Assembly: GCF_039543525.1 (NCBI RefSeq)
Contig: NZ_BAABJX010000017.1
Location: forward strand, 117,047 to 181,046
DNA from: Algivirga pacifica
Lineage (GTDB): Bacteria > Bacteroidota > Bacteroidia > Cytophagales > Flammeovirgaceae
Reading direction: 5' to 3'
Length of the DNA stretch: 64,000 nucleotides
The notes under the pieces are model-generated. The model ran no database searches and was not told where the DNA came from. It was given only the letters and a program-made list of their open reading frames with translations. How positions within the stretch are numbered: position 1 is the first letter of the stretch; every line of letters starts with the position of its first letter. The translations under genes were made by a program, and so were the position numbers. This document shows, piece after piece, positions 1-64,000 of this stretch.

Positions 1-70
1 AATTAATTATTACGTTTTAACTGTATACTTTTTATTGTTTTTAGTTTGTACTATTGTTTTTTATTAAGGG

Positions 71-976
71 ATGGATAATACTCTTTATTTTCATATTGGT
101 TATCATAAAACAGCAACAACACTTCTTCAAAAAAATTTTTTTTCTAAGAATGACTCTACAGCCCTCTTAAATGATTTTAAGAACCCATGGAGCGATGATT
201 TGGTATCACATTTAGTGAAGCCTTCGTTACGATCGTTTTCAAAAGAGCGGTTTCGACAGATTCTTATGGAAAAGACTAAAAATAATAAAGCCAAAAAGTT
301 AGTTGTAAGTAGTGAGCGTTTATCTGGGCAACCTTCTTCAGGTGGCTTTGATAACTTTATCATTGCAGATAGAATTAAGAGTGCATTTCCAAATGCAAAA
401 GTAATTATAGGTATTCGGAATCAAAAAAGTATGATCCTTTCAATGTATAAACAATTGGTACATGAAGGATATAGAGGAAGTATAGAAAGTATGCTTACGG
501 AGAATTACTGGCAAATACCTTCATTTTCTAAAGAGTATTTGGAGTATGATTTATTGCTCCAAAAGTATTTTGATTTGTTTGGGGCTGAAAATGTATTGGT
601 ACTTCCATATGAACAATTAAGAAAACAACCAGAAGTATATTTTAGTCGATTGACTAACTTTCTTGAGATAGCTCCGGTTGATATTAATGAAATTACGAGT
701 GCTCAAGTAAATGTGAGTAAAAATCATTCTTATTTGATAATTCGAAGGTTTTTAAATCACGTTAGAAAGACAGAGTTAAATCCAACACCTATCTTTGATT
801 TAAAAACAAAAAATATAAACCTATTAACTAGAGTAGTGTCAAAACTGACACCATTTATTTCAGATTATTCATTGTCTAATGATCTTAAAGAAGAAATCGA
901 ACAATATTATCAACAATCAAACAAACGATTAAAGATTTTATTACCGGATTTGGACTTGAAAGATTATTTATCATAG
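71..976 (+). CDS. Sulfotransferase-family protein (divergent)
   Basis: N-terminal 5'-PSB-like motif HIGYHKTATTLLQ and 3'-PB-like IIGIRNQKSMILSMY resemble PAPS-dependent sulfotransferases; first gene of a co-directional glycan locus. Confidence 0.45.
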   Translation: MDNTLYFHIGYHKTATTLLQKNFFSKNDSTALLNDFKNPWSDDLVSHLVKPSLRSFSKERFRQILMEKTKNNKAKKLVVSSERLSGQPSSGGFDNFIIADRIKSAFPNAKVIIGIRNQKSMILSMYKQLVHEGYRGSIESMLTENYWQIPSFSKEYLEYDLLLQKYFDLFGAENVLVLPYEQLRKQPEVYFSRLTNFLEIAPVDINEITSAQVNVSKNHSYLIIRRFLNHVRKTELNPTPIFDLKTKNINLLTRVVSKLTPFISDYSLSNDLKEEIEQYYQQSNKRLKILLPDLDLKDYLS

Positions 977-996
977 AATTCTTATAATAAATACAT

Positions 997-1548
997 ATGA
1001 ATATTATTAAAACATCCATACCTGATTTAGTAATTATAGAGCCTAAAGCATTTGAGGATGATCGAGGCTATTTTATGGAGGCTTATAAAGAAAGCTGGTT
1101 TCAAGAGAATTTCCCACATATTAAATTTGTGCAGGATAATGAATCTAAATCAGAACGTGGTGTATTGAGAGGATTACATTTTCAAAAACCACCCTATGCG
1201 CAGACAAAGTTAGTTCGTGTTATTCAAGGAGAAGTATTGGATGTGGCGGTAGATTTGAGAAAAGATTCTCCTACGTATGGGCAACATGAATCTATTATCC
1301 TGAGTGCTGAAAATAAAAAGCAGTTTCTAGTACCAAAGGGATTTGCGCATGGGTTTATTGTTTTAAGTGAAACAGCTATTTTTTCTTATAAAGTAGATAA
1401 TCCTTATGCACCTGAACACGATGCAGGGGTATTGTGGAATGACCCTGCTTTCAACATTGATTGGAAGTTAGATGAAAGTGAAATTTTGCTTTCTAAGAAG
1501 GATGCTATTCAGCCATTATTGTCAGAAATAGAAAAAGAGCTGGTATGA
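997..1548 (+). CDS. rfbC: dTDP-4-dehydrorhamnose 3,5-epimerase
   Basis: 183 aa; cupin-type RmlC motifs (RGLHFQ, FVPKGFAHGF); stop overlaps next start. Confidence 0.9.
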   Translation: MNIIKTSIPDLVIIEPKAFEDDRGYFMEAYKESWFQENFPHIKFVQDNESKSERGVLRGLHFQKPPYAQTKLVRVIQGEVLDVAVDLRKDSPTYGQHESIILSAENKKQFLVPKGFAHGFIVLSETAIFSYKVDNPYAPEHDAGVLWNDPAFNIDWKLDESEILLSKKDAIQPLLSEIEKELV

Positions 1549-2411
1549 ATATTTTAGTTACGGGAAAAAATGGTCAGCTAGGATCGGAGATTCAAGTTCT
1601 GGCAAATGATTGTCCTAATTTCAACTTTATTTTTACAGATGTTGTTGAATTGGATATTACTGATAGAGATAGAGTACAGACTTTTTTTGCTGAAAATACA
1701 ATTGATATTGTCATCAATTGTGCAGCTTATACGGCTGTGGATAAGGCAGAGGATGAATATGAGTTAGCAGATAGAGTAAATAATCAAGCAGTTGAATATT
1801 TGGTAGAGGCCGCAACGACAGTAAATGCGAGATTTATTCATATCTCTACAGATTATGTCTTTGATGGAAGTGGAAATATTCCTTACACGGAAGTAGATGG
1901 TGTGAGTCCGTTAGGTGTCTATGGGAAAACTAAATTAGCTGGCGAACAACATGTCTTAAAAGCGTCTATTCCAGGTATAGTAATCAGGACATCTTGGGTT
2001 TATTCGTCTTTTGGAAATAATTTTGTAAAAACGATGATGCGCTTGGGGAAAGAGAGAGAGGAGTTAGGAGTGATTGTAGATCAAATAGGTAGCCCGACCT
2101 ATGCTAGGGATTTAGCAGAGGTATGTTTGTCTATCTGTGTTAAAGAAGACCAATGGAGAGATTCAAATGAAGTGTATCATTATTCTAATGATGGTGTATG
2201 TAGTTGGTATGATTTTGCAACTACGATCATGGAACTAAATGGTATTGATTGTGTGGTGAAGCCAATAGAAACCATTGATTATCCTACAAAAGCAGAGAGA
2301 CCTTTGTATTCGGTATTGAATAAGAAAAAGATCAAAGAGCACTTTTTGTTGAGTCATAAACATTGGAAAAAGTCATTGGTAGATTGTATATATTTATTGA
2401 ATGGTAACTAA
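1545..2411 (+). CDS. rfbD: dTDP-4-dehydrorhamnose reductase
   Basis: 288 aa; N-terminal Rossmann ILVTGKNGQLG, RmlD-like length and order after rfbC; ATGA overlap with rfbC. Confidence 0.9.
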   Translation: MNILVTGKNGQLGSEIQVLANDCPNFNFIFTDVVELDITDRDRVQTFFAENTIDIVINCAAYTAVDKAEDEYELADRVNNQAVEYLVEAATTVNARFIHISTDYVFDGSGNIPYTEVDGVSPLGVYGKTKLAGEQHVLKASIPGIVIRTSWVYSSFGNNFVKTMMRLGKEREELGVIVDQIGSPTYARDLAEVCLSICVKEDQWRDSNEVYHYSNDGVCSWYDFATTIMELNGIDCVVKPIETIDYPTKAERPLYSVLNKKKIKEHFLLSHKHWKKSLVDCIYLLNGN

Positions 2412-3717
2412 AATTAGAAATAGACTTGATATTCATACATTTGAGGTGTTATTAAAGTCTTCGAAAACAATGATAGTAAAGGTGGTGGGAATGTCATCAG
2501 CTTTACTTATTAGTGTTTTTCTTGGAAGAACATTGGGACCAGAAGGACTTGGAGTAGTGAATTTAGCTAATCAGCTAGGCATGGTTTGCTTGGTATTGAC
2601 GATGTTCGGTTTTCAGTTTGTCATAGTTAAATTTATATCTATAGCGAAGTCCCAAGAAAATTATCAAAATATTCTCAACACAATTAATTCTGCCTTATTT
2701 GTTAATACGACCTTTGCAATAATAATAGCAGTATTAGGTTGGCTTTTAAATCCTTTTTTAATTAAGTACCTTTTTCAAGGTAGGGTAGAGCTGACAGTAC
2801 CTATATTGCTAACCTTTTTTATGCTTATTCCACAAACTGTTGCTAGGGTTTTTTCTGCGGCACTAAATGGGTATGGGAAAGTTTGGCAATCAAATTTAGT
2901 AGAACAAACATTAAGTTCAATACTAGTATTAGTTGGGTTGGCTATATATTGGGTCTTTAGTGTTGAATTTTCTTCGATATCTGTCTTGATTCTTTATTTG
3001 GTTAGTAGACTGATAATGGTAGTGGTAGTGAAATTGTTATGGCATCAACAAATCAGAGGAAAAGTTTCTGCTTTAAAAGGGTCTTTGAATTTAAGACCTA
3101 TGTTTAAAATGGGGCTTCCAATGCTAATGGTGTCAGGTACTTCTGTTATAGCAAGTAATCTGGATACTATGATGTTGGCGTCTTTAGGGACAATGGAAGA
3201 TGTTGGTTTGTATAATGTTGCCGCAAGATTAGCTTTTTTAACCTCCTTTTTGTTACAAGTGACTAACACTGCTATCTCACCAAAATTAGCGAGTATGTTT
3301 CATGAGTCTAAGTTAGATCAAATGTCAAAAATGGTACGAAAAATAACATTAGGATTGGTTGTTATTGCGCTAATGGTCTTTTTGTCATTTGTCCTTATAG
3401 GAGGTTGGATGTTAAGTTTTTGGGGTGAAAATTTTGTTGAGGCTCAAGTAATATTGATAATACTGGCTGTTGGTCAATTTTTTAATATAGCAACGGGGTG
3501 TTCAGGGTTACTGCTTGTGATGTGTGGGTATGAAAAAGAACATGGCTACATTTCAGTACTATCATTAATCATGAATGTTATTCTAAATGTTCTGTTAATA
3601 AAGTCTTATGGCGTGATAGGAGTAGCAGTGGCTACAGCTATTACGGTTTCATTGAGTAATATCTTTAAAGTAGTGATGGTGAAAAGAAAGATATCGATTT
3701 CAATATTACCATTTTAA
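2401..3717 (+). CDS. wzx: Polysaccharide flippase (Wzx/MOP family)
   Basis: 438 aa, ~12 predicted TM helices, typical position in O-antigen/capsule locus. Confidence 0.75.
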   Translation: MVTKIRNRLDIHTFEVLLKSSKTMIVKVVGMSSALLISVFLGRTLGPEGLGVVNLANQLGMVCLVLTMFGFQFVIVKFISIAKSQENYQNILNTINSALFVNTTFAIIIAVLGWLLNPFLIKYLFQGRVELTVPILLTFFMLIPQTVARVFSAALNGYGKVWQSNLVEQTLSSILVLVGLAIYWVFSVEFSSISVLILYLVSRLIMVVVVKLLWHQQIRGKVSALKGSLNLRPMFKMGLPMLMVSGTSVIASNLDTMMLASLGTMEDVGLYNVAARLAFLTSFLLQVTNTAISPKLASMFHESKLDQMSKMVRKITLGLVVIALMVFLSFVLIGGWMLSFWGENFVEAQVILIILAVGQFFNIATGCSGLLLVMCGYEKEHGYISVLSLIMNVILNVLLIKSYGVIGVAVATAITVSLSNIFKVVMVKRKISISILPF

Positions 3718-3793
3718 GTGTAGGGGCGTAAAATTTAAAGTGATCAGTACTGTTGGAGCATCCTAATTGCTTTAATATATAAATGATTTCAAA

Positions 3794-4717
3794 ATGGAAA
3801 ATGGATTAATATTAAATAATAAAAAAGTAAACTTTTTTGTTGTTGGAGCTGCGAAGTCGGGTACCACGACTTTATATCAAATGCTAAAAAAGCACCCAGA
3901 AGTATTTCTTTGTCCTATTAAAGAGCCAAATTTTTTTAGTACTGAGTTTAAAATTGAAGATTGTAGAGAAGATATTCAAAACAATATAAAATTTGACTTT
4001 GATCAATATTACTTGGATACGCCTCTAAAAGAAAAGCATAATGCTTGTATTGACACATTAGAACAATATGAAAAGTTATTTAAGGATGTTAAAGATCATA
4101 AGCTAATAGGGGATTTTTCAACATCATATTTGCCTAGTAAAACCGCTCCAGTTGAGATATACAATTATAATAAAGAGGCAAAAATTATTATAATTTTAAG
4201 AAATCCTATTGCCAGAACAATTAGTCATTACTTAATGGATAATAAGGGATTGGAAATGGATGAAGATAGTATAATTGGAGAGCTAAAATCAGATTTTAAA
4301 ACAAAGAATAAAGGGTATTTTAAGACCAATATGTATTTAGACCTTAGTTTATATTATGCTCAGGTTAAAAGGTATTTGGATATCTTTCCAAGGAATCAGA
4401 TTTTATTTCTAGACTTTGATCAGCTAAAACGTAATTCTAATCAAGTTTATGAGTCTATATGTAACTTCTTGGATATAGAAGCTACGCCTTCTGATTCAAA
4501 TGAAGATGAGATACATAATCAAACTTATTTGTATCGAAATGTATTACTCAAAAGTATTGCTAGAATACTACCTTCAACATTCAAGTCAAAGCTGGCTTTT
4601 TTGAAAAGCTTTTTTATGAGACCCTATAAAAAGCAAGAAATATCACCTAAGGTGAAGTCATATATTGATAGTGTTGTTGGTGAAGACTATATAAAAGTGA
4701 AGGAACTTATAAAGTAG
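3794..4717 (+). CDS. Sulfotransferase
   Basis: Canonical 5'-PSB FFVVGAAKSGTTTLYQ and 3'-PB IIILRNPIARTISHY motifs. Confidence 0.8.
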   Translation: MENGLILNNKKVNFFVVGAAKSGTTTLYQMLKKHPEVFLCPIKEPNFFSTEFKIEDCREDIQNNIKFDFDQYYLDTPLKEKHNACIDTLEQYEKLFKDVKDHKLIGDFSTSYLPSKTAPVEIYNYNKEAKIIIILRNPIARTISHYLMDNKGLEMDEDSIIGELKSDFKTKNKGYFKTNMYLDLSLYYAQVKRYLDIFPRNQILFLDFDQLKRNSNQVYESICNFLDIEATPSDSNEDEIHNQTYLYRNVLLKSIARILPSTFKSKLAFLKSFFMRPYKKQEISPKVKSYIDSVVGEDYIKVKELIK

Positions 4718-4793
4718 AAGTAATCTTTATTTTGAATAAAGCAGTCTTAATAAGATGTGTTTTTTATAATTAATTTAAACTATAAGATACGTT

Positions 4794-6092
4794 TTGGGTG
4801 GATCATTGAAGTTTCGTAACAGTAGTCTTGACAGGTTATTGGTAAAATCTTTATTTGTTTTTTTAGCCATATATGTGTTAGTGCCTACATATATAGGAGG
4901 TTTACCTATTGCTGGTGTTTATCTTACATATGATAGAATAGTCTTTTTGTATTTAATGTCAATTAGTTTATTAATAATGTTTGTGTCCTCTCAAAAACGG
5001 AGTAGGGTATTTAATATATTAATAAGTAACCCATTCTTTTTCTTTGTATTTTTTGGCTATGTTTTAATCTGTCTAATTTCATCTGTTCAATCAACTTATG
5101 AAGATTCACTAAAGCTTTTTGTGAATTATAGTCTCTATACATTTTTTATTTTTTTTATAGTATGTACAATTAAAATAGATGACTACTTCTTTCGGGTATT
5201 TAATAAATTTATAGTAGTGACATCAAGTGCTATTATTATTGTTGGGGTAGTTGAATATATATTGGGGTTTAGTCCTTTTACACCTTTTATTAATTATAAT
5301 GCTCTTACTGAATATCAGAAAACTGCTTTAGAAAGTCTTACATTAGATGGTGTTATCCGTATCAAGTCAACATTTGTAAACCCTCTGGATTTGGCACAAT
5401 ACATTGTTTTTATGATACCAATAATAATTTCATTTAAAAATGGGGGGATAAACAAAAAAAAGTTATTACATAACAGTATTATTTTTGGTTTATTGATTTG
5501 TAGTTTATTGACGAAAAGTAGAACATCATTAATTATTTCAGTTTTTTTAGTGGTATTCTATTCCTGGGAATACATAAAAACACGTCACCCTATAATAAAA
5601 TTCTTTGTACTAGTAGTATGCTTATTAGTCGCATTAACATTATTATTGACAAGTGTAGATCTGGCTTTTGTAGAAGATTTTTTTGGAGGTAAAAAATTAA
5701 CCGAAGACTCCAATCGAATGACACAGATTGAATTAGCTATACCATTAATTAATAATAAGTTTTTGACGGGATATGGTTTTGGTGTAGGCGGAAAGGTTTT
5801 GGGATTCGGAGATTTAGATGGCTCTGCTACAATTGATATTTATTACCTTTCTCTTATTCTTGATTCAGGGATCTTAGGTTTACTTTTATTTTTGATCATG
5901 TCAGCAATGATTTTTTTTAAAAGTAGGAAGCTACCTTTTAATCTTAGACATTATCAAATGAGTATATTGGTATTTTTTATCACACTGTTCACGCTATCAA
6001 ATAGGGGGAATCATATTTTTTTATTTTTAGTTTTTGCATTAGTTATTTCTATAGTTTATGATTCAAAAAGAAACCGTCATTATTCTAGTTAA
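4794..6092 (+). CDS. O-antigen polymerase / ligase-like membrane protein (Wzy family)
   Basis: 432 aa, ~10-12 TM helices with a large loop, located between wzx and glycosyltransferases. Confidence 0.6.
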   Translation: MGGSLKFRNSSLDRLLVKSLFVFLAIYVLVPTYIGGLPIAGVYLTYDRIVFLYLMSISLLIMFVSSQKRSRVFNILISNPFFFFVFFGYVLICLISSVQSTYEDSLKLFVNYSLYTFFIFFIVCTIKIDDYFFRVFNKFIVVTSSAIIIVGVVEYILGFSPFTPFINYNALTEYQKTALESLTLDGVIRIKSTFVNPLDLAQYIVFMIPIIISFKNGGINKKKLLHNSIIFGLLICSLLTKSRTSLIISVFLVVFYSWEYIKTRHPIIKFFVLVVCLLVALTLLLTSVDLAFVEDFFGGKKLTEDSNRMTQIELAIPLINNKFLTGYGFGVGGKVLGFGDLDGSATIDIYYLSLILDSGILGLLLFLIMSAMIFFKSRKLPFNLRHYQMSILVFFITLFTLSNRGNHIFLFLVFALVISIVYDSKRNRHYSS

Positions 6093-6993
6093 TTATAATG
6101 GCTATCAGGATACATTGGAATGCATTCAAAGTATTTCTAAAAGTGAAGGTCAAGAGCCTTTTATTGTAGTGGTAGACAATTGTTCGCAAGATGCTAATAG
6201 AATTGAAAATCTATACGATTATTATTCAAGTTTAAAAGTAATTATTAGCAAAGAGAATATAGGCTTTGGTAGAGCAAACAACTTGGGGATTAAATGGGCT
6301 CAAGAAAATATTGATTTCGAATATCTTTTATTGCTAAATAACGATACGATCATAGAGAGTAATACATTGTCAGAGTTGAAGAAACCATTTCTTTTTGATT
6401 CAGAAATAGGTATTTCTACTTGTAAAACAATGTATGAAGGGAATAGGGATATAGTGTGGTATGGTGGAGGAACTGTAGATTACAAGATAGGGTGGCCAAT
6501 TATAAAAGACTTTAATGTACAGCCAACTGATTCAGGAGCTAATCAGTCTAAGTATGTAACATTTATTTCTGGTTGCTGTATGATGTTTTCTAAAAAGTCA
6601 TTAACCACTATTGGCGGGTTTGATGAGCATTTTTTTATGTATTGTGAGGATCTGGAAATGTCTATCAGGGCAGTTGATTTAGGCTTTAAATTATACTATT
6701 CTAGCGATGCCAGAATTTTTCATAAGGTACAAAGAAGTTTGAAAGGTAGTGAAGGGGCAAAAGCTAAAGGGATGTCTCACAAAAACCCCAATTTGAGTTT
6801 TCTGTTTAAGAATATGAAAATGAATCAGTATTACACTTTTGTGAAATACTTATCAGGTAGACGACTTTTAATTTTTAAAGTAAATTATTGGTCACGATTT
6901 ATATATAAATCTTTATTGTTTTTGCTAAGGGGTAGGACAGATCTTATGAGTACTATTTTTACTGTAGTAAAAGCCAATCTTGCTGTGAAGTGA
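6058..6993 (+). CDS. Glycosyltransferase family 2
   Basis: N-terminal GT-A signature VIILVNYNGYQDTLECIQS...VVVDNCSQD, DxD-like motif; overlaps upstream gene. Confidence 0.8.
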   Translation: MIQKETVIILVNYNGYQDTLECIQSISKSEGQEPFIVVVDNCSQDANRIENLYDYYSSLKVIISKENIGFGRANNLGIKWAQENIDFEYLLLLNNDTIIESNTLSELKKPFLFDSEIGISTCKTMYEGNRDIVWYGGGTVDYKIGWPIIKDFNVQPTDSGANQSKYVTFISGCCMMFSKKSLTTIGGFDEHFFMYCEDLEMSIRAVDLGFKLYYSSDARIFHKVQRSLKGSEGAKAKGMSHKNPNLSFLFKNMKMNQYYTFVKYLSGRRLLIFKVNYWSRFIYKSLLFLLRGRTDLMSTIFTVVKANLAVK

Positions 6994-7103
6994 GGGTGGC
7001 TTTAATTATCTATGATAATTAGAAAAAGGAGATCATTTTGTGAAAACTGTAGAATATTAAAGGAGATCTTTTATAGGTTATGCTATTAAATTAGAATTTT
7101 TTT

Positions 7104-7928
7104 ATGACAAATAAACCAAATTTATTTATTGTAGGAGCTCCCAAGTCGGGATCTACTTTTTTATTCCAGACTTTAGGAGAACATTCCGATATTTTTTTTC
7201 CGGTAATTAAGGAATTAAACTTTTTCTCGAAAGATTCCTTAGAAAAGGACTCTTATTATAAAGATTACAAAACACAAGATCTTAATAGTTACTTGAAGGG
7301 GTTTTCAAAAAATACAGGAGAAAAGTATTTAGTAGATAGTAGTGTGTCTTATTTTACTTTTGATGATGTTCCTCAAAAAATAAGAGACTTTAACCAGGAT
7401 GCTAAAATTATTATCATTACAAGAGATCCATATAAAAGAGCCTATTCTCATTATTTGATGGATAAGCGAATGGGATATGCTAGTGGTGATTTTAGTGATT
7501 ATCTGACATCAGAGGATTCTTTTCATTACAATCAATATGTTACGAATAGTCTTTACTATCAAAATTCTAAAAGGTACGTAGAGCTTTTTGGGCGTAAAAA
7601 TGTCTTATTTCTTCGATTGGAGAATTTAAGAGAGGATATGAGCAGTTTATTTGAGTTTTTAGATATACCAGCTATTGATATAGATTTTGATAAGAAGGTA
7701 AATGAGAACAAAGCTGCTAGAAATATTTTCGGTAGATATGCTCAGCATAATCGAGAATTGGTACAAAAGATGAAATTGTATTTACCAAGTCAGTTTTTTG
7801 AGCTTGCAAAGCTTTTTGTGTACAAGAAAGAAGCTAAGTCTGATAGAATTTCTACTGAAGATCTAAACTTATTAGAATCACTTATACATGATGATTACGA
7901 AATCTTTAAAAAAGAATTCTTTTCGTAA
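7104..7928 (+). CDS. Sulfotransferase
   Basis: 5'-PSB LFIVGAPKSGSTFLFQ and 3'-PB IIITRDPYKRAYSHY motifs; paralog of 3794..4717. Confidence 0.8.
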   Translation: MTNKPNLFIVGAPKSGSTFLFQTLGEHSDIFFPVIKELNFFSKDSLEKDSYYKDYKTQDLNSYLKGFSKNTGEKYLVDSSVSYFTFDDVPQKIRDFNQDAKIIIITRDPYKRAYSHYLMDKRMGYASGDFSDYLTSEDSFHYNQYVTNSLYYQNSKRYVELFGRKNVLFLRLENLREDMSSLFEFLDIPAIDIDFDKKVNENKAARNIFGRYAQHNRELVQKMKLYLPSQFFELAKLFVYKKEAKSDRISTEDLNLLESLIHDDYEIFKKEFFS

Positions 7929-8079
7929 AATTGTTTGCTCTTTGGTGTTAAACACCAGTTATAAATAAAAAAATATAATTGGGCTTGTTCTATATTGGAT
8001 TCTAATTTTATAGTTAGAAGCCAAATCAATATTATATCTTCAGTGTTCTGGATACTTATTAATTAATTTTAGAAATTTC

Positions 8080-8964
8080 ATGAAAGGCTTTATTTCATAT
8101 TATAAACGAAAATTGAGAATTTTTATCTCAAAGAATTTTGAACCACAAATTTTAAAATTTGAGAAGAGAAGAATTACGAAGTTATTAGAGAATAAAAAGG
8201 AAATCGTCCTTATTTATTCTATTGGTAAGGTGGGTTCGTCTTCAGTGTATAGTTCAATTAAGTCATCAGAAGTCAATATTCCTACATTTCATCTTCATTC
8301 GTTAGCCCCAGAAAGAATAGAGGAACAAAAGGAGTATTATAGATCGGGTGTTAGAAACTCTGTACCGTTTCATTTGATTCAGAGTACAGCAATGTTAGAG
8401 GCTTTAAAAAGCTATAATGGTAAGATATATTTGTTAACACCAATTCGTGAGCCTATTTCTAGAGAACTGTCTAGTATTTTTCAGGATTCTTTTAATTTTT
8501 CTAACTCTAAGGATGATCTTAAGAATGATTTATCTAGTACAGTAAATGACAAAGTGAAAGATCTTGTAAGTGAATTACCTGAATATGAGTGGTTTGAGAG
8601 AGAGCTTAAACAGGTGTTTAATATTGATATCTTTGATGTTAACTTTGACTTTGACCCAGATCAAGGATATCTTTATCAGACTTACGATAATTTGGATTTT
8701 TGTCTGGTAAGAGCGGAAAACCTGAATCAGTCATTTAGGGATATTACGAAGAAAATGTTTGGTGAACATAATTCTATTTCTTTATCCTCTGCTAATGAAG
8801 CATCTGATAAATTTTATAATACCAGCTACATAGAGATTAAAAAAGAGATTTCATTGGATGAAGAGCAGTTAGAGAAAGTTGTAAACTCTTCGTTTATTCA
8901 AAAATTTTATCCTGACTTTATTTCCAATATTAGAAGAAAATGGCAGAGAGAAATCCACGTATAG
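8080..8964 (+). CDS. Hypothetical protein, possibly divergent sulfotransferase-like
   Basis: P-loop-like LIYSIGKVGSSSVY and later PIREPISRELSS resemble PSB/PB motifs; otherwise unrecognised. Confidence 0.3.
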   Translation: MKGFISYYKRKLRIFISKNFEPQILKFEKRRITKLLENKKEIVLIYSIGKVGSSSVYSSIKSSEVNIPTFHLHSLAPERIEEQKEYYRSGVRNSVPFHLIQSTAMLEALKSYNGKIYLLTPIREPISRELSSIFQDSFNFSNSKDDLKNDLSSTVNDKVKDLVSELPEYEWFERELKQVFNIDIFDVNFDFDPDQGYLYQTYDNLDFCLVRAENLNQSFRDITKKMFGEHNSISLSSANEASDKFYNTSYIEIKKEISLDEEQLEKVVNSSFIQKFYPDFISNIRRKWQREIHV

Positions 8965-10100
8965 CGTTAATAGAACCAGTAGGAGGGCATGGAGGAATGA
9001 ACTATTATGACTATGGCCTGGCGAATGGTTTATATCATAATGGAGTAGAGGTATATTATTATACTTGTGATGAGACCGATAAAATCTATGAAGACAAGGT
9101 AAAGACATACCTTTATTATAGAAAAATATATAACAAGTCAATTAATAAGTTTAGAAGGCTATTACTTTTTGTGTTTGGGGCAATAAGATCATTGACTCAT
9201 GCCAAAGTGAATAAGATTAAAACAGCGCATATACACTTGTTTGGGGTTGAACCAATAGATTTTCTCCATATTTTTCTTATTAAGTTATTTGGATTTAAGT
9301 TAACAGCTACGGTTCATGATGTAGAGTCTTTTTATTTGTCTGATAAGGATAAGTGGTATCGTAACAAAGCATTGAATTGGATTGACAAGTTTATTGTTCA
9401 TAATGAGATTTGTAAAAAAGAACTATTAGAATCTACAACTGTAGAGGTAAGTGATATAAGTGTGATTAAGCATGGTAATTACTTACCTTTTGTGGAGCCT
9501 TTACTTTCAAAAGAAGAAGCGGGGAAGCAGCTTGGTATGCCAACAGATAAGATCAACTTACTGTTTTTTGGGCAAATCAAAACGGTGAAAGGGCTTGATG
9601 TTTTATTGAATAGTTTAAAATATCTAAGCGCAGAGGAACGATCAAAAATCAATTTGATTATTGCGGGTAAAGTTTGGAAAGATACGTTTGCAAATTATCA
9701 GCAAATCATTGATGAGAATGATCTTAATGAAGTTTGTATAACTAGAATAGAGTATATTCCTGATGAAGAGGTACATCTTTTTTACAGCCTTGCCGATTTT
9801 GTAGTTCTTCCTTATAAAAAGATCTATCAATCAGGGGTATTATTGATGTCTATGAGTTATCAAAAGCCCGTGATTGTATCCGATCTACCTGCTATGGTTG
9901 ATATTATTAAGGATGAGGAAAATGGATATGTATTCAAAACGAACGATACGCAGTCTTTAGCAGCAACGATTTCTAAGGTGATTGCTAACCCTCAAAGGTC
10001 GGGGGATATTGCCCAAGCTGCAATAGATACGGTATCCAATGAGTTTGATTGGAAATTGATAGGAAAAAAAACCACTGAAGTTTACCATAGTATCCTGTAA
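8940..10100 (+). CDS. Glycosyltransferase family 1 (GT4-type)
   Basis: 386 aa; C-terminal GT-B fold with EX7E-like region (NGYVFKTNDTQS), overlaps upstream gene by 25 nt. Confidence 0.75.
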   Translation: MAERNPRIALIEPVGGHGGMNYYDYGLANGLYHNGVEVYYYTCDETDKIYEDKVKTYLYYRKIYNKSINKFRRLLLFVFGAIRSLTHAKVNKIKTAHIHLFGVEPIDFLHIFLIKLFGFKLTATVHDVESFYLSDKDKWYRNKALNWIDKFIVHNEICKKELLESTTVEVSDISVIKHGNYLPFVEPLLSKEEAGKQLGMPTDKINLLFFGQIKTVKGLDVLLNSLKYLSAEERSKINLIIAGKVWKDTFANYQQIIDENDLNEVCITRIEYIPDEEVHLFYSLADFVVLPYKKIYQSGVLLMSMSYQKPVIVSDLPAMVDIIKDEENGYVFKTNDTQSLAATISKVIANPQRSGDIAQAAIDTVSNEFDWKLIGKKTTEVYHSIL

Positions 10101-10115
10101 GGAGGCTTAAATGTT

Positions 10116-11213
10116 ATGAGAAAAAAAGTTAGTATTATTGGAAGTGTAGGTATTCCGGCTAAGTATGGTGGGTTTGAAACCTTGGTGGAGTATTTGACGA
10201 AAGATAAAATCAATAGTGATATAGAATATCACGTTTTTTGTAGTTCTAAAGCTTATTCGGAGAAACTACCTGTTCATAATAATGCAAAATTGCACTATGT
10301 GAATTTTGAGGCAAATGGAGTATCCAGTATTATATATGATATTATTTCTATAATTAAGGCAAGTTTTTTTTCAGATACCATGCTGATTCTTGGGGTATCT
10401 GGGGCTTTAATTTTGCCAATACTTCGTTTATTTTATAGGGGGAAGATTGTTTGTAATATAGATGGGTTAGAACATCGAAGAGATAAGTGGAGTCCTTTTG
10501 CTAGAAAAATGCTTAAGTTTTTTGAAGGGATTGCCGTTAGAAATTCAGATGTTGTAGTAGCAGATAATAAGGGAATTTATGACTACGTGAAAGAAACGTA
10601 TGCGAGAGAAAGTAGCGTTATTGCTTATGGCGCTGATCATACGTCTTATGTAGAATTACAGGAAGCTACAAAAACGAAATATAAGATTCCGGAGAAATAT
10701 TACTTTTCTGTTTGTAGAATTGAACCTGAAAATAATACACATATTTTATTAGAAGCATTTTCACAAAGGGGAGATGACATTGTATTCGTTGGTAATTGGG
10801 ATAATAGTGAGTATGGTAGAGAATTAAAAGTAAAATATTCCAGCAAACAGAATATTACGTTATTGGACCCTATTTATGATCAGCATATTCTAAATCAACT
10901 TAGAAGTAATTGCTATTGTTATTTACATGGGCATAGTGCCGGGGGAACAAATCCATCTTTGGTGGAGGCAATGTATTTGTCTTTACCTATTATTGCATTC
11001 GATGTGAATTATAATAGATACACTACTTTTGGTAAGGCAATGTATTTTAAAAATGTTTCTGATCTTCATAATGTAATTGATACGTTATCCTTTGATAAAA
11101 TCAAAAGCTGTAGTGCAGATATGCAAGATGTAGCATCGTCTCATTACACTTGGTATAAAATTGCTGAAAAATACGAGGAACAATATGCGTTAGAAGTAAC
11201 TGTAAATCGTTAA
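10116..11213 (+). CDS. Glycosyltransferase (DUF1972 N-terminal domain + GT1 C-terminal domain)
   Basis: N-terminus KVSIIGSVGIPAKYGGFETLVEYL typical of DUF1972-GT1 rhamnosyl/glycosyl transferases. Confidence 0.65.
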   Translation: MRKKVSIIGSVGIPAKYGGFETLVEYLTKDKINSDIEYHVFCSSKAYSEKLPVHNNAKLHYVNFEANGVSSIIYDIISIIKASFFSDTMLILGVSGALILPILRLFYRGKIVCNIDGLEHRRDKWSPFARKMLKFFEGIAVRNSDVVVADNKGIYDYVKETYARESSVIAYGADHTSYVELQEATKTKYKIPEKYYFSVCRIEPENNTHILLEAFSQRGDDIVFVGNWDNSEYGRELKVKYSSKQNITLLDPIYDQHILNQLRSNCYCYLHGHSAGGTNPSLVEAMYLSLPIIAFDVNYNRYTTFGKAMYFKNVSDLHNVIDTLSFDKIKSCSADMQDVASSHYTWYKIAEKYEEQYALEVTVNR

Positions 11214-11237
11214 ATACTTTATTTTTTCAATTGACAT

Positions 11238-11282
11238 AAAAAATCCCGAACCATGTTTCGTACATGGTTCGGGATTTTTTAT
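11238..11282. terminator. Bidirectional rho-independent terminator
   Basis: 14-bp perfect stem ATCCCGAACCATGT/ACATGGTTCGGGAT with TTCG loop, flanked by A-run and T-run; lies between convergent genes. Confidence 0.75.
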
Positions 11283-11304
11283 ATTTCTTACTGTAGACGA
11301 GTAG

Positions 11305-12504
11305 CTACACGATATTCATACTTTTAAAAGTTTCTCCTAGAATTGTATTTGATGGGAATTCTAACCAGTTATCTAGTAGTTCGGCATAAACTCGTCGAAA
11401 ATCAATTTTATATTGAACATCCCCTTTTTCTAAGTTTTCTAAGTCAATAGAAGCGTTATAAATACCCGAGGATTTCAATTTACCACCTAGTAGAAATAAA
11501 CTTCCAGCAGCACCATGGTCAGTACCTTTACTACCATTTTCTTTGACTCTTCTACCAAATTCCGAAAATATCATCACACGGGTACTATTCCATAATCCTG
11601 ATCTTCGCAAATCCTTAACGAAGGATTGTATTCCGTGGTTAAGTTGTTTCAATAGACGTTCTTGTCGTGGAAGTTGGGAGTTATGTGTATCAAATCCGGA
11701 AACTTTTAAATAATAAATTTCTGTATTACATCCTGCAGTAATTAAGTCAGCGGTTTGTTTTAATTGTTTCCCTAAGTTGTCAGAGGGATATTCTTGATGT
11801 GAATGTTTTGTTTTCATTTTCTCCAGAATGTATTCTGAGGAGCTATAGGTATTAGCCAATACTTGATAAAGGTAATCAACCTGCGAATTAGTATGTTCTT
11901 GGTGATGCTGTATTTGTTGTAGGAAATGATCATTAGTTCCTCTGATTAATTTACCACTATTAATTCCGAAACCGGATCGCTTTTGCCCTTGTAATGCTAA
12001 TATGGAACCACCGCTTAAATCAATGGCTTGGTGTGAATATATGTTTTTATTCGTATTGCCTTGAAATTCATCTAAATATTTTCCTAACCAGCCTTCACTG
12101 CTAGATGCTGAGGAAATATTTGCGGTATGCCAGATGTCCATTGATCTAAAGTGAGAGCGGTTGGGATTAGGGTAACCTACTTGGTTAATGATATTCATTT
12201 CTCCTTTATCGAGTAGATCTTGAAAAAAGGAAAGAGAATAGTGTAACCCCAGTTGTTTGTTCAGTTTAAGAACTTTTTGTTCTGCTATAGCTAATGTTGG
12301 ACGGTGTTCATAATAAAGGGAATTATTATAAGGAATAACAGTATTGAGAGAATCATTACCTCCAGAGAGCTGAATAATGACTAATCTTCTATTATTTCCA
12401 TCTAGGTTTAAGGGGGAATAAGCTTGAAGAAATTGTGGTAGAAAAAAAGCCCCTACAGTAGTGATAGCCGACTTTTTTAAAAACTCTCTACGATCATTGT
12501 TCAT
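11305..12504 (-). CDS. DUF1501 family protein (Tat-secreted, sulfatase/phosphatase-like fold)
   Basis: Twin-arginine signal RREFLKKSAITTVGAFF; length and composition match DUF1501 partners of DUF1800. Confidence 0.75.
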   Translation of the reverse strand: MNNDRREFLKKSAITTVGAFFLPQFLQAYSPLNLDGNNRRLVIIQLSGGNDSLNTVIPYNNSLYYEHRPTLAIAEQKVLKLNKQLGLHYSLSFFQDLLDKGEMNIINQVGYPNPNRSHFRSMDIWHTANISSASSSEGWLGKYLDEFQGNTNKNIYSHQAIDLSGGSILALQGQKRSGFGINSGKLIRGTNDHFLQQIQHHQEHTNSQVDYLYQVLANTYSSSEYILEKMKTKHSHQEYPSDNLGKQLKQTADLITAGCNTEIYYLKVSGFDTHNSQLPRQERLLKQLNHGIQSFVKDLRRSGLWNSTRVMIFSEFGRRVKENGSKGTDHGAAGSLFLLGGKLKSSGIYNASIDLENLEKGDVQYKIDFRRVYAELLDNWLEFPSNTILGETFKSMNIV

Positions 12505-12542
12505 ATTAATATTTGTTTACATTCTTTAGGCGACATGTTCGT

Positions 12543-13925
12543 TTAGCATACTTGGTATTCAGGAAGCTTGCTGGCTTTCGATAAGAAGGATTTTAATTGC
12601 TGCTCATTAGTTATGTTTCTTCTTAGTAGTGGTATTGATGACGGATTGGGGTTTACTTGTAAGAGATAATTAAGTAAAATTTCATGACTGTCCTTTTTAT
12701 CGGTATTACCTGTTACATAGTTCATAAATTCGTCTAATTTTACCTCTATTCGCATCTTACCAGCCTCTTTTGTTTCTTGAAAAGGGTCGTTGTCATCTCC
12801 TATTTCTGGTGGCTCCAACGAAAGAGGGACTGCTTTTAATAAGGACTCTACCCATTTTAGTCGAAACATCAGTCGGTTATTATCAATCCAATAAGTTCCA
12901 CTTTTCCATCCGGCTACATTGGGAGGAGATAATAATATTTGGCCTAGTATCCTCTGAACATATATTTGTTTTTGGGGAGGAGAAATTTTCAAGTTAAGTT
13001 GACGCTGTGTTCCTACTATAAAAGTAATGGGAGATTTAATCTGAGTTCCTATGTTTTCATTTTCATAGAACCAATTAGATAGAAAAATAGCTTTTAGGAC
13101 AGGTAAGATTTCATAATTTTCTTGATACATCAACTTAGCGAGTATTTGTACTCTCTCTTCACGAATGTGTTCATTGACTAAGTAGCTATAAAGCTTTTTA
13201 CATATATAATAAGCCGTTTCCTTTTGCTTAAGAAGAAGTAGTAAGACATCTTCACCTTCAAGGGCATCAGTTACTCCCAAAACAGTTTTGACTCCGGTAT
13301 CATGTTTTTTACGATGCAGAAAAAACTGTCCCTCTTTGTTGATTTTCCACCCTGTAAAGCATCGTGCAGCTTCTTGTATATCTTTTTCTGTATAAACAGT
13401 ATCCCTCCCTAAGGTAAATAGTTCCATAACCTCCCGGGCAAAGTTTTCATTAGGAGACCCTTTTACATTCTGTATATTATTGAGATAAGTTAACATCGCA
13501 GGTGATTTAGAAACTTCGATAAGCATCGTTCCAAAATTACCTAAAGCATTTGCTCTGAGTATCTCTACATATTGTTGTGCAAAAAGAGGGTTTCTGGGAG
13601 CACAAGCAAAGTGATCATGCCAAAATAAAGCCATCTTCTCTCTTATGCCTACGCTATTGACCATATACTCTAGCCATTGTAAGTTGAGTTTTTGTATCGT
13701 TTTTCCACTTTTAATTCTTATATCTTTTTTGTTGGAGGTTTGTCTGATATTGAATGGAGTGAATTCGGAAAGATCCTTAAAAGGAAGCGGTTTGTAAAGA
13801 GAAGAGTTACTAATTAATTGATTGATAACTTGATTTTTTGATTGTTGTTGTAGTGTACTTACTAGGTTTAGAGGAATACCAAAGCTAGCACGCCAATAAA
13901 GGTGTTGGATATGTTGCTGTTCCAT
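12543..13925 (-). CDS. DUF1800 family protein
   Basis: 460 aa; conserved pairing immediately upstream of DUF1501 on the same strand. Confidence 0.7.
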   Translation of the reverse strand: MEQQHIQHLYWRASFGIPLNLVSTLQQQSKNQVINQLISNSSLYKPLPFKDLSEFTPFNIRQTSNKKDIRIKSGKTIQKLNLQWLEYMVNSVGIREKMALFWHDHFACAPRNPLFAQQYVEILRANALGNFGTMLIEVSKSPAMLTYLNNIQNVKGSPNENFAREVMELFTLGRDTVYTEKDIQEAARCFTGWKINKEGQFFLHRKKHDTGVKTVLGVTDALEGEDVLLLLLKQKETAYYICKKLYSYLVNEHIREERVQILAKLMYQENYEILPVLKAIFLSNWFYENENIGTQIKSPITFIVGTQRQLNLKISPPQKQIYVQRILGQILLSPPNVAGWKSGTYWIDNNRLMFRLKWVESLLKAVPLSLEPPEIGDDNDPFQETKEAGKMRIEVKLDEFMNYVTGNTDKKDSHEILLNYLLQVNPNPSSIPLLRRNITNEQQLKSFLSKASKLPEYQVC

Positions 13926-14136
13926 ATGCTTGTGATTTTAATTTATTGACAGTTACTTTAGAGACTATGACAATGGAATACAATTTAAGGGATAGGTAAA
14001 TAATGTTAAGTCCGAGTTGCAGATATTTTTAGGAAGTATACTTAGATGGTAGATAAGCTGTGTATTGAACTCATTTTAAATGATTTAATATATAGATTTT
14101 AGATGAATAATTATTTATGAATAATTTCAAGTACCT

Positions 14137-15627
14137 TTGTCAATTATTAAATATGTATTGAGATCGCTAATGAAAAGATTTTTTATTCCCATTTTTTTTC
14201 TACTGATAGCTCCATTTTTATTAAGTAAGGGTTTTTCACAACAGGATTCTATCCAAGTAAAGGTGTCTGCCCAAGCTGTGGTAGCTACAACCGGTTTTCT
14301 CCCACATTACATGATATTCAGTCAAGGAGGACGTTGGGCTGATCAACAAGCAAGTGCTCTTTGGGGGGCTGAAATGAATGGAGGTTATACGTTGGTCGAT
14401 GGAAAGTTGCCTTTAAAGGCTTCTTATGGAGTAGAAGGGCTACTGAATACCGCAAGTGGTCAAAGCATGCTTAGAAAAGCTTATGGAACCTTACAATGGG
14501 AAGATATCATCATTAAGGCAGGTTTGTTTGAGCATACTGTAGAGCAACATTCTGATTTATCCTCTGGATCTTTAGCGATCAGTAACAATGCTCGTCCAAT
14601 ACCGGGTATAGGAATTTATACGGATGACTTTATGGATGTTCCTTTTACTTATGGATTTTTTCAGGTGAAAGCTGGTTTGGGACATTTTTGGATGGGGCAA
14701 AATAGATATGTTCCAGGTACATTACTCCATGAGAAATATTTGATTGGTAGTGTCAATGGAGGGAAGTATGTGCCTGTGAAAGTATGGGGAGGTTTGGTGC
14801 ATTTTGGACAGTGGGGAGGTACCCATCCTCGTTTTGGAGAAGCTACAATCAATTTTGAAAATTACATTAGAATATTATTGGCTCAAAGTGCGAATATCAA
14901 TGATGAGTCAACTACGGGTAGCGATCAGGTTAATGCCTTGGGTAATCATTTGGGAATTTGGACTTGGGGTTTAGAAGCAGATTTAGTGAAAGATGTTAGT
15001 CTAGGCTTATCGATTCAAAAACCTTATGAGGATGGATCTGGACAAACGGATGCTGGGTTTAGACACTTTGATGGACTATATGGGATGGTTGTTAAGCAAA
15101 CAAGATGGAGCTATTTACCTTCCGAGTTTACATTTGAATATTTAAATACTACTGAGCAGTCGGGACCTACACATGATCTATCCCAAGGGCTTTATGGAGG
15201 TGATAACTATTACAATAATAGCTATTATCGATCGGGTTGGACCTATAATAACTTGATTTTAGGCTCTCCACTTATGACTACAAAAAAGAGAGAATCTCAA
15301 ATTACAGATGAGGAGGAGTTGAATGTTCAAAGCATTATTAATAATCGTGTAAAAGCCTTCCATATAGGCCTTAAAGGCTCTGTCAATAATCAACTAGTTT
15401 ATCAACTGTTGGCAACTCACTCTCAAAACTATGGTATCTACGAGAGCCTAGGCGGCCCCTACCGCTACGAATCCGGCAAGAACCAAAGCTACCTCTACCT
15501 CCAACTGGACTATCAACTCAAGAAGGACTGGAGTGTAAATGCCTCTATAGCCCATGACTTTGGAGAGATCTACCAAAGTACAGCACTTAGAGCTGGTATA
15601 GCCTGGACTGGCCTGTGGCGCTATTAA
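14137..15627 (+). CDS. Outer-membrane beta-barrel protein, possibly capsule-assembly Wzi-like
   Basis: Signal peptide, alternating amphipathic beta-strands, C-terminal aromatic (…WTGLWRY); ~490 aa size and proximity to glycan locus suggest Wzi. Confidence 0.4.
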   Translation: MSIIKYVLRSLMKRFFIPIFFLLIAPFLLSKGFSQQDSIQVKVSAQAVVATTGFLPHYMIFSQGGRWADQQASALWGAEMNGGYTLVDGKLPLKASYGVEGLLNTASGQSMLRKAYGTLQWEDIIIKAGLFEHTVEQHSDLSSGSLAISNNARPIPGIGIYTDDFMDVPFTYGFFQVKAGLGHFWMGQNRYVPGTLLHEKYLIGSVNGGKYVPVKVWGGLVHFGQWGGTHPRFGEATINFENYIRILLAQSANINDESTTGSDQVNALGNHLGIWTWGLEADLVKDVSLGLSIQKPYEDGSGQTDAGFRHFDGLYGMVVKQTRWSYLPSEFTFEYLNTTEQSGPTHDLSQGLYGGDNYYNNSYYRSGWTYNNLILGSPLMTTKKRESQITDEEELNVQSIINNRVKAFHIGLKGSVNNQLVYQLLATHSQNYGIYESLGGPYRYESGKNQSYLYLQLDYQLKKDWSVNASIAHDFGEIYQSTALRAGIAWTGLWRY

Positions 15628-15640
15628 TAGCTTTAAAGTA

Positions 15641-15675
15641 AGCCCTACCTCCCATCTCGGTAGGGCTTTTTTTGT
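15641..15675 (+). terminator. Rho-independent terminator
   Basis: AGCCCTACC…GGTAGGGCT stem followed by TTTTTTTG. Confidence 0.7.
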
Positions 15676-15697
15676 GAATTGTTCAGACCTATTATTT

Positions 15698-15895
15698 CTA
15701 CAGGAAGTAATAGGATTTTTTGCTTCTGGAAAAGCCTATGGGTTTCTTTATGGTTTCTTCCACTTCTTTGAAAATGGCGAATAATTCTCTAGTTGAGACA
15801 TTTAATTTCTCACCTAGTTCTTGAGGGGTGCCTGTACTTTGGCTTTCGATTAGGTGTTGAAGTAGGATAACTTTACTTTTTGCTGCTTTGGTCAT
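15698..15895 (-). CDS. Small stand-alone winged-HTH protein, subtype A
   Basis: 65 aa; conserved L..LI......TGTP..L..KLN.S.REL…KP.G.SR.KKSYYFL shared with four neighbouring paralogs; resembles HTH_11/DeoR-N type. Confidence 0.6.
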   Translation of the reverse strand: MTKAAKSKVILLQHLIESQSTGTPQELGEKLNVSTRELFAIFKEVEETIKKPIGFSRSKKSYYFL

Positions 15896-16076
15896 TCTTT
15901 ATTGATTTTAATGGTGGTTAATATTGTATGTTTAGGATTGATTATGTCGCTGTCTACGGAAAATGATCAGGCTCACCTGTTATGATTTATCGTTTATAAT
16001 CGATGCGACAGCGCTAAGCTTAATGACTATAGTGCGGGCTGATTTATCCGTAGACCTTTTTGGTGACATTTACTGC

Positions 16077-16277
16077 CTATAGGAAGTAGTAGGATTTCTT
16101 CGTTCTGGAATATCCTACAGGTTTACCTAGGTGTGTTTCCATCTCCTCGAAAATAAAACAGAGCTCTCGTAATGAGATGTTGAGCTTTTTTGCCAGTGTC
16201 TCAGGGGTACCTGTGTTCTGGTTTTGGATTAGATATTGTAGTTGATCAACATAGGTATTATTTGCTGCTGGTGTCAT
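16077..16277 (-). CDS. Small stand-alone winged-HTH protein, subtype A
   Basis: 66 aa paralog, ends KKSYYFL. Confidence 0.6.
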   Translation of the reverse strand: MTPAANNTYVDQLQYLIQNQNTGTPETLAKKLNISLRELCFIFEEMETHLGKPVGYSRTKKSYYFL

Positions 16278-16424
16278 GTTGTTTTGGGTTTAAATAGTGG
16301 TTGATAGAATGAGATAAATTGATGTAATCACGAGATATTTTATTTATCGGTTATTACTTATCGTTTAGGGTTAAAATAACTGTTTGATCCGATCCTCGAT
16401 CTTTCATGATTAGCTTATGGCGTT

Positions 16425-16661
16425 TTATTTATTGATGGGAATCGAAATGCTATCCCCTTCCTGAAAGAAATAGTAGGTTTGTCGAAATCGGGAATATCGT
16501 ATATCAGCCTGCATAGTGGATCTGATTTCAGAAATAAGTTGGAAAAGGTGTCGTGTGGAGATACCCATCTTTTCAGCACATTCCTGAGGGGTTCCACTGC
16601 TTTTGGTTCGAATAAGATAATCCAAGTGATTGATGCGATAAACGTATTTCGTCAGGGACAT
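16425..16661 (-). CDS. Small stand-alone winged-HTH protein, subtype B
   Basis: 78 aa; MSLTKYVYRINHLDYLIRTKSSGTPQE…YYFFQEGDSISIPINK; subtype with DIRY.R…TYYFF.EGDSI tail. Confidence 0.6.
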   Translation of the reverse strand: MSLTKYVYRINHLDYLIRTKSSGTPQECAEKMGISTRHLFQLISEIRSTMQADIRYSRFRQTYYFFQEGDSISIPINK

Positions 16662-16735
16662 TTGTTTTCTTTTTAAGGGTTCAAGTAAAGATTAATTGTT
16701 CTAAGTAGATCTATTATGGACTTTGTGTTACTTCT

Positions 16736-17005
16736 TTATAGGAAATAATAGGATCTCTTCTTTTTGGAATATCCAATGTTCGTCGTCCAAATAGCTTGAG
16801 CGTCTTGCATACGCTTGAATAACTCCCCTCCTGAGATATTGAGCTTTTTGGCAAACTCCGTAGGGCTACCGGTACATTGCTGTTGAATAAGTTGTTGCAT
16901 TTTGTTGACTACCTCTACATAGCTGGCAAGTGGCATAATATGTTTTTTAAAGGTTGGTGGATAAATATGGTTAGCTATTTCCAATACCCCTAAGGCTTGT
17001 TTCAT
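16736..17005 (-). CDS. Small stand-alone winged-HTH protein, subtype A
   Basis: 89-aa ORF (true start may be internal Met giving ~66 aa); ends KKRSYYFL; 4-bp start/stop overlap with upstream paralog. Confidence 0.55.
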   Translation of the reverse strand: MKQALGVLEIANHIYPPTFKKHIMPLASYVEVVNKMQQLIQQQCTGSPTEFAKKLNISGGELFKRMQDAQAIWTTNIGYSKKKRSYYFL

Positions 17006-17301
17006 TTTTGATTATCACTTAGCGGTGAAATAGTATTTTTAACGGGGAACTGCTTTTTCGGTTTTAGCTTCTCTACAGGAACTGCTATACTATCGCCCTC
17101 TCGAAAGAAGTAATAGGTTTTACCCTGACGGCAGTAGCGAATATCGGTGTTGAACGTAGACTGTACTTCTTCCAAAAATTCGTAGAGGTGGCGTTCAGAA
17201 ATTTGAACTTCTTGGGCAAAAGCCTTAGGAGGTCCCGTTCTCTTAGCTTTTAGTAGGCTGTCCATTCGGTTTAATCGTTCGATATAAGTCTCTAATGACA
17301 T
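17002..17301 (-). CDS. Small stand-alone winged-HTH protein, subtype B
   Basis: 99 aa; MSLETYIERLNRMDSLLKAKRTGPP…YYFFREGDSIAVPVEK; first gene of the array. Confidence 0.6.
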   Translation of the reverse strand: MSLETYIERLNRMDSLLKAKRTGPPKAFAQEVQISERHLYEFLEEVQSTFNTDIRYCRQGKTYYFFREGDSIAVPVEKLKPKKQFPVKNTISPLSDNQK

Positions 17302-18363
17302 AAGATAGCTGTTTAAGGATTTATAAAGTATTTGCGTTGAAAAGGCAGAAACGAAGGAGATAACAAGTTGTTGATCTGTGTTTTTAATGGTTAAGGTAAA
17401 TGATTAATTGTTATCAGTTGATCAACAATGCGCGTTGTTCTTCTTGTTGGCTATGTTATAAAACTATTCTTTGTTTAAGGTTATTTACAAATGCTTGTTC
17501 AGTATTTTCCTACAAGGAGAAAACAATTACCGTGAACAAAATGATGCTGTGGGATTTTTGTGATGATGTGAACTTGGAAATGCTGCTGACACAAATAGTG
17601 CAGTAAGGGTAAAGAATAAGGATGTTTGTGTAGTATTGAGATGTAAGAAAGCCCTAAGTAGTTATGCGTAAACATGGCAGGAAATGGGCTATCTCTAATG
17701 CTTTAATACGTGAAGAATATGATTATAATTTCCTTGTGATTTTACTGTTAAAGTACCCCTCCATTAATTCATTGTAGTATCTCAGATACTTTACAATAGA
17801 AATGTGAGTATAAAAGCACAGTATCAAGGAAGGTAATATTAGTCGTTTGAAGCCTTTTTGCTGAGGTATTTTTTGGAGTGAATAATATGTCGAAAAATAA
17901 GGTCTTCGATCATAGTATTTATGATGAATATAGAGAAGAGTATATAGTGAATGTACTTACAGCCATAGTTTATATAGACTAGTTGTTTACAGTGTTATGG
18001 ATTGATTTACCTTGATTTCAGAATTGATTACGTAAAATCTTACATATGAAATAAGGAAGTGCTCCACTTTTTTGAAGGATATTTTTGTGGCTGTCTTGGT
18101 CGTTCTTTTAGGATAGGGGGTATAGTACAAGAAAATCTTGTATTATTAGTACCTTTAGTTAAAAGGCAATAAGTGTTTTCTATATAGACATCGGACCGGA
18201 CTATAAAAATATCATTAGAGTTTATCACGGTTAGTTGTCTATAAGTAGGAAAAAGCGATGAACTGGTTCAAGAGTTCAAATTCCGAACGAGGTACGAGTA
18301 AGGAATTGCTCTTGGACCAAGCGGTTTACTACCTCGGTTAAGGTTTACCGTACTACTTTTGAA

Positions 18364-18509
18364 CTAGTGGACTAAACGTTAAATAAACTGTTAGTTTACT
18401 GCTGTTTAGCTCTAAGAGCGTTTCGCCTTGCTCGTGCCTCGCAGGCTACACTGAACTCTTAGAGCAGATGTCTTTTTTGTATAAGGAAACTTAGCAATTA
18501 GTCCACTAG
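18364..18509 (+). other. Candidate structured RNA element (nested long-range stems + T-run)
   Basis: 12-bp perfect inverted repeat CTAGTGGACTAA (18364-18375) / TTAGTCCACTAG (18498-18509) enclosing a 10-bp stem GCTCTAAGAG (18409-18418) / CTCTTAGAGC (18456-18465) followed by GATGTCTTTTTTG; lies in a 1.2-kb ORF-free region. Confidence 0.2.
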
Positions 18510-18521
18510 GGATGTAGATAT

Positions 18522-21050
18522 TTATCGCCTGTTAAAAAGACGCTCAATAAAGTTTTTCTTTTTAGGAGGCTCCTCATACCTTCTTCTATAAGTAGGATAG
18601 TTATTTTTTCTTGGGGAAGAAGGGGTCGTACGTTCATCGTTACTCTGACTACTTACATCTTCATCTTCATTATCAGAAAGGCGTTCAGGAGATTGTCCTC
18701 CACCAAATAATCCATCGAAGAAATTCCATGTTTTCCTTCTTCTTTCAATAGGTTCCATACTGAATTCCTCACAGTCCAGGGCCCTTTGGCTAAAGAAATT
18801 AGTATCAGGAAACTTACTTCTGGTATAATGATAGAAGCGAGAGTCCCTATTCAATTGCTGGAAGAACCTAGCAGAAATAGGCAGGGCCATGACAGCCCCC
18901 TGACCCAAACGAGTACTTCGGAAATGAATGGAAGGATAAGCAGACCCCACCCAAGTACCTGTTACAAGGGTAGGGGTAAAGCCCATAAACCATCCATCAG
19001 CTTGTGATTGAGTGGTACCTGTCTTTCCTCCCATATCATTGGGTAATCGATAGGAAGTGCGGATACTTTTGGCAGTACCTCTGTCAACAACACCTTGCAG
19101 AATCTCTCTCATATAGCGAGCGGTTTTACGGGAAAGGACTCTTTCCCTAGGCTCTTTTCTAGCTCTCCATATCACCTCTCCCTCTTTATTGGTAATGTAG
19201 GTGATAATCACTGGCGCTACTTTATACCCCCCATTGGCTAAAGGGCTATAGGCATTAGCCATCTCAAATAATGATAGGGAGGATGTTCCCAGTGCAAGAG
19301 ATGGTACTTCTTCCATCGTACTCTGAATACCCATAAGACGGGCTTGTTCTGCTACCTGCTCAGGGCCGACCTCCATCATTAATTTCACGGATACGGTATT
19401 GACAGAGTTAATCAAGGCACCTTTTAGGGAGTAATAGCCTTCATGTTGCCCGTTGGCATTGGATGGCGCCCAACTGTCGTATTCTTCATAGGTGACTTTT
19501 TCATTTGAAAAATAGTCACAAGGAGTGTAGCCATTTTCTAGTGCCGTGGCATATAAGAAGGGCTTAAAGGTAGACCCTACCTGTCGCTTGGCATTGGGGT
19601 GTACGTGGTCATAATGAAAAGTGTCGAAGTTAATACCACCCACCCATGCTTTTACATGTCCATTTTCGGCATCCATCGCAACGAATCCACAATCCAGAAA
19701 TCTTAGGTAATGCTTGATAGAGTCCAGAGGGCTCATGCTCAATTCTTTATCCCCTTGCCAGGTGAAAACGTTCATTTTCAAGGGTTGTTTAAAGCTATTC
19801 ATAATCTCCTCTTTGGAAAGACCTTTTGCTGATAGCGCTTTATAACGTTCTGATTTATAGATCTCCTGTTGAATGACTTGTGGTGTTTTCTCCCAAGGTT
19901 CCCTTCCCTTCCAATGTTGATCAAAGAGTCCCTGAAGCTTTTTCATATGCGTTTTACTAGCCTTTTGGGCATACGATTGCATACGACTGTCAATCGTAGT
20001 ATGAATGTTGACACCATCGGTATAGATGTTGTAGAACTCTCCATCTTCTTTTTCGATCGTTTGACAGATTTTTTGAGCCTCTTGACGAATATATTCTTTG
20101 AAATAAGGAGCAAAGTCTTGATTCTTTTTATTAGACGAATAACGAAGCTGTATAGGCTTAGAAGACAGTTTCTGATAGGTTTTTTCAGACAAATACTCAT
20201 TTTTGACCATTTGCTTTAACACTACATTTCTTCTTGTTTGAGCACGCTCTGGGAAGAGTCGTGGATTATAGTAATAGGTAGCTTTTAATAGACCAATTAA
20301 CACGGCAGCCTCCTCTACACTAAGTTGCTTAGGTGATTTACTGAAAAATCGTTCAGAGGCCGTATGTATACCATATGCCCGTTCTCCAAAGGGAACGGTG
20401 TTTAGGTATAAAGTCAGAATTTCTTCTTTACTATAGACTTCTTCTAATCTTAAGGCTAGGATGGCTTCTTTGAGTTTACTGATAGGAAGACTAAGTACAC
20501 CCCAATCCTCTCTTGGATAAAGATTTTTTATCAGTTGTTGACTGAGTGTACTTCCTCCTCCAGCGCTTTCTCGTTGCATGAGGATAGATTTGACTAAAAC
20601 ACGGGCATAACTTCTCCAGTCTATACCATGGTGTTCATAAAAACGTTCATCCTCTGTGGCTACAAGTGCTTGAATAACGTGAGGGCTAATAGCCTTATAG
20701 GCTACGCCTGAACGTTCTTGGAAATAATACTTCCCGATAAGCTTTTGATCGGCACTAAAGACTTTAGAAGTTTGAGCATGTTCAATTTGCTTCAATTCTT
20801 TCTTGGAAGGAAGTTTTCCAAAAAGTCCCAGGTATACGCTAGTCGTTAGTAGAAGAGTGAAAACAAACCCTCCGACGACGAGTAGCTGTAATGTTTGTAA
20901 AATTCTTTTGCGAGGAGATTCCTGGTAGTAGTGTACGACTTTATAGGATGCCTTTGTTACATGATGGAATAAGACCTCTCGCCCACGAAGAAGGTAAGGA
21001 AGTAAAGGTGTTAGGAAGCTGATAAGTTGCTTGAATAGTTTGTTAATCAT
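18522..21050 (-). CDS. mrcA: Penicillin-binding protein 1A (class A PBP, transglycosylase + transpeptidase)
   Basis: GT51 motif TEDERFYEHHGID; transpeptidase SxxK (STFKP), SVN, KTGT (GGKTGTT); N-terminal TM anchor; low-complexity C-tail. Confidence 0.9.
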   Translation of the reverse strand: MINKLFKQLISFLTPLLPYLLRGREVLFHHVTKASYKVVHYYQESPRKRILQTLQLLVVGGFVFTLLLTTSVYLGLFGKLPSKKELKQIEHAQTSKVFSADQKLIGKYYFQERSGVAYKAISPHVIQALVATEDERFYEHHGIDWRSYARVLVKSILMQRESAGGGSTLSQQLIKNLYPREDWGVLSLPISKLKEAILALRLEEVYSKEEILTLYLNTVPFGERAYGIHTASERFFSKSPKQLSVEEAAVLIGLLKATYYYNPRLFPERAQTRRNVVLKQMVKNEYLSEKTYQKLSSKPIQLRYSSNKKNQDFAPYFKEYIRQEAQKICQTIEKEDGEFYNIYTDGVNIHTTIDSRMQSYAQKASKTHMKKLQGLFDQHWKGREPWEKTPQVIQQEIYKSERYKALSAKGLSKEEIMNSFKQPLKMNVFTWQGDKELSMSPLDSIKHYLRFLDCGFVAMDAENGHVKAWVGGINFDTFHYDHVHPNAKRQVGSTFKPFLYATALENGYTPCDYFSNEKVTYEEYDSWAPSNANGQHEGYYSLKGALINSVNTVSVKLMMEVGPEQVAEQARLMGIQSTMEEVPSLALGTSSLSLFEMANAYSPLANGGYKVAPVIITYITNKEGEVIWRARKEPRERVLSRKTARYMREILQGVVDRGTAKSIRTSYRLPNDMGGKTGTTQSQADGWFMGFTPTLVTGTWVGSAYPSIHFRSTRLGQGAVMALPISARFFQQLNRDSRFYHYTRSKFPDTNFFSQRALDCEEFSMEPIERRRKTWNFFDGLFGGGQSPERLSDNEDEDVSSQSNDERTTPSSPRKNNYPTYRRRYEEPPKKKNFIERLFNRR

Positions 21051-21170
21051 AGCTGAAAATTAGGGATTTTCCGAAGGACTCTTGATAAATGAATGAGTCC
21101 TTCTTTTATACTCTAATTTCTTGCCAAAATGTAATTTTGATAGGAACAGGATTGTTAATAAGTGGAAATC

Positions 21171-21680
21171 TTATAGCTCTTGCTCTTCTTTCACTTTATT
21201 AAGCTTCAAATCAAATTGATACCCATTTTTATCAATACGAATCAATAAATCTTCAGGAGTACCTTTGATCATTGTGACAGAGCCAACTTCTTCGAAGGTT
21301 TCTTGTTTCTCAGGCTTTAGTAATAGAATAGAATCTTTTTCTACCTTATAGTCCAATGTGATTTGCAGAGGGATAGAGTCCTTGCTTAGTATCTCTAGCA
21401 TTTGAACAAGATTTTTGTCTAGTTCCATGGCACATTTATCTCCTTCTAAAAAATGGACATTAACCTCGATGGAGGCTATCATGATTTTAATAAAGCTTTT
21501 GGCGAGAACTTGCTGTTCGGTACTTCCTTGTTGTTGTTCTATAAGCTTGTCTACCGCATCACTAAGATCCACATTATAAGTACCATTAACACCTTTAAAT
21601 GGTTCTTCGGTAGAGGTGGTGTCACATTGGGATAAAAACAGTAAGCTGCTTAAAAGGAAAAAATATACTCGTAGTTTCAT
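21171..21680 (-). CDS. Hypothetical lipoprotein
   Basis: 169 aa, signal peptide with lipobox LSQC. Confidence 0.45.
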   Translation of the reverse strand: MKLRVYFFLLSSLLFLSQCDTTSTEEPFKGVNGTYNVDLSDAVDKLIEQQQGSTEQQVLAKSFIKIMIASIEVNVHFLEGDKCAMELDKNLVQMLEILSKDSIPLQITLDYKVEKDSILLLKPEKQETFEEVGSVTMIKGTPEDLLIRIDKNGYQFDLKLNKVKEEQEL

Positions 21681-21770
21681 AAGAATAAAGTTATAGTCTA
21701 GGAATAAAGAGTTCTCTAGTCAAGAAACATGCAAAGGAGAAGTTTTATTTAAAGAAAAGAAAAATAAGAT

Positions 21771-21802
21771 AAAAAAAACCAGCTGTAAGGGCTGGTTTTT
21801 TC
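21771..21802. terminator. Bidirectional terminator
   Basis: A8-CCAGC-TGTAAGG-GCTGG-T6 hairpin just downstream of the 1842-aa gene stop. Confidence 0.6.
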
Positions 21803-21825
21803 ATTAGGGTAATTAACTGAATTGA

Positions 21826-24800
21826 TTAATGTTGTATTATGACTTTTTTCATGATACTCTGTTCAGCTTCCTGTATTTGAATAAAGTAAACGCCATTAGG
21901 AAGTGTTTGAAGGCCATCAATTTTATACTGATTTCCACTTATGTAACCTTGATGTATTACTTGTCCATTGGTATTGTACAAGTACACAGGTGTATTTTGT
22001 CCTAGCTTGCCTCTTGCTATAAATACCTCATTTTGGGCAGGGTTAGGGCTAATTGAGTAGGTAGTTTCAGCTGATTTGGCACCAAGTCTACTATTGAAAG
22101 CATAGGAGAAGTACTGTCGGCACCCTTCAGTATCTGTGGTCATTAAGTGGTACATGCCTGCTTGTAGACCGTAAATAGTACTACCTTTTGCCGCAAATCC
22201 ATTAGGACCACTCCAATCATAGCTCAAACGTGCAGCTCCTCCTGTCACGGTAACGGCTAGTATACCATCTGTGCTACCAAAGGTTGTGGGAAGCTGTACG
22301 GATGCAATTTCGATCAATGGAGTTTGTTGACAAGTGCTATCTTCGGTTGTATTACTATCTGAGCTACTATATCCAATCATATAGGTAAAGCGTTCAGTGC
22401 AGAGGTTATTATCAGTAATGCTTACTGTATATTCTCCTGAGGCTAAGTTATCAATGCTTGGTGAAGTGGATGAGTAGCCGTTAGGACCAGACCAACGATA
22501 GGTATAAGGTGCGTTCCCCCCTTCAATTGTAATAGATAAGGATCCATCGGCTGTACCATTGGAGGAGGCGTGTCGGTGTTTGACCAGAGCTTCCATGAAG
22601 ACATCTTCACATGCGATAAGTGTTGTACTATCTGTTATAGATGGAGTGAAATTAATAGCAATATTACTAACACATTGCATACTATCAATGACTAATAAAT
22701 AATAGAGTCCTGAGTCAATCGCAATAATCTGTTCGTCTTGGGAACTGAAGCTGTTGGGTCCTGACCATTGATAGGAGTAAGGGGCGGTGCCATTTGTGAT
22801 GATCACACTGAGGAGACTATCTACAGAGTTGTCTAACAATGACATTGTACATACAAAGCTGCTATCGTTGGATGTGGAATCGGAAACCGTTACATCAAAA
22901 TAAGCAAAGTCAAAGCATTCCTCGCCACTGTATACAATAACCATGTAACGGCCAGAAGCACTAACTTCAACAGTAGCCGTATTGGCCTGAAAGTTATTCG
23001 GCCCTGACCATTGATAGGTATAAGGTGCGTTCCCTCCGGTTGTGGTAATATCAATAGAGTTGTCTGTGATTGTACCACTTACCTGAAGGTCACATTCTTC
23101 TTCTATACTTATCGCAAAGGTGGCTGAATCTAGACACCCCTTATTATCACTGACAAATACAGTATAGTTTCCGGAAGTCGGAGCGGTGATATTGGCTTTG
23201 TTGGTAATAAAGTTATTCGGTCCTTGCCAGAAGTAGGAATAAGGAGCTGTTCCTCCTGTGATAGTGGTATAGATGGCATTGTCCGTAATACTTCCGCTTA
23301 CTTGTAGGTCACATTGTTCGGGAAGGTCTACTAGGAAGGATGCTGAATCCATACAATTTTCGTAATCGCTAACGAAAACAATATACGTACCTGATGTAGG
23401 TGCAGTAATATAAGGTTTGTTGGAAATAAAGTTGTTGGGACCTTGCCAGAAATAAGAGTACGTGGAGCTGCTTCCCGATACAGTGGTTGTAATAAGATCT
23501 CCTTGTACGCTACCGTCTACCTGAAGGGTACAAGGAGCTTTAACTTCTATATTGAATGTAGCAGAATCCAGGCAGCTTCCATCACTTTCACTGACGAATA
23601 CAATGTACTTACCGGATACGCTAGCAGTAATGGAAGACTCCTCTGAGGTGAATTTTTCAGGGCCTGACCACAAGTAAGTATAGCTTCCTGAACCTCCATT
23701 TACTGAAGTCGTAATGGTATTTCCATCAATAGTACCGTTGATATTTAACTCACAAACCTCTGCAGCTTCCACAAGGAATGAGGTAGTTATACTACAGTTA
23801 TTAGCATCGCTGACGGTAACGGTATAAGTACCAGAAGTGGGTACGAGTACATCTTCGGTAGTAGCCGAAAAGTTGTTAGGTCCTGACCAACTATAGGTAT
23901 AAGGTGCAGTTCCTCCGCCACTGTTTAAATCAATAAAATATTGCTGTACTTCTCCTTCTGCTGTAAGTGCACAAACCTCAGGGATAGTAACACTAAAAGA
24001 GGCCGTGTCACTACAATCATTGGCGTCTTTAACAATTACAGTATAATCGCCGGAAACAGGTGCGGTGATGTTTTTCTGGATTGAAGTAAAGTTATCAGGC
24101 CCAGACCAGCTGTACGTATAGGGTGCTAAACCCCCTTCCACATTGGTAGTAATAATATTATCATTTATGACACCCGATAAACTAACCTGACAAGGTTCAG
24201 GTACTGTAATGTCGAACTGAGCTGTATCAGCGCAACTTTGCTCACTATCAGTAACGATAAGGGTATAGCGACCAGAAATAGGAGCAACAATAGAAGCTTC
24301 ATTGGAGCTGAAGTTATCAGGCCCAGACCAAACATAGGTATAAGGAGCAAAACCTCCGGATACTGTAGTGGAAATGTTATAGTCAACGATACTTGCTTGT
24401 ATGCTTAAGTCACAAACGGGAGTGTTTACTTCTACCGTGAAAGAAGCTTGTGCGAAGCAATCATTACTGCTACTGACAAAGACCGTATATTCTCCTGAAA
24501 TAGGGGCGACAATATTAGCTTCAGAGGAGCTGAAGTTTTCAGGGCCAACCCATAGATAAGTATACTCTCCGTTACCTCCCTCTACTAAAGTAGTTATCGC
24601 TGCTTCGTCAACCGTTCCGCTTACTTCTAAAGAGCAGATCTCAGAGATGAATACCTCAAAGGAGGCGGTATCCTGACATTGTTCACGATCGCTAACAATC
24701 AGGATGTAGTTTCCAGAGACAGGAGCAGTGATGGTTGAGTCTGTACTGCTAAAGTCATTGGGGCCAGACCAAAGGTAAGTATAAGGGGCTGTACCTCCTT

Positions 24801-27354
24801 GAACATTACTGGAAATAACATCTTTGACTACATTACCTTCCACTTGTAAGTCACATGGAGTCATAATTTCTACGTCAACTGTGTCGGAGGCAAAACAATT
24901 GCCACTTTGAGCAATGACAATATACTGTCCCGATGATACAGCAGTGATCTCATCGCCGGTAGCTGTAAAATCGTTAGGGCCACTCCATGAATAGCTGTAT
25001 TCTGAAGTACCTCCGTTGGCAGAGGCTGTTAGGACAGTTTCATTGGAGCTAATTGCCACATTAAGGGTACATTCTATGGCTGATATAGTAAAAGATTCTT
25101 CAGTAGAGCAGCCGTTTGCATCAAAAACATAAAGGGTATAGATATCAGGAGCTACATCGCTCAAATCTTTGGAAGACCCTATAAAGCCATTACTGTTGGA
25201 CCATGCATAGGTATAAGGAGCACTGCCACCATTTACAGAAATCGTGATATTATTATCAGTGACAGTTCCTTCAATCTCAATAGACGACAATTGCATAGGA
25301 ACTGAAACAAAAGAAGAAACACAACCATTGGAGTTGCTACGCACATAAAGTGCACTGCTATCAACTTCTTCTATATAAATACTGCTGCCACTATAGTCTG
25401 CTGTATTGCTAAGTGTATCGATAAACCATTCGTAAGTAAGACTGTCATTGGGATCGTCGACTGAAAGCGTAGCCTCCATACCATAGCAAACAATAATTTC
25501 CGATAAAGAAGGAGTCTCAGGAGTGATGGAAGTAAATAATTCCATGGATGTAAACTCACTTTCACATGATCCATTGGAGGCTTGTAAGTAAATCGTGGAT
25601 AGGGTATCTCCCACAGTAATACTGTTACCACTTCCAATAAGTGTCATTGGAGATAAACTGCTATACCAATTATAAGAAAGGCCATCTATTATGGTCAGCA
25701 CACTTAGCTCAGCGCTATTGCTACCACAATCACTTAGGTTGACAATTTCTGGCGTTTCAGGGGATGCTGTTACGTTTACAGTGACTACCTGATAAGTACT
25801 TTCTTCTTCCCCCCTGATAGATTGTACATAGTAATCTTTTGAAGAAGTAAGAGGCCCTGTTTCAAAGCTGTCTCCTTCTGCAATAGCAGAGGATAAAGTG
25901 TCAGAATACCAATAGTAGGTATACTCATCAATAATATTGGAAATAAGAAGTGCCGCTGTTTGTCCAGAACAAATTTCCTCGGCGGTTACGCTCGGAGGTA
26001 ACAGGATAATCTCATTGTACTCATAAGCTCCAGGGTCAGCAGCACCTCCGGTAACTCTGGGATTACCTGCTTTATCAGTATCAAATGGAAAGCTTGCTAC
26101 AGAAGCGCCTCTATCAATAATGTTAGTGGATGTAGCAGTTAAATTATAGTCATGGTTGGCAGGAGAGACAAAGGCCACCTGATCTATAGATGTGACGGTT
26201 AAGTTGCCTGCAGTATCTAATGTTGTTAGATCGTTATGGTTTGGAGGGACATAAAGTGCATTTTCTCCAGAAGCAACCCATAGGTTATTATGAATAAAGT
26301 TGCCTTGCATAAGCTCAGATTGTACCATCATACTATTGATGCCTGCATTGATCACAGTATTGTGATATACATAAAAACTTCTGCTGCTTAGGGTGGTTTC
26401 AGGATATTCATCAATCTCAATCCCCATCATACCGGCATTGACTACCACGTTGTTATAAATAACATTTCCTCCTATTCCAATACAGTTAATGCCATTGGCT
26501 CGCGCATCAATGACCGTATTATTGAAACACGTACCTGCAGTGCCTTCTCCAATTTGTATACCGTGGTTTTGAACAGCACTATTATTCAAGGTTGAAGTAC
26601 CAGTGACTTCGATATAGTTATTATAAATTTCACAGTCGTGTGTAGCTCCACCTACTTGTATGCCATCTCCTCCTGTATTGCGTATGGTGTTATTGTAGAC
26701 CTTGGCTCCGTGGATAAGGTGGGGAGTGAGTGTGCCACAGGTTTTTTTTACTCCCTTGGCAATAGAGGTATGTCCGATGTAAAGACCTTGCCCTTGTTCG
26801 GTATCATAAATTAGATTGTCATGTATAGAGATGTTTCTCATTGTGAAGTTCTCTCCCCAGGTAGAACTGTCATTGCACTGTGGGTCCGTTTTAATCATCA
26901 TTCCGGCAAACTTAGAACCGTGTACTTCTACATGGTCGATTTCGAAGTTACTGGAACGCTCCTCAGCATGTATACTCATGCTACCTCCAATGACCTCAAA
27001 ACCATAGGTTAATGAGGGGTCTCCAGTTCCAGTAAAGCGAAAGAAAGAACAGTTGGCTAAACGGATAGCGTAGGCCTTAGCGGTAGATACTTCAAATTTG
27101 ACTAACCCTCCGCAGTTCTTGATGGTAATAGGGTTGCCTTCTATGCCTTTTACATTTTCCAAGCGTAAACTGTAATCACGGACTCCTGCTGCAAGACAGA
27201 TAGTATCACCGGGTGCTACTTCTTTAGCATCCCATTTTCCTGAGGGTAGTTCAACTGGAATAGTGTGGTCACATCCACAGTCCTGAGACCAGGCATTCAA
27301 TGAGGTGAAACCTAATGTCAGTAGTAGGACAAAGAGGTATTGATACGTTTTCAT
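21826..27354 (-). CDS. T9SS-secreted surface protein: N-terminal right-handed parallel beta-helix + ~17 SprB-type repeats + T9SS C-terminal sorting domain
   Basis: Signal peptide; beta-helix repeats (NNTIRNTGGDGIQVGG, NNVVVNAGMMGIEI); many ~70-aa repeats with GGxAPYTYxWSGPNNF motif; C-terminus …NGVYFIQIQ…KKVIIQH typical Por_Secre_tail. Confidence 0.85.
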   Translation of the reverse strand: MKTYQYLFVLLLTLGFTSLNAWSQDCGCDHTIPVELPSGKWDAKEVAPGDTICLAAGVRDYSLRLENVKGIEGNPITIKNCGGLVKFEVSTAKAYAIRLANCSFFRFTGTGDPSLTYGFEVIGGSMSIHAEERSSNFEIDHVEVHGSKFAGMMIKTDPQCNDSSTWGENFTMRNISIHDNLIYDTEQGQGLYIGHTSIAKGVKKTCGTLTPHLIHGAKVYNNTIRNTGGDGIQVGGATHDCEIYNNYIEVTGTSTLNNSAVQNHGIQIGEGTAGTCFNNTVIDARANGINCIGIGGNVIYNNVVVNAGMMGIEIDEYPETTLSSRSFYVYHNTVINAGINSMMVQSELMQGNFIHNNLWVASGENALYVPPNHNDLTTLDTAGNLTVTSIDQVAFVSPANHDYNLTATSTNIIDRGASVASFPFDTDKAGNPRVTGGAADPGAYEYNEIILLPPSVTAEEICSGQTAALLISNIIDEYTYYWYSDTLSSAIAEGDSFETGPLTSSKDYYVQSIRGEEESTYQVVTVNVTASPETPEIVNLSDCGSNSAELSVLTIIDGLSYNWYSSLSPMTLIGSGNSITVGDTLSTIYLQASNGSCESEFTSMELFTSITPETPSLSEIIVCYGMEATLSVDDPNDSLTYEWFIDTLSNTADYSGSSIYIEEVDSSALYVRSNSNGCVSSFVSVPMQLSSIEIEGTVTDNNITISVNGGSAPYTYAWSNSNGFIGSSKDLSDVAPDIYTLYVFDANGCSTEESFTISAIECTLNVAISSNETVLTASANGGTSEYSYSWSGPNDFTATGDEITAVSSGQYIVIAQSGNCFASDTVDVEIMTPCDLQVEGNVVKDVISSNVQGGTAPYTYLWSGPNDFSSTDSTITAPVSGNYILIVSDREQCQDTASFEVFISEICSLEVSGTVDEAAITTLVEGGNGEYTYLWVGPENFSSSEANIVAPISGEYTVFVSSSNDCFAQASFTVEVNTPVCDLSIQASIVDYNISTTVSGGFAPYTYVWSGPDNFSSNEASIVAPISGRYTLIVTDSEQSCADTAQFDITVPEPCQVSLSGVINDNIITTNVEGGLAPYTYSWSGPDNFTSIQKNITAPVSGDYTVIVKDANDCSDTASFSVTIPEVCALTAEGEVQQYFIDLNSGGGTAPYTYSWSGPNNFSATTEDVLVPTSGTYTVTVSDANNCSITTSFLVEAAEVCELNINGTIDGNTITTSVNGGSGSYTYLWSGPEKFTSEESSITASVSGKYIVFVSESDGSCLDSATFNIEVKAPCTLQVDGSVQGDLITTTVSGSSSTYSYFWQGPNNFISNKPYITAPTSGTYIVFVSDYENCMDSASFLVDLPEQCDLQVSGSITDNAIYTTITGGTAPYSYFWQGPNNFITNKANITAPTSGNYTVFVSDNKGCLDSATFAISIEEECDLQVSGTITDNSIDITTTGGNAPYTYQWSGPNNFQANTATVEVSASGRYMVIVYSGEECFDFAYFDVTVSDSTSNDSSFVCTMSLLDNSVDSLLSVIITNGTAPYSYQWSGPNSFSSQDEQIIAIDSGLYYLLVIDSMQCVSNIAINFTPSITDSTTLIACEDVFMEALVKHRHASSNGTADGSLSITIEGGNAPYTYRWSGPNGYSSTSPSIDNLASGEYTVSITDNNLCTERFTYMIGYSSSDSNTTEDSTCQQTPLIEIASVQLPTTFGSTDGILAVTVTGGAARLSYDWSGPNGFAAKGSTIYGLQAGMYHLMTTDTEGCRQYFSYAFNSRLGAKSAETTYSISPNPAQNEVFIARGKLGQNTPVYLYNTNGQVIHQGYISGNQYKIDGLQTLPNGVYFIQIQEAEQSIMKKVIIQH

Positions 27355-27832
27355 AGTGGTTGTTTGTAATGGGTTGTAATGGTGTTTTTTTCAGAGCAAT
27401 AGCGTCAAAGACACCGAATGGTTTTTCTTCTCATTTAGGTTTATTTGAAGGTACCTATATTTAATTTTTGAAATAGAGACGCATTGTTAATATTTTTTAA
27501 AAAGTAGGTATTGAGGGAACTTTTCATCAAAAATATTCGACTACGATTCTATCAATGTAAAGCCTTTATGGATTCAAATGTAAGGGCAGTGATCAGGGAA
27601 TTATGCTATTAAATTGACTCATAAGTAGTATTATACAATGTTAAAACCTGATAAAAAAGAGTTATGCAACCGGTTTCTTTAAAGTTGTTTAAGGCTATTA
27701 ACGCCTATTAGCGGAATAATACAACGATTACGGCCTGATTTGTGTCTAAGTAAGTGAATAACAACAATCATCAATCATGCTTTCAATCGGATTGATAAAC
27801 AGAGTGTTACAATTCATTAAACAAACAGGCTT

Positions 27833-29182
27833 ATGCAGTTGAGAAAGATATTAGTGAGCGCATTGTTGAGTTCTTCAGTGATATTTTTAGGAGTGTCTTG
27901 TTCAGATCAGTTAGGGCATCAAGAAAAGATTACTGATAACGAGACCGTAGAAGGAGGAGACGAAACCAACAATGGGGGAGATGAAGAAACAGAAGAGGAG
28001 AATAATGGACCTATTGTGGATATAGAATTGGCCGATGACGAGGTACTTTTGGACGGAGAGGTTGTAAAGGTCGATCATTGGATTGAACCATCAGATATTT
28101 ACGTGAGAGCTTCTGAAAAAGCAGACTGGAACAAGCCAGGAACTGTTTTGGCTTTCCGTGAGGGAACTGGACCGAGACCAAGATTGACAATGATTGGTTT
28201 CAAAGGAACTGAAGCAGAACCTATTGTAATTATTAACAAAGATAAGGTAGAGATTGCTTCGGCAGATGCAGGACAACACGCAGTCAAGTTCTTGGATACG
28301 CAATATATTCGTGTATTGGGAAATGGTAATCCGGAGATATATTACGGGATCCATATCTCTGAATCAGGTTCAAGTGGGTTTTCTTTTGATAACTACTCTT
28401 CTGACTTTGAGGTAGCTTATACGCATATTGAGAACACAGGGTTCGCAGGAATTCTAGCCAAGACGGATAATGCCAAGGGATGGACGATGAAGAACGTTTA
28501 TCTGCACCATAACCATATTCATGATGTACATGGAGAAGGGATGTATATTGGACAAACAGCAGTAGACAATGCACACGATATTCAAACATTGAGAGTGCAT
28601 AATAACTTGATCCACGACACAGGGTGGGATTTATTCCAGGTAGCCAACGTTACGGGTGATATTAGGGTATATAATAATACCATGGTAAATGGTGGTGTTG
28701 GAGATGTACCGATGCAGAATCAAGGTTTCCAAATTGGGGACTGGTCTACAGGAGCGTATTATGGTAATATTATCAGCAAGACCAAATCTAGATTCCTTTT
28801 CATTAAGGGGGGACATGATATTATCTTCAGTAATAATTACCTTTCTAGTAGTGGTAATGATGTAGAAGGAGTATTCCTGAAAACTGAAAAGAGAGTTGAT
28901 GCCAATGCAACATTGGAAATCTCTAATAACTTCTTCCGTGATTATGAGGGAGTTTTGTTTAAATCAATGATCTCAGAACATAGAGTGACGATTAGAGACA
29001 ATCAGTTCTCTCCAAGAGGAGAAGCAGAAATGATCACTTATAGTGGTGGAACTCCTGCAGTACACGAGTTTGATAATAACAATGTCACATCTCTTCCTGA
29101 GATTGAACTAGATGATAATTATAAGATTAAGTCTGGCTCATTCTATGATGGTTTGGGGATGGGTTATGAGATAGAGGAATAA
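27833..29182 (+). CDS. Lipoprotein with parallel beta-helix domain (paralog of N-terminal domain of 21826..27354)
   Basis: Lipobox LGVSC, acidic linker, beta-helix repeats (HNNLIHDTGWDLFQVANVTG); FEVAYTHIENTGFAGILAKTD aligns with FEIDHVEVHGSKFAGMMIKTD of the large protein. Confidence 0.7.
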   Translation: MQLRKILVSALLSSSVIFLGVSCSDQLGHQEKITDNETVEGGDETNNGGDEETEEENNGPIVDIELADDEVLLDGEVVKVDHWIEPSDIYVRASEKADWNKPGTVLAFREGTGPRPRLTMIGFKGTEAEPIVIINKDKVEIASADAGQHAVKFLDTQYIRVLGNGNPEIYYGIHISESGSSGFSFDNYSSDFEVAYTHIENTGFAGILAKTDNAKGWTMKNVYLHHNHIHDVHGEGMYIGQTAVDNAHDIQTLRVHNNLIHDTGWDLFQVANVTGDIRVYNNTMVNGGVGDVPMQNQGFQIGDWSTGAYYGNIISKTKSRFLFIKGGHDIIFSNNYLSSSGNDVEGVFLKTEKRVDANATLEISNNFFRDYEGVLFKSMISEHRVTIRDNQFSPRGEAEMITYSGGTPAVHEFDNNNVTSLPEIELDDNYKIKSGSFYDGLGMGYEIEE

Positions 29183-29203
29183 TCACCACAATATCCTATT
29201 GAT

Positions 29204-29235
29204 AAAAAAAGGTCACCAATTGGTGACCTTTTTTA
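29204..29235. terminator. Bidirectional rho-independent terminator
   Basis: A7-GGTCACC-AATT-GGTGACC-T6 between convergent genes. Confidence 0.75.
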
Positions 29236-29862
29236 TTGTAATTTACTGAGTAGGTTTTGCATGGTTTTTAAAGGTGTTCTTGCTGTAGACATATCAGATA
29301 ACCAAGATGGAATTTTTCCACCAGGATCCGTACTGGCTTGATACGTAATGGTAAACCATTCATTTTCTTGTACCAGTTCCCAAAAACCGGAGAACTTGCC
29401 GATACGCGTAAACCCCTTGTGCTCTGGAAGGAAATCAGGAGCAGCTTGTTGGTATACAATCACACTGTCTATACTTTCTTCCATTTGTACATTTAAAATA
29501 AGATCTCGATTACTTACGGGCCAAGGAGCGTCGTAAGTAGTATAATGATAATAAGACTCTTCTTCAGTACTGATTAGCTTGCTTTGATTGCAGGCAGGCA
29601 TCCAGCTTTGATAAGAGTTAAAGTCCAATAAGATTCCTTTTGCTTTTTCCAGATAACTCCCTTTAATGCGGGCGATGACCTTGAATTCCTTGAAGCAAGA
29701 AGAAGGGTGAGGACGGTTGTATACTTCAATGTTATCGGCTTGGTTTACGAGTTCCCATGGTTGGTTTTCCTGGGCTTGTACTTCTAGAGTAGTGAGTAAT
29801 AGTATTAGTAATCCGAGGGTTATTCCGCTGGACTTTTTCATAGTTAATCGAAGGATAGTCAT
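29233..29862 (-). CDS. Secreted START/Bet v1-like lipid-binding domain protein
   Basis: Signal peptide; pattern W..V…VY…FK.…D…Y..W…C..SK.I……YY…DAPWPVSNRD matches bacterial START domains. Confidence 0.45.
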   Translation of the reverse strand: MTILRLTMKKSSGITLGLLILLLTTLEVQAQENQPWELVNQADNIEVYNRPHPSSCFKEFKVIARIKGSYLEKAKGILLDFNSYQSWMPACNQSKLISTEEESYYHYTTYDAPWPVSNRDLILNVQMEESIDSVIVYQQAAPDFLPEHKGFTRIGKFSGFWELVQENEWFTITYQASTDPGGKIPSWLSDMSTARTPLKTMQNLLSKLQ

Positions 29863-30165
29863 TGGTTAATAAATGATGTGCAAGATCCAAAATAACGGAA
29901 AGGAATGTATTCACTGTACTTGTGTAGTGTATTCTATAGAATTGTATTTTACGGTATTAATAGATGTTTTTAACTGAATGTTTAAATGTGATTTTTCAAA
30001 TAAAAAATTGCACAGATCGATTGATTGATTTTTTAATTGTATATAATCTTATTGCATTTTGTAACTATCTTAGAATTTTGTTCGTAATTAGTATTTATGT
30101 GAGATATGGTATTTCTCTTTAGATAGAGAAAGTAGAGATCGAGCTAGACTAAATAACGAATAACA

Positions 30166-30792
30166 ATGGATTTTTTATATGCAGCCTTACAACCAATAAA
30201 CCTTCCATTTACCGCACTAATGGCCTTTGTACTACTTTATTGGTTAAGTGTTTTGGTGGGAGTATTGGATCTGGATACTCTGGATGTTGATCTGGACGTG
30301 GATGCGGATACTGATGTAGATACAGACGTTCATTTGGATGGAAATGCATTTGCACAAGTACTTCACTTTTTCAACGTAGGGGAGATGCCAATCATGATCA
30401 TCTGTAGCTTTTGGTTTCTTTTCATGTGGGTGATTTCCATTTTTTCCAATCATTTTATGGATAACCAAAGTGGAATTGTGGCTATGGGATTAGCTTTTCC
30501 AAATATTGTGTTATCCTTATTCCTGACCAAGTTTTCTACTTGGCCATTTAAGCGTATTTTTCAGCAGATGACACAAGCGGAAGATACCTCTGCTGTGGGT
30601 AAGGAATGTGAGTTGATCTTGCCAGTATCAGCAGAGCGTATGGGACAAGCGAGAGTACAGGCAGGGAGTTATCATCAGACCATTTATGTCAAGACGGCAG
30701 ATGAAAGTATGATTTTACCCAAGGGTAAAAAGGCTTTGGTTATCGCCTATGACGAAACGGAAAAGTGCTATTGGATAGAACCAGTTTTTTAA
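30166..30792 (+). CDS. YqiJ/NfeD-like membrane protein (TM helices + acidic DxD repeats + C-terminal OB-like beta domain)
   Basis: 208 aa (E. coli YqiJ is 209 aa); two TM regions, LDLDTLDVDLDVDADTDVDTDVHLD repeat, C-terminal beta-rich tail; immediately upstream of flotillin. Confidence 0.6.
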   Translation: MDFLYAALQPINLPFTALMAFVLLYWLSVLVGVLDLDTLDVDLDVDADTDVDTDVHLDGNAFAQVLHFFNVGEMPIMIICSFWFLFMWVISIFSNHFMDNQSGIVAMGLAFPNIVLSLFLTKFSTWPFKRIFQQMTQAEDTSAVGKECELILPVSAERMGQARVQAGSYHQTIYVKTADESMILPKGKKALVIAYDETEKCYWIEPVF

Positions 30793-30935
30793 AAATTAGA
30801 ATCTTTAATTACATATTCTTTAATAATAATTTGCTTTCAGAATAAAGTATACGATGGGTGGAGCCTACTCTTCCTTGTAGCGGATACCTATTGCCCATAC
30901 TTTTTTCGCACACCTTTTAACCATTACATTTAAAC

Positions 30936-33065
30936 ATGATACAAGAAGGATTACTCATTAGTGTCGGTATGGTTGTACTGATTGTTTTTGGTACACTAGC
31001 CATGATTGCTAAATTCTATAAGAAGGTACCTCAAGGTAAGGCATTAGTTCGTACCGGTATGGGGGGCTTGAAAGTCTCTTTTCAAGGAATTATTGTTGTG
31101 CCTGTGATCCATAAGTCAGAGGTGATGGATATCTCCCTAAAAACGATTGAAATTAATCGTGAAGGAAAACAAGGCTTGATTTGTAGGGATAATATGAGAG
31201 CAGATATTCGTGTAGCTTTCTATGTTAGGGTCAATAATGATGAGAAAGATGTCGCTAACGTAGCACAGACTATAGGTTGTGAGCGTGCTTCAGATAAAGA
31301 CTTACTGGAAACTATTTTTGAATCCAAGTTCTCGGAAGCCCTGAAGACGGTCGGTAAACGATTTGAGTTTGTAGATCTATACAGCTCAAGAGATGAGTTC
31401 AAGCAAGAAGTAATCAATATTATTGGTACTGATCTAAACGGATATGTTTTAGATGATTGTGCGATAGATTACTTAGAGCAGACTCCTTTAGAATACCTTG
31501 ATCCGGATAATATTCTGGATGCAGAAGGCATCAAGAAAATCACGGACCTTACTGCTGCCCAAAAGATTCAGGCAAACCTGGTGAAGAACGATGAGATGAA
31601 ACGCATCAAGAAGCAGGATGTAGAGGGTAAGGAAGCTGTTTTGGCTCTGGAAAGACAACAAATTGAAGCAGAGGAAAAACAACGCAGGGAGATTGCAGAA
31701 GTGAGGGCAAGGGAACGCTCTTCATCAGAAAGGGTAGAACAGGAAGAACGTTTAAAAGCAGAGCAAGCACGTATACAGTCTGATGAAGAACTGGAAGTGT
31801 TGGAGGAAAATAAGAAAAGACAAGTGCTTGTTGCTGAAAAAAATAAGGAAAGAACGGAAGCGCTTGAAAATGAGCGTATAGAGAAAGAGCGTGAGCTTGC
31901 AATGAATGAGCGTGAGCGTGTGGTAGAGCTAGCGAAAATTGAAAAAGAAAGAGCGCTGGAAGAAGAGCGTAAGAGTATTCAGGATGTTATTCGTGAACGT
32001 ATTGCTGTACAGAAGGCCGTGGTGATGGAGGAAGAGCGTATCAAGGATACACAGGCATTGGCTGAGGCAGATCGTAAGAAAGCTGTGGCCATCAAAGAAG
32101 CAGAGCAAAAAGCAGAAGAAGGGCTAGTGCAGCAAATGAAGGCGGCAGAAGCTGCGAAAGAAGCTGCTAAGTTGATTGCAGAGCAGAAGAAAGTAGAGGC
32201 CGAAACAGAATACCAGACGTCTACACAAAAAGCGGAGTCCATGAAGATTCTGGCAGAGGCGAAATCAGCAGAGATTGCAGCACAAGGATTGGCAGAAGCA
32301 CAAGTAATAGAGGCAAGAGCCGCAGCCAAAGAAAAAGAAGCAGAAGCAGAAGCAAAAGGTATTGCACTCAATGCAGAGGCCGAAGCCGAAGCAAAGAAGC
32401 AAATGGGAGAGGCAGAAGCAAGCAATACAAAACTATTGATGATTGCAGAAGCAGAAGGTATGGAAGTGAAAGCCAAGGCAATCGAGCAGGAAGGACTGGC
32501 AGAAGCATTGGTACTGAAAGAGAAAGCAATGGTGGAGGCACAACGTATAGAAGCCGAAGCCGAAGCGATGAAGCACCTGGACAATGCAACCATTGCCCTG
32601 GAGCAATTCAAGTTGAAACTGAATACAGAGAAAGAAGTAGCCTTGGCACAATTGGAAATGCAGCGTGAGCTTACACAAGCACAGGCAGGTGTAATGGCAG
32701 AGGCTATGAAATCAGCGAATATTGATATTGTTGGTGGAGAAGCAGCCTTCCTTGATCGTATCATGGGATCAATCTCCATGGGTAAATCCGTAGATAAGTT
32801 CATGAGCAATAGTGAGACGATGCAGGAAGTGAAAGCAAATCTGCTGAATGGAGAGAATGGAAATGTGATCGAAAAAGTAAGAGGGTATATTGATCAGTTC
32901 GGCTTGGGTACAGAGGATATCAAAAACCTGAGTATCGCTGCCCTGCTAAACAAGATGTCCAACATGACAGAGGACAAGCAACAACAGAATGTTTTGCAAT
33001 CAGCCTTGAAGAATGCCACTGACATGGGGGTTTCTCAATCACTGGTAGGAGACTGGTTAAGGTAA
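30936..33065 (+). CDS. Flotillin-like SPFH/band-7 protein (YqiK-like) with extended coiled-coil
   Basis: N-terminal TM + SPFH domain (KFYKKVPQGKALVRTGMGG…), then ~400 aa E/A/K/R-rich coiled-coil with EAEAEA repeats. Confidence 0.85.
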   Translation: MIQEGLLISVGMVVLIVFGTLAMIAKFYKKVPQGKALVRTGMGGLKVSFQGIIVVPVIHKSEVMDISLKTIEINREGKQGLICRDNMRADIRVAFYVRVNNDEKDVANVAQTIGCERASDKDLLETIFESKFSEALKTVGKRFEFVDLYSSRDEFKQEVINIIGTDLNGYVLDDCAIDYLEQTPLEYLDPDNILDAEGIKKITDLTAAQKIQANLVKNDEMKRIKKQDVEGKEAVLALERQQIEAEEKQRREIAEVRARERSSSERVEQEERLKAEQARIQSDEELEVLEENKKRQVLVAEKNKERTEALENERIEKERELAMNERERVVELAKIEKERALEEERKSIQDVIRERIAVQKAVVMEEERIKDTQALAEADRKKAVAIKEAEQKAEEGLVQQMKAAEAAKEAAKLIAEQKKVEAETEYQTSTQKAESMKILAEAKSAEIAAQGLAEAQVIEARAAAKEKEAEAEAKGIALNAEAEAEAKKQMGEAEASNTKLLMIAEAEGMEVKAKAIEQEGLAEALVLKEKAMVEAQRIEAEAEAMKHLDNATIALEQFKLKLNTEKEVALAQLEMQRELTQAQAGVMAEAMKSANIDIVGGEAAFLDRIMGSISMGKSVDKFMSNSETMQEVKANLLNGENGNVIEKVRGYIDQFGLGTEDIKNLSIAALLNKMSNMTEDKQQQNVLQSALKNATDMGVSQSLVGDWLR

Positions 33066-33068
33066 GGT

Positions 33069-33295
33069 GTTGAATCGTTGAATTGTTTAATGATAACTGG
33101 TCGTAGGCTGATAACTGGTCGTAGCGTCCACGCTGATAACTGGTCGTAGGCTCCAGCCTACGACCCACCAGCGATTTCACGGAGGCTCCAGCCTCCAGTT
33201 TCACATTACTGGTCTTTGCGTCCTCGCAAAGACCAAACCATCAATTGAGCGTCCACGCTCAAGAATGCTACCATTCTACCAATAAAACACATCGC
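33069..33295. repeat. Composite intergenic repeat (GTTGAATCGTTGAAT arm, 3x GATAACTGGTCGTAG, 2x GCGTCCACGCT, 10-bp palindrome GGTCTTTGCG/CGCAAAGACC)
   Basis: Direct and inverted repeats visible in sequence; shares the 15-mer arm with MITE copies elsewhere in window. Confidence 0.6.
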
Positions 33296-33303
33296 ATAAC
33301 GCT

Positions 33304-36300
33304 ATGGAAACAACAAGTACTACTCCCTCAGCTACCGAAAATTCCCAGATCTTAGATGCTGGGACCTATGAAATACTCCGAAAACGATTAAATGTACAGG
33401 CAGATGGCTTACAGCAGCGTTTACAGCAGTTAAACGAAGCCCGGAAAGAAGTCTTCGGGGCGATGGAAGCTCGCTTGATTGCCACCGAGCGTATTGCCAC
33501 GGACCATAACTGTGTGCCTCGTGATATGGTGCCTTTGTCCAATGGCTTGTTTCTGTTTGGGTATAATGTGCACATGGGCTTAAAGCAAGAGGTGGCACTC
33601 AAGGATGTTTTTAGTATTTATGAATATAGAAAAGAAGACCATTCCTTTCACCCCAAAGAGCTAGGAGGATTAAGTGTAGAGGCATTTCACAAAGACTTTA
33701 CAGAGCTCTATAAGTATTATAAGGATACCGTATTCTCCAAGTTTTTTGTGCAGGGACCACATCTGTACATGGTTTTCCAGATTGGAAAAACGGCTAAAGA
33801 TATTAAGGCCTTCAAGTGGTTACTACAAGCTGACGGATTGACGTACGTGGATAACCGTAGCGACCACGAAATACAGTACCCCCGACAGCATGAGTTTGAG
33901 TGGAAACGAACCTCCCGAGATTTTCATAGGGAAGGGGCACACCCTCATATCTCTATTGAGGATAGGGTATTCGTAGAAACTGTAGGAGGTGACCTGACCA
34001 TAAAGGTGGAAGACAATACGGATACTGGAGAGGGAATCTATGCAGAGGAAGTAGAGCTAAAGGAACAGACACTGGATGATGCGGATATTTACTATGCGGA
34101 TCTGGGAAATCTGATTCTGTTGAAGATTAGACCATTTCAGGAAAAACAATGGCGTTATATCGTATTCAATGAGAAGCTGAAAACAGCGAAACGCATTGAT
34201 GCCATAGAAGATGCTTGTGTCCTTTTGCCGGATGATCAGGGAATTGTTTTTTCCAATGGATATTACCTGCAAACAGGAGATTATAAAGAATTTGATAGTG
34301 AGCTCACGGGGTTACATTTTGAGCGTCGGATGCATTCTCCCAATGGAGAAGATCATTTGTACGTATTTTACCAACCGGTATTAGGGGAGTATGTACTCTT
34401 GTCCTATAATGTCATTGCACAAGAAATAGAGGCACCTATCGTATGTCATGGTTTTTCTTTTTTCCGAAATGGTGAACTGGCCTATTTCAAGACCGATAAT
34501 GAACCAAAGAAAAACCATGGGATACAGGTATGGCAAACGCCTTACTGTCACCCTGATTTTGTGCAACCTACGGAGCATGCCGATAGCTTCTTATTTAAGT
34601 TGGGAAATAAGGAGATCGTAAGGGGGATGGCCGATGGATATGCCTTATTAAACCTTTGTCGAAAAGAGGATTCTTATGAGGGATTGTACGCAGATATTGC
34701 GAAGCAAGCCATGTCTCTCACCGATAACTACTATTGGACAGCCAAGGAAGAGGCTTTTACCTTACAGGCCTCTTTGGAGGAAATTCGTACTACAGCCACC
34801 ACGGCGATTGAGGAGTTTGAAAAAGTAGAACGTCAACGAAAGGAAGCAGCCGTAAAAACCAACGCTTTTGAAGAGCAAGCCACACAGCTGCTTCGAAAAG
34901 TAGAACGTCACCATTATCAACATATCGATGATTTTGTCCAAAGTCTAATTTCATTAAGAACCCTTAGAGGAGAAGCGATTTCCTTGAAGGAGGTACGTTA
35001 TATTGACTTGGCATTGCTGGAGGGGTATGAGAAGAAACTTTCTGAGAAAACAGACCTACTTTCCCAAAAGTGCGTATCCTTTCTACTGGAAGAGGAAGCT
35101 CTGCAACCTTATCGAGATAAGGTGATTACCGTACAGGAAGCAACGGAACAAGTAGATAAAGTAACCGAGGCAGATGCAACGGCCAATGAGATTGCCAATG
35201 TGGGAGGAGAGTTGGAGTTGATGATTGAGATCGTCTCCAACCTTAAGATTGAGGATGCGACACAAACCACTCGTATCATTGACGATATTTCGGATATCTA
35301 TGCACAGCTCAACCACGTAAAAGCTCGCTTGAAGGCCAAGCGTAAAGAGTTACTGGGGACGGAGGCGGTTGCTGAGTTCAAGGCCCAAATGAAGTTGTTG
35401 GGGCAATCTGTCGTGAACTACCTGGATGTAGCAGATACCCCTCAGAAATGTGAGGAGTACCTGACCCGTATCATGGTGCAACTGGAAGAGGTAGAAGGAA
35501 AGTTTACGGACTTTGAGGAGTTTTTGGAAGAACTTTCGGCTAAGAGAGAGGAAGTATACTCTGCCTTTGAGACCCGAAAGACCCAGTTACAAGAAGCGAG
35601 GAATAAGCGTAGCGCCGCTATGGTTGCTGCAGCGGAACGTATCCTGAAAGGAATTGGCAATAAGCTAAAAGGCTTCAAGGAAATCGCAGAGATCAATGCC
35701 CACTTTGCTGCCGATATGATGGTGGATAAGGTAAGGGACTTGATTGAGAAGCTGCATGAAATGGAGGAATCCAACAAGGCAGAGGACTTACAGAGTCAGC
35801 TGAAAACCTTAAAGGAGGACGCCGTCCGACAATTGAAAGACAAGCAAGACCTTTTTGTGGAGGGGGAGAATGTCATCAAACTGGGACGTCACCACTTTGC
35901 CATCAATACCCAGGAACTTGATGCTTCTATTGTGCAGAAGGGGGAAGATATGTTCTATCATCTGACGGGTACCCAGTTTTATGAAAAGATAGAGGACAAG
36001 CCATTACTGGATACCCGTTCCGTATGGAACCAAAGTCTTCCTTCCGAAAATCAAGAGGTGTATAGGGGAGAGTTCTTGTCCTATCAGATGCTTACAGCCA
36101 TGATAGGACAGCAGTTGCCGTATACGGTACAAGACTTTCTGGAGATGGAGACGAGTGAGCAACTGAAGTCGGTACAAACGTTTATGGCACCTCGTTATCA
36201 AGAAGGCTATAACAAAGGGGTACATGATCAGGATGCTTTACAAATACTAAAAGTACTCTTGACGATTTATCAACAGATAGGCTTACTGAGATATGGCCCA

Positions 36301-38235
36301 GCGAGCAGGGCTTGTGCTTATCTGTTCTGGGAAAAATTCTTGAGCAAAGAAGAAAAGCAACTGTTCAAAAATAGAATTGAAGGAGCAGGACTGATCTTGC
36401 AGGTATTTCCAGATGCGCAGGAATATAAAGAGCTGTTGTTTGATCTGGAAACAGGGATCGCGACTTTCCTTGCAGAGACCGATTTATTTGAAACCACAGT
36501 ACTTAAACAGGCAGCCGAATACCTTTTCCATCAGTTGGTCACTACGGATCATTTTGTAAGTAGTAAAGAGGCTTATACTTGCTATGTTGATTTCTATAAA
36601 TACCTAAAATTAAAGAGAGTAGAGAAGGATTTTGAGGGTGCGCTTAAAAAATTAAAACAGGCGAAAATAGTACATCAAGTAGATTTACTTAGAGGATGGG
36701 TCAATGCTTTTATGACCACATTGGATACTTATAGTAGGGAAGAGTTGTCTCCGTATAAAGAGGAGATCGTCACTTTGCTATTATCTGAAAAGGTAGAGGC
36801 TTCCAATGTGCAGGAAGTAGTGGTACGTGAGACGGTAAAAGGATTGGCAGGGGATCATTCCGTGATTCAACAAGGAGAATACTTGTTGGACTATAATGCT
36901 TTTATAGACCGCTTGATGACCTATGAGTTGCGAACATTACCACAGTACCATGCTTATTTACAAGTGAAAAATGAGTTGGTGACGACCTTTAAGAAGGCAG
37001 TAAAGTTGGAGAGCTTTAAGCCAAGGGTATTATCTTCTTTTGTTCGTAATAAACTGATCAACGAAGTATACCTTCCATTGATGGGTGATAACCTGGCGAA
37101 GCAGATGGGTACGGTAGGAGAGAACAAGCGTACCGATTTGATGGGACTGTTATTATTATTATCTCCTCCGGGATATGGAAAAACAACTTTAATGGAGTAC
37201 GTAGCCAGTAGGTTGGGACTCATATTTATGAAGATCAATGGTCCGGCAATAGGGCATCAAGTGACTTCCTTGGACCCTTCTGAAGCACCGAATGCCACAG
37301 CGAAAGAGGAGCTGGAAAAGCTTAATTTGTCCTTTGAAATGGGGGATAATGTAATGATTTACCTGGATGATATTCAGCACTGTAATCCGGAGTTGCTACA
37401 GAAATTCATCTCCCTTTGTGATGGGCAGCGAAAGATTGAGGGAGTCTATAAAGGCATTACTCGCACCTATGATTTTAGAGGAAAGAAAGTGTGTGTAGTT
37501 ATGGCAGGGAACCCTTATACAGAAACGGGAGAGAAGTTCCAGATTCCGGATATGTTGGCGAACCGTGCCGATACCTATAACCTGGGAGAGATTATCGGTG
37601 ATTCGGATGAGGCCTTTAAGTTGAGTTATATAGAGAACTCCATTACCTCCAATCCTACGTTAAGTAGTTTGAATACGGTGAGTAAGGAAGACCTATACAA
37701 CTTGATACAAGTGGCCCGTACCGGAAGTAGAGAAGGAATTACGTTTGAGAGTAACTTTTCTGGAGATGCCGTGGATGAGTATGTCAATGTATTGAAGAAG
37801 ATGCTGAAAGTACAAGACGTAGTACTTAAGGTGAACCAGCAATACGTACGTTCTGCCGCTCAAGAGGATGCTTATCGAACAGAGCCAGCCTTTAAGTTGC
37901 AAGGGTCTTATCGAAATATGAATAAGCTGGCAGAGAAGGTCGTTCCCGTGATGAATGAAGAAGAGTTGGACACCTTGTTGCTATCCCATTATGAGGGAGA
38001 GTCCCAAACATTGACGACCGGAGCAGAAGCCAATATGCTTAAGTTCAAAGAAATGATGGGGTGGTTGACGGAGGGAGAAGCCCAACGTTGGGAGAGTATC
38101 AAGCAGCAGTTCTGTGAGCAACTGAAGGTGAATACCTTGGGAGACCAGGCACAAACACAGGAACTCATGCAGCAAATCAAGGCATTGACCATAGGGTTGC
38201 AAGGCATTCAAAATGCCATCGAAAATAAAAAATAG
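33304..38235 (+). CDS. Giant (1643 aa) protein with single C-terminal AAA_5/MoxR-class ATPase module; N-terminal ~1200 aa unrecognised (beta-rich then helical/coiled-coil)
   Basis: Walker A LLLLSPPGYGKTTLMEY, Walker B VMIYLDDIQ, sensor-1 KVCVVMAGNPY, Arg in PDMLANRADTYNL; uninterrupted 4.9-kb ORF. Confidence 0.7.
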   Translation: METTSTTPSATENSQILDAGTYEILRKRLNVQADGLQQRLQQLNEARKEVFGAMEARLIATERIATDHNCVPRDMVPLSNGLFLFGYNVHMGLKQEVALKDVFSIYEYRKEDHSFHPKELGGLSVEAFHKDFTELYKYYKDTVFSKFFVQGPHLYMVFQIGKTAKDIKAFKWLLQADGLTYVDNRSDHEIQYPRQHEFEWKRTSRDFHREGAHPHISIEDRVFVETVGGDLTIKVEDNTDTGEGIYAEEVELKEQTLDDADIYYADLGNLILLKIRPFQEKQWRYIVFNEKLKTAKRIDAIEDACVLLPDDQGIVFSNGYYLQTGDYKEFDSELTGLHFERRMHSPNGEDHLYVFYQPVLGEYVLLSYNVIAQEIEAPIVCHGFSFFRNGELAYFKTDNEPKKNHGIQVWQTPYCHPDFVQPTEHADSFLFKLGNKEIVRGMADGYALLNLCRKEDSYEGLYADIAKQAMSLTDNYYWTAKEEAFTLQASLEEIRTTATTAIEEFEKVERQRKEAAVKTNAFEEQATQLLRKVERHHYQHIDDFVQSLISLRTLRGEAISLKEVRYIDLALLEGYEKKLSEKTDLLSQKCVSFLLEEEALQPYRDKVITVQEATEQVDKVTEADATANEIANVGGELELMIEIVSNLKIEDATQTTRIIDDISDIYAQLNHVKARLKAKRKELLGTEAVAEFKAQMKLLGQSVVNYLDVADTPQKCEEYLTRIMVQLEEVEGKFTDFEEFLEELSAKREEVYSAFETRKTQLQEARNKRSAAMVAAAERILKGIGNKLKGFKEIAEINAHFAADMMVDKVRDLIEKLHEMEESNKAEDLQSQLKTLKEDAVRQLKDKQDLFVEGENVIKLGRHHFAINTQELDASIVQKGEDMFYHLTGTQFYEKIEDKPLLDTRSVWNQSLPSENQEVYRGEFLSYQMLTAMIGQQLPYTVQDFLEMETSEQLKSVQTFMAPRYQEGYNKGVHDQDALQILKVLLTIYQQIGLLRYGPASRACAYLFWEKFLSKEEKQLFKNRIEGAGLILQVFPDAQEYKELLFDLETGIATFLAETDLFETTVLKQAAEYLFHQLVTTDHFVSSKEAYTCYVDFYKYLKLKRVEKDFEGALKKLKQAKIVHQVDLLRGWVNAFMTTLDTYSREELSPYKEEIVTLLLSEKVEASNVQEVVVRETVKGLAGDHSVIQQGEYLLDYNAFIDRLMTYELRTLPQYHAYLQVKNELVTTFKKAVKLESFKPRVLSSFVRNKLINEVYLPLMGDNLAKQMGTVGENKRTDLMGLLLLLSPPGYGKTTLMEYVASRLGLIFMKINGPAIGHQVTSLDPSEAPNATAKEELEKLNLSFEMGDNVMIYLDDIQHCNPELLQKFISLCDGQRKIEGVYKGITRTYDFRGKKVCVVMAGNPYTETGEKFQIPDMLANRADTYNLGEIIGDSDEAFKLSYIENSITSNPTLSSLNTVSKEDLYNLIQVARTGSREGITFESNFSGDAVDEYVNVLKKMLKVQDVVLKVNQQYVRSAAQEDAYRTEPAFKLQGSYRNMNKLAEKVVPVMNEEELDTLLLSHYEGESQTLTTGAEANMLKFKEMMGWLTEGEAQRWESIKQQFCEQLKVNTLGDQAQTQELMQQIKALTIGLQGIQNAIENKK

Positions 38236-38298
38236 AACGTAACTTCTGTACGTTTTGCGATTATATATTTGGTTCGTAGGAATGTGATTGTCAACGAT

Positions 38299-38501
38299 GA
38301 ATAAATAACTGTCATACTACCAACTAGCTTTGTTGAATCCGTTACACGGCGTCTCGAATTGAGCTTTGCTCGTTGAATCGTTGATTGAAACCTTACTAAG
38401 GTAATCAAACAACAATTCAACTCGAATCAACGAATCAACTCACCGAAGGTGAAATTCAACGATTCAACAAAGCTGACTAGTAGTATGATAGTTAATTATT
38501 C
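38299..38501. mobile_element. MITE-like element, copy 1 (TIR GAATAAATAACTGTCATACTAC / GAATAATTAACTATCATACTAC)
   Basis: ~22-bp terminal inverted repeats plus subterminal GTTGAATCGTTGAT / ATTCAACGATTCAAC arms; near-identical organisation at 59118..59333. Confidence 0.6.
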
Positions 38502-38542
38502 ACCCTATAGAGCAAATTGTTTTTTAACCAATTAATTTTTTC

Positions 38543-40492
38543 ATGAATTATATACAAAGGGGACTACTTACATTGGTAGGAGTTTTTTCCCTAATCACCC
38601 ACAGTATGGCCGACTCCGGCGATAAACCCCAATATGCTGTCAGTAAAATTGATCCTGAACTCAAAAAAGGAAAATATTCCGTGGTCAGGGTGGATGAGAT
38701 GGAGCTAGACGTAATTACACCCACAAAGGCTCTTTTCAAAACCCATTATGTCATCACGATCTTCAATAAGAAAGCAGAAGATTTAGCGGAGCATGCCTTT
38801 ACCTATGACAACGAAACAGTATTATCCTTTGCAGAGGCCAGGGTATATGATCAAAATGGTGATTTGCTGGATCGTATCAAGGCTAAGGACATGAAGGATG
38901 AGGGGACTTACAGACATACTTCTTTGTTTGATGATAACCGTAGAAAAGTAGTTGACCTGAAGCGAACGACCTATCCCTATACGGTAGAGTTTGTAGAGGA
39001 GAAAGTGCTGCATTCGACCATGTTTTTACCTTCTTGGGTTGGATTCTCTGATCGCAAGATGGGGGTGGAATCTTCAATATATAAGGTAACGGCTCCTGCA
39101 GGAGTATTGAAGTACAAACAGAATGAAATGGCGCCAGAGCCTGTGATTTCCAAACAAGAAGGAAAAGAAACCTACGTATGGAAGCTAGAGCAGGAAGAAG
39201 GGATACGAAAGTTTGAAAAGCGCTACCCAATAGCTGAACAGCTGCCTAGCGTAACACTTGCAGCCAATGTTTTTGCAATGGATGGCCATCAGGGAGATTA
39301 TACGTCATGGAAGACCTTTGGAAAGTGGATCTGGGGGCTAAACAAAGGACAGGACGTCGTTCCAGAAGAATTAAAATACACCATTCATAGCGTAACCGAT
39401 ACGTTACAGACCTCTAGAGAGAAAGCAAAAGCCGTTTACGAATTTGTGCAGCAAAATACCCATTATGTAAACTTGTCATTAGGTATAGGAGGTTTCAAGC
39501 CTTTTAGCGTAGAGCAAGTATACCGTACTGGGTATGGAGATTGTAAGGCGCTGACAAATTATACCTATTCATTATTGAAAGAAGTGGGGGTGCCCTCTGT
39601 TTATACTTTGGTAAGGGCTGGGCGTGATGCTAATCCTATCGATACGACATTTGTTGCTAGTCAATTTAATCATGTTATCCTATCTGTTCCCTTAGACAAA
39701 GATACGGTGTTTCTGGAGTGTACCAGTCAGGACGTACCTTTCGGATTTATTGGTGGGTTTACTGATGACCGTGATGTACTATTTATTACAGAAGAAGGAG
39801 GGGAATTAGGTAGAACAAAGCGATATACCCAAGAAGAGAATGTATGGAGCTCAAAAATGGAAGTGTTGCTCGATGAGGAAGGAGTTGCCAGAAGTACCTA
39901 TTGGTTAAATGCCACTGGAATGATGTATGATAATTTTTACTTCATGTTAGGGGTAAAAGAAAGAGAAAAGCAAATCAAGTTTATTAATCGTTTGCTGGAG
40001 GTGAAAAGTATGGAGATTGGTGAGATCGAGATGGAAGAGGAACGGGATGTAATCCCCACATTCCACTTGAAAACAGATTTTGAATCCAGGTTAATGGTGG
40101 AGAAAAGTGTGGGACGATTTTTCATTACGCCCAACCAAGTCAATGCGCTGACGAGCACGCCTAAAAAAGCCAAGAACAGAAAGAACCCTTTCTATCAGTA
40201 CAATGAAGATATAGAAGTAGATACCGTGGTATGGCAGCTGCCAGAGGGGTATAGTTTAGAAAATAAGCCTGCCGATATTCAGTTGAAATGTCCGATGGGT
40301 ACCTTTGAGGCAACCTATAACGTGGAGGGAAGCCAACTAACATATACTAGAAAACTGGCACTTCAAAAAGGGGTATATGCCCCCGAACTATACAACGAAT
40401 ATGTGGAGTTCCTGAGAAGCGTCAAAAAAGCAGACCGAGAAAAGGTGACCTTTCACAAACAAGAAGAAGACTCACCTAAAAAGGATTTATAA
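38543..40492 (+). CDS. Secreted DUF3857/transglutaminase-like/DUF3858-type protein
   Basis: Signal peptide; transglutaminase-like core YRTGYGDCKALTNYTYSLLKEVGVP with Cys; 649 aa typical of this Bacteroidota family. Confidence 0.55.
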   Translation: MNYIQRGLLTLVGVFSLITHSMADSGDKPQYAVSKIDPELKKGKYSVVRVDEMELDVITPTKALFKTHYVITIFNKKAEDLAEHAFTYDNETVLSFAEARVYDQNGDLLDRIKAKDMKDEGTYRHTSLFDDNRRKVVDLKRTTYPYTVEFVEEKVLHSTMFLPSWVGFSDRKMGVESSIYKVTAPAGVLKYKQNEMAPEPVISKQEGKETYVWKLEQEEGIRKFEKRYPIAEQLPSVTLAANVFAMDGHQGDYTSWKTFGKWIWGLNKGQDVVPEELKYTIHSVTDTLQTSREKAKAVYEFVQQNTHYVNLSLGIGGFKPFSVEQVYRTGYGDCKALTNYTYSLLKEVGVPSVYTLVRAGRDANPIDTTFVASQFNHVILSVPLDKDTVFLECTSQDVPFGFIGGFTDDRDVLFITEEGGELGRTKRYTQEENVWSSKMEVLLDEEGVARSTYWLNATGMMYDNFYFMLGVKEREKQIKFINRLLEVKSMEIGEIEMEEERDVIPTFHLKTDFESRLMVEKSVGRFFITPNQVNALTSTPKKAKNRKNPFYQYNEDIEVDTVVWQLPEGYSLENKPADIQLKCPMGTFEATYNVEGSQLTYTRKLALQKGVYAPELYNEYVEFLRSVKKADREKVTFHKQEEDSPKKDL

Positions 40493-40534
40493 TTAGAGCT
40501 CATTCAATTTTTTTTCATTTTTAATTTTAACCAA

Positions 40535-42517
40535 ATGCGATTAATCATTACACTGCTTTTATTATGCTTTTTATCTACGGCTTTTGGGCAGTTTAAAACG
40601 GCTAAATGGGGTAGGCTATTTAAAGAAGATGTAGAATATACTACATGTGAATTTGAGCCTGAAGCTAAGGCGGTTATTTTGTTTCATGTTGGGAAGTATA
40701 ATTTCATAGGTTCAAGTAATCAAATACATACAAATATCTATAAGCGTATAAAGCTTTTAACTGATGACGCTGAAGAGTACGCTAATATTGTTATTCCTAT
40801 TTATACTAAGGATGATACAGAACGCATTTCAGGACTGCATGCTCAAACGTTGGTTGTAGACCCCAATGGTAAATTGCAGAAGTATACTCTAGATAAAAAA
40901 GATATATATTATACGAAGCTAAATGAGAATATAACTTTAGTGAAATTCACTTTTCCTCAGGCACAGAAAGGGGCAATTTTAGAGTATAAATATCGAGTAA
41001 GAGACAAGAATATTGTTATGCCTGATCCATGGTATTTTCAAAGTGAGAAGATGCCTACAGAGTTCAGCCATATTAAATTTACTTACCCAGATTACTTGGG
41101 GTATAAGATAAAGACACAAGGTCATCGCTTATCCTTAAAGTATATGGGTAAGAATAATATTAATGCTTGGGAGTTAGAGAAAATACCTTCAATGAAGGAT
41201 GTGGATTTTCTTTTTTGCGAGGATGATTATCGACTCCAGCTTTCAATTCAGCTTAATTCCTACAGGACAAATCAAGGCTACGACAAGGAATTCGGTAATA
41301 ATTGGAATCAAATAGCGAAATCAACACGTCTAGCAGACGCATTTTATAGTTACAATCGGAAAGGGAAATACAAAAAGATTGTAGAAGAGATTGTGCAAGA
41401 TGATGATTCTGAGCAAGTAAAAGTGTCAAAGCTTTATGCTTATGTAACAACACACTTCAAATGGGACGAGAAGTATGATCTTTACCCTTCACAATCTTTA
41501 TCAGAGTTGCTAGTAAGTAAAAAAGGAAGCTCCGCAGAACTGAACGCCTTGATGAAAGGCTTGTGCGAGGTGGCAGGTTTACAGGCTGAGTGGGTGGCGA
41601 ACAGTACGCGTACACATGGAATGATTTTCGAACATATTCCTATGTTTGATGCTTTCAATAACCTATTGGCAAGTGTTGTTGTGGATGGGAAACAATGGTA
41701 TATAGATACCACACATCCGAAACTTCCATGGAACTTGCCTCACCAAAACTTGCTAACGACTAAGACATTTGCTTTTGAACGCTCAGGAAGCTTCTGGGGA
41801 GAGGTAGCGACGGATGAGAGAAGTATGGTGAATATGTACTTTCAGATGGACTATACAGGAGAGGAACCAACCTGTAAGGCCAAAATTAGCTACCAAGGAT
41901 ACGATGCTTACGATAAGAGAAAAGAGCTGTTGAAAGAAAAAGAAGCACTGGAAGAAGAAGAGGATGAGGACGAAGACGAGGAGGAAGATGAGGAGGAAGA
42001 TGAGGAGGATGCAACCGAGGACGAAGATGATGAAGAGTTTATGCTGCAAGGGTTTGAGGTTGTGAATGCTGAATTGTCTGACCTTGAAAATGTGAATGAG
42101 GATGTAACCCTTAGCTTGGAGTGGAAAGCAGACCCATTGACTGAGGAAACAGGAAACATCTACCTGGAGGCCGTAGCACCTACGATATTCAAGGATAACC
42201 CTTTTACACAAGAACAACGATTATTCCCAATAGAATTTGATAGCCCGTGGCATTTTAATTATGTAATGACGGTTAAAATACCGAAAGGGTATCGTATCGC
42301 AGATCAACCCAAAGGAACAGCTGCCCGACTGCCAGCGAATGTAGGAAAGGTAGTCTATGTGGCTAATGAGAATGCGGGGATTCTAACGGTACGTATGAAG
42401 GTAGATATCAATAATACGTATATGCATCAGGATTTCTATCCAAACCTGAAGCAGTTCTTTGATTTACTGTTGGATTACAGTAACAAGAAAATTGTGATGG
42501 AGAAAGTAGATATATAA
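40535..42517 (+). CDS. Secreted DUF3857-like paralog with internal poly-acidic stretch
   Basis: Signal peptide; same overall size and architecture as upstream gene; EEEEDEDEDEEEDEEEDEEDATEDEDDEE insert; 42-bp gap from upstream gene. Confidence 0.45.
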   Translation: MRLIITLLLLCFLSTAFGQFKTAKWGRLFKEDVEYTTCEFEPEAKAVILFHVGKYNFIGSSNQIHTNIYKRIKLLTDDAEEYANIVIPIYTKDDTERISGLHAQTLVVDPNGKLQKYTLDKKDIYYTKLNENITLVKFTFPQAQKGAILEYKYRVRDKNIVMPDPWYFQSEKMPTEFSHIKFTYPDYLGYKIKTQGHRLSLKYMGKNNINAWELEKIPSMKDVDFLFCEDDYRLQLSIQLNSYRTNQGYDKEFGNNWNQIAKSTRLADAFYSYNRKGKYKKIVEEIVQDDDSEQVKVSKLYAYVTTHFKWDEKYDLYPSQSLSELLVSKKGSSAELNALMKGLCEVAGLQAEWVANSTRTHGMIFEHIPMFDAFNNLLASVVVDGKQWYIDTTHPKLPWNLPHQNLLTTKTFAFERSGSFWGEVATDERSMVNMYFQMDYTGEEPTCKAKISYQGYDAYDKRKELLKEKEALEEEEDEDEDEEEDEEEDEEDATEDEDDEEFMLQGFEVVNAELSDLENVNEDVTLSLEWKADPLTEETGNIYLEAVAPTIFKDNPFTQEQRLFPIEFDSPWHFNYVMTVKIPKGYRIADQPKGTAARLPANVGKVVYVANENAGILTVRMKVDINNTYMHQDFYPNLKQFFDLLLDYSNKKIVMEKVDI

Positions 42518-42554
42518 TTAGAAATTAATGACGCTATATTTTATTTAGATCATA

Positions 42555-42595
42555 AAAAAGTGCGCTAACGACTTCTCGTTAGCGCACTTTTTTGT
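42555..42595 (+). terminator. Strong rho-independent terminator
   Basis: A6-GTGCGCTAACG-ACTTCT-CGTTAGCGCAC-T6, 11-bp perfect stem. Confidence 0.8.
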
Positions 42596-42764
42596 AATTA
42601 TGCATTAGAGTTTGTTTGGAATGGTGATTAGAGGAATTTTCTTTCTAAATCAGTATTCCAGATAAGATCTTATGTCCTTGAGAAATAAAGGATTACTATA
42701 CTGCGGGGTACAGCCCTGTGATACAATTAACCAACCCAACAGCTTTAAAAAAGCCCAAGTAACC

Positions 42765-43727
42765 ATGAAATCCTTAAGCTTATGTTTTGTCTTAAGCCTT
42801 CTTGTGAGTATAGAAGGCGTTGGACAAAATCAAACCAATGATGTAGCCTTAAATATTAACAAAATACCGTTTCATAGTATCAAAATTCACGGAGATGGAA
42901 ATTATATAATTCAGTATCATCCAATAGCAGCCATAACGATGGACGCTCGGGTGAGAAACTTCGTGGAACTCAACCATCAGGATGGCACACTTGCTATACG
43001 ATTAAAAGATAATATCCCTCAGCCTTTATTAAAGCACAAAGCGATACTCTTGGAGTTACCAGATTTACAAAAACTGGAAATCATAGGGGATGGCGATGTT
43101 CGCTTACAAGAGTGCCTGGGAAAATCCTCACTCACCATGCATAAATTTGGAAATGGGGATCTGATAGGTAAGGTTATCGCGGAGGTGTTACTTGTCGGAA
43201 TTAATGGAGAAGGCATTCACGACTTATCAATTCATGCTAAAGAAGCACGCCTGGTACAGAAAGGAGTATCTGAGGTCACTATGAAAACCGAAGGTGGTTA
43301 TACGATAATAGAGAAGTATGGAACTGGTAGGTTGCAGTTAAACTCCAAGGTAGAGAAGGTGCAAGTGATCGTACAAGATGAAGGAACTATTGACTTGGAT
43401 CTTGAGGCAAAGGAAGCTGGTCTACGATTAGCTAATGAGGCTAATTTGTCGGGTAAGATGAAAGCCATGGAGCTAACACTAAACAAAAGCAAGGAGGGAG
43501 ATGTGCAATTGAGTGGAGAAGTAGAGCAAATGAATCTACAGGTTTCAGGAGAAGGTCATGTAAATTTGGAAGGCTTGAAAGTGAACCATTGCCTACTGCA
43601 TAAAAAAGGAAGTGGGAATCTGAAAATGTATATTCTTCAAACGTTGTCCATGGAAATCAAGGGGAAAGGCTCTGTGCATTACTTGGGGAATCCACAAGTA
43701 TCTAAGCTCTTGGTACATCAGGAATAG
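42765..43727 (+). CDS. Secreted DUF2807-like (putative adhesin head / GIN-domain) protein
   Basis: Start chosen at internal Met giving signal peptide MKSLSLCFVLSLLV; repeated G.G.V.L/G…I.G.G beta-solenoid-like units. Confidence 0.4.
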   Translation: MKSLSLCFVLSLLVSIEGVGQNQTNDVALNINKIPFHSIKIHGDGNYIIQYHPIAAITMDARVRNFVELNHQDGTLAIRLKDNIPQPLLKHKAILLELPDLQKLEIIGDGDVRLQECLGKSSLTMHKFGNGDLIGKVIAEVLLVGINGEGIHDLSIHAKEARLVQKGVSEVTMKTEGGYTIIEKYGTGRLQLNSKVEKVQVIVQDEGTIDLDLEAKEAGLRLANEANLSGKMKAMELTLNKSKEGDVQLSGEVEQMNLQVSGEGHVNLEGLKVNHCLLHKKGSGNLKMYILQTLSMEIKGKGSVHYLGNPQVSKLLVHQE

Positions 43728-43834
43728 GTTGTTGAAAAATTTACAATGAATACATCAGGGTTTCAGGGTTGAGATCCTTTTTTTATTCAATAACGAAGAT
43801 ATTAATAGACTTAAAGTGTGATTTATACAATTTA

Positions 43835-43860
43835 CCTCCCTGTATGCAGGGAGTTTTTCA
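43835..43860 (+). terminator. Rho-independent terminator
   Basis: CCTCCCTG-TATG-CAGGGAG-TTTTT. Confidence 0.6.
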
Positions 43861-44250
43861 TTTTTATTTGTCTATATGATAATTTTGTTGTGATAAATAA
43901 AATATATGTAAAGGTCTTTTTGTTGAAATATTTTGTAATAAAAATGAATTAAAGTAAAATTTTATCATAAAAATCTTCTTTTAATACTTCCTGATCCCTG
44001 AATACAGTGATTTGTAGTGATTTAATAGGTGTATATTTTTTATGTGAGGATTAATTTTTTATAAATTATGTATATCAAAATTAAAAGTAACCCATTTCAA
44101 AACCCTTTCCGATAGGTTTTGAATATTCATTGAAGTACACTTATTATTTACTTTATCGACATGCATTGACAAAAAAGGCCCGTTTTGTCAACTGATCTCC
44201 TATTGCCTTTATTGAACGCATGCATGTCTTAAAACCCACAACAAACACTT

Positions 44251-46407
44251 ATGCAATTTTGGATCAACACCAGAACACTAAGCATCATTACAATCTTATT
44301 GATGACTTTTACAAGTTGTGTCAAAGAACAAGAAATGCCTCTTGTTCAAGTACAGGAGAAGGTAAGTCTTGTTACCAAACGACATGACCGACCAACTGTA
44401 GAGCAAGAAACTCCACCATTAGCAAATACAACTCGTCCAAAGACTAGTGATCTTTCCTCAAATGCCCGTACAGCTTTGGGAGGAAACAATGCGCTAGGAG
44501 TATGGCTATGGTATATTGAAGGGACAGGGTATTCTTCTCATGCGCAATTAGCCGATCAACTAGCTTCTATGGGAGTCAATAGAATTTATGTAAAGGTAGG
44601 AGACGGAACCAATCAATGGGCAGAAGCTACCAATACAAACTTGGTGCAAACCTATAAAGCCAGAGGTATAGAGACATGGGCTTGGGGGTATAATTATCCA
44701 GGGAACGTAGAGGCTCAAGCAGACATCGTTTATCAGGCAGCTAAAACGGGGTATGAAGGATATGTGACCGATATAGAGATTGAGTTTGATGGGAAGTCTA
44801 CAGAACTACATGCCATTTTGGGAGAGTTTAGGGAGGCTATCAGTCAGGCGGTAACCGATGGACATACGACTAATGACTTTAAGCTATACTGTACTTCCTG
44901 GGGTAACCCCGTGGATCATGGTATGCGAGTGGATATCATCGATCAATATGTGGATGCTCATATGCCGCAGACTTACCTGGAGGTTTGGGGAAGTTCATAT
45001 ATGTCTAATGCGACTTATTGGGTAAACTACGGTACGCAGGAGTATAGAGATCAGGGCTGTGTTAAACCTATTCACCATATTGTAAGTAACGAATATGATA
45101 ACATTACGGCGGCTCAGATGAATGAGTTTATTGCTGCTTCAGGGGCGGAAACCTCTATTTGGAGAATACCGGGGGGAGAGTCTCCGTTAAGTATCTGGAA
45201 TACTTTGGAGCAGTTAAATTGGCAACAGGATATGGGGTATGAGTCTGGAGCAGGATCAGGGGCTGGAACACCGACCGATTATGATGAGCACTGGGCAAGT
45301 GTTGAAATTAGCTATATGATCGATAATGGGTATATGTCTGGATATGGAGACGGTTCCTTTAAACCTGATAACACTTTGACAAGAGCAGAATTTGCGAGTA
45401 TGATTGTAGCAACACTTAATCCTGCTCAAAAACCAGAATATGCCAGCAGAAGTTTTAATGATATCAGTGGACATTGGGCAGAAGCTAAAATATTGCAAGC
45501 CGCAAGAGCAGGCTATCTTTCGGGGTATGCGGATGGTACTTTCAGGCCTAACGATCAAATCACCCGTGAGCAACTGTTTGTATCGCTAGCAGGAAATGAA
45601 AATATAGTAGCAGGTTGTGAGGCGTTATTGGATGAGTATACGGACAAAGGGAGTATATCTTCTTGGGCCAAAGGAGGTGTAGCAGATGCTACCAACAATA
45701 AATTAGTGGCTAATTACCCTACAAAAACAAGCCTATATCCGATGGAGGCAGCTTACAGGGGAGAGGCCGTAACCGCCTTGTATCAGTTAATGGTATTAGA
45801 AGGAAATGCTCCGGCATATACCAATGCTTATACGGTAGAATCAACAATTACATGTGCTGGAGGTGGCGGTAGTTCAGCAGGGTATATTGAAGGAGTGCCC
45901 TATTTCTATCAGTTGAATAACAGTGTTAACCCTTCTGGGTCTTGCCAAAATACGGGTATGGCTATGGTATTACGTTACTATGGAGCTAATGTGACACCTG
46001 ATGAGATATCCAACTATTATGGGACAAGTCAGGCACAAACTGTATCTGGTTTTGAAACAGTGTTTAATTCTGAAGCGGCTTATTTTGGTTTGAATGTGAG
46101 GGACCAGGGAACAACAACGGGGACCATACAGCAATTGCAACAATTGGTGGCAGAAGGAAAACCTGTCGTAGCTCACGGATATACGACAGGGTATGGACAC
46201 TTGATTGTATTCTTAGGATTTGACGGAGAATATTATACCGTACACGACCCTTACGGAAAATGGAATCAGGTGCCGTACAGCTCCGGCTATACCAATACAT
46301 CAACAGCGGGAAAACTGACCCGTTACCATAAGGATGCTATCCGAGATGCGTTTGCGCCTGATGGGTACGTATGGCTACATGAGATAGTCTTTACGCAAGG
46401 CAATTAA
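44251..46407 (+). CDS. Multidomain lipoprotein: N-terminal TIM-barrel glycoside-hydrolase-like domain, three SLH-like repeats, C-terminal C39-like cysteine peptidase domain
   Basis: Lipobox MTFTSC; SLH-like motifs (HWASVEISYMIDNGYMSGYGDGSFKPDNTLTRAEFASMIV; HWAEAKILQAARAGYLSGYADGTFRPNDQITREQLF); C-terminal GSCQNTGMAMVLRYYG … GYGHLIVFLG Cys/His pair. Confidence 0.55.
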   Translation: MQFWINTRTLSIITILLMTFTSCVKEQEMPLVQVQEKVSLVTKRHDRPTVEQETPPLANTTRPKTSDLSSNARTALGGNNALGVWLWYIEGTGYSSHAQLADQLASMGVNRIYVKVGDGTNQWAEATNTNLVQTYKARGIETWAWGYNYPGNVEAQADIVYQAAKTGYEGYVTDIEIEFDGKSTELHAILGEFREAISQAVTDGHTTNDFKLYCTSWGNPVDHGMRVDIIDQYVDAHMPQTYLEVWGSSYMSNATYWVNYGTQEYRDQGCVKPIHHIVSNEYDNITAAQMNEFIAASGAETSIWRIPGGESPLSIWNTLEQLNWQQDMGYESGAGSGAGTPTDYDEHWASVEISYMIDNGYMSGYGDGSFKPDNTLTRAEFASMIVATLNPAQKPEYASRSFNDISGHWAEAKILQAARAGYLSGYADGTFRPNDQITREQLFVSLAGNENIVAGCEALLDEYTDKGSISSWAKGGVADATNNKLVANYPTKTSLYPMEAAYRGEAVTALYQLMVLEGNAPAYTNAYTVESTITCAGGGGSSAGYIEGVPYFYQLNNSVNPSGSCQNTGMAMVLRYYGANVTPDEISNYYGTSQAQTVSGFETVFNSEAAYFGLNVRDQGTTTGTIQQLQQLVAEGKPVVAHGYTTGYGHLIVFLGFDGEYYTVHDPYGKWNQVPYSSGYTNTSTAGKLTRYHKDAIRDAFAPDGYVWLHEIVFTQGN

Positions 46408-46418
46408 GCTTATTCGTA

Positions 46419-46557
46419 ATGTTGAATCGTTGAATCGTTGAATTAAGCTTTGCTTGTTGATTCGAGTTGAACCGTTGATTGGCCTCAATAAATATCAATC
46501 AACGGTTCAACTCGATTCAACTTATCGAAGATAAAATTCAACGATTCAACGATTCAA
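46419..46557. mobile_element. MITE-like core element with perfect 23-bp TIR GTTGAATCGTTGAATCGTTGAAT
   Basis: Left end 46419-46441 and right end 46535-46557 are exact reverse complements; internal sequence matches core of copies at 38299 and 59118. Confidence 0.6.
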
Positions 46558-46766
46558 CTAAACATCCCCAGATTAGTGTGATTCCGCTTTTTTTACAGAA
46601 ACATGTCTTTTTCTTTGCTGACTTTATTATTTTAGGCGGCAGAAATAAAAAATGCTACTAGAGACCTATTAAGTACAATACTGGTCTTTTGGAGATAAGT
46701 TCTTCCTGCTCAGAGGAAGAGCTTTTACTTTAAAATATTTTTTTTACCGGAAGGTCACAAAACTGA

Positions 46767-47240
46767 TTGAACACAATGAGTATTACTGTAAGAAGCTTTG
46801 AGGAATTTAAACAATATGAAGGGCAGGAATTAGGCGTTTCAGAGTATTTACAAATCACACAGGAGCAGATCAATAAATTTGCGGATGCAACCCTGGATGA
46901 TCAGTGGATACACACGCAGCCGGAGAGAGCGGAGAAAGAAAGTGCCTTCGGAACAACCATTGCACATGGATACTTGACCTTGTCATTGGTGCCTCACCTA
47001 TGGAACCAAATCTTGCAGGCAGAGAACCTAAAGATGATGGTGAACTATGGCGTAGAGAAGCTACGTTTTGCACAGCCTGTAAAGGTAAATGACCGTGTAA
47101 GACTGAAAGCAAGCTTGCATTCTATTGCTAACTTGAGAGGTGTAGTAAAAATTGAGGTAGATGTGAAATTGGAAATCGAAGGACAAAGAAAACCAGCGTA
47201 CTCTGGTATCCTTGTACTACTTTACCATTTCAACGACTAA
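46767..47240 (+). CDS. MaoC-like (R)-specific enoyl-CoA hydratase / hotdog-fold dehydratase
   Basis: 157 aa; DQWIHTQPERAEKESAFGTTIAHGYLTLSL matches MaoC dehydratase motif. Confidence 0.65.
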   Translation: MNTMSITVRSFEEFKQYEGQELGVSEYLQITQEQINKFADATLDDQWIHTQPERAEKESAFGTTIAHGYLTLSLVPHLWNQILQAENLKMMVNYGVEKLRFAQPVKVNDRVRLKASLHSIANLRGVVKIEVDVKLEIEGQRKPAYSGILVLLYHFND

Positions 47241-47261
47241 TAATTGACCCATGGCGATGCC

Positions 47262-47380
47262 ATGGGCTAGCCCACGGCACCGCCGTAAATTATAAATAGC
47301 CCACGGCAACGAAATGAAATTCAAATAGCCCACGGCAATGAAATGTAAATAGCCCACGGCAACGCCGTGGGTCACCAAAA
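47262..47380. repeat. Tandem repeat, 4 copies of TAGCCCACGGCAA(C/T) at 24-29-bp spacing, ending in hairpin CCCACGGCAACGCCGTGGG
   Basis: Copies at 47268, 47297, 47326, 47350; between convergent gene ends. Confidence 0.6.
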
Positions 47381-48376
47381 ATTGATCACTCGCTCCACCA
47401 ACCAAAAGGATGCCATAATGCCAATCCCATAGGCAGGAACCTTTTGTAGATAAACGGGCCAGTGCTTGTAAAGAAGCAGTAACTTGATCCCTGCCAGCAC
47501 CACAATGACAAATGCGATTTGTCCCAGTTCTACACCTATATTAAAAAAGGCTAGTGCTAAAGGAATCGCTGATTGAGGTACTCCCACTTCCGATAGTGCC
47601 CCCGCAAATCCAAATCCATGCAATAGTCCAAAAGAAAAAGCAACGAGCCATGGCTTTCGGCTACTGAGGGTTGATTTTCCTTCCTTATTTTTTAGAATTT
47701 CTACGGCCAGAAAAACAATACTTAATGCAATTGTAGCTTCTACCGGAGGTCCTGGAATACTCACCCATCCCAAGGTGGCTAGACTTAGCGTGATGCTATG
47801 GGCAATCGTAAAGGCTGTAATGGTTTTTAGAATTTTACTGAATCCTTTCGTAATAATCATTAAAGCCAAGACAAATAAGAGATGGTCAATGCCCTCCCAA
47901 ATATGTTCTATACCAAGTATACTGTAGTTGTAAATCACCTCCTTACTATTTGGAGAGGAGGGTAATAGGGCACTTGTTTGCTTGGGATTAAGTAGGAGTG
48001 TTATGTTTTCCCCATTGAGAAAAGTAGCATTGACAAGCACATCGACCATGGTTTTGTCCAACTGATCAATATGTAGTGTGGTGCCCATTAAAGGAGTGCT
48101 TCCTTTCAGTTCATAGGTATAGAGTAAAGCACCTTCAATAGCCTGAGGCACAGCAGAGGCTTGCAGTTGAAAAGAAGGTGCAAAAACAGGTTGTAAACGA
48201 AGCACCATATCTCCTTTTCGGGGGACTTTCCACATCACTTTATAGGTACTATCATTACTTTGAGTGATATGCAAATAGGCAGGGCGAAGTTCATGGGCAT
48301 CGCTTAGAGATATAGAAGTAATCAGTAAAAGGATTATCAATGAGAAAAGGTGAAGAAGGGGGGAGGTCTGTTTCAT
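47372..48376 (-). CDS. HupE/UreJ-family membrane protein with N-terminal periplasmic domain
   Basis: Signal peptide, C-terminal 6-TM region with GLLHGFGFAGALSE motif typical of HupE/UreJ_2. Confidence 0.5.
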   Translation of the reverse strand: MKQTSPLLHLFSLIILLLITSISLSDAHELRPAYLHITQSNDSTYKVMWKVPRKGDMVLRLQPVFAPSFQLQASAVPQAIEGALLYTYELKGSTPLMGTTLHIDQLDKTMVDVLVNATFLNGENITLLLNPKQTSALLPSSPNSKEVIYNYSILGIEHIWEGIDHLLFVLALMIITKGFSKILKTITAFTIAHSITLSLATLGWVSIPGPPVEATIALSIVFLAVEILKNKEGKSTLSSRKPWLVAFSFGLLHGFGFAGALSEVGVPQSAIPLALAFFNIGVELGQIAFVIVVLAGIKLLLLYKHWPVYLQKVPAYGIGIMASFWLVERVINFW

Positions 48377-48421
48377 ATTGTGTTTATCGGTTATTGCTTA
48401 ACGGTTACCGTTTAAATAATT

Positions 48422-48523
48422 TGCTCACTGCTCACTGCTCACTGCTCACTGCTCACTGCTCACTGCTCACTGCTCACTGCTCACTGCTCACTGCTCACTG
48501 CTCACTGCTCACTGCTCACTGCT
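48422..48523. repeat. Heptanucleotide tandem repeat (CTCACTG)n, ~14.5 copies
   Basis: Perfect 7-nt periodicity across 102 nt; begins ~45 nt upstream of ATG of 47372..48376 and overlaps last 7 codons/stop of 48502..49356. Confidence 0.9.
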
Positions 48524-49356
48524 GAGTAAAGTTCCGTTTCTATTTTTATCTTATAATTATTTTTCATTTGCTCATACATCGCTTCACGGTTTTGTTGAGC
48601 CCGATTATACTCATAGTCTCTTTGCAAGACTTTTTTGACTTGCTCAAAGGGAAGGTCTTTTGGAGGCGTTTTTTGGGTAAGATAGAGGATATGTGTTCCA
48701 TAGGCAGATTGTACTGGTCCATACCACTGTTCCGTAGGCAGTTTTGAAAGTGCTTGATGAAGCGATCCTCCGAAAGTATTCTCGACCTGTTGTTTATTTT
48801 GTTCTTGAATAAAGAAAGGAAGCGCACGCAGACTGCCATAGGCATGCAGAACTTCAGGAGAAGCATCTGGCATATTACGCAATAGGCGTTTTGCTTCTCG
48901 CATAGGCTCTTTGTACCGATCTTCGGAGAAAACCACTTGATAAAAGCTATAGGTTTCAGGACTTTGATAGCTGCTTTGGTTTGAGGTATAATACCCTTTC
49001 AAGGTTTCATCCGTTACTGGATCGGATAAAGTAGTAAGGTCATCAGATAGGAATTCCATTTTTTGAGCCAATCGGCTTTTGATCATCTCATCATTATGGT
49101 CCAGGTTCATCCGCAAAGCTTCCCTGTAAAGGATTTCCTGTCGAATATATTTTTGAACGATGCCATTGAGTTCTTCTTGAGTAGGAGGACGTTGCCATTT
49201 GAGTTGCCACAAAGAAATCAGATGGTTGAGGTGATTGTCGTCAATCACGATTTGCTTCTCTTCAGTATGCGTTTCTTGTGTTCTATCATAAACGAAAAAT
49301 AATACTGCCCCTATAAGTAAGAAGTGGAATAGGGGTTCTTTCATCAGTTTTATCAT
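48502..49356 (-). CDS. Periplasmic parvulin-like peptidyl-prolyl isomerase (PpiC/SurA-type)
   Basis: Signal/TM anchor; C-terminal rotamase-like segment SAYGTHILYLTQK (cf. GYHII motif). Confidence 0.45.
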   Translation of the reverse strand: MIKLMKEPLFHFLLIGAVLFFVYDRTQETHTEEKQIVIDDNHLNHLISLWQLKWQRPPTQEELNGIVQKYIRQEILYREALRMNLDHNDEMIKSRLAQKMEFLSDDLTTLSDPVTDETLKGYYTSNQSSYQSPETYSFYQVVFSEDRYKEPMREAKRLLRNMPDASPEVLHAYGSLRALPFFIQEQNKQQVENTFGGSLHQALSKLPTEQWYGPVQSAYGTHILYLTQKTPPKDLPFEQVKKVLQRDYEYNRAQQNREAMYEQMKNNYKIKIETELYSAVSSEQ

Positions 49357-49424
49357 AAGTAGAAGTCTTTGGGTTGGATGCTGCTTGCTAATTCACGATA
49401 ATTTATTTGTTCATATTGTTTAAT

Positions 49425-49560
49425 TACACTTCGTGTGTTCATGTTGTTTAGTTGAGTTGAATAGAGCTCTGATAAGATCATTTTTCAACTAAACAACATG
49501 AACGAGCGAAGCTCAACTAAACAATATGAACAAAAGTGCTCAACCTATTGAAGGTGAAAT
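49425..49560. repeat. Diverged member of the GTTGAA-arm repeat family
   Basis: Inverted repeats GTTCATGTTGTTTAGTTGAG / CTCAACTAAACAA(C/T)ATGAAC; shares AACGAGCGAAGCTCAA and GAAGGTGAAATTC with copies at 59118 and 38299. Confidence 0.45.
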
Positions 49561-49593
49561 TCGAGATGCCGCATAACGGATTCCATACCACTA

Positions 49594-51513
49594 TCAAGGG
49601 GTATACCAGATTGGGCTACTATAAGCACGTTCCTGCCCGCTAGTTTCAGCTTCTTTCGGTAAGTCTATACCATAACGAAAGGCATCATAGACAATCCATC
49701 GAGGAGTAGGAATTTCCAGCACCCTTACGTAGTAGAAAGCTTTAAGGGATGGATCAAAGTCAGGGTCTTTCCATACCGTGGCTAGTTCAGAAGCACCGAT
49801 AGTGTTGGTCCAGGTGGCACTTTTGAGGTCAACGGTATTACCTACAGCAGGAAGCTTTCCTTTTTTATCGGGTTTGCGGTCGCCAGACCATACCACATCA
49901 TAGACTTTTTCCTGTGTATTTCCTTGCTTGTCTACCCACCCTTTAATGACTTGAATACGGTCCAGGTTAGCACCTATAGGGTCCTTAAGGGCATAGATCA
50001 TAAAGGTCGGACTTCCTTTCTGACCCTTAGAACGTAGGTCCCCTCCCATAGGAACACCTTTTTGGTAGCCAGCAAAGGCAGGGTTACGGCTATTGATATC
50101 ATTTTCGTTAAAGTCCCATCCTCCAAAGAAACGAAGGATCATTCTTGGACCTGTCGTGGCATATACCTCTTTGCGGGCAAGGGCATCCCAGATCGCTTCC
50201 CGGGTATTTTCTTTGGCCCATACGCCGGTATAGCCGGAAGATACGAGTTCATACCCCTCGTAAACCCCTATATCGGTTTTGACAAAAGGATGGTGCATAC
50301 GTTTAGGAGAAGGTTCTGCACTGGTAGCCTTTCCAAAGAAGTTGTCTTCTTCTGCTGTTGATAGGGAGGTATGACTATCGGTGGAGCCCACCGATCCAAA
50401 TTTATAAGGATTCACGCCAAGCTTTTTCTCCAACAGCAAACCATTCTTCAAGGCTTCTCTTGCGTATTCTCCAGCAAGCATCTCCTCTGTTTTCTTCTGG
50501 GTTAAATCCAGGTTGCCGACATCCCAGGTTTCATAATCTGCAAACTCATCAGCAGGCGATAGAATAGGGTGGGTTTCTCCATCCCCCTTGATCTGCGTCC
50601 ACTCATATAGAGGCTCCCATTTTGCTCTTAAGCGAACATAATTTTCATCGATTTTCTTTCCGGTATATTGCTCGTCCATGGGAAACATGAGACCATTAGA
50701 AAGGTTTCCGTTATGTGCAATAGCAAAAGCAGAGCCCCCCGTTGTTTTCTCATAGTTCTCTAGCCAGGCATAAAGGTCTAAGGGATCTGTAGAACCTACA
50801 GGAGGTTGCGTGACCATAGGCATCACCTGTTTAGCACGTTCCGCTCCATCCCGAAGCAATACGTTACGGTGAAGGTTATTTCCTTTGACCAGAGAAGTCC
50901 ACTCAAAACCAATAATCGTGGTGAATTTTCCAGGGTCGTTAAATTCCTCAGCCGTTTTGATCACCCGATTCCAGACAGAGGCATAGACCTTGGAGCCAGG
51001 AGAGTATTCCTTGACTAGTCCTTCTGGTAAGGTTCCTTGGGAGAAATTAGTAATTAGGTCAATGGCGGCATCGGCGGCATTATCTCCTCCCGCTTGCAGT
51101 CCCTCATACCATTTTTTTCCTTCTGGATAGGCCAATACATTGGAGGCTCCTTTAGCAATATCTTCCGAAAATCCCATCATATCGGAGTGATCTGCAATCA
51201 CAAGCCAATCCAAAGGTCTGGATAATCGAACGGGTTGATTGGTAGAGGCAACCACCTCTTCCCCTCTGGCAAATCGGAATGCTTCCGCTAGTCCCAAGGT
51301 ATTGCCAAAGAGTCCGGCATCGGCAGATAGACGGGTATGCAGGTGGGTGTCTCCCCAATAAACTTTGTCAGAGAAGTTACGGGAAGCATAAGGGGAGTAG
51401 GATTTTCCCGGATACATGCCGGACAAAGACTCCTTGCTCGGAGTGATTTGTGCGTTTAATGGAAGTATACACCCTAAGAGGAATATACTTAACAGCGATA
51501 AGGGTTTGTTCAT
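49594..51513 (-). CDS. DUF3604 family secreted protein
   Basis: Signal peptide then [17 protein letters not shown], the hallmark N-terminal metal-binding motif of DUF3604. Confidence 0.75.
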
Positions 51514-51753
51514 GGTAATGGTAAGGATAATAAGCTAAACTTGGGTTTATTAGAGTAATCTCCACAATGTCATGTAATTATCCAAAAAATAATAATCAAA
51601 AAACTCGTAGAGACACCTTATCAAGGTGCCTTTATTGGATACAGGAGACTCTAGAGTAAAATCAACCATTATTTTGTGAGTGGGTATTGTCAATAATCAA
51701 TATTTAATTGTCTTTAGAAAATAATAACCACCTCATCTAAAACTATCAACATT

Positions 51754-52395
51754 ATGCGATTCATTGCTATCGTAACGCTTTTTTTACTATTCTTCTCTTC
51801 CAAGGCACTACCACTGAATGCTCAGCAGACATCAGCATTGGATAAACGCTCCCAACCTGTATTTGGATTACTGGCAGGGAGCAGTTATTCTCATATACGA
51901 TATGAAATAGATTTGAGAAACATTATGCCTTCTACAGGCTATTATGTTGGACTTTCCTTGACAACTTATCCGTTTAAAAAATTAAATAGACTTACGTTAC
52001 TTGGTGAGTTAGGAGTGGTTCGAAAAGGTTATAAACAGGAGCTAGGGCAGCGTTATGATTTTAATTTTAACTATCTGACACTACCAATATTATTGGAGTA
52101 TGACTTGATAAAAAGTATATCGCTACAAGGAGGAGTAGCAGGAAATAAGTTGATTTCGACCAGTGTAGAACAGGGTACTTTAACCTATAATAATTACGAC
52201 CTAGACCTTATTGGAGGAGTCAACTTTTTTAAGAATAGGAAGATCAATGTATTTACACGAGTAGTTTATGGGGTATATTCTGTTCTTGATTACTATGAGA
52301 TTGACCCTCTCGGTAACTTTACTTCCGAAATTCGTGATATTAAACACTTTAACATTATTGCTGGCCTAAAACTCAATTTCAATGATAATCAATAG
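51754..52395 (+). CDS. Outer-membrane beta-barrel protein (OmpA-like/OMP_b-brl family)
   Basis: Signal peptide, ~8 amphipathic beta-strands, 213 aa. Confidence 0.45.
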   Translation: MRFIAIVTLFLLFFSSKALPLNAQQTSALDKRSQPVFGLLAGSSYSHIRYEIDLRNIMPSTGYYVGLSLTTYPFKKLNRLTLLGELGVVRKGYKQELGQRYDFNFNYLTLPILLEYDLIKSISLQGGVAGNKLISTSVEQGTLTYNNYDLDLIGGVNFFKNRKINVFTRVVYGVYSVLDYYEIDPLGNFTSEIRDIKHFNIIAGLKLNFNDNQ

Positions 52396-53011
52396 ACTCT
52401 TAATCGTGTTCATGATGATTTTACTATTGGCTTGCGATGGAACATTTGTTCCAGACCCAATAGACCCACGCTTACCTAAATATTCTGAAAGTGGAAATGA
52501 AACTGCCGGGGCGATGGTCAATGGTAAGGTGTGGGGATCTACGGTGACCAGGTTCTTGTGGATAGAATCTTTTGAGCCAATAGTAGTAGCAGATCCTTTA
52601 AGGGATAGCCTGTTTATTGAGTTTATAGGCTATATCGAAGAAGAGCAAACAACCATTCGTTTTCACTTATCAGAACAAGGAATTACGAAGTTTGATGATC
52701 TTGAAAATCTAAAGGGACAAAAAATTACCTTAGACGGACAGGATAATACCGCTCTTATAGGAACACGTTATTATTCTCGAAATGCTACCCCAAGAGGTGT
52801 GGGGCAAATTTTCTTTAGGTTTACAGATCTAGACTCTACCCGTTTGATCTTATCTGGAACCTTCGGGTTTACCACTACCAATGCATCAGGAAGTACAACA
52901 GAGGTATCTCATGGTCGCTTTGATTATAGAATCAACAAAGACAGACAGTTCTATCTGGATACGTCCTATGTTAATACGCCAGATTGGAACCCTGTTCGCA
53001 TAGATATTTGA
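52382..53011 (+). CDS. Hypothetical lipoprotein
   Basis: Lipobox LLAC; overlaps upstream gene; no recognised domain. Confidence 0.4.
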   Translation: MIINRLLIVFMMILLLACDGTFVPDPIDPRLPKYSESGNETAGAMVNGKVWGSTVTRFLWIESFEPIVVADPLRDSLFIEFIGYIEEEQTTIRFHLSEQGITKFDDLENLKGQKITLDGQDNTALIGTRYYSRNATPRGVGQIFFRFTDLDSTRLILSGTFGFTTTNASGSTTEVSHGRFDYRINKDRQFYLDTSYVNTPDWNPVRIDI

Positions 53012-53113
53012 ATATAGGAGGGTAGTAATACACGAGCGATCATTTCTCATTACAAAACGCTCTTTTTGACTCTTTATTAGAAAATAAGCATCAAAACCCA
53101 ACCTTAATTTCTA

Positions 53114-55165
53114 ATGAAGAGCACTTTTAAAATTCTTACCTTTTTTCTATTATTTTTCTCTGTTACACAAGCTTTTGCACAAACAAAATGGTTATACGAC
53201 GGTGCTTTTCGTACCAAGGAAGAACGTCTTTTGGCAATGGGTCTTGCGGGTATTGTCAACCGGGATTCCTCCCAACTTTATCTTCAGAATGTCAACGAGA
53301 CCTGGAGCTATACCCGAACGGATGAAGAGTGGGCAAAGCTATATGCGGCAGATGGTATTGAGTTTATCACAACAAATGATATTAATGCATTAGTGATTGC
53401 ATTTAAGGAGCAGCTCAATGGAGTGATTACCTATGACTCCTTGCAGGTTGCCTCTAATTTTGAGGGGCAGCAATTTCTGTGGCAAGGAGAGTTTGCAGGG
53501 ATGCTTGGAGGATTGACAGACCGGCTTCCAATGACAAAGGAAAGAGCCTTAGCCCTTGATTTTATCCTGACGGATTCTGTAGAAGTAACAGACTATCGTC
53601 AGTCCCTCGCTACTATACAATTTCCTGCCCGTTTGGAACTTGAAGCACATGACTGGAACAATACCTCCCTCACGTCCATGGAGCGTTATATTTTGCTTTT
53701 GCAAGATGGTGTGAATAGTTTACTGCCACGGAGTAATCCTAAGAAATTCTATATACGAGAGTTAACCGATTATACGGTCAAAGAGCAAATGTTTCAGGTG
53801 AATCTTGGAGGAACTTCGTCACTATACTTCGATAGCTTACCAGAAGAGAAGGCAACGATTATTGAGGATATTCTAAGGTATATGAGGCAGGAGAATAAAG
53901 GGCAGATCTTTCATATCTATGGATGGATGCGACCAGAACCTTTGATCCAGTGGTTTTCCGCTTATGGAGGGAGTTTTCATGAGACATTATTATCCAATAT
54001 GTCCTGGCATACTTCTTATAAGGTAGATCAACCGCTTCCTGAACGAAAAGCCAATCAGTTCGACCGCGATTCGCTGTATCTGGAAGAGAAGCATTATGTA
54101 CTGATGATTGGTTCGGAAGGAGATGCCGGAAACTGGACCTATGGGTTGCAGGCTGGTGCATGGCTGTCACAGGAAAGAGGAAATGTACCTATTGGCTGGG
54201 GCTTCAACCTACATTTATTACAGCAAGCACCTTTTATCGCCCACCATTACCTTTCTTCTGCTACGGAGCAAGATGGCTTTTTGGCGGTGACTACACCTCT
54301 TGGGTATACTTATCCCGATCTTTTTCCAGAAGAAGTACTGGATAATGCCATTCTCGAAAGCAAAGCCTTGATGGATACCTTTGATATAGCACAGCTCTAT
54401 GCCTATAAGCACTACAATGGCAAAGGAGTCTCTGACTACCGCAACATTACGATTGACAATAGCTTTAACTTTAATAAACTTGGGGCTTTCAATAAGGCCA
54501 TAGGTTCAGAGCTTACGTTCCTTTTTGATCCAAAGCTGCCTACCCAAACCACTACGATCAGAGAAGAACACCTACTCTTCAACCATGTGGATGATGGGAC
54601 TTTCTATGGGGATATGAATAATACCTATACGGTGGCTGATGATATCATCGATAGGGTTGCTAAGAAAACGAAACCTTCGTTTACCCTAGTTGGTTATCAA
54701 CGTCTCCGAAAAGATAATTACCTAAACAGAACAGCCCCTGAGAATGTGGATATCTCCCTAAAACGCCTTAAGAAAATCATCAACCTAGTAGAAGAAGATG
54801 AAGCGTATGGAAAAGAAATTATCTTTGTAACTCCTGAGAAATTTGCCAACCTTCTTCAGCAAAGCAAGGGCATTATTCCTCCCAACTATAAAGAATCTCC
54901 TGTTCCCGTCCATGTACAAACTCCTGAAGTTGCCTTTTCTGTTTATCCCAATCCAGCCAAGGAGTATATTATGGTGAAGGGCGAATTTATGGAAAAGAAT
55001 GCGACCATAGAGGTGATGAATATCTATGGGAAACAACTCTTAAAGCAGGGGCTTCAGGGAAATAAATCGTTGAGAATAAATACGTCGGATTGGCCTAAAG
55101 GAACGTACTTGCTGCGTTATCAAAACGGGCAGCGCTATGGGGTTAAGAAAGTGATTGTTGTTTAA
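53114..55165 (+). CDS. GxGYxYP-family putative glycoside hydrolase with T9SS C-terminal sorting domain
   Basis: Signal peptide; internal TPLGYTYPD motif; C-terminal ~80 aa (VYPNPAKEYIMVKG…YLLRYQNGQRYGVKKVIVV) typical T9SS CTD. Confidence 0.5.
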   Translation: MKSTFKILTFFLLFFSVTQAFAQTKWLYDGAFRTKEERLLAMGLAGIVNRDSSQLYLQNVNETWSYTRTDEEWAKLYAADGIEFITTNDINALVIAFKEQLNGVITYDSLQVASNFEGQQFLWQGEFAGMLGGLTDRLPMTKERALALDFILTDSVEVTDYRQSLATIQFPARLELEAHDWNNTSLTSMERYILLLQDGVNSLLPRSNPKKFYIRELTDYTVKEQMFQVNLGGTSSLYFDSLPEEKATIIEDILRYMRQENKGQIFHIYGWMRPEPLIQWFSAYGGSFHETLLSNMSWHTSYKVDQPLPERKANQFDRDSLYLEEKHYVLMIGSEGDAGNWTYGLQAGAWLSQERGNVPIGWGFNLHLLQQAPFIAHHYLSSATEQDGFLAVTTPLGYTYPDLFPEEVLDNAILESKALMDTFDIAQLYAYKHYNGKGVSDYRNITIDNSFNFNKLGAFNKAIGSELTFLFDPKLPTQTTTIREEHLLFNHVDDGTFYGDMNNTYTVADDIIDRVAKKTKPSFTLVGYQRLRKDNYLNRTAPENVDISLKRLKKIINLVEEDEAYGKEIIFVTPEKFANLLQQSKGIIPPNYKESPVPVHVQTPEVAFSVYPNPAKEYIMVKGEFMEKNATIEVMNIYGKQLLKQGLQGNKSLRINTSDWPKGTYLLRYQNGQRYGVKKVIVV

Positions 55166-55255
55166 TTATGTGGCCTATTTATAAAAATCCATACGGAGGT
55201 AATATCATTTCCTTTGCGGAGGAGCGGTGCTTTCGGATGCTTTTAAGTAATTAAC

Positions 55256-55536
55256 GTTGAATAAATAATCGTCATAAATTCTTTTCCCAACTCCGCCTAG
55301 GACTAATTAAGTTTGAATATTTAAGCGTCATAAATGTTTCCCTCAACTCCGCCTAGGGCTAAAGCCCCAGGCTCTTTTAGAATTGCCACGTTGTGGCGAT
55401 CTATAACCAACGTATATTATTTGTTAGACAGAAAAACAGTAGTATAGATCACCGCATAGCGGTATTTCAAACAGAGACTGGGGTTTCAACCCTAGGCGGG
55501 GATGGAGATAACTATTGTGTCGGTTATTTATTCAAC
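55256..55536. mobile_element. MITE-like element, second subfamily (same TIRs, different body; duplicated 5' end)
   Basis: Left TIRs GTTGAATAAATAATCGTCATAAAT (55256) and GTTTGAATATTTAAGCGTCATAAATG (55311); right end GTGTCGGTTATTTATTCAAC (55517-55536, identical 18-mer at 59321); subterminal inverted repeats CCGCCTAGGGCTAAAGCCCC / GGGGTTTCAACCCTAGGCGG. Confidence 0.55.
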
Positions 55537-55752
55537 CTTAATCAACCCGTCACTATACGAAACACAACGATTTTTCATTCAATTTATCACCAACCTTATT
55601 TTTCCACTTATACCATCCGAGCGTGGACGCTCGGCGAAAGCGCTTTTAGGTCTTAGGCAGGAGCCTAAGACCAGTGCAACTTGTTTATCCAAAATCACCC
55701 TCAACGCTTCAAGCAGCACATCATTGAAAATTGATAATAAAAAAAATGAAAA

Positions 55753-57207
55753 TTAATTCTTCCAAAAGACCTTCCGCCTAGTAAAGAATACAGTCAATAG
55801 CCCTACGACGATCGTGATGATCGCTCCCTTAAGTATTCCTAACCAAGGATGCCATTCCTGTAGCTGGTGAAGGAATGGAGTAATATGGAGCAAAGAGAAA
55901 ATAGGAATAATACAGAGCGCAGCCCCTACATAGGCAATCATAGGATTTTGGCCGTTCATCACGACAAACGAGAAGACGGGATGTTGTCCTATTTTCTGAT
56001 CGAGCATAGATAGAATAATATAGGTGAAAATAGCGAGTCCGCTGCTTACAAAATAGTAACTGATGGTGGCATGATCTTTATGAATCCCCCCTTCGTAAGC
56101 CTCAAAGAATAAGCCCAATAATAGCCAGTAGCTTCCCCATTGGAATAGTTGTAAGTATAGAGGCTTATCGTGTTCTTTTGGAGTACGAATGAGCCAGTAA
56201 GCAGCGAGTAGGAGTGTTGCCGTTCCTAAAAAGTTTAGGTTGAGCCAACGCATATATAGTCCCACTAGATTCAAGACAATAATACTGAACAGTATAGAAC
56301 CAAACAGCACCTTTTGAGTAGTGGTCTGCTCTTGAGAAAAGGTAATCCCATTTCCTTTCAGGTTTTTATAGACCATATCCCCTAGAATCGTTCCCGGAAT
56401 AATGATTAATAGGTATTGGCAGAAATACAGCGTATACAACCAAGTGGCAGGAGAGAATCCCCAGGCAACCTGCTGCCAACTTCCCGGAATGTCTTTGCTT
56501 AAGCGGATAGCAATCAGCAGGGCCATAATTCCTAGACGAGCCAGTAGATTATCTTTTGTAAATAACCAGAGAAGACTACCAAATATAGCCATGTTGGCTA
56601 GTACAAGGATGATAATGTCAGAACGCTTGACACTAAACGATAGTCCAAAGTAGAAGTGTGCAAAAGCCAGTAAACTAAAGGCGATACCAAAGCCCATAAC
56701 TCGTATCATAACCTTATAGCGATTGATCGTTTCTTTAAAGGAAGTATAGATCAAAAACAAGGTAATAAAAGCAGTCAGGCTACTAAGCCATCCAATTGCG
56801 TCCGGAGTACTTTGCAGTGCCCAAGGCTTCATATGCTGGAGGAAAATAGCAAAAAATACTAAAGAAGCTCCTCGCTTGAGAATGTACAAAAGGATTATCC
56901 AGAGAGGCTCTCCCTGCCCTAGCTTCTTGCGTAAAGCCAAGGGAAAGGCAGCTCCCATCGCAAACAGGAAAAAAGGAAATACCAGGTCTACCCATGTAAT
57001 CCCGGGGATTTCAGGGTGAAACTTGAAGTCAGGAGGCCCTACCTGAGCATGGAACAGCCATCCAGATAAGGAATCCAGGTGAGCAATATGCCCAGAGAAG
57101 ATCATCGCCAAAATGGCAATACCTCTTAAAGCATCTAATCCCATCGATCGCTTTTTGAATGCGGTATGGGTAGGCGAAGTAGCAATGGTTACAGGTTTTT
57201 GTTGCAT
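55753..57207 (-). CDS. DUF1624/HGSNAT-like integral membrane acyltransferase
   Basis: 484 aa, ~11 TM; N-terminal LDALRGIAILAMIFSGHI motif typical of heparan-alpha-glucosaminide N-acetyltransferase-like proteins. Confidence 0.55.
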   Translation of the reverse strand: MQQKPVTIATSPTHTAFKKRSMGLDALRGIAILAMIFSGHIAHLDSLSGWLFHAQVGPPDFKFHPEIPGITWVDLVFPFFLFAMGAAFPLALRKKLGQGEPLWIILLYILKRGASLVFFAIFLQHMKPWALQSTPDAIGWLSSLTAFITLFLIYTSFKETINRYKVMIRVMGFGIAFSLLAFAHFYFGLSFSVKRSDIIILVLANMAIFGSLLWLFTKDNLLARLGIMALLIAIRLSKDIPGSWQQVAWGFSPATWLYTLYFCQYLLIIIPGTILGDMVYKNLKGNGITFSQEQTTTQKVLFGSILFSIIVLNLVGLYMRWLNLNFLGTATLLLAAYWLIRTPKEHDKPLYLQLFQWGSYWLLLGLFFEAYEGGIHKDHATISYYFVSSGLAIFTYIILSMLDQKIGQHPVFSFVVMNGQNPMIAYVGAALCIIPIFSLLHITPFLHQLQEWHPWLGILKGAIITIVVGLLTVFFTRRKVFWKN

Positions 57208-57322
57208 GTATACGTTAGTTTATCAGTTATAGTTTATCACTTATCGGTTATAGCTTTACTTGGATACGTTTAAAGAAAAAAAAGAAACGATAAGCAATAA
57301 CCGATAAGCGATAAACATACGT

Positions 57323-59080
57323 TTATTCCATCAAATCCCAATGTGCAGGCTTATCTTTATACTGACTGTCCCACCACATGGGCTGCATCATCGTGTTTCC
57401 TCCAATTCGTTCACTGGCAGCTTCTACGCTTTCCTGATTATAACGAAACTCATCGATGATATACATCCATCGTCTAGGAAGCACGCCTTCTGTGTCTCCA
57501 GTGCTGTTGATCTGGAATAATTGAGGATATCCTGTTCTTCTCCACTCTGCCCAGGCTTCAAAACCGTTAGAGTAATTGGCAATCCATTTCTGCGTAATCA
57601 CTTGCGCGATTTGCTCTTCCGTGCTGCCAGTGCTTTTAAAGGCTGCAGGGCCGTTAAGGTACGCTTCATATCGATTAGTATCATCTTCCGTTAGTTCTGG
57701 AATAGCATACATATCCATGGAAGCCCGAACACCTTTTTCGTATTCTACGGAAGCTGTTACGGCATCATTTTGAAAGCGCAAGGCGGCTTCTGCCTTAAGG
57801 AAACATACCTCTGGATAAGTAATTAAATAAATCTTGAAGTCATCTTGTCTTAAGTACTCTCCCAGCTCAGAGTAATCATTGAGTTGATCCTGCATTTGCG
57901 ATAGGGTAGAAGGACTTTGTCCATTACGAACGCCCTTATAACGTTTTTGATCAGCAAGGCTAATTCCCTGTTCACCAAGAAAGCTTTCTACTTGATCCAT
58001 ATACCCATAAGGCTTTTCAAATAAGGATACCCTTGTTTGTGTTGCAGCCTTTGCTTCCGCATGAAACTGCTGTTCCTCAGGAGAAAGAGCATCGCTATTG
58101 ATTTGCGCTAAGGTAGTATTAAGTCCCTTAAGGTAATCTAACCTTGGAGCAGCATATCGTTCTATACGAGGGTCATTTAAAGTCTCCAGGTAATGAACTG
58201 CTGTTTCTGAGACTCTATACCATCTTGGGAACTGATTAGCATTGACTTTTAGAGGATTCATATGCTGGAAGCCAGCGGGTCCGGCAGGGTCAGTAAGCAA
58301 ACCCACATTATCAAGGTTGCTCTCCATCACACCTCCTGTAGCTGATAAGGCCTTATTGAACTCTTCTTCTGCTTTGGCAGGAGCAACAAGGGAAATGCGC
58401 ATAGCCATACGCAAGCGAAGAGAATTGGCAAAGCGTTGCCATTTCAATAAGTCGTCATTTAATAGAAGGTCATTCCCCCCCATACGTGCTCCTCCTTCTG
58501 CTGAACTCAGCAACTGTACTGCTTCATCTAGTTCCAAAAATAATGCCGTGTAAACAGCTTCTTGCTCGTCGTATCTTGGGGTAAGGATAGGGTTTTCGGC
58601 ATCGTCCGCTGAGAAGGCTTCCGAGTAAGGAATATCACCAAAAGTATCTGTTAGCCTTAGAAACCATAAGGCACGAAGGATCTTAGCCTGTCCTTCTTGA
58701 TAGTCCAACTCCTTTTCGTGCGCTTTTTTCATCGCATGATCTGCCAATCCTAGAAACCCCCTATAGGACTGTGCATAAGCTCTCGACCATAACGTCGCGT
58801 TCCATGGGTCACTATGGAAATAAGCATCTGTAATATGTCCCGGGTTGGTATTAGTGAAATATTGGGACAAAAAAGAAGCATAATGCTGTGTATAATAATA
58901 AGTGGTATAGTCTCCAACACCTTTGACCATCGCACGGCTAAGTAAGTACTTAGGTTCTATATCTGTAGTAGCATTGGGATTGCTATTGAGTTCATCAAAA
59001 TGATCGGTACAACCATTCAGCCCTAAGACTGATGCTATAGTCAGTAAACCAATACTAATTGTATGTTTTATTGTATTCAT
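57323..59080 (-). CDS. SusD/RagB-family outer-membrane nutrient-binding lipoprotein
   Basis: Lipobox LNGC; 585 aa; TPR-like SusD composition; immediately downstream of SusC-like gene. Confidence 0.8.
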   Translation of the reverse strand: MNTIKHTISIGLLTIASVLGLNGCTDHFDELNSNPNATTDIEPKYLLSRAMVKGVGDYTTYYYTQHYASFLSQYFTNTNPGHITDAYFHSDPWNATLWSRAYAQSYRGFLGLADHAMKKAHEKELDYQEGQAKILRALWFLRLTDTFGDIPYSEAFSADDAENPILTPRYDEQEAVYTALFLELDEAVQLLSSAEGGARMGGNDLLLNDDLLKWQRFANSLRLRMAMRISLVAPAKAEEEFNKALSATGGVMESNLDNVGLLTDPAGPAGFQHMNPLKVNANQFPRWYRVSETAVHYLETLNDPRIERYAAPRLDYLKGLNTTLAQINSDALSPEEQQFHAEAKAATQTRVSLFEKPYGYMDQVESFLGEQGISLADQKRYKGVRNGQSPSTLSQMQDQLNDYSELGEYLRQDDFKIYLITYPEVCFLKAEAALRFQNDAVTASVEYEKGVRASMDMYAIPELTEDDTNRYEAYLNGPAAFKSTGSTEEQIAQVITQKWIANYSNGFEAWAEWRRTGYPQLFQINSTGDTEGVLPRRWMYIIDEFRYNQESVEAASERIGGNTMMQPMWWDSQYKDKPAHWDLME

Positions 59081-59117
59081 AGAAGTAGTTGTTCTTATCT
59101 ATCCATCTATTAAGTTT

Positions 59118-59333
59118 GAATATTTATCCGTCACACTACCAAATCGCTTTGTTGAACCGTTGAATCGTTGAATTAAGCTTCGCTCGTTGATTCGAGTTGA
59201 ACTGTTGATTGATAGTTATATGTCCCCATACAACGAATCAACTCGAATCAACGAGCGAAGCTCAATTCAACTCTCCGAAGGAGAAATTCAACGATTCAAC
59301 AGAGCTGGTTAGTAGTATGTCGGTTATTTATTC
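59118..59333. mobile_element. MITE-like element, copy 2 (TIR GAATATTTATCCGTCACACTAC / GAATAAATAACCGACATACTAC)
   Basis: Same architecture as copy at 38299..38501, including GTTGAA(C/T)CGTTGAATCGTTGAAT arm and CGAAGGAGAAATTCAACGATTCAAC. Confidence 0.6.
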
Positions 59334-59418
59334 AACTTTATTTTATGGATAGATACTGTTTAATTATTAGTTTCAAGTTTCTTGAATTCGGTTGATAATT
59401 CAACTCGAGTCAACCTGA

Positions 59419-62400
59419 CTAGAATGCTAGATTAACGTTAAATCCCATCTGTCGGGCAGTAGGAATGGCGGAGTACTCAATTCCCCTTCCGTTGTAGGAA
59501 GCCTGAGGGTCAAATCCTGGCGTATTCTTGTGCAAGAAGAATAAGTTATTGCCTACCAAGGCAATGTCTGCACGCTCAAGGAAAGAGGCTTTTAGCCAGC
59601 GTTGTGGAAGGCTATACGTCAATCTAACTTCTCTCACTTTCACAAATGAGGCATCATAAAGAAACTCTTCAGCCACGATACGGTCATCTGCAGCTATACT
59701 TCTCCAATAGTCTTCTGGAGAGACGGCACGATTATTTGTTTTGTAAATAGGTGTGCCATTTTCATCCACCCCTTCTTGCTGCACCCCTACGGTGATCCCT
59801 CCTGTAGGGAACCACTTGGCAGGGGTCAGACCTGCTTCTTTTCTGGCAGCCTCTGAAGCAGCCCATTCTTCTCTTCCCTCAACAGTCCATTCAGCATTTC
59901 CTTCTCTGGATAGAATGACATTGGTTAGAGAGAAAATATCGCCTCCCATTTGGAAATCAAGCAATACGTTCAGGCTGATATTCTTGTAGCGTAGGTAGTT
60001 ACTCCATCCTCCAGTAAGGTCTGGATTGAAGTTTCCGATCACTTGAGGCTCAGGGTTGACGATAGGCAATCCTTTGCTGTCGACAATAATCTCCCCGGCA
60101 AACTCACCTTCTTCTACTCGGGCATATCGGGTACCGACAATATCTCCATAAGGTTGACCTTCGATAGCCTGTACTTTAACAGTACTGGCAGAGGTTAATC
60201 CATAAACCGGTACCAGGTCATCCAATCGAACAACTTCCGAGATGTTTCGGGCAACATTGAGTCCCATTGTCCATTCTAAATGCTTCTTTTTCAGGATGTC
60301 GGCAGTAAGTTGTACCTCTAGTCCCTTGTTTTCGATCAGTCCGGCATTTGTCATAATAGAGGAGTAGCCGGTTGTTCGGGTGACAGGCATAGAGATAATC
60401 TGGTTAACCGTACCTGTTTTATAAAGGGTTGCATCCATACCCAATCGGTTCTCAAACAAACGGATATCCAAGCCCAACTCCAGGGAAGTAGTAATCTCTG
60501 GTTTTAGGTCCAGGTTGGGACGGGTCCAAGGCTTGTCTCCATAGCTTTGTCCATGTATGGTTGGACCGATGGAATAGTAATAGTCCATTTGATAAGGACT
60601 GGTATCATTACCCACTTGCGCCCATGAAAAACGGGTTTTAGCAAAGGAGAAGATATTGGAAGAGACTTTAAAGATGTCTGTCCAAACGGCCGATAAAGAG
60701 GCTGAAGGGTAAAAGTAAGAACGGTTATGGGCAGGTAAGGTAGAAGACCAGTCATTACGAGCAGTAAGGTCCAAGAAGACCATGTTCTCGTATCCAATCT
60801 GTGCCATTCCGTAGAGCGATTGTATTTCCTTTTGACTAAACCCTTGTCCTGCCGTTTGTACGTCAGTATTACTGATATTGTATAGGTCATCCAGTAGGAA
60901 GCTGATACCATTATGGCTCATGCTTCTACCCATACTTTTCATTAGGTTACCTCCGGCAGAGCCTGATAGGGAGATACTTTTACCGTTGAGCATTAGATCC
61001 TTTTGTGCGGTTACCAGAAAGTCGATATTACTTTCTTGCCCCGTGCCCATGGTCTGATAGTATTTGGAGCGAGTAGCTCCTCCTTCAAAGGCAGTCCATT
61101 TAGCAACAATACGTTCCTTTTGACTACTGCTGAAATCAGTACCTCCTCGAACCATCAGTTGTAACCAATCTGTCGCCTGATAATGTAGGGATGCCATGGC
61201 AATAAGTCGGTTGCGTTGGTCATCGTTCGTGTTATTGTTGATGGTCCAATAAGGGTTTTGGTTACGGCTTGCCTGACTAGGTCCTCCGGCTCCATCCCAA
61301 AGAATAGGGTAGCCCAAGGCATCTTCATATGTTTGTAAATCTTCTAGTCGAATGTTTCTTGGCATACGCAAGAAGCCATACATAGGGTTGTCGGGGTGAT
61401 CTGTCAGTTGTGGACGATTTTGGGCATCCTGTAAAATATAACTGACCTTTGCTTTGGCTGTAAGTTTATCACTTAAGGCTGTATTGACACTTAGTCCCAG
61501 GTTGGTCTTCTGAATCTCACTATTGGGAATCATAGACTTTAGGGTATTGTGGGTAAACGAGAAACGTGCCTGTGTCTTGTCATTTCCACCTTCCAAAGAA
61601 AGGGAATGAGTATTGTTGCTCCCTGTTCTGAAAAAGTCTTGGACATTATTTTCTTGAACATCGTAGGTAGTTTCCTCTCCTTTCCAGTTGACAAAAGAAC
61701 GACCATCCATCGCAGAAGCCCCCCAGGAAGAGGTAAAGTCAGCAGGTTCTACCCATTGCGAATTAGCCTCCTGGTAGCGTAACATTCGGCCATATTCGTT
61801 TTGGAACGCTGGCATGACCATAGGGCTACTGTACATGCTGTTGAGACTGTAGTGTACACCAATTCCTTTACGGGAACGACCACTTTTGGTGGTGATCAGG
61901 ATGACACCGTTGGCAGCTCTGGAACCGTATAGGGCTGCTGCATTGGCTCCTTTTAAAACAGAAATGGTCTTGATATCATCTGGGTTGATGTCCGATAATC
62001 CACTTCCATAATCAATCCCTCCATTGGCACTGGCCTGACTGCGGCTTCCACCACTCACAGGAATACCATCGACGACCACCAAGGGATCATTGCTTCCCGC
62101 AATAGAGTTCATACCTCGGATAACGATTCGTGGTGAACCACCTTCTCCGGTACCTCCTCCTTGAATCTGTACTCCAGCCACTCTACCGGATAGTGAGTTG
62201 GCAATATTGGTAGGACGAACTTGAAGTAGGTCATCTCCTTTAACTTCCTGTACAGCATAGCCCAATGCTTTCTTTTCCCTTTCTAGTCCGAAAGCTGTGA
62301 CAACGACTTCATCCATTTCCCCAACGGCTTCTCGCATGACCACTTTAAGAGTAGTAGCATTTTGAACAGTGATTTCTTGGGAATCATACCCAATATAACT

Positions 62401-62682
62401 GAACAAGAGTATCTGAGGAAGTTGTGAAATATTGAGTTTAAAACGTCCTTCTACATCACTAACCGTTCCTGATGTTCCTCCTTTGATGCGAATGGTAACA
62501 CCGGGAAGAGGAGCTCCAGAACTTTCAGTAACGACTCCTTGAATAGAAATACTTTGTTGATAGGTCTTTGTGTATGCCTTTGCCTCAGACAAGGGCTCCC
62601 CAGCATTTGTTGTATGGATAATATCGGGAAATAACAGTAAAAGAATAAGACCGACAATTCCTGTAAAAAGGTGTGGTTTCAT
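59419..62682 (-). CDS. SusC/RagA-family TonB-dependent outer-membrane transporter
   Basis: 1087 aa; signal peptide; carboxypeptidase-regulatory-like N-domain (IQGVVTESSGAPLPGVTIRIKGG), TonB box DEVVVTAFG, plug and 22-strand barrel; C-terminal …NVNLAF. Confidence 0.9.
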   Translation of the reverse strand: MKPHLFTGIVGLILLLLFPDIIHTTNAGEPLSEAKAYTKTYQQSISIQGVVTESSGAPLPGVTIRIKGGTSGTVSDVEGRFKLNISQLPQILLFSYIGYDSQEITVQNATTLKVVMREAVGEMDEVVVTAFGLEREKKALGYAVQEVKGDDLLQVRPTNIANSLSGRVAGVQIQGGGTGEGGSPRIVIRGMNSIAGSNDPLVVVDGIPVSGGSRSQASANGGIDYGSGLSDINPDDIKTISVLKGANAAALYGSRAANGVILITTKSGRSRKGIGVHYSLNSMYSSPMVMPAFQNEYGRMLRYQEANSQWVEPADFTSSWGASAMDGRSFVNWKGEETTYDVQENNVQDFFRTGSNNTHSLSLEGGNDKTQARFSFTHNTLKSMIPNSEIQKTNLGLSVNTALSDKLTAKAKVSYILQDAQNRPQLTDHPDNPMYGFLRMPRNIRLEDLQTYEDALGYPILWDGAGGPSQASRNQNPYWTINNNTNDDQRNRLIAMASLHYQATDWLQLMVRGGTDFSSSQKERIVAKWTAFEGGATRSKYYQTMGTGQESNIDFLVTAQKDLMLNGKSISLSGSAGGNLMKSMGRSMSHNGISFLLDDLYNISNTDVQTAGQGFSQKEIQSLYGMAQIGYENMVFLDLTARNDWSSTLPAHNRSYFYPSASLSAVWTDIFKVSSNIFSFAKTRFSWAQVGNDTSPYQMDYYYSIGPTIHGQSYGDKPWTRPNLDLKPEITTSLELGLDIRLFENRLGMDATLYKTGTVNQIISMPVTRTTGYSSIMTNAGLIENKGLEVQLTADILKKKHLEWTMGLNVARNISEVVRLDDLVPVYGLTSASTVKVQAIEGQPYGDIVGTRYARVEEGEFAGEIIVDSKGLPIVNPEPQVIGNFNPDLTGGWSNYLRYKNISLNVLLDFQMGGDIFSLTNVILSREGNAEWTVEGREEWAASEAARKEAGLTPAKWFPTGGITVGVQQEGVDENGTPIYKTNNRAVSPEDYWRSIAADDRIVAEEFLYDASFVKVREVRLTYSLPQRWLKASFLERADIALVGNNLFFLHKNTPGFDPQASYNGRGIEYSAIPTARQMGFNVNLAF

Positions 62683-63010
62683 AAGATAAAAAGGTAAGAT
62701 AATAGTCTATTTTTTTAATGTGTTGAGTGGTATAGTGTAGCAATATTTTATAGGCAGGTACTTTATTATGGCCTATTATTTTACTTTTTCTTTTAGAAAA
62801 AAGAGTGCGAATAATACATAGTGTTTGAGTTTAAGGTAGGGATGTGATAATCATTAAATATTGATTATTATTTAAATAATGGAGATGGAAGTGATTGATT
62901 TGTAATCTTTTTGAGGTACAAAATAAAAACTTTTTACTCTAGTGATTAAGTAGTCTGATCTCTTAGAGATAATCAGACTGTTTTTATTCACTATAAACAA
63001 CTACTTTCAT

Positions 63011-64000
63011 ATGAAACACAAGATTGCTACGCTATGGTCTTCTAGCGTTTTTTTGGTAGCCCTACTATTTGGAATGTCTGCTTGTTCGGAGGATCCCGTA
63101 ACTCCGGAAGAAACCTATCCAGCAGAACTAATAAGTTTTTCTTTTCAGGGACTAGAGTTGGAGGCTGAGGCCATCGATATTCAAGGACAGACCATCTCTG
63201 TGTTGGTTCCTTTGGGTACGGACATCACGAACTTGATCCCAATTTTCGAGATATCAGATGTAACGACCATTAAGGACTATGCTGCAGATACGGCTTATGA
63301 TTTCTCAGCTCCTTTGACGTTTACTTTGGTTGGAACTGATGGAGTCGAGAAAGTTTTTCAAATTTCTGTGATTGTTGATAATCGTCTGGCTTACGGCTTT
63401 GGTACGGTGACAGACCTTTGGGGATTGTCTCACTCAGAGCAAGGTTGGACAGATCACAAACCATCAGGGATGGCGATTAGCGGTGACTATGTAGTCTTAC
63501 TACACCGTGACGAGTCTAAGTACGAGATCTATGACCGTATGGATGGTTCTAAAATTGGCCTGATGAATATAGAAGGAATCGGGACAGGAAGAAAGATTGC
63601 TGCAGATGATAAAGGCGTGATCTTATCTTCAAACGTAGTCGGAAAACCAGACGATGAGTTTATTATTTACAAGTGGAATGATGTAAACGCTGCACCAGAA
63701 GTTTTCTTGAAGTGGACACACGATATTACAGAGCACTATGGAGCAGAGTCTAAGCCATGGGAAACAGCTTTGGTAGGTCATGCTGATTTTACCGTGAAGG
63801 GAGACCTTGCAGGTGATGCAGTAATTTACGCACCAGTTTCTATGACCAACATCATTTTGCGTTGGACGGTGAAAAGTGGTGAATTGGTAAGCGAAACACC
63901 AGACAAGATTGCTTATGAGTTCTCCAACGGTAGAACAAACTGGGAAATGACGGTAGGAGTAGAGCCTGTAGGAGCTACTGATCAGGATGATATCCTTGTA
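63011..64000 (+). CDS. Hypothetical lipoprotein (partial, continues beyond window)
   Basis: ATG at 63011, lipobox LFGMSAC, 330 codons open to window end; divergent from SusC. Confidence 0.4.
   Translation, partial: MKHKIATLWSSSVFLVALLFGMSACSEDPVTPEETYPAELISFSFQGLELEAEAIDIQGQTISVLVPLGTDITNLIPIFEISDVTTIKDYAADTAYDFSAPLTFTLVGTDGVEKVFQISVIVDNRLAYGFGTVTDLWGLSHSEQGWTDHKPSGMAISGDYVVLLHRDESKYEIYDRMDGSKIGLMNIEGIGTGRKIAADDKGVILSSNVVGKPDDEFIIYKWNDVNAAPEVFLKWTHDITEHYGAESKPWETALVGHADFTVKGDLAGDAVIYAPVSMTNIILRWTVKSGELVSETPDKIAYEFSNGRTNWEMTVGVEPVGATDQDDILV

Follow-up and report, generated by a model that had tools for sequence, protein, structure and literature searches.

A tandem array of five small winged-helix genes in Algivirga pacifica: orphan relatives of a Bacteroidota family found in peptide export clusters

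The 64-kb window of Algivirga pacifica DNA analysed here contains a tandem array of five minus-strand genes for small winged helix-turn-helix (wHTH) proteins, arranged in the order B2-A3-B1-A2-A1 from the upstream side. The coordinates of the genes and of the associated DNA elements are listed in Table 1. The five proteins share a core of 65–66 residues, in which M1, L15, G22, P24, S34, L38 and the YYF motif are invariant in the five-protein alignment. Two subtypes can be distinguished: A-type proteins stop at YYFL and B-type proteins carry an additional tail. In A2, the C-terminus (…SYYFL) lies immediately after β-strand 2. In B2, the core is followed by the tail 'REGDSIAVPVEK' and then by a basic extension of 21 residues; databases name this protein 'DNA-binding protein' or hypothetical. 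The initial annotation had described five ORFs, homologous over one core, in two subtypes and in the order B-A-B-A-A. Its coordinates were exact, and both the subtypes and the order are correct. It had also proposed that B2 and A3 are translationally coupled by a 4-nt overlap. In the longest A3 ORF this overlap (ATGA) does exist. The homology to all paralogues and to outside relatives begins only at Met24 (ATG at 16936), both in the alignment and in tblastn searches from the relatives, so that the overlapping start of A3, and with it the coupling, is uncertain.

Table 1. Features of the wHTH array and its borders, from the upstream side to the end of the array.
Feature	Position	Strand	Remarks
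AT-rich spacer	17302..18521	.	1,220 nt; GC 0.31–0.37; between PBP1A and B2
B-type upstream block, B2 copy	17399..17448	-	direct repeat
B2, B-type wHTH gene	17002..17301	-	99 aa; position 1 in array; ORF, alignment, family HMM (E 6e-35)
A3, A-type	16736..17005	-	89 aa as longest ORF; 66 aa from Met24
B-type upstream block, B1 copy	16687..16736	-	ends 25 nt 5' of the B1 ATG
B1, B-type	16425..16661	-	78 aa; ORF, alignment, AlphaFold, Foldseek
A-type upstream element of A2, TAAACGATAAGTAATAACCGATAA	16344..16367	-	CGATAA direct repeat; includes ATAACCGATAA
A2, A-type	16077..16277	-	66 aa; ORF, alignment, HMM; Pfam HTH_11 16.3 bits, sub-threshold
A-type upstream element of A1, ATAAACGATAAATCATAAC	15979..15997	-	16 of 18 positions match the A2 copy (p=0.007)
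A1, A-type	15698..15895	-	65 aa; end of array; Pfam HTH_11 18.9 bits, sub-threshold
GC-rich hairpin AAAGTAAGCCCTACC / GGTAGGGCTTTTTTT	15635..15673	.	inverted repeat separating A1 from the convergent Wzi gene

One flank of the array is formed by a (sulfated) polysaccharide locus together with Wzi. On the other side, the AT-rich spacer separates B2 from PBP1A. Neither a recognisable gene or RNA nor a remnant of a peptide-cluster gene was detected in this spacer by ORF inspection, Rfam, a six-frame search with the family HMM or tblastn with ORFs of RiPP clusters. No integrase or transposase domains were detected in the large ORFs that were scanned throughout the window, and phage genes and tRNAs were found nowhere in the 64 kb. 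This agrees with the context described before, i.e. a polysaccharide locus on one side, about 1.2 kb of non-coding DNA and PBP1A on the other, and no integrase or transposase. Rfam gave nothing at the gathering threshold in the window; at E≤1, the region 15600–18600 yielded just a meaningless miRNA match. The GC content of the array (0.35–0.41) is similar to that of the flanks. Beyond A1, a terminator candidate is followed by a convergent gene, and no target gene adjoins. Judged from its sequence, the hairpin at this position is probably a bidirectional terminator that closes the array.

For B1, an AlphaFold2 model with a mean pLDDT of 86.9 comprises three helices (residues 3–18, 25–32 and 36–49) and two β-strands (residues 54–57 and 62–65); the tail is modeled as coil. 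The wHTH fold, consisting of H2-turn-H3 and a subsequent β-hairpin wing, is present in this predicted structure, and the model of a relative (P0173) displays the same core with pLDDT values above 90. A Foldseek search with B1 resulted in TM-scores of 0.62–0.71 to BrxR (7qfz), CapW (9c5g) and NiaR (9ebr, 1j5y). Further matches were MgaSpn (5way) and Rrf2/MarR proteins, and all matches are wHTH DNA-binding domains. At the sequence level, Pfam HTH_11 (PF08279, cutoff 25 bits) matches A1 and A2 below threshold and leaves A3, B1 and B2 unmatched. Among 65 aligned family members, 50 match this model at E≤0.01 (best 5.1e-12), and many relatives carry a precomputed PF08279 annotation. The HTH_11-like domain call made earlier is thus borne out by the relatives and by the B1 model, with the five proteins themselves sub-threshold or unmatched. 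A WYL domain was not found by Pfam in the five proteins, whose C-termini extend 0–34 residues past the wing; residues 7–65 of B2 align to positions 3–59 of the 229-position PADLOC WYL profile with an E-value of 0.0099. A biotin-protein ligase domain is likewise absent from the five proteins, and TIGR00122 is matched by just 4 of the 65 relatives at E≥0.003. The name 'biotin operon repressor' on some relatives is an automatic source label. Searches with HTH_17, PHROGs and PADLOC yielded nothing meaningful for the five proteins, and TIGR01764 did not match them. Antibody heavy chains retrieved in a profile search of PDB sequences were dismissed as spurious matches caused by an 'AVYYC..YYY' motif.

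An HMM built from the five proteins matched only these five in a six-frame search of the window (E-values of 1e-33 to 1e-36, versus 0.91 for the next-ranking match), and their similarity is therefore far beyond chance. In pairwise comparisons dS is saturated and dN/dS ranges from 0.15 to 0.39 (0.21 for A1 and A2, which share 57% identity). The five ORFs are real genes on these grounds, and we rejected chance ORFs as an explanation. By the same measures the paralogues are old and selectively maintained, and the recognition-helix region is itself under purifying selection. Every copy comprises the entire domain and has a Met and a stop codon of its own, so that fragments of one larger, pseudogenised regulator can be discarded. 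A type II toxin-antitoxin pair was also discarded, because B and A are paralogous proteins of the same wHTH fold and have no match to toxin families or PADLOC. The proposal of a duplicated B-A pair fits the identities of 47% between B1 and B2 and 44% between A2 and A3, with a later split of A1 and A2. A neighbor-joining tree, which carries no support values, places A and B in one clade.

The DNA upstream of the genes also contains subtype-specific repeats. The two B-type blocks are identical at 35 of 50 positions (p≤0.003 by shuffling), and a 22-mer within them is confined to these two sites (0.01 expected). The initial annotation had suggested looking for shared motifs upstream of B2, between 17302 and 17650, and the block found there is common to B2 and B1. 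In the B2 copy, an imperfect palindrome TTGTTGATCAaCTGATAACAA is located at 17408–17428; an inverse palindrome GATCAACAAcTTGTTATC lies at 17359–17376. For the A-type element of A1, TAAACGATAA occurs twice in the window compared with 0.17 expected occurrences. These blocks have been retained although synonymous sites are saturated, and since each subtype possesses its own conserved element, subtype-specific auto- or cross-regulation is suggested. Their conservation could in part reflect shared ancestry rather than function. A scan for sigma-70-type promoters, which is not modeled on Bacteroidota promoters, gave 7 sites versus 9.3 expected, and no convincing Bacteroidota-type −7 boxes were seen by eye.

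A single-sequence search of a word-indexed database with B1 returned B1 itself as the sole match, and no close orthologous array was found in any database searched. A profile search identified 2,210 cluster representatives at E≤1e-3, corresponding to about 2,200 clusters at 50% identity. They are mostly stand-alone proteins of 65–135 residues, and all named sources are Bacteroidota. The family signature is …YSR..(Q/K)(S/T)YYY followed by G..xIxF, together with TGTP.ELA.KL.IS.R.LY; the B-type tail 'G..xIxF' is part of the family consensus. No curated family model exists for these proteins, and we found no literature describing them. To view their genomic surroundings, genomes were sampled by matching a degenerate nucleotide pattern that encodes TGTPxE[LF]AxKL, and uncentred 8-kb blocks were taken from among the matches listed. 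Context frequencies from this sample are lower bounds, because the pattern favours motif-bearing members and the blocks are uncentred. Among the matches listed, 97 of 104 sampled loci hold a single copy, and within the family such arrays are as rare as the initial annotation had supposed. Adjacent family pairs occur at two loci (L025, L026) and fused two-domain proteins were found three times (P0005, P0006, P0048), which, in the Rosetta-stone sense, hints at two units acting together. Marinifilum breve contains three A-like copies, each upstream of a large secreted protein. Among 2.9 million viral contigs there were 2 matches to the signature pattern, and neither is a family member.

The family is usually located in export clusters for peptides with double-glycine (GG) leaders, a setting that the initial annotation had overlooked. 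In several genomes the HTH gene adjoins a C39-peptidase ABC exporter (PCAT), directly upstream of GG-leader precursors (L001/2, L003/4, L005/6, L129, L130 and, in Flammeovirga, L082). The HTH protein of L005/L006 shares 46% identity with B1 over 82 residues. A C39-ABC gene is present within the same 8-kb block at no fewer than 28 of 98 family loci and at 0 of 22 non-family loci. GG-leader ORFs follow within 1.2 kb downstream at 21 or more of 90 family loci, compared with 0/90 on the antisense strand. Many relatives, moreover, carry a leader-like tail of the form '...L..E(L/M)..I.GG' 20–30 residues past the YYY strand (49 or more of the 147 top-ranking relatives, self-matches excluded; 37/115 in a second set), with the conserved tail peptide GG..N.F..F..SP[ED]F[LM]D[WY]. 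We found no description of such a tail fused to an HTH protein in the literature. RiPP context is more frequent for GG-tailed forms (18/28) than for short forms (28/77; p=0.014), and A-like forms show it in 2 of 12 cases; orphan members are also known (e.g. L127, L128). A comparison of the HTH tails with the precursor leaders of their own loci gave a mean of 4.55 versus 2.57±1.29 after permutation (p=0.07), from a noisy extraction in which only L076 and L003 are striking. In the model of P0173 the GG-tail is disordered and not docked on the core. Most plausibly, the family member in such clusters is their transcription factor. To our knowledge, the regulation of these peptide clusters in Bacteroidota has not been described. 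A paper on RiPP mining in Bacteroidales reports one such cluster with 'an HTH domain containing gene', a gene that it did not study further (PMC10352776).

With its five tail-less copies, the Algivirga array is an orphan offshoot of this exporter-linked family. The leader-like GG tail is absent from A1–A3, B1 and B2 (the B2 tail reads KLKPKKQFPVKNTISPLSDNQK). The window contains no PCAT, maturase or precursor gene, and no GG-leader ORF outside the frames of other genes.

Our best explanation, to which we assign a probability of roughly 0.55, is a lineage-specific orphan expansion of effector-less, dimeric DNA-binding wHTH regulators, possibly acting as A/B partners. The homology, the fold, the purifying selection, the context of the family, the rarity of arrays and the conserved upstream blocks are established by the analysis, whereas DNA binding, dimerisation, autoregulation and the targets are the parts that we infer. 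The array would represent an old expansion in the Algivirga lineage out of the large Bacteroidota family of minimal HTH_11-like proteins, in the course of which the leader-like C-terminal tail and the exporter linkage would have been lost. A B-type gene may have given rise to a truncated A-type, followed by duplication of the B-A pair and a further duplication of A2. The DNA-binding form of the proteins would be a dimer, perhaps an A/B heterodimer. The CGATAA-repeat box upstream of A genes and the palindrome-containing block upstream of B genes could mediate subtype-specific auto- or cross-regulation. Targets would lie outside the array, either in trans or among the nearby cell-envelope genes.

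Other readings of the array have to be weighed against this. The truncated A proteins might act as dominant-negative antagonists that titrate B-type or full-length relatives into inactive heterodimers, or compete with them for operators. A-type proteins indeed end at YYFL without the extra C-terminal strand of the family consensus, the B-A adjacency is seen twice in the array, and the fused and paired paralogues in other genomes imply hetero-association. A-like truncated forms stand alone elsewhere, however, and the copies of Marinifilum breve look like ordinary local regulators. The A genes also retain a distinct upstream element of their own, and the recognition-helix region is under purifying selection, as expected of autonomous DNA binders. 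Because the monomer model shows the tail of B1 as coil, any role of this tail in dimerisation is hypothetical. We regard such decoys as unlikely. Alternatively, the array could be the remnant of decayed GG-peptide (bacteriocin or RiPP) loci, with the spacer as a scar and the regulators functionless or loosely repurposed. The strong association of the family with such clusters and the unusually long, non-coding, low-GC spacer beside the array would be in line with this. The five ORFs are intact despite saturated dS, however, with dN/dS ratios in the range given above. Cluster-gene remnants were not detected in the spacer or the rest of the window, and short forms that are orphans occur commonly elsewhere, which makes a relic quite improbable.

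A different function was considered as well. The relatives are small winged-helix proteins encoded right beside precursor peptides, and many have a leader-like tail; the domain could thus be RRE- or chaperone-like and bind GG leaders (in tailed relatives, their own tail) instead of DNA. In PqqD-type RREs, which bind leader peptides, a three-stranded sheet comes first and three helices come after. The models of B1 and P0173 have the order helix-helix-helix-hairpin instead, and PqqD has no Pfam match in the five proteins or the 65 relatives. Both the TGTP.ELA.KL.IS.R.LY signature and the best structural matches belong to DNA-binding HTH_11 domains. The tail is undocked in the model, and the window proteins have neither tails of this kind nor neighbouring peptides. 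Peptide binding is thus very unlikely. The notion of excisionase-like HTH_17 proteins from an integrated mobile element or prophage, raised in the initial annotation, is hardly tenable. Weak HTH_17 matches in 7 of the 65 relatives, TIGR01764 ('excise') in 3, and one relative (L003) flanked by a tyrosine recombinase and an IS91 transposase speak for it. Against it stand the lack of an HTH_17 match in the five proteins, of any recombinase, phage gene or tRNA in the window and of the family in viral contigs, as well as an array GC like that of the flanks.

The regulatory expansion favoured above can be extended to a bolder scenario, which we consider unlikely. The family would be a so far undescribed class of regulators coupled directly to C39-peptidase ABC exporters. 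In tailed members, the tail would mimic a GG leader that the exporter peptidase binds or cleaves, and the activity of the transcription factor would report exporter load, or the released tail peptide would have a signalling role. In Algivirga, the array would then be a tail-less, A/B heterodimeric set, diversified after release from exporter control, with a regulon in trans marked by CGATAA-repeat boxes, e.g. upstream of the genes starting at 48376 and 57207 (CGATAA boxes at 48384, 57241 and 57297).

By itself, the array is moderately unusual as an expansion of minimal winged-helix regulators within one lineage, and its main value is as a way into a large Bacteroidota family. Members of this family seem to serve as the resident transcription factors of GG-peptide (bacteriocin/RiPP) export clusters in Bacteroidota, and a profile of the family would be a practical genome-mining marker for peptide clusters in this phylum. 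If the leader-like tail truly is an exporter-recognition element, it would constitute a new coupling between a transcription factor and a peptide exporter. The tail-less A/B set of Algivirga would in that case be a natural experiment on the evolution of a regulator after uncoupling.

Among known systems, the HTH_11 N-terminal domains of BirA, NiaR and YafY/PafBC/BrxR/CapW have the same fold of three helices and a β-hairpin as the window proteins. Unlike WYL, NiaR and BirA regulators, the window proteins comprise only 65–99 residues and lack a WYL, 3H or biotin-ligase effector domain, and their family differs from HTH_11 regulators in its signature and genomic niche. Regulators of the Mga/AtxA type (HTH_Mga; NCBIfam AcpB/EbpR/MafR) show weak N-terminal similarity to 11 of the 65 relatives (best 1.9e-7). 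They are proteins of about 480 residues with two HTH and PRD/EIIB-like domains, of which only the first ~60 residues match here, and their models score 17 bits compared with a family cutoff of 130. Excisionases and HTH_17 (MerR-like) proteins are alike in being small, stand-alone winged-helix proteins, whereas the window proteins have neither a match to these models nor a recombinase partner. The regulators of Gram-positive bacteriocin clusters known to us (two-component and Rgg/ComR-type) are unrelated in sequence to the window family. In PCAT-exported GG-leader clusters, the position of the transcription factor is held by the relatives, whereas the array stands in 64 kb of DNA without PCAT, precursor or maturase.

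All five small minus-strand open reading frames described in the initial annotation were found exactly where it had placed them, and the gene order, read from the upstream side, is B2-A3-B1-A2-A1 as it had proposed. The proteins share a core of 65–66 residues, in which M1, L15, G22, P24, S34, L38 and a YYF motif are invariant in the alignment. A hidden Markov model built from the five proteins matched these five alone among the six-frame segments of the whole window (E-values from 1e-33 to 1e-36, next best 0.91). The division into two subtypes is real: A1–A3 stop at SYYFL, and B1 and B2 go on past this point with F(Q/R)EGDSI(S/A)(I/V)P(I/V)(N/E)K, followed in B2 by an extra basic tail of 21 residues. 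The reported overlap of B2 and A3 holds for the longest A3 reading frame, the start of which shares an ATGA with the B2 stop. The translational coupling suggested on that basis is possible but not established, since A3 aligns with all its paralogues and with relatives from elsewhere only from Met24 (ATG at 16936) onwards.

Pairwise amino-acid identities are 57% for A1-A2, 47% for B1-B2, 44% for A2-A3 and 26–40% between A and B types. Synonymous sites are saturated among the five genes (pS 0.65–0.92; dN 0.3–0.7), and dN/dS is 0.15–0.39 for the pairs where it was computable. Because all five reading frames are intact despite such divergence, they are under long-term purifying selection and are not debris. 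The identities fit a history in which a truncated A copy arose adjoining a B gene, the B-A pair was then duplicated, as B1 and B2 have diverged about as far as A2 and A3, and A1 stems from a later duplication of A2. In a rough neighbour-joining tree without support values all five proteins fall into one clade, separate from the tandem pairs of other taxa, which points to a lineage-specific expansion.

In a direct library scan, HTH_11 was matched by A1 (18.9 bits) and A2 (16.3 bits), both below the cutoff of 25, and not by A3, B1 or B2; NCBIfam, PHROG and PADLOC gave no specific family for any of the five. An exhaustive profile search yielded 2,210 cluster representatives at E ≤ 1e-3 (323 at ≤ 1e-10), nearly all 65–135 residues long. 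HTH_11 is matched by 50 of 65 aligned family members (best 5e-12), HTH_17 by only 7. An AlphaFold2 model of B1 (120 sequences, mean pLDDT 86.9) consists of helices H1-H2-H3 and a β-hairpin; strand 2 ends exactly where the A types end, and in this monomer the tail peculiar to the B type takes a coil form. Foldseek neighbours are the N-terminal winged helices of BrxR, CapW, NiaR/TM1602 and MgaSpn as well as Rrf2/MarR-type regulators (TM 0.6–0.7, probability up to 1.0, E about 0.02, which is usual for a domain this small). A sequence search of the PDB returned nothing but spurious antibody matches. The profile, model and Foldseek results thus bear out the original assignment as an HTH_11-like winged helix and speak against its excisionase (HTH_17) alternative.

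The family consensus, MxLxxYxxRxxRxDxLIxxKxTGTPxELAxKLxISERxLYxxxxELKxxxxxPIxYxRxxxSYYYxxxGxxxIxF, carries a B-like end; by this comparison the B type is canonical, and the A type is derived from it by truncation. Relatives bear generic names ("HTH domain-containing", "biotin operon repressor", "YafY"), and their named source organisms are Bacteroidota throughout. On contigs with annotated neighbours, the HTH gene recurrently adjoins or lies within a peptide-export cluster with a C39-peptidase ABC exporter (PCAT) and precursors with double-glycine (GG) leaders. A reference-genome sample was drawn with the degenerate pattern TGTPxE[LF]AxKL; among the matches listed, 98 of 120 loci hold a true family member. 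A C39-ABC gene lies within the same uncentred 8-kb block in 28 of these 98 loci vs none of the 22 chance-match loci. A GG-leader ORF follows on the same strand, no more than 1.2 kb downstream, in 21 of 90 cases (antisense 0/90, upstream 4/90). A survey of Bacteroidales RiPP (bacteriocin-like) clusters merely mentions an HTH gene in one cluster (PMC10352776). One recurring Bacteroidota peptide cluster (in L001, L003 and L130), apparently uncharacterised, has the layout PCAT, HTH, one to three GG-leader precursors, a ~280-aa protein (DUF6624 in L001), and proteins of ~330 aa, ~70 aa and ~355 aa (faint SPASM match), then an AprE/HlyD-like protein.

Features of the window and of loci of relatives in other genomes (L-handles)
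Feature	Position	Strand	Remarks
Polysaccharide locus	71-11213		three sulfotransferases, RmlC/RmlD, flippase (Wzx), Wzy, several glycosyltransferases
DUF1501/DUF1800 genes	11305-13925
Wzi	14137-15627	plus	convergent with A1
GC-rich hairpin	15635-15673		between Wzi and A1
A1	15698-15895	minus	65 aa ORF
A2	16077-16277	minus	66 aa ORF
B1	16425-16661	minus	78 aa ORF
A3	16736-17005	minus	89 aa longest ORF
B2	17002-17301	minus	99 aa ORF
AT-rich stretch	17302-18521		1,220 nt, GC 0.31-0.37
Inverted repeat	18364-18382 / 18491-18509		19 nt, 108-nt loop; directly after PBP1A stop codon
PBP1A	18522-21050
SprB/T9SS adhesin	21826-27354
Large ATPase pair	30936-38235		709-aa protein without Pfam match, then 1,643-aa DUF3686 ("ATPase involved in DNA repair") + DUF7902 + AAA
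718-aa protein	44251-46407		S-layer homology repeats, C-terminal Peptidase_C39_2 / C70-like cysteine protease domain
Short tandem repeat	47293-47364		24-29 nt, 2.1-2.7 copies; between MaoC-like and HupE/UreJ-like genes
TGCTCAC tract	48422-48523		14.6 perfect tandem copies (100% matches)
PPIase-domain gene	48502-49356	minus
ATAACCGATAA and CGATAA-repeat relatives	15987-15997, 16344-16354, 48384-48394, 57220-57251, 57297-57314		intergenic at HupE/UreJ-like, DUF5009
L001/L002 (Lewinellaceae)	L001 cluster 2411-11951, tailed HTH 6001-6324		PCAT, AprE-like, HTH, 3 precursors (64-66 aa, NGG/KGG leaders), DUF6624, more unknowns
L003/L004	L003 cluster 6001-9475, tailed HTH 6001-6339		HTH, precursor, ..., SPASM-like enzyme (faint match)
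L005/L006			HTH, 2 membrane proteins, PCAT, GG peptides
L129			LanC-like (faint match), C39-VKOR-thioredoxin, HTH, Cys-rich GG precursor
L130	cluster 4817-12318, tailed HTH 7001-7327		PCAT, HTH, 2 GG precursors, ..., AprE-like
L082 (Flammeovirga sp., family of Algivirga too)			HlyD-like, PCAT, HTH, outer-membrane-factor-like ORF
L009 (Marinifilum breve)	1095-6256		three A-like members, 69-74 aa, ~2.4-kb spacing

No C39-ABC exporter, no radical-SAM enzyme and, outside the frames of other genes, no GG-leader ORF occurs across the 64-kb window; as regards the usual partners of the family, the array is thus an orphan. The AT-rich stretch upstream of B2 contains no homologous ORF, no RNA family (Rfam) and no remnant of cluster genes. 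Elsewhere in the window, the three separate sulfotransferases imply a sulfated surface polysaccharide, and the large ATPase pair is possibly defence-related. The 718-aa protein does not belong to the ABC exporters and seems to have no relation to the PCAT partners of the HTH family. The TGCTCAC tract takes in the final codons of the PPIase-domain gene as well as the region of the HupE/UreJ-like promoter, and looks like a slipped-strand phase-variation tract.

Arrays of this kind are rare. Of 104 loci that contain a family member, 97 carry a single copy in the block, six carry two and one carries three (2.4-kb spacing); the five adjacent copies within 1.6 kb are the largest array seen. Orphan short-form relatives exist elsewhere (L127, L128), and of 12 truncated, A-like forms only 2 lie in a cluster context. 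In Marinifilum breve, A-like copies each lie upstream of a ~600-aa secreted protein; two directly precede proteins of 603 and 635 aa, the second with a T9SS-type C-terminal tail. "Small wHTH + secreted protein" is a repeated module here. Two units also occur as adjacent pairs (L025, L026) and as fused two-domain proteins (P0005, P0006, P0048). Their two positions form separate clades in a neighbour-joining tree without support values; on this tree pairing arose more than once, an indirect sign that two units work jointly.

A further element, present in a third or more of the relatives, is a C-terminal tail with the motif L(S/T)xxE(L/M)xxIxGG 20–30 residues past the wing (no fewer than 49 of 147 in one set and 37 of 115 in another; proteins P0007-P0151 and P0152-P0266; also at L067). 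The double-glycine leaders of adjacent precursors bear this same signature. Past the GG follow 10–40 residues with a loose shared motif, GG..N.F..F..SP[ED]F[LM]D[WY]..L, and one tailed member touches the NCBIfam model "leader_Chryseo". In a model of the relative P0173 the wHTH core is very confident and residues 80–107 are disordered (pLDDT <50). Export-cluster context is found for 18 of 28 tailed vs 28 of 77 untailed members (Fisher p = 0.014). In L076 the tail RKLSLDEMANIK|GG is close to the neighbouring leader KKLSLDQMAVVK|GG, and in L003 DKLEKQELVKIK|GG is close to SKIEKAEMSKVK|GG; over 22 loci the preference for own-locus leaders is not significant (p = 0.07). Tailed relatives may represent a regulator fused to an exporter-recognition element. 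That the mimicked leader couples these regulators to C39 exporters we consider unlikely, though it would be of high interest if true. The tail, which none of the five window proteins has, is the most interesting lead and lies beyond the window.

Each subtype has kept its own upstream block, although synonymous sites are saturated. A1 and A2 share TAAACGATAA(A/G)T(C/A)ATAAC about 80–100 nt 5' of the ATG (16/18 identical, shuffle p = 0.007), a 10-mer of which occurs twice in the window vs 0.17 expected. A 50-nt block is common to B1 and B2 (35/50 identical, p ≤ 0.003); within the window, its 22-mer core occurs at these two sites only. The B2 block holds the imperfect palindrome TTGTTGATCAaCTGATAACAA, with the inverse arrangement GATCAACAAcTTGTTATC 50 nt downstream. 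Between A and B upstream regions there is no similarity (p 0.25–0.9). The word ATAACCGATAA has 9 matches at ≤1 mismatch in the whole window vs 1.7 expected. Perfect matches precede A2 and, at a distance of 8 nt, the HupE/UreJ-like gene (start 48376); an exact inverted pair lies ahead of the DUF5009 gene (start 57207) within a SusC/SusD locus, and CGATAA-repeat relatives are found upstream of both A1 and A2. The upstream blocks are candidate operators and the ATAACCGATAA sites a candidate shared operator, and we infer that A or B proteins could bind them.

Based on these results we propose that the five proteins are sequence-specific DNA-binding regulators acting as dimers. They would descend from the transcription factor resident in double-glycine peptide clusters of Bacteroidota; in the Algivirga lineage both the cluster and the tail linked to the exporter would have been lost, and the descendants would have formed two subtypes, each with an upstream control region of its own. 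We give this joint reading a probability slightly above even (about 0.55). A and B types may plausibly associate with one another. A role of the A types as dominant-negative decoys, to which their truncated form could be related, seems to us unlikely. That the array is a relic of a decayed peptide locus is distinctly unlikely given the purifying selection on all five genes. Peptide binding in place of DNA binding might be imagined from the leader-like tails of relatives, but it is improbable for the tailless proteins of the array. An excisionase or mobile element, finally, is scarcely credible: the HTH_17 matches among relatives are few, the large ORFs scanned across the 64 kb include no integrase or transposase, and the same TGTPxE[LF]AxKL pattern gave two matches in 2.9 million viral contigs, neither of them a family member.

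Compared with known systems, the regulators proposed here resemble HTH_11-type winged helices in fold and motif. They fall outside the WYL, BirA and Mga families, whose defining additional domains they lack, and outside the excisionases, whose defining partners are absent around them. Small wHTH regulators are a known kind; this family itself is uncurated, and our literature search found no description of it. The novelty lies in the truncated form of the A subtype and in an A/B array of five genes.

Follow-up and report, generated by a model that had tools for sequence, protein, structure and literature searches.

Structures have been solved for SPFH–NfeD cages such as QmcA–YbbJ and flotillin. 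At the inner membrane, the SPFH scaffold HflK/C is coupled both genetically and functionally to the AAA+ ATPase FtsH. A closer precedent for the locus described below is the operon CesT/Tir-PspA-YqiJ/YuaF-Band-7/flotillin-"beta-propeller+coiled-coil+AAA+", associated with the phage-shock (PspA) response to membrane stress and reported by Ravi et al. (2024, mSystems; PMC11237479), whose example, ANH61663.1 of Dokdonia donghaensis, has the same architecture string as the giant ATPase studied here. The description is purely computational (comparative genomics), and its authors found abbreviated operons, containing flotillin, YqiJ/YuaF and sometimes the ATPase, to be widespread.

The stretch studied, hereafter the window, comprises 64,000 nt of Algivirga pacifica (GCF_039543525.1, NZ_BAABJX010000017.1, positions 117,047–181,046, forward strand). 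Its positions 30166–38235 are the A. pacifica copy of a conserved three-gene module encoding a YqiJ-like protein, a flotillin and a giant AAA+ protein. This triad is an abbreviated form of the operon of Ravi et al.: its three proteins match that operon in order and orientation, whereas nothing in the 64 kb corresponds to the other parts of the full operon (the CesT/Tir-PspA dyad, a divergent HTH gene and a PLD-like gene). The preliminary description of this DNA had considered the arrangement a candidate for an undescribed system, which the published operon contradicts. We regard the abbreviated triad of a YqiJ/YuaF-type protein, a YqiK-like flotillin and a soluble AAA+ ATPase as the best explanation of the locus as a whole, with a probability of about 0.6.

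Composition of the locus

Five open reading frames on the plus strand had been reported, and all five are present with the coordinates first given (Table 1); the identities of the three triad proteins are established. The genes flanking the locus within the window are ordinary chromosomal ones.

Table 1. Features of the A. pacifica locus, in window coordinates
Feature	Position	Strand	Basis
YqiJ/YuaF-type short NfeD-like membrane protein, 208 aa, triad gene 1	30166..30792	+	ORF, Pfam, BLASTP, synteny
YqiK-like flotillin, 709 aa, triad gene 2	30936..33065	+	ORF, hhalign to YqiK, synteny
Flotillin–ATPase spacer, 238 bp, GC 0.49	33066..33303	.	Repeat analysis
DUF3686–DUF7902–AAA+ protein, 1643 aa, soluble, triad gene 3	33304..38235	+	Pfam, homologues
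Divergent beta-propeller, aa ~57–411, DUF3686 core; preceded by N-terminal helix aa 19–51	33472..34536	+	Predicted structure
Long helical/coiled-coil region, aa ~429–1282	34588..37149	+	AF2 models, Pfam, conservation profile
AAA+ module, aa 1283–1643	37150..38232	+	Motifs, AF2 model, Foldseek
Walker A, G1290-YGKTT	37171–37188	+	Motif read
Walker B, Y1353-LDDIQ	37360–37377	+	Motif read
Sensor-1, V1398-VMAGNP	37495–37515	+	Motif read
L1418-ANRAD with R1421	37555–37572	+	Motif read
Inverted-repeat element, 42-nt arms, 86% complementary	38298..38502	.	Repeat analysis
Secreted DUF3857–transglutaminase-core–DUF3858 protein, outside the conserved module	38543..40492	+	Pfam, sequence
Second secreted DUF3857–transglutaminase-core protein, outside the conserved module	40535..42517	+	Pfam, sequence
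Intrinsic-terminator-like hairpin, 12-bp stem, CTTC loop, T6 tail, A-run upstream	42560..42593	+	Read directly

The first gene product carries hydrophobic segments near its N-terminus, an acidic loop rich in (L/V)D and, C-terminally, a soluble domain. Its proposed YqiJ-like nature is borne out by a match just under the Pfam cutoff for YqiJ_N (E = 1.2e-4, 22.7 bits against a cutoff of 23) and by BLASTP similarity to E. coli YqiJ (E = 4e-7, 24% identity over 204 aa); the Pfam search reported no match to NfeD (PF01957) even at E ≤ 10. The protein is homologous to YqiJ in both its membrane part and its C-terminal domain, and an SPFH gene lies immediately 3′, as fits the YqiJ/YuaF type.

The second product combines an N-terminal membrane anchor with a divergent SPFH domain, a long coiled coil rich in E/A and a C-terminal domain that is conserved. 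It matches no Pfam family at E ≤ 10, including Band_7 (PF01145) and Flot (PF15975), and Band_7 recognizes just 2 of 20 orthologues, the window protein not among them. A profile of the 20 orthologues nevertheless aligns with E. coli YqiK at 100% hhalign probability (E = 2.9e-41), the 388 columns spanning the anchor, SPFH domain and coiled coil, so that the flotillin assignment stands. A profile search of the PDB gave QmcA as the sole match (E = 0.0046).

The spacer between the flotillin and ATPase genes is a repeat insertion and not a conserved part of the module: positions 33089–33260 contain three tandem GATAACTGGTCGTAG units, found nowhere else in the window, and several 11–12-bp GC-rich hairpins. 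The spacer has no Rfam match, and its length among orthologous loci ranges from −54 to 2346 bp. The inverted repeat 3′ of the ATPase gene lies in a 307-bp gap and belongs to a dispersed intergenic repeat family: its GTTGAATCGTTGAAT motif recurs at four further intergenic sites of the window. Repeat elements had been noted in both gaps, correctly, and are at most putative MITEs. Repeats have inserted into the spacers and scanning yielded no assignable promoter or terminator, so that co-transcription here is putative, a point against the triad reading.

Both proteins encoded downstream of the ATPase exceed the Pfam cutoffs for DUF3857 and Transglut_core. The first has the expected secretion signal and motif GYGDCKALTNY, in which a catalytic-type Cys is kept; the second has a signal peptide and the poly-E/D insert noticed earlier, with the Cys position apparently replaced by Ser/Ala (GSSAELNAL, judged by eye). 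The two had been called paralogues; they do have a Pfam architecture in common, but their pairwise similarity is not significant (BLASTP E = 5). The terminator-like hairpin following them was confirmed by direct reading as GTGCGCTAACGA-CTTC-TCGTTAGCGCAC followed by T6, although a consensus scanner missed it.

Gene neighbourhood across genomes

We examined 83 loci encoding the giant ATPase, 67 of which, from at least seven phyla, had enough upstream DNA for linkage to be assessed. The flotillin gene lies directly 5′ of the ATPase gene on the same strand in 64 of these 67 loci, and both the flotillin and the YqiJ-like gene precede it in 58, which upholds a functional tie of the ATPase to the NfeD-like and flotillin genes. 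Linked loci span Bacteroidota, Planctomycetota, Verrucomicrobiota, Desulfobacterota, Kiritimatiellota, Clostridia and Chitinispirillaceae. The three loci in which the ATPase gene has no adjoining flotillin gene count against the triad reading.

In an all-against-all clustering of neighbours, recurrence was confined to the ATPase, flotillin, YqiJ, PspA, CesT and an HTH protein; no gene was conserved 3′ of the ATPase, and no VWA family or DNA repair gene recurred. In Bacteroidota the triad often adjoins CesT/Tir-PspA and a divergent HTH regulator. PspA was found in 20 of the 83 loci, all of them in Bacteroidota, about half of whose loci have an adjoining CesT/Tir-PspA dyad, and the flavobacterial and Pontibacter loci carry the full operon of Ravi et al. 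A jackhmmer search found no PspA or CesT ORF in the window itself, and the missing PspA counts against the explanation preferred here.

Individual loci show further neighbours. In Limibacter a DUF1707/LiaF-like_C protein is encoded upstream and a TerB protein downstream, in favour of the preferred explanation. In Pontibacter the downstream genes include those for an integrase, a group II intron and a transposase, and one ATPase homologue has an AbiEii/DUF6922 pair immediately upstream.

The same survey bears on the larger five-gene system proposed in the preliminary description, in which scaffold and ATPase would deliver or regulate two secreted transglutaminase-like effectors. All five genes are on one strand, a single strong terminator occurs only after the fifth, and the pair also lies within 7 kb of the ATPase gene in Limibacter. 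However, DUF3857/transglutaminase-like genes occur near the ATPase in just 2 of the 83 loci, those of the window and of its closest relative Limibacter, where three opposite-strand genes intervene over the 7 kb; they are absent in the next relatives Sediminitomix, Flexithrix and Rapidithrix. In the window, the 307-bp gap before the first of them contains, besides the repeat element, two TAnnTTTG motifs, and the encoded proteins have signal peptides whereas the ATPase is cytosolic. We therefore consider a functional unit of all five genes very improbable: the transglutaminase-like pair, together with its terminator, is a distinct unit for secreted proteins, placed 3′ of the triad merely by chance in this lineage.

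Domain architecture of the giant ATPase

The preliminary description recognized a single AAA module in the giant protein and left its first ~1200 residues unassigned. Both statements need revision, as Pfam places DUF3686 (PF12458) at aa 36–477 (E = 1.7e-192, 640 bits against a cutoff of 25) and DUF7902 (PF25472) at aa 598–682 (E = 7e-27, 93.9 bits against 26), ahead of a C-terminal AAA domain (PF00004; 29.7 bits against 21.2), and structure prediction gives a propeller followed by long helices. Within the helical region, DUF7902 is accompanied by a small beta domain (aa ~857–895) and a poorly conserved helical domain (aa ~921–1160) in the AF2 models. No TM segment was found (maximum KD19 = 1.16). 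The protein thus belongs to the DUF3686/DUF7902/AAA family of ~1600–1900 aa with more than 5300 homologues (951 clusters at 50% identity), to which this architecture is common; the A. pacifica database protein is 100% identical to it.

The Walker A, Walker B, sensor-1 and LANRAD motifs read as first reported; they are intact, and invariant in two comparisons with 16 and 59 homologues. Assignment to AAA_5 fared less well, that family scoring below its cutoff (20.3 bits against 22, E = 5.7e-4) and lower than PF00004, though structure still favours neighbours of MoxR/dynein type. The clade signals differ, a further point against the explanation preferred here: sequence searches of Pfam and the PDB point to classical AAA/Cdc48 and RuvB P-loops, Foldseek to MoxR, dynein and Lon, with dynein AAA, CbbQ2, NorQ, Lon, ClpA and RuvB as best matches at similar E-values. 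The AF2 model of the module contains a pre-sensor-1 beta-hairpin (aa ~1377–1390) and no helix-2 hairpin or insert.

NCBI names the family "DNA repair ATPase", and the Pfam description of DUF3686 agrees; on this reading, its position next to the flotillin gene would have causes unconnected with its function. Weak RuvB_N and RuvB P-loop matches point the same way, but the similarity covers ~45 residues around the P-loop at 20 bits against cutoffs of 282–299. Pfam and structure comparisons detected no nucleic-acid-binding domain, no repair gene recurs among the neighbours, linkage to membrane proteins is near-universal, and we found no paper supporting the name. A role in DNA repair is hardly credible; nothing in our analysis supports the name, and the annotation merits correction.

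Conservation of the protein is high, with 46–56% identity over ~1630 aa across phyla; the AAA+ core is 77–81% identical to the window protein among 78 orthologues and ~80% across phyla. These values bear on the suggested conflict module: in such an anti-phage system, infection would be detected by the ATPase, and flotillin/NfeD would be the effector that disrupts the membrane. Defence systems often include large NTPases whose sensors are repeat domains, and the AbiEii/DUF6922 pair and the Pontibacter integrase, intron and transposase genes noted above would also favour it. Against it, none of the five proteins matches a PADLOC-DB 2.0 model at E ≤ 0.1, the window neighbours are ordinary, the recurrent partners PspA and CesT are envelope-stress proteins, and the architecture is stable, with no variable effector domains among the homologue matches listed. 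Since identity across phyla is so high, a housekeeping or stress role fits better than an arms race, and we consider a defence function quite improbable.

Proposed function and comparison with known systems

Most likely, the triad is a membrane-stress module at the cytoplasmic face, whose ATPase, a soluble protein, probably acts as a remodeller of assemblies of flotillin or PspA, or of the clients of these. By analogy with the solved SPFH–NfeD cages, YqiJ and flotillin would assemble at the inner membrane, on its cytoplasmic side, into a cage or microdomain. The AAA+ module may mediate oligomerization of the ATPase, which may dock on the scaffold or PspA via its propeller and helical arms, and ATP would be spent to assemble or disassemble membrane-stress assemblies or to extract proteins from them. 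As to whether the family was already characterized, it has a Pfam name and an in silico description, but a literature search found no experimental study of any member, so the mechanism is drawn from context and analogy.

On a less probable reading, the DUF3686 propeller–AAA+ protein may be the remodeller, driven by ATP, that is still missing for the membrane-repair scaffolds of bacteria, and so would do the work of Vps4. In that case a ring of AAA+ domains, held on long helical arms, would bind the flotillin/YqiJ cages and take apart or recycle polymers of flotillin, of PspA (ESCRT-III-like) or of both.

Alternatively, the ATPase could act on clients and not on the scaffold: as a chaperone or unfoldase of MoxR or Lon type, it would mature, refold or extract the membrane proteins collected in the flotillin microdomain, in parallel to FtsH with HflK/C. 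Its predicted structural neighbours include MoxR-type maturases (CbbQ, NorQ) and the Lon/ClpA unfoldases, the modelled propeller could bind clients, and SPFH proteins acting with an AAA+ protease are a textbook precedent. A parallel is offered by S. aureus FloA–NfeD, stated in PMC11222466 to stabilize unfolded proteins. However, the neighbourhood lacks a VWA partner, a protease domain and any conserved client gene, and the same data also fit scaffold remodelling; we consider a client-directed role unlikely, if plausible.

The A. pacifica locus, an ordinary orthologue of a module that comparative genomics had already described, adds little as a discovery. The module itself stands out for its great size and striking conservation (~50% identity across 1600 residues in at least seven phyla, ~80% in the ATPase core), and its ATPase gene is almost always joined to a flotillin gene; public databases call the product a DNA repair ATPase. 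The module offers a concrete candidate for the use of ATP by bacteria on flotillin or PspA membrane-stress scaffolds.

Among known systems, the locus resembles ESCRT-III/Vps4 in that roughly half of the Bacteroidota loci have, side by side, genes for a membrane-remodelling polymer of the PspA/ESCRT-III superfamily and for an AAA+ ATPase; according to a 2025 review (PMC7619361), bacteria appear to lack a Vps4-like regulator of PspA. However, the window ATPase has no MIT domain and is probably not of the classical clade, and the PspA link is missing in most phyla and in the window, leaving the functional analogy speculative.

MoxR-type ATPases (CbbQ, NorQ, RavA) give the best target-length-normalized structural matches (TMt up to 0.61 for NorQ and 0.52 for CbbQ2) and share the NP...G...P..L.NR pattern of the sensor-1/Arg region. 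They differ in that the window protein scores below the AAA_5 cutoff, has no helix-2 insert in its model and no conserved VWA partner, and carries ~1280 aa of propeller and helical domains ahead of the AAA+ module.

HflK/C–FtsH likewise pairs an SPFH scaffold with an AAA+ machine, but FtsH is a membrane-anchored classical-clade AAA protease, whereas the window ATPase is soluble, lacks a protease domain and structurally resembles MoxR, dynein and Lon. In E. coli yqiJK no ATPase gene lies downstream, sibD/ibsD coming next, and the window flotillin is ~150 aa longer, has its own conserved C-terminal domain and largely escapes Band_7; the first two genes of the triad are nevertheless homologous to YqiJ/YqiK and show the same arrangement as E. 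coli YqiJ–YqiK and B. subtilis YuaF(NfeD2)–FloT.

Proteins of the three-gene module

The triad, which encodes a YqiJ-like protein (gene 1), a flotillin-like protein (gene 2) and a giant ATPase, is genuine and conserved as a three-gene module, and has been described in silico before; we place the probability of its identity and boundaries as drawn here at roughly 85%. The five plus-strand ORFs of the preliminary description, namely the triad and two DUF3857/transglutaminase-like (TGase-like) genes, lie exactly where it put them.

E. coli YqiJ aligns with the gene 1 product end to end (BLASTP, E=4e-7), and the Pfam YqiJ_N score of 22.7 bits falls just under the cutoff of 23. The gene 2 protein has no match in Pfam (even at E<=10), NCBIfam or a single-sequence PDB search; Pfam Band_7 matches only 2/20 of its orthologues, and its profile retrieves QmcA alone from the PDB (E=0.0046). 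Its flotillin identity is settled by profile-profile comparison: a profile built from 20 orthologues matches E. coli YqiK with 100% hhalign probability (E=2.9e-41), and the 388 aligned columns cover membrane anchor, SPFH domain and coiled coil. The YqiJ and YqiK matches therefore bear out the earlier NfeD/YqiJ-flotillin call, and gene 2 encodes a divergent, longer flotillin subtype.

The approximately 1200 aa preceding the AAA module of the 1643-aa ATPase, previously considered unassignable, contain Pfam domains DUF3686 (aa 36-477, E=1.7e-192) and DUF7902 (aa 598-682, E=7e-27). This protein lacks TM segments. Its four motifs read as reported (G1290-YGKTT, Y1353-LDDIQ, V1398-VMAGNP, L1418-ANRAD) and are invariant in two homologue sets (n=16 and n=59). 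The AAA_5 assignment is not confirmed: AAA_5 scores under the Pfam gathering threshold and PF00004 scores better. The earlier MoxR/dynein guess is plausible, not proven. Sequence and profile searches against the PDB returned p97/Cdc48, Rix7, NSF and RuvB; because these alignments were confined to ~40 residues around the P-loop, no clade is assigned from sequence.

A model of aa 690-1643 (pLDDT 83.8) contains coiled-coil helices, a small beta domain, a helical domain and the AAA+ core, with a pre-sensor-1 beta-hairpin (aa ~1377-1390) that follows the Walker B helix and precedes the sensor-1 strand. The nearest structures to the core in Foldseek are dynein AAA modules, the MoxR proteins CbbQ2/NorQ (TMt 0.52-0.61), Lon, ClpA and RuvB, with spastin ranked below them. 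The core of the window protein shares 77-81% identity with 78 orthologues spanning at least seven phyla, in unusually sharp contrast with the helical domain (aa 1001-1200), where identity is just 23-33%. Some relatives carry additional sequence: the Desulfobacterales ATPase P0099 has 1906 aa with extra ankyrin repeats, and many orthologues from Planctomycetota and Verrucomicrobiota have an ORF that runs ~100-350 aa beyond the end of the match.

Gene neighbourhood and extent of the module

The ATPase family is large, with >5300 matches in a word-indexed database; querying with the first 700 aa yields 951 clusters at 50% identity, and full-length matches are mostly ~1600-1900 aa long. Neighbourhoods were compared at 80 genome loci from Bacteroidota, Planctomycetota, Verrucomicrobiota, Desulfobacterota, Kiritimatiellota, Clostridia and Chitinispirillaceae (ATPase 46-56% identical over ~1630 aa) plus three obtained by exact-protein look-ups, and the window proteins served as jackhmmer queries to call neighbours among the six-frame ORFs of all 83. 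Sufficient upstream DNA (>=3.5 kb) is available at 67/83 loci; flotillin lies directly upstream of the ATPase on the same strand at 64 of these 67, and flotillin together with YqiJ at 58. Linkage of the ATPase to this pair is near-obligate. PspA is nearby at 20/83 loci, exclusively in Bacteroidota, CesT/Tir at 18-19 and a divergent HTH gene at 18; linkage to PspA-CesT is frequent in one phylum. All-against-all clustering of the loci revealed no other recurrent neighbour family and no recurrent gene downstream of the ATPase.

The preliminary description joined the TGase-like pair to the triad as one five-gene system. Among the 83 loci, such genes occur near the ATPase in two only, the window and Limibacter (L001, the closest relative), where they lie 7 kb away beyond three opposite-strand genes; no TGase-like genes adjoin the triad in Sediminitomix, Flexithrix and Rapidithrix. 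The system is therefore the triad. A single system of all five genes is unlikely, the transglutaminase extension is not supported, and the pair is a lineage-local neighbour. As described, the first TGase-like protein carries a signal peptide and GYGDCKALTNY, and the second a long poly-E/D insert; the latter appears to lack the Cys. Both share a Pfam architecture, but their pairwise similarity is not significant (BLASTP E=5); the earlier description of the two as paralogous goes too far, and recent paralogy was rejected on this ground.

Individual loci depart from the common arrangement. Three without flotillin (L014, L024, L032) have unrelated genes upstream, and several Verrucomicrobiota loci possess flotillin with no detectable YqiJ. 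The metagenomic homologue P0005 (locus L089, 9039-9893) has a DUF6922/AbiEii toxin-antitoxin-like pair immediately upstream, with broken-up ORFs at the expected flotillin position, which may represent an insertion or an assembly artefact. In Limibacter, the triad is preceded by a gene for a DUF1707+LiaF-like_C protein and followed immediately by one for a TerB protein, and 79-aa and 138-aa ORFs without counterpart in the window are inserted among the triad genes.

Intergenic and flanking sequence

The proposed terminator hairpin is real (GTGCGCTAACGA-CTTC-TCGTTAGCGCAC followed by T6) and is missing from the list of a consensus terminator scanner; hit counts from a sigma-70 and terminator scan did not rise above those for shuffled sequence. 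None of the triad genes is preceded by the Bacteroidota -7 motif TAnnTTTG; the motif occurs twice in the ATPase-to-TGase gap, too weakly for a promoter call. An Rfam scan of window 29000-44500 found no RNA elements.

The intergenic "MITEs" are genuine repeat elements, but their MITE status and mobility are only putative. The GTTGAATCGTTGAAT repeat has 12 matches at <=3 mismatches (0.29 expected), often as inverted pairs with 100-140 bp between, resembling small palindromic elements downstream of genes. The GATAACTGGTCGTAG unit is found in one place in the window, in a spacer with a GC content of 0.49 versus 0.26-0.35 in adjoining spacers. Elsewhere, a polysaccharide cluster holds genes for RmlC, RmlD, a Wzx-like flippase, a Wzy-like polymerase, glycosyltransferases and three sulfotransferases, a content suggesting a sulfated surface polysaccharide as the product.

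Features of the window (window positions) and of homologous loci (L numbers)
Feature	Position
YqiJ-like gene 1 (+)	30166-30792
Flotillin-like gene 2 (+)	30936-33065
Giant ATPase gene (+)	33304-38235
AAA+ core, aa 1251-1450	37054-37653
TGase-like genes (+)	38543-40492, 40535-42517
Low-GC (28-34%) co-directional polysaccharide cluster	1-11213
Wzi-like gene after the cluster	14137-15627
DUF2807 (GIN-domain) protein, before the SLH/papain-like gene	42672-43727
718-aa protein, SLH and Peptidase_C39_2/C70 papain-like domains, in a Bacteroidota genome	44251-46407
Dispersed intergenic repeat on GTTGAATCGTTGAAT	33067-33091, 38370-38470, 46419-46560, 59149-59302
Three tandem GATAACTGGTCGTAG units and several perfect 11-12-bp GC-rich hairpins, e.g. 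GGTCGTAGGCT/AGCCTACGACC	33089-33260
DUF1707+LiaF-like_C, small-ORF and TerB genes of Limibacter	L001 4326-5153, 6317-6556, 8937-9353, 14992-15366
Lineage-specific ATPase additions or YqiJ-less loci	L004 10001-15721; L009 9944-15484; L018, L037, L065, L080-L083

Possible role and comparison with known systems

Literature searches found no mention of DUF3686, PF12458 or DUF7902 and no experimental work on the ATPase family. NCBI names the protein "DNA repair ATPase", and no literature links that name with flotillin; we consider a DNA-repair function unlikely. The Algivirga pacifica protein of that name (P0001) and the 1643-aa product are 100% identical, which identifies the window as A. pacifica DNA. 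An anti-phage role is likewise improbable, and this reading is set aside because PADLOC matched none of the five proteins; nothing relevant joining SPFH and anti-phage was found in the literature.

Observations bearing on mechanism are a soluble ATPase, intact and invariant motifs and ~80% core identity across phyla. By analogy with solved SPFH-NfeD cages and AAA+ biology, flotillin and YqiJ could form a scaffold on the cytoplasmic face, the ATPase would dock onto it via its propeller and helical arms, and ATP would then drive remodelling of this scaffold, of PspA polymers or of their clients. A Vps4-like PspA regulator appears absent in bacteria according to a 2025 review (PMC7619361). Scaffold remodelling specifically is a tentative proposal that we hold to be somewhat less likely than not; its chief rival is that the ATPase acts as a chaperone on clients. 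The uncharacterised ATPase family remains a good target for experiment.

The arrangement is not undescribed, as had been supposed: the triad already figures in the in silico work of Ravi et al. 2024 (PMC11237479), who reported a four-element operon including CesT/Tir-PspA and a 3TM YqiJ/YuaF protein, and a wide distribution of abbreviated operons without the CesT/Tir-PspA dyad. A ~260-aa HTH_3/HTH_19 protein, encoded divergently from CesT-PspA at 18 Bacteroidota loci (e.g. L002 3957-4757) and absent from the window, is probably the regulator they list as 'cHTH+Protease'. The Pontibacter and flavobacterial loci retrieved here reproduce their full operon, and their Dokdonia example has the same architecture string as the triad; the window copy is an ordinary abbreviated member of this module.

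What the first reader, a model, noticed from the sequence alone, without database searches (positions are those of the whole stretch)
33304..38235. 1643-aa single-module AAA_5 ATPase with about 1200-aa unassigned N-terminal region
Most MoxR/AAA_5 proteins are about 300-500 aa, or are multi-module giants such as midasin and dynein. Here one AAA_5 module (about aa 1270-1450) sits at the C-terminal end of a very long polypeptide. The N-terminal about 450 aa look beta-rich (possible propeller or beta-sandwich). The central about 700 aa are helical with coiled-coil-like heptads. There is no VWA partner nearby, which is the usual MoxR companion. The protein is an uninterrupted ORF with no frameshifts.
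Basis: seen in the sequence. Interest (0 to 1): 0.7.

Follow-up and report, generated by a model that had tools for sequence, protein, structure and literature searches.

The report
Flotillin-operon giant MoxR-type AAA+ ATPase
The 1643-residue protein is real, but it is an ordinary member of a large, already catalogued bacterial family, mislabelled "DNA repair ATPase", that is almost always encoded just after a flotillin gene and a small membrane-protein gene, so it most likely works on membrane scaffolds rather than DNA.

Summary
The ORF at 33304-38235(+) is real and intact. It is 100% identical to Algivirga pacifica "DNA repair ATPase". The N-terminus is not unassigned: Pfam places DUF3686 at aa 36-477 (E=1.7e-192) and DUF7902 at aa 598-682.

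AlphaFold2 models (pLDDT 85-87) show:
- a roughly 27-strand propeller-like beta domain;
- spectrin-like helical bundles;
- a small beta plus helical middle domain;
- a helical C-terminal domain.

The two upstream co-directional genes encode a YqiJ/NfeD-like 3-TM protein and a 709-aa flotillin. The flotillin gene lies just upstream in 58 of 61 informative related loci from seven phyla, and also in Pseudomonas, Proteus, Streptomyces and Deinococcus. About a third of loci add PspA and a CesT/YbjN-like gene.

Ravi et al. 2024 (PMC11237479) already described this operon computationally. I found no experimental work.

Best reading: a cytoplasmic, probably hexameric, VWA-less MoxR-type ATPase that docks on and remodels the flotillin-NfeD membrane scaffold. 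It is neither a DNA-repair enzyme nor a dynein-like motor. Interest is moderate to low.

The parts
30166..30792 (+). Gene 1 of the cassette: a 208-aa YqiJ/YuaF (NfeD1b-like, former DUF1449) membrane protein with three predicted TM segments and a soluble C-terminal domain.
   Evidence: Pfam YqiJ_N scores 22.7 bits, E=1.2e-4, just under the 23-bit cut-off. Nine of 26 orthologues hit YqiJ_N. The only PDB hit of the family profile is the YuaF C-terminal domain 2k14, E=0.35, which is not significant alone. Hydropathy gives TM segments at about aa 11-39, 68-96 and 102-123. UniRef names it 'DUF1449 family protein'. A homologue is present upstream in 54 of 61 informative loci.
30936..33065 (+). Gene 2: a 709-aa flotillin-family protein with an N-terminal TM helix, an SPFH/band-7-like domain, an E/A-rich coiled coil and a flotillin-type C-terminus.
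   Evidence: NCBI names it 'flotillin family protein'. There is one TM segment at aa 1-29. The window protein has no Pfam hit, but 3 of 26 orthologues hit Band_7, best E=2.5e-12. The family profile hits the SPFH protein QmcA 8z5g at E=0.0012. A homologue lies directly upstream and co-directional in 58 of 61 informative loci. The same holds in Pseudomonas pQBR103, Proteus, Streptomyces and Deinococcus.
33304..38235 (+). Gene 3: the 1643-aa DUF3686-DUF7902-AAA+ protein that is the subject of the finding. It has no TM segment or signal peptide and is predicted to be cytoplasmic.
   Evidence: It is 100% identical to WP_345369647.1 'DNA repair ATPase' of Algivirga pacifica.
33472..34536 (+). Beta-rich, propeller-like domain at aa 57-411. 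It is the core of Pfam DUF3686 (aa 36-477) and is preceded by a conserved helix at aa 19-51.
34588..35853 (+). All-helical region at aa 429-850 with helices of 15-58 residues. It includes Pfam DUF7902 (aa 598-682, nt 35095-35349).
35872..37023 (+). Middle region at aa 857-1240: a small beta domain (about 857-895), a globular helical domain (about 920-1160), and a beta element plus long helix leading into the ATPase. It carries invariant residues H886, Y969, K971, G972, H974, D975, D977 and R1002. No known family matches it.
   Evidence: AlphaFold2 model md96ea7016af6. Invariant columns are. aa 1001-1240 are the least conserved part, at 29% identity. No Pfam or PDB sequence match was found.
37024..37683 (+). 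AAA+ alpha/beta core at aa 1241-1460. Walker A SPPGYGKTT is at aa 1287-1295 (nt 37162-37188) and Walker B MIYLDDIQH at aa 1351-1359 (nt 37354-37380). There is a pre-sensor-1 beta-hairpin at aa 1377-1390, sensor-1 N1403 and R1421.
37684..38232 (+). Lid and C-terminal helical domain at aa 1461-1643. It has invariant R1525 and the motif QGSYR (1533-1537), a candidate sensor 2. The last about 40 residues are variable and show heptad periodicity.
   Evidence: Some homologues extend this end; for example, P0099 carries ankyrin repeats.

Best explanation
The gene is the third member of a conserved three-gene operon: a YqiJ/NfeD-like 3-TM protein, a flotillin, and a giant AAA+ ATPase. This is the 'abbreviated' form of a PspA-associated envelope-stress cluster.

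Shown here:
- The three genes are linked across many phyla.
- The ATPase is soluble. It carries an intact nucleotide-binding site whose motif residues are invariant, with a MoxR/CbbQ/NorQ-type fold.
- A propeller-like domain and helical bundles lie N-terminal to the ATPase.

Inferred:
- The ATPase probably assembles, like other MoxR-type AAA+ proteins, into a hexameric ring with six long N-terminal arms.
- The propeller and helical arms probably dock on the cytoplasmic face of the flotillin-NfeD oligomer.
- ATP hydrolysis would then remodel that scaffold, either by assembly, disassembly or turnover of the flotillin cage, or by loading and extracting client membrane proteins.
- This would happen as part of membrane maintenance or an envelope-stress response.

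In this reading flotillin-NfeD replaces the VWA/MIDAS adaptor that MoxR ATPases normally use. The 'DNA repair ATPase' product name is most likely an annotation artefact.
For: 1. Linkage. The flotillin homologue is directly upstream and co-directional in 58 of 61 loci with at least 3.5 kb of upstream sequence, and the YqiJ/NfeD homologue in 54 of 61. These loci come from Bacteroidota, Planctomycetota, Verrucomicrobiota, Kiritimatiellota, Omnitrophota, Desulfobacterota and Clostridia. Median intergenic gaps are 13.5 nt (NfeD to flotillin) and 140 nt (flotillin to ATPase).
2. The same flotillin-ATPase pair occurs in Pseudomonas pQBR103, Proteus mirabilis, Streptomyces and Deinococcus at 38-44% identity.
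3. In 21-23 loci the cluster extends to a divergent HTH gene, a YbjN/CesT-like gene and PspA. In pQBR103 it is joined to a PspA-polyamine cluster.
4. Topology fits. The flotillin has one N-terminal TM, the NfeD-like protein has three TM segments, and the ATPase has none.
5. The catalytic motifs are invariant and the AAA+ core is 77% identical across phyla. The fold is closest to CbbQ and NorQ.
6. The propeller-like domain and helical bundles are typical protein-protein interaction modules.
7. There are weak fusion hints. P0132 joins an NfeD1b_N domain to DUF3686. The fragment P0237 joins a flotillin C-terminus to the ATPase N-terminus.
8. Ravi et al. 2024 made an independent computational description and proposed a chaperone-like role in sub-membrane dynamics (PMC11237479).
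9. From established knowledge, SPFH cages pair with AAA+ machines elsewhere (HflK/C-FtsH), and MoxR ATPases act as remodelling chaperones (CbbQO, NorQD, RavA-ViaA).
Against: - There is no direct evidence of physical interaction, oligomeric state or ATPase activity.
- Three of 61 loci lack the flotillin neighbour (L016, L026, L034). In eight loci the flotillin gene and the ATPase gene are more than 1 kb apart; in four of these that I inspected (L005, L008, L042, L052) unrelated small genes lie in the gap.
- According to PMC11237479, flotillin-YqiJ pairs occur widely without the ATPase, so the ATPase is an accessory rather than an obligate partner.
- The Walker B motif is DD rather than the usual DE, which may mean slow hydrolysis or a switch-like role.
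- No aromatic pore loop is evident, so a threading mechanism is uncertain.
- The fusion examples come from a 5x-coverage contig and from a fragment, and could be errors.
- The true substrate could be PspA or an unknown client rather than flotillin itself.
Confidence: 0.55

Rival explanations
1. PspA/ESCRT-III disassemblase. The ATPase would be a Vps4-like recycler of PspA polymers, with flotillin-NfeD serving only as the membrane platform that recruits it.
For: PspA and a CesT/YbjN-like gene sit directly upstream of the cassette in 21-23 of 81 loci and in pQBR103. Ravi et al. draw the Snf7/Vps4 analogy for PspA-linked AAA+ proteins.
Confidence: 0.15
2. Genuine DNA-repair or SMC/SbcC-like ATPase, as the NCBI and Pfam names state.
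For: Only the product names 'DNA repair ATPase' and 'ATPase involved in DNA repair', plus weak Walker A-region similarity to RuvB (about 20 bits against cut-offs of 282-299).
Against: There is no hit to SMC, SbcC, Rad50 or any nucleic-acid-binding family. The P-loop lies in a C-terminal AAA+ fold of MoxR type, not in a split ABC head. The conserved neighbours are membrane proteins. No DNA-repair genes are conserved nearby.
Confidence: 0.03
3. Anti-phage or conflict system. It would be a membrane-acting abortive-infection module in which the ATPase senses infection and the flotillin-NfeD pair is the effector.
For: Large NTPases with propeller or repeat sensor domains are common in defence systems. 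In Pontibacter the locus sits next to an integrase, group II intron reverse transcriptases and transposases. Copies occur on megaplasmids.
Against: There are no PADLOC hits for any of the three proteins and no homologue in 50,697 phage records. Sequence conservation is very high across phyla (46-56% over 1640 aa, AAA+ core 77%), unlike fast-evolving defence sensors. Only 13 of 72,556 plasmid records carry it, and these are mostly chromids or mislabelled chromosomes. Linkage to PspA points to envelope-stress physiology.
Confidence: 0.07
4. Structural membrane coat, tether or cytoskeletal scaffold. In this reading the propeller plus helical architecture is the functional core and the ATPase only regulates assembly, analogous to propeller plus helical coat proteins.
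For: The top Foldseek matches for aa 1-860 are propeller plus helical coat-type proteins (IFT-A subunits, clathrin heavy chain, Vps11) at E=4e-6 to 1e-4.
Against: Those alignments have rmsd of 16-40 A and TM-scores of 0.1-0.3, so they reflect domain order and not a shared fold. The helical part matches short bundles, not an alpha-solenoid. The most conserved part of the protein is the ATPase, not the scaffold.
Confidence: 0.1

Closest known systems
The 'beta-propeller + coiled-coil + AAA-ATPase' protein of CesT/Tir-PspA-YqiJ/YuaF-band-7/flotillin operons. Ravi et al. 2024 described it computationally (mSystems, PMC11237479; example Dokdonia donghaensis near ANH61663.1).
   Same: The domain order, the YqiJ/YuaF-like and flotillin upstream genes, and the phylum (Bacteroidota) are all the same. 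The paper explicitly mentions abbreviated operons with only band-7/flotillin, YqiJ/YuaF and sometimes the AAA+. That is what this window contains.
   Different: The window lacks the CesT/Tir-PspA dyad and the divergent HTH gene. The paper gave no structural classification of the AAA+ module or of the middle domains, and no experiments.
MoxR-family AAA+ ATPases CbbQ (Rubisco activase CbbQO), NorQ (NorQD) and RavA
   Different: MoxR proteins are about 270-500 aa and work with a VWA/MIDAS adaptor. This protein is 1643 aa with about 1240 aa of N-terminal domains, has no conserved VWA neighbour, has a DD Walker B, and scores 20.3 bits against the 22-bit AAA_5 cut-off.
HflK/C-FtsH, an SPFH cage paired with an AAA+ machine
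   Same: An SPFH-family scaffold is functionally coupled to an AAA+ ATPase at the cytoplasmic membrane. This rests on established knowledge; the coupling here is inferred from operon linkage.
   Different: FtsH is a membrane-anchored classic-clade AAA+ protease enclosed by a periplasmic cage. Here the ATPase is soluble, MoxR-type and has no protease domain. The flotillin is predicted to face the cytoplasm.
Dynein and midasin (Rea1), giant AAA_5 proteins
   Different: They carry six concatenated AAA modules in one chain, and a stalk or MIDAS domain. This protein has one module and no long two-stranded stalk.
YqiJ-YqiK (E. coli), YuaF-FloT (B. subtilis) and SO1376-SO1377 (S. oneidensis) two-gene flotillin operons
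   Same: They have the same first two genes, an NfeD1b/YqiJ-type membrane protein and a flotillin. The SO1377 deletion has oxidative-stress and iron phenotypes (PMC1468410).
   Different: Those operons end after the flotillin, and SO1377 is followed by a terminator. The flotillin here is longer (709 aa) and is followed by the ATPase.

Membership tests
DUF3686-DUF7902-AAA family (NCBI 'DNA repair ATPase') | A Pfam PF12458 (DUF3686) match above the gathering score at the N-terminus. | tested here: met
   640.3 bits against a cut-off of 25, covering aa 36-477 over profile positions 2-448 of 448.
DUF3686-DUF7902-AAA family (NCBI 'DNA repair ATPase') | A PF25472 (DUF7902) match plus a C-terminal AAA+ module, colinear over about 1600-1900 aa. 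| tested here: met
   DUF7902 scores 93.9 bits against a cut-off of 26, and AAA scores 29.7 against 21.2. The 120 best homologues cover 98-100% of the query at 53-67% identity. Full-length relatives reach down to 30% identity.
PspA-associated flotillin/YqiJ/AAA+ operon (Ravi et al. 2024) | [quoted passage not shown] | tested here: met
   The 709-aa gene at 30936-33065 is named flotillin family protein. Its orthologues hit Band_7 at 2.5e-12. The neighbour is conserved in 58 of 61 loci.
PspA-associated flotillin/YqiJ/AAA+ operon (Ravi et al. 2024) | A 3-TM YqiJ/YuaF-type protein in the operon. | tested here: met
   The gene at 30166-30792 has three TM segments. YqiJ_N scores 22.7 bits, borderline against a cut-off of 23. 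Nine of 26 orthologues hit YqiJ_N. YuaF is the sole PDB hit, and it is weak.
PspA-associated flotillin/YqiJ/AAA+ operon (Ravi et al. 2024) | A CesT/Tir-PspA dyad in the same operon (the full form). | tested here: not met
   tblastn with 23 PspA, 21 YbjN/CesT-like and 21 HTH neighbours from related loci finds nothing in the 64-kb window. This locus is the abbreviated form that the paper also describes.
MoxR / AAA_5 (pre-sensor-1 hairpin, helix-2-insert clade) AAA+ | An AAA+ core with the closest fold to MoxR members and a pre-sensor-1 beta-hairpin. | tested here: met
MoxR / AAA_5 (pre-sensor-1 hairpin, helix-2-insert clade) AAA+ | A Pfam AAA_5 score above the gathering threshold. | tested here: not met
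   The window protein scores 20.3 bits against a cut-off of 22. Homologues P0171 (25.2), P0099 (24.0) and P0169 (24.2) do pass.
MoxR / AAA_5 (pre-sensor-1 hairpin, helix-2-insert clade) AAA+ | A VWA/MIDAS partner protein encoded adjacently. | tested here: not met
   No VWA domain occurs in the scanned neighbours between window positions about 18.5 and 48.4 kb. The only neighbour clusters conserved across 81 loci are flotillin, NfeD, PspA, YbjN-like and HTH.
Dynein/midasin-type giant AAA proteins | Six tandem AAA modules in one polypeptide. | tested here: not met
   There is one P-loop and one AAA match (aa 1283-1404). AlphaFold2 shows one alpha/beta ATPase core.
SMC/SbcC/Rad50-type DNA repair ATPases | An ABC-type head split by a long antiparallel coiled coil, and DNA-repair gene context. 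| tested here: not met
   There are no SMC_N, AAA_23 or SbcC hits. The ATPase is an AAA+ fold. Heptad segments are short. The neighbours are membrane proteins.
Known anti-phage defence systems | A match to a PADLOC model, or presence in phage or defence-island context. | tested here: not met
   PADLOC finds nothing for any of the seven proteins scanned (the three cassette proteins and four neighbours). There is no tblastn hit in the phage collection.
MoxR / AAA_5 (pre-sensor-1 hairpin, helix-2-insert clade) AAA+ | Hexameric ring assembly and ATP hydrolysis. | not testable with these tools
   This needs a multimer prediction or biochemistry. Only the invariance of Walker A, Walker B, sensor-1 and Arg residues was shown.

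The most novel reading that the evidence does not exclude
The protein could be a dedicated ATP-driven remodeller of bacterial flotillin-NfeD cages. It would be a VWA-less MoxR hexamer whose six propeller and helical arms grip the cytoplasmic dome and assemble it, open it or disassemble it. That would be a bacterial counterpart of Vps4/ESCRT-III or FtsH/HflKC, and it would give the first enzymatic handle on what bacterial flotillins actually do. It has been hidden under the name 'DNA repair ATPase' in at least ten phyla.
Probability: 0.3. Interest if true: 0.7.

Novelty: already known. Interest (0 to 1): 0.35.

Why it matters
The function of bacterial flotillins, and the way SPFH scaffolds are assembled and turned over, are still unresolved. 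A strongly conserved ATPase sits in the same operon, with an AAA+ core 77% identical from Bacteroidota to Clostridia. That makes it an obvious experimental entry point.

The current product name 'DNA repair ATPase' steers annotators and experimenters in the wrong direction. As a discovery, however, this locus adds little. The family has Pfam models, thousands of sequenced members and a published comparative-genomics description of exactly this operon.

What this analysis adds:
- a structural assignment of the ATPase to the MoxR/CbbQ/NorQ type without a VWA partner;
- a quantified flotillin linkage of about 95%;
- a domain map of the 1643 residues.

Tried and rejected
- NCBIfam gave only RuvB Walker A-level hits, about 20 bits against cut-offs of 282-299.
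- PADLOC found nothing.
- PDB sequence searches with the single protein and with a 60-sequence profile matched only about 40-50 residues around Walker A of p97, VAT, Rix7 and RuvB. No solved relative exists.
- Literature searches for DUF3686, PF12458 and 'DNA repair ATPase' plus flotillin returned nothing.
- The sigma-70 promoter and terminator scan was at chance level. It is also inappropriate for Bacteroidota promoters.
- The P. aeruginosa bac cluster (PMC10948618) is a different PspA-CesT cluster without this ATPase.
- The S. oneidensis SO1376/SO1377 pair (PMC1468410) is a two-gene flotillin operon without this ATPase.
- The downstream DUF3857/transglutaminase-like genes (38543-42517) were considered as partners. 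They were rejected because they have no homologues in any of the 83 loci fetched up to that point.
- The 'assembly chimera' idea was rejected because of full-length colinearity with homologues.
- The fusion ORFs P0132 and P0237 are kept only as weak hints, because they come from a low-coverage contig and a fragment.
Full report
**1. The observation**

The ORF listing finds one uninterrupted ORF at 33304..38235(+), 1643 aa with an ATG start. The protein is 100% identical to the RefSeq protein WP_345369647.1, 'DNA repair ATPase' of Algivirga pacifica (Bacteroidota, Cytophagales, Flammeovirgaceae).

Pfam assigns much of the 'unassigned' region:
- DUF3686/PF12458 at aa 36-477 (E=1.7e-192, 640 bits);
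- DUF7902/PF25472 at aa 598-682 (E=7e-27);
- AAA/PF00004 at aa 1283-1404 (29.7 bits, above its cut-off);
- AAA_5 at 20.3 bits, just below its 22-bit cut-off.

NCBIfam and PDB sequence searches see only the Walker A neighbourhood.

The ORF is colinear over 98-100% of its length with the 120 best database relatives, at 53-67% identity. In total 5303 proteins reach E<=1e-5 among the 8000 candidates scored. It is also colinear with 80 genome loci and 13 plasmid or chromid records. It is therefore not a chimera or a frameshift product.

**2. Anatomy**

Two AlphaFold2 models were built on 60-sequence alignments: aa 1-860 (pLDDT 84.6) and aa 840-1643 (pLDDT 86.5). They give the following map:
- a conserved helix at aa 19-51;
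- a beta-rich domain at aa 57-411 with about 27 strands;
- an all-helical region at aa 429-850 with helices of 15-58 residues;
- a small beta domain at about aa 857-895;
- a globular helical domain at about aa 920-1160;
- a beta element and a long helix leading into one AAA+ alpha/beta core at about aa 1250-1430;
- a lid and C-terminal helical domain running to the end.

The following residues are invariant in 77 sequences from seven phyla:
- Walker A GYGKT;
- Walker B DD(IQH);
- sensor-1 N1403;
- R1421, R1525 and R1537.

Conservation is striking:
- the AAA+ core is 77% identical;
- the DUF3686 domain is 55% identical;
- aa 1001-1240 is only 29% identical;
- the last 40 residues are 20% identical.

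**3. Context, the key point**

Two co-directional genes lie directly upstream. The first, at 30166-30792, encodes a 208-aa protein:
- it has three TM segments;
- its YqiJ_N hit is borderline;
- UniRef names it 'DUF1449 family'.

The second, at 30936-33065, encodes a 709-aa protein:
- it has one N-terminal TM helix;
- it has an E/A-rich coiled coil;
- NCBI names it 'flotillin family protein'.

Family-level checks support both identities:
- 3 of 26 flotillin orthologues hit Pfam Band_7, best E=2.5e-12;
- the flotillin profile hits the SPFH protein QmcA;
- 9 of 26 NfeD-like orthologues hit YqiJ_N;
- the NfeD-like profile's only PDB hit is B. subtilis YuaF, and it is weak.

The 80 related genome loci come from Bacteroidota, Planctomycetota, Verrucomicrobiota, Kiritimatiellota, Omnitrophota, Desulfobacterota and Clostridia. 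Among them, the flotillin homologue is directly upstream on the same strand in 58 of 61 loci that have enough upstream sequence. The NfeD-like gene is there in 54 of 61. Median gaps are 13.5 nt and 140 nt.

The pair also precedes the ATPase in Pseudomonas fluorescens pQBR103, Proteus mirabilis, Streptomyces and Deinococcus.

In 21-23 loci, judging from the record titles all Bacteroidota, the cluster is extended upstream by a divergent HTH gene, a YbjN/CesT-like gene and PspA. In pQBR103 it follows a PspA-polyamine cluster. None of these extra genes is present in this window. The window's downstream transglutaminase-like genes are not conserved neighbours.

**4. Prior knowledge**

Ravi et al. 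2024 (mSystems, PMC11237479) describe exactly this arrangement. CesT/Tir-PspA is combined with three further genes:
[quoted passage not shown] - a 3-TM YqiJ/YuaF protein.

They note that abbreviated operons without PspA are widespread. Their supplement lists the Dokdonia donghaensis example. I found no experimental paper on the ATPase.

**5. Mechanism**

Shown:
- The three genes are linked in an operon across at least ten phyla.
- The ATPase is soluble and sits next to two membrane proteins.
- The ATPase site is intact, its motif residues are invariant, and its fold is MoxR-type.
- The N-terminal modules are of a protein-interaction type.
- There is no VWA partner.

Inferred: the ATPase forms a MoxR-like hexamer. 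Its propeller and helical arms dock on the cytoplasmic flotillin-NfeD oligomer, and ATP hydrolysis remodels that scaffold or its clients during membrane maintenance or envelope stress. I put about 0.55 on the general statement and about 0.3 on flotillin itself being the substrate.

Rivals:
- a Vps4-like PspA recycler (0.15);
- a structural coat or tether (0.10);
- an anti-phage system (0.07), given no PADLOC hit, no phage homologue, and conservation too high for a defence sensor;
- a true DNA-repair ATPase (0.03), given no SMC, SbcC or nucleic-acid-binding signal and the wrong ATPase fold.

**6. Verdict**

Its premise of an orphan giant with an unassigned N-terminus and a dynein-like lever is not.

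The protein is an ordinary member of a catalogued family that has been described computationally but not studied experimentally, and whose product name is misleading. Novelty is 'already known'.

Interest is moderate to low (0.35). It comes mainly from the link to the unresolved function of bacterial flotillins.

Noticed in passing
window 38298-38502 and about 59096-59355: A palindromic repeat element of about 200-260 nt occurs in two intergenic regions. One copy is downstream of the ATPase gene and the other downstream of the TonB-dependent receptor gene at 59419-62682(-). At the first site the terminal arms are 42 nt and 86% complementary. Both copies share termini (TGAATAAATAAC..CATACTAC..AGCT.TGTTGAATC) and nested GTTGAATCG/CGATTCAAC units. 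No real Rfam family matches; the only hits are plant miRNA hairpin models far below threshold. It is MITE- or REP-like.
   Followed up: partly
window 1-12000 versus the rest: The first 12 kb or so have 28-34% GC, against 38-46% elsewhere. This stretch carries a run of co-directional ORFs of about 180-440 aa. It may be a horizontally acquired island, but its content was not examined.
   Followed up: no
window 38543-40492 and 40535-42517: Two tandem paralogous genes (649 and 660 aa) carry DUF3857 plus a transglutaminase-like core, with or without DUF3858. They lie directly downstream of the ATPase. They are not conserved next to it in other genomes.
   Followed up: partly
window 21826-27354(-), 53114-55165(+) and 44251-46407(+): Two of these genes encode type IX secretion cargo. 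One is a 1842-aa SprB-repeat/Ig_7 protein with a Por_Secre_tail. The other is a GxGYxYP glycoside-hydrolase-like protein with the same tail. The third gene encodes an SLH-domain plus Peptidase_C39-like protein.
   Followed up: no
L084 8001-12038 (ENA contig ctg142925_5x_l), protein P0132: One ORF joins an NfeD1b_N domain (aa 74-215, 56.6 bits) to DUF3686-DUF7902. A separate 982-aa AAA ORF follows it, a flotillin gene precedes it, and an IS110 transposase lies nearby. This is either a real Rosetta-stone fusion or the result of indel errors in a 5x-coverage assembly.
   Followed up: partly
P0237 (557-aa metagenomic fragment): A single ORF matches the flotillin C-terminal part (aa 386-640 of the window flotillin) and then the ATPase N-terminal part (aa 68-286). 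This may be a flotillin-ATPase fusion or a gene-calling artefact.
   Followed up: no
L001 10001-15721 (Desulfobacterales bacterium HSG16), protein P0099: This homologue carries C-terminal ankyrin repeats at aa 1792-1887. Many Planctomycetota and Verrucomicrobiota homologues are 1750-1930 aa with extra C-terminal sequence. The C-terminus is therefore the variable, possibly partner-specific end.
   Followed up: partly
window aa 857-1002 of the ATPase (nt about 35872-36309): There is a cluster of invariant polar residues in a region with no known family: H886, E915, Y920, R921, Y969, K971, G972, H974, D975, D977 and R1002. The motif is KGVHDxDA. It could be a second active or ligand site, or an interface with the ATPase ring.
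   Followed up: no

Follow-up and report, generated by a model that had tools for sequence, protein, structure and literature searches.

The window analyzed here, a 64-kb stretch of the genome of the marine bacterium Algivirga pacifica (Bacteroidota, Cytophagales, Flammeovirgaceae), holds a trio of minus-strand genes that encode, from upstream to downstream, a DUF3604 protein (49594-51513; Pfam PF12228, E 1e-247), a 284-aa PPIC-type (parvulin-like, Rotamase_2) peptidyl-prolyl isomerase (PPIase; 48502-49356; PF13145, E 5.9e-15) and a 334-aa membrane protein of the HupE_UreJ_2 family with an N-terminal signal-like segment (HupE; 47372-48376; PF13795, E 1.4e-48). An earlier note on this DNA had called the latter two genes as PPIase and HupE/UreJ-like, and both calls are supported by the Pfam matches and by like annotation in the public A. 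pacifica record. The HupE protein is 100% identical to the A. pacifica HupE/UreJ family protein P0001, its start codon fits the N-termini of six orthologs, and its closest homologs are 62-64% identical (Mangrovivirga, Flammeovirgaceae KN852). The start of the PPIase differs between GenBank and RefSeq (284 aa from the ATG at 49356 vs. 280 aa from an ATG 12 nt downstream; 49345-49356), and the longer form is favored by the N-termini of the orthologs (MKKLLKEP...).

At the junction of the PPIase and HupE genes lies a perfect heptanucleotide array (48422-48523), read directly from the sequence as 14.6 copies of CTCACTG on the plus strand, or (CAGTGAG)n on the coding (minus) strand. TRF reports period 7, 100% matches, 0 indels and a score of 204, which makes it by far the strongest array in the window and the sole long perfect one. 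When up to two mismatches were allowed, a 14-mer of two units gave 14 matches in the window, 13 of them inside the array, against 0.29 expected from shuffles. The tract is therefore a perfect SSR of sufficient length to slip, and its head-to-tail 7-nt units extend far above chance length, as in the long SSRs and STRRs of other bacteria, whose units measure 5-11 nt. Long perfect SSR tracts are prone to slipped-strand length change; the copy number given here is that of one assembly of A. pacifica, and exact-protein look-ups for HupE, P0001 and the PPIase gave no further contig.

On the coding strand, the PPIase stop inside the array is separated from the HupE ATG (48376-48374) by a further 80 nt of repeat and a 45-nt spacer, for a PPIase-HupE junction of +125 nt. 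The first 22 nt of the array on the mRNA (48523-48502) thus encode the C-terminal residues of the PPIase and its stop, and the other 80 nt are intercistronic. The two genes are co-oriented and the array extends from 19 nt ahead of the PPIase stop to 45 nt short of the HupE start, a location of the STRR type. On these points the earlier note was accurate, as it had described 14-15 perfect copies, about 45 nt from the ATG of the HupE/UreJ-like gene, that overlap the last codons and the stop of the PPIase gene (TGA, 48504-48502).

The array-encoded end of the PPIase

The PPIase ORF runs 19 nt into the array, so that the repeat contains one base of a codon, then six complete codons (AVSSEQ) and the stop; the 3' end of the gene reads ...TAC TCA GCA GTG AGC AGT GAG CAG TGA. 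The resulting C-terminus, ...ELYS-AVSSEQ*, is identical in the public annotations GAA4826952.1 and WP_345369658.1, and is approximately 6-7 residues shorter than those of relatives. In an alignment with six orthologs, homology ends at an invariant leucine, Leu276. Past this residue the orthologs carry approximately 14-15 poorly conserved residues, whereas the Algivirga tail is unrelated to them and shorter, its last six residues being array-encoded. Since homology stops at Leu276 and the tail is encoded by the repeat, the alignment indicates that the array and the heptamer-like spacer took the place of both the native PPIase tail and the native junction. We also looked 3' of the array for a remnant of the ancestral tail, but the 45-nt spacer, read by eye in three frames, is unlike the tails of the orthologs.

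Every frame of (CAGTGAG)n contains a TGA within 21 nt, because 7 and 3 are coprime and the heptamer contains TGA. The earlier note had concluded from this that the PPIase product is insensitive to copy number, and reading the frames on the coding strand confirmed that this is the case while at least three units remain. However, its further view that the arrangement is a design tolerant of slippage does not hold, as such tolerance is automatic for any 7-nt unit with a stop codon and has already been described for TAACTGA repeats (PMC4679880). With stops in all three frames, those repeats can overlap an upstream ORF only at its extreme 3' end (PMC4679880). On the opposite strand, the array forms part of a plus-strand ORF (48340-48525) of LTAHCSL repeats, for which a coding role was rejected: it is antisense to the HupE start, and its exact sequence is absent from the protein collection.

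A gene pair that is tight in relatives

The trio DUF3604 - Rotamase_2 - HupE_UreJ_2 is present in both Bacteroidota and Proteobacteria, and in relatives the DUF3604 gene commonly lies directly 5' of the PPIase-HupE pair. A contig scan, which gave proteobacterial and other relatives at 34-40% identity, was used for synteny. In all 13 relatives examined, the PPIase and HupE genes either overlap by 1-4 nt or lie 2-17 nt apart. The eight Bacteroidota loci, which include two from Mangrovivirga, one each from Echinicola, Mangrovimonas and Muricauda, a Cyclobacteriaceae MAG and a Logan contig with an identical HupE protein, have junctions of +16, +17, -1, -4, -4, -4, -4 and +2 nt, and the five proteobacterial loci, with ORFs called in the present analysis and confirmed by Pfam, have junctions of -4 or -1 nt. 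The +125 nt of A. pacifica is found in the window alone among these loci, and in this comparison the array is specific to the Algivirga lineage.

The overlapping or nearly abutting junctions in 13 relatives make the pair look like a conserved bicistron, one that is probably translationally coupled. If so, HupE is most likely transcribed from 5' of the PPIase gene, and the array would lie inside the transcript and outside the promoter. The earlier note had proposed that changes in copy number alter the geometry between a promoter and the HupE start, but this mechanism finds no support in junctions that are 17 nt or less in 13/13 relatives and that place the tract between cistrons. Nor was a promoter motif found on the coding strand. 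Crude consensus scans, among them a TAnnTTTG/TTG scan, detected neither the Bacteroidetes -7 motif TAnnTTTG (at least 5/6) in 48377-48640 nor a sigma-70-like site near the array. By synteny and these scans, the array, which is outside the HupE ORF and leaves the PPIase stop independent of copy number, does not have the location of a contingency locus, where a tract within an ORF or within or beside a core promoter alters expression with each unit gained or lost, although a consensus scan leaves room for an atypical promoter.

We also examined possible roles of the array through RNA or DNA structure. Neither the array RNA nor either DNA strand folds more stably than shuffled sequences (z-scores -0.52, -0.69 and +3.0), and the plus strand of the array is unusually unstructured. 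Rfam at its gathering threshold gave 0 matches across the whole 64 kb window; a riboswitch or other known RNA at the locus was dismissed, as the only matches were sub-threshold 'miRNA-like' ones from long hairpins elsewhere. We then rebuilt the mRNA with 0-30 units and calculated the free energy needed to open the HupE start region from position -18 to +12. The predicted accessibility of the start is flat, with opening at 1.6-2.6 kcal/mol over 0-30 copies, and in this model copy number would be without effect on expression via RNA structure.

These results bear on the reading of the array as a contingency locus or rheostat, in which slippage would alter HupE expression through an unrecognized promoter or through the length of the intercistronic or 5' untranslated RNA, in the manner of hmw1A/hmw2A. 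A long perfect tract does lie 45 nt from the HupE start codon, and only the downstream gene would be affected, with the PPIase product independent of copy number. There is also a precedent in hmw1A, where a 7-bp SSR in the 5' UTR of the P2 transcript lowers expression as it lengthens (PMC8262952). However, the conserved overlapping bicistron argues for transcription from 5' of the PPIase gene, the consensus scan gave no Bacteroidetes -7 motif near the array, and start-site accessibility is predicted to be unaffected by copy number. Furthermore, the array is the sole long SSR in 64 kb, and HupE is an inner-membrane protein whose gene belongs to a trio of housekeeping appearance in a free-living marine bacterium, rather than a typical surface or restriction-modification target. 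We therefore regard a rheostat as improbable. As to the phase switch of the earlier note, the genuine, perfect and long heptanucleotide SSR between these two genes stands, whereas the promoter spacing, the slippage-tolerant design and an effect on expression through RNA structure are not supported.

Several other features of the trio were observed. Tandem or nearby DUF3604 paralogs, two or three in number, lie beside the Rotamase_2-HupE_UreJ_2 pair in several relatives (among L012, L133, L138 and L139). Its conservation also in MAGs of Alpha- and Gammaproteobacteria suggests that the trio is a functional module. In A. pacifica, the gap that separates DUF3604 from the PPIase gene is filled by a 50-nt inverted repeat (49406-49534; 86% complementary, 29-nt loop) made up of GTTCAT(A/G)TTGTTTA-like 14-mers, which may terminate or process the DUF3604 transcript. 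In relatives this gap is occupied by a 275-aa ORF or an opposite-strand Omp85-like gene, or the two genes are directly adjacent.

TAA-phased heptamer runs

Most of the 45-nt spacer between the array and HupE is formed by a second, degenerate heptamer run on the minus strand (48380-48414; TAAACGG TAACCGT TAAGCAA TAACCGA TAAACAC), in which TAA recurs every 7 nt and after which come AAT and the HupE ATG, leaving a gap of 3 nt. TRF detects the spacer repeat with a period of 14 at 48382-48415. The run contains the 13-nt palindrome AACGGTAACCGTT (48400-48412), and a small hairpin is predicted within it. The 11-mer ATAACCGATAA, which occurs in this run and is common to TAA runs, has 9 matches in the window vs. 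1.66 expected.

TAA-phased runs of at least four units occur four times in the window vs. 0.14 expected, and they are specific to period 7, as the other periods among 4-12 give 0-1 runs. One of them (57216-57250, minus strand; TAACCGA TAAGTGA TAAACTA TAACTGA TAAACTA) ends 8 nt before the ATG (57207) of a DUF5009 gene, which has SusC and SusD ahead of it on the same strand. This run alone contains an exact TAACTGA unit; there is none in 48380-48414. The DUF5009 run and a further one (57291-57318, plus strand) are inverted copies of each other, and the last (16340-16367, minus strand) has no obvious start codon adjoining. Within the 64 kb, therefore, two of the four TAA runs lie directly 5' of an ATG, that of HupE_UreJ_2 at 3 nt and that of DUF5009 at 8 nt. 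Both the TAA run and the perfect array at the HupE gene carry a coding-strand stop (TAA or TGA) in every frame. From these runs we conclude that TAACTGA-like leader heptamers occur in a further genus of Cytophagales.

The inverted runs near the DUF5009 gene, at 57232-57316, after the SusD-like stop (57323) and before the DUF5009 start (57207), have arms of 25 nt that are 92% complementary and 35 nt apart, and the intercistronic RNA could therefore form a long hairpin. We considered and set aside a unit-for-unit derivation of the perfect array from the TAA run beside it. The best match between units is 5/7 (TGAGCAG vs. TAAGCAA) and out of phase by 1 nt, a likeness that is suggestive only and lacks statistical meaning.

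Other features of the window

Short tandem arrays of the octamer GTTGAATC, of 2.9 copies each, lie downstream of genes at 46421-46558, 59096-59355 and 33069-33091. Those at 46421-46558 and 59096-59355 are inverted pairs that form long near-perfect hairpins with sub-threshold Rfam 'miRNA precursor' matches, and the arrays look like a REP/MITE-like family of intergenic elements. A tandem repeat of AATGAAATGCAAATAGCCCACGGC (47293-47364; period 24/29, 2.1-2.7 copies) occupies the convergent gap between a MaoC-like dehydratase gene (46767-47240, plus strand) and the HupE_UreJ_2 stop (47372). A 56-nt tandem repeat (55248-55362; 2.1 copies, 83% identical) is found downstream of a gene for a GxGYxYP/T9SS-tail protein (53114-55165), and SusC/SusD-like and T9SS-tail proteins, which agree with an origin in Bacteroidota, are encoded elsewhere in the window.

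The gene at 44251-46407 (plus strand) encodes a 718-aa protein with two SLH (S-layer homology) domains and a C39-like/papain-like peptidase domain; SLH domains seem unusual in a Bacteroidota protein. The first part of the window (1-12000) has a GC content of 0.28-0.34 vs. 0.38-0.46 in the rest and a run of same-strand ORFs, and it may be a horizontally acquired or polysaccharide-type gene cluster. A stretch of approximately 2.9 kb (15628-18521), which holds the TAA-phased run at 16340-16367, is without an ORF of at least 100 aa, a tRNA or an Rfam match.

CAGTGAG arrays in other genomes

Four copies of the unit, (CTCACTG)4, were found in at least 120 metagenome contigs. Some of these contigs may be eukaryotic; those that were checked carry bacterial genes. 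Among the matches listed, GC content ranges from 0.34 to 0.70, with a median of 5 copies and a longest array of 23. Of the 75 listed arrays with enough flank, 19 are entered directly by a sense ORF of at least 100 codons and 8 by an antisense ORF, a mild trend only, as these are raw ORFs and some contigs are possibly eukaryotic. Several contigs pair (CAGTGAG)n with (TAACTGA)6-11 or (TAAGCAG)n arrays.

One contig, L033, holds a mixed array of 13.9 units upstream of an acylase gene (CAGTAAA x3, CAGTAAG x3, AAGTAAG x1, CAGTGAG x4, CAGTAAT x1, CAGTGAA x1 and a partial CAGTAAA), so that CAGTAAG and CAGTGAG units stand in phase in one array. The acylase shares 75-78% identity with those of Eudoraea, Maribacter and Muricauda, and the contig therefore derives from a marine member of the Flavobacteriaceae. 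In a 78%-identical relative, L140, the flanking genes are shared and the repeat is absent. Mixed and co-occurring arrays of this kind indicate that, by sequence comparison, CAGTGAG is one variant in a fast-turnover family of heptamer arrays found in bacteria that include marine Bacteroidota.

The existence of comparable arrays in many independent assemblies also argues against an assembly artefact, that is, a true locus without the array or with a very different number of units. Short-read assemblies often mis-size tandem repeats, and Elizabethkingia contigs often end within heptamer repeat regions (PMC4679880). However, the Algivirga tract spans just 102 nt between unique flanks, is situated in mid-contig on a 209,882-bp sequence that carries GAA4826947.1 and GAA4826952.1, and is bordered on both sides by sequence that is collinear with the conserved gene pair. 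An artefact thus appears highly improbable.

Bacteroidota largely do without Shine-Dalgarno-led initiation. By analogy with the TAACTGA repeats, for which binding of S1, Csp or CsrA-like proteins has been proposed (PMC4679880), the array and the TAA run together could be a leader, a multivalent ssRNA platform for a post-transcriptional factor of this kind that would set translation of the downstream cistron. The excess of TAA-phased runs over expectation is consistent with this, as is the position of two of them just before ATGs, one with an exact TAACTGA unit. In Flexibacter litoralis, also of the Cytophagales, 12 of 14 TAACTGA sets lie 1-43 nt upstream of a start codon (PMC4679880). In metagenomes, (CAGTGAG)n arrays co-occur or merge with TAACTGA, TAAGCAG or CAGTAAG arrays, and TGAGCAG is one or two transitions from TAAGCAA/TAAGCAG. 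Against a leader system, the unit of the array is not TAACTGA, the array is 1 nt out of phase with the TAA run, and the 5/7 likeness of the units is statistically meaningless. Moreover, the 14.6 perfect copies resemble slippage rather than a conserved site, the relatives do without any leader, and a binding factor has been shown for none of these repeats, the original system included. To our knowledge, the function proposed for TAACTGA-type repeats has never been tested. On balance, we consider such a leader system unlikely.

A broader proposal is that A. pacifica uses heptamer direct repeats, both the TAA-phased runs and the expandable (CAGTGAG)n, as a cis-regulatory layer, with the array tuning HupE_UreJ_2 relative to the PPIase in 7-nt steps. 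This we hold to be decidedly doubtful. If true, it would extend contingency-type regulation and the hypothetical heptamer network of Beggiatoaceae and cyanobacteria to an operon of a free-living marine Bacteroidota species.

A probable tolerated microsatellite

The array is a real, perfect and lineage-specific microsatellite that enlarges the intercistronic junction and supplies the PPIase stop. The interpretation that we favor, and think reasonably probable, is that it is a young heptanucleotide microsatellite, tolerated as a hypermutable spacer, and not an ON/OFF switch. Replication slippage where the PPIase ORF ends, in the junction of a coupled bicistron, would have expanded it and would keep its units homogeneous. 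Judging from synteny, it would be transcribed within the PPIase-HupE operon mRNA. The array separates the cistrons by 125 nt vs. -4 to +17 nt in relatives, so HupE would have to be initiated independently, presumably on the A/T-rich, unstructured heptamer leader just 5' of its ATG. From the general behavior of SSRs, the length of the array would be expected to drift in 7-nt steps, and an origin and homogenization by slippage suggest that its length is probably polymorphic. A change in copy number is predicted to leave the PPIase product the same and to have a nil or weakly graded effect on HupE.

There are counter-points to a tolerated microsatellite. The perfect identity of 14.6 units, which implies either very recent expansion or continuing homogenization, also fits a selected contingency tract. 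The broken junction, being tight in 13/13 relatives, must on the evidence of synteny have altered HupE expression somehow, and in hmw1A, the 7-bp example studied best, the SSR in the 5' UTR does reduce expression with length (PMC8262952).

A mere tolerated microsatellite would be of little significance. The locus is a clean example of a stop-containing heptamer that expands at the end of an ORF and parts a gene pair that is tight (-4 to +17 nt) across two phyla, and the array could serve as a strain-typing marker. It would carry greater weight if copy number or the TAA-phased leaders affect translation of the downstream cistron. In this regard the locus is a compact testable case, with one operon, two adjacent heptamer arrays and relatives that have neither.

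Comparison with known repeat systems

The (ATCTTTC)n tracts of hmw1A/hmw2A in non-typeable Haemophilus influenzae resemble the Algivirga array in their 7-bp unit and in copy number, which is comparable at approximately 13-24 copies (PMC8262952, PMC2424069). They lie upstream of the regulated ORF, in 5' untranslated RNA, and their effect is graded and not a frameshift ON/OFF (PMC8262952, PMC2424069). However, the hmw tract is flanked by and overlaps two mapped promoters (P2 -10, P1 -35), whereas the CAGTGAG array is intercistronic by synteny and consensus scans revealed no promoter-like elements flanking it. In addition, hmw codes for a surface adhesin in a host-adapted pathogen, and for its tract both length variation and an effect on expression have been demonstrated.

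TAACTGA direct repeats have been described in marine Beggiatoaceae, Cyanobacteria and five Bacteroidetes (MacGregor 2015, PMC4679880). The Algivirga repeats share with them a forward orientation upstream of a start and stops in all frames, and both the run beside the array (TAACCGA etc.) and the DUF5009 run with its exact TAACTGA match the TAACTGA-type pattern. The perfect array departs from that pattern, as its unit is CAGTGAG and it lies 45 nt from the ATG; by unit it is not a TAACTGA repeat.

Among long SSRs, heptamers form the most abundant class (PMC4679880). Long arrays lie alongside other heptamer repeats in intergenic regions of Gramella forsetii and Aequorivita sublithincola, and close relatives that have the same gene neighborhood lack them (PMC4679880). 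Heptamer arrays are also known near the 3' end of an upstream ORF and within operons, as in pecE-pecF of Anabaena (PMC4692102, Rehm 2015). Compared with this class (Mrazek et al. 2007, via PMC4679880/PMC4692102; cyanobacterial STRR; the GGGAATC/GGGGATT repeats of Xanthomonas/Nostoc), the CAGTGAG array differs from its known members in that the unit is not G4-forming, the host belongs to the Cytophagales, and the array overruns and re-terminates the upstream ORF and breaks a junction that is tight in 13/13 relatives. Members of the class have the same 7-nt unit length in long head-to-tail arrays, lie like the CAGTGAG array between co-oriented genes and much closer to where the upstream ORF stops than to the following start, vary in length and presence between relatives, and include an operon location (pecE-pecF). 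By its unit length, its perfection and extent, and its position, the Algivirga array is a member of the known class of heptanucleotide long SSRs.
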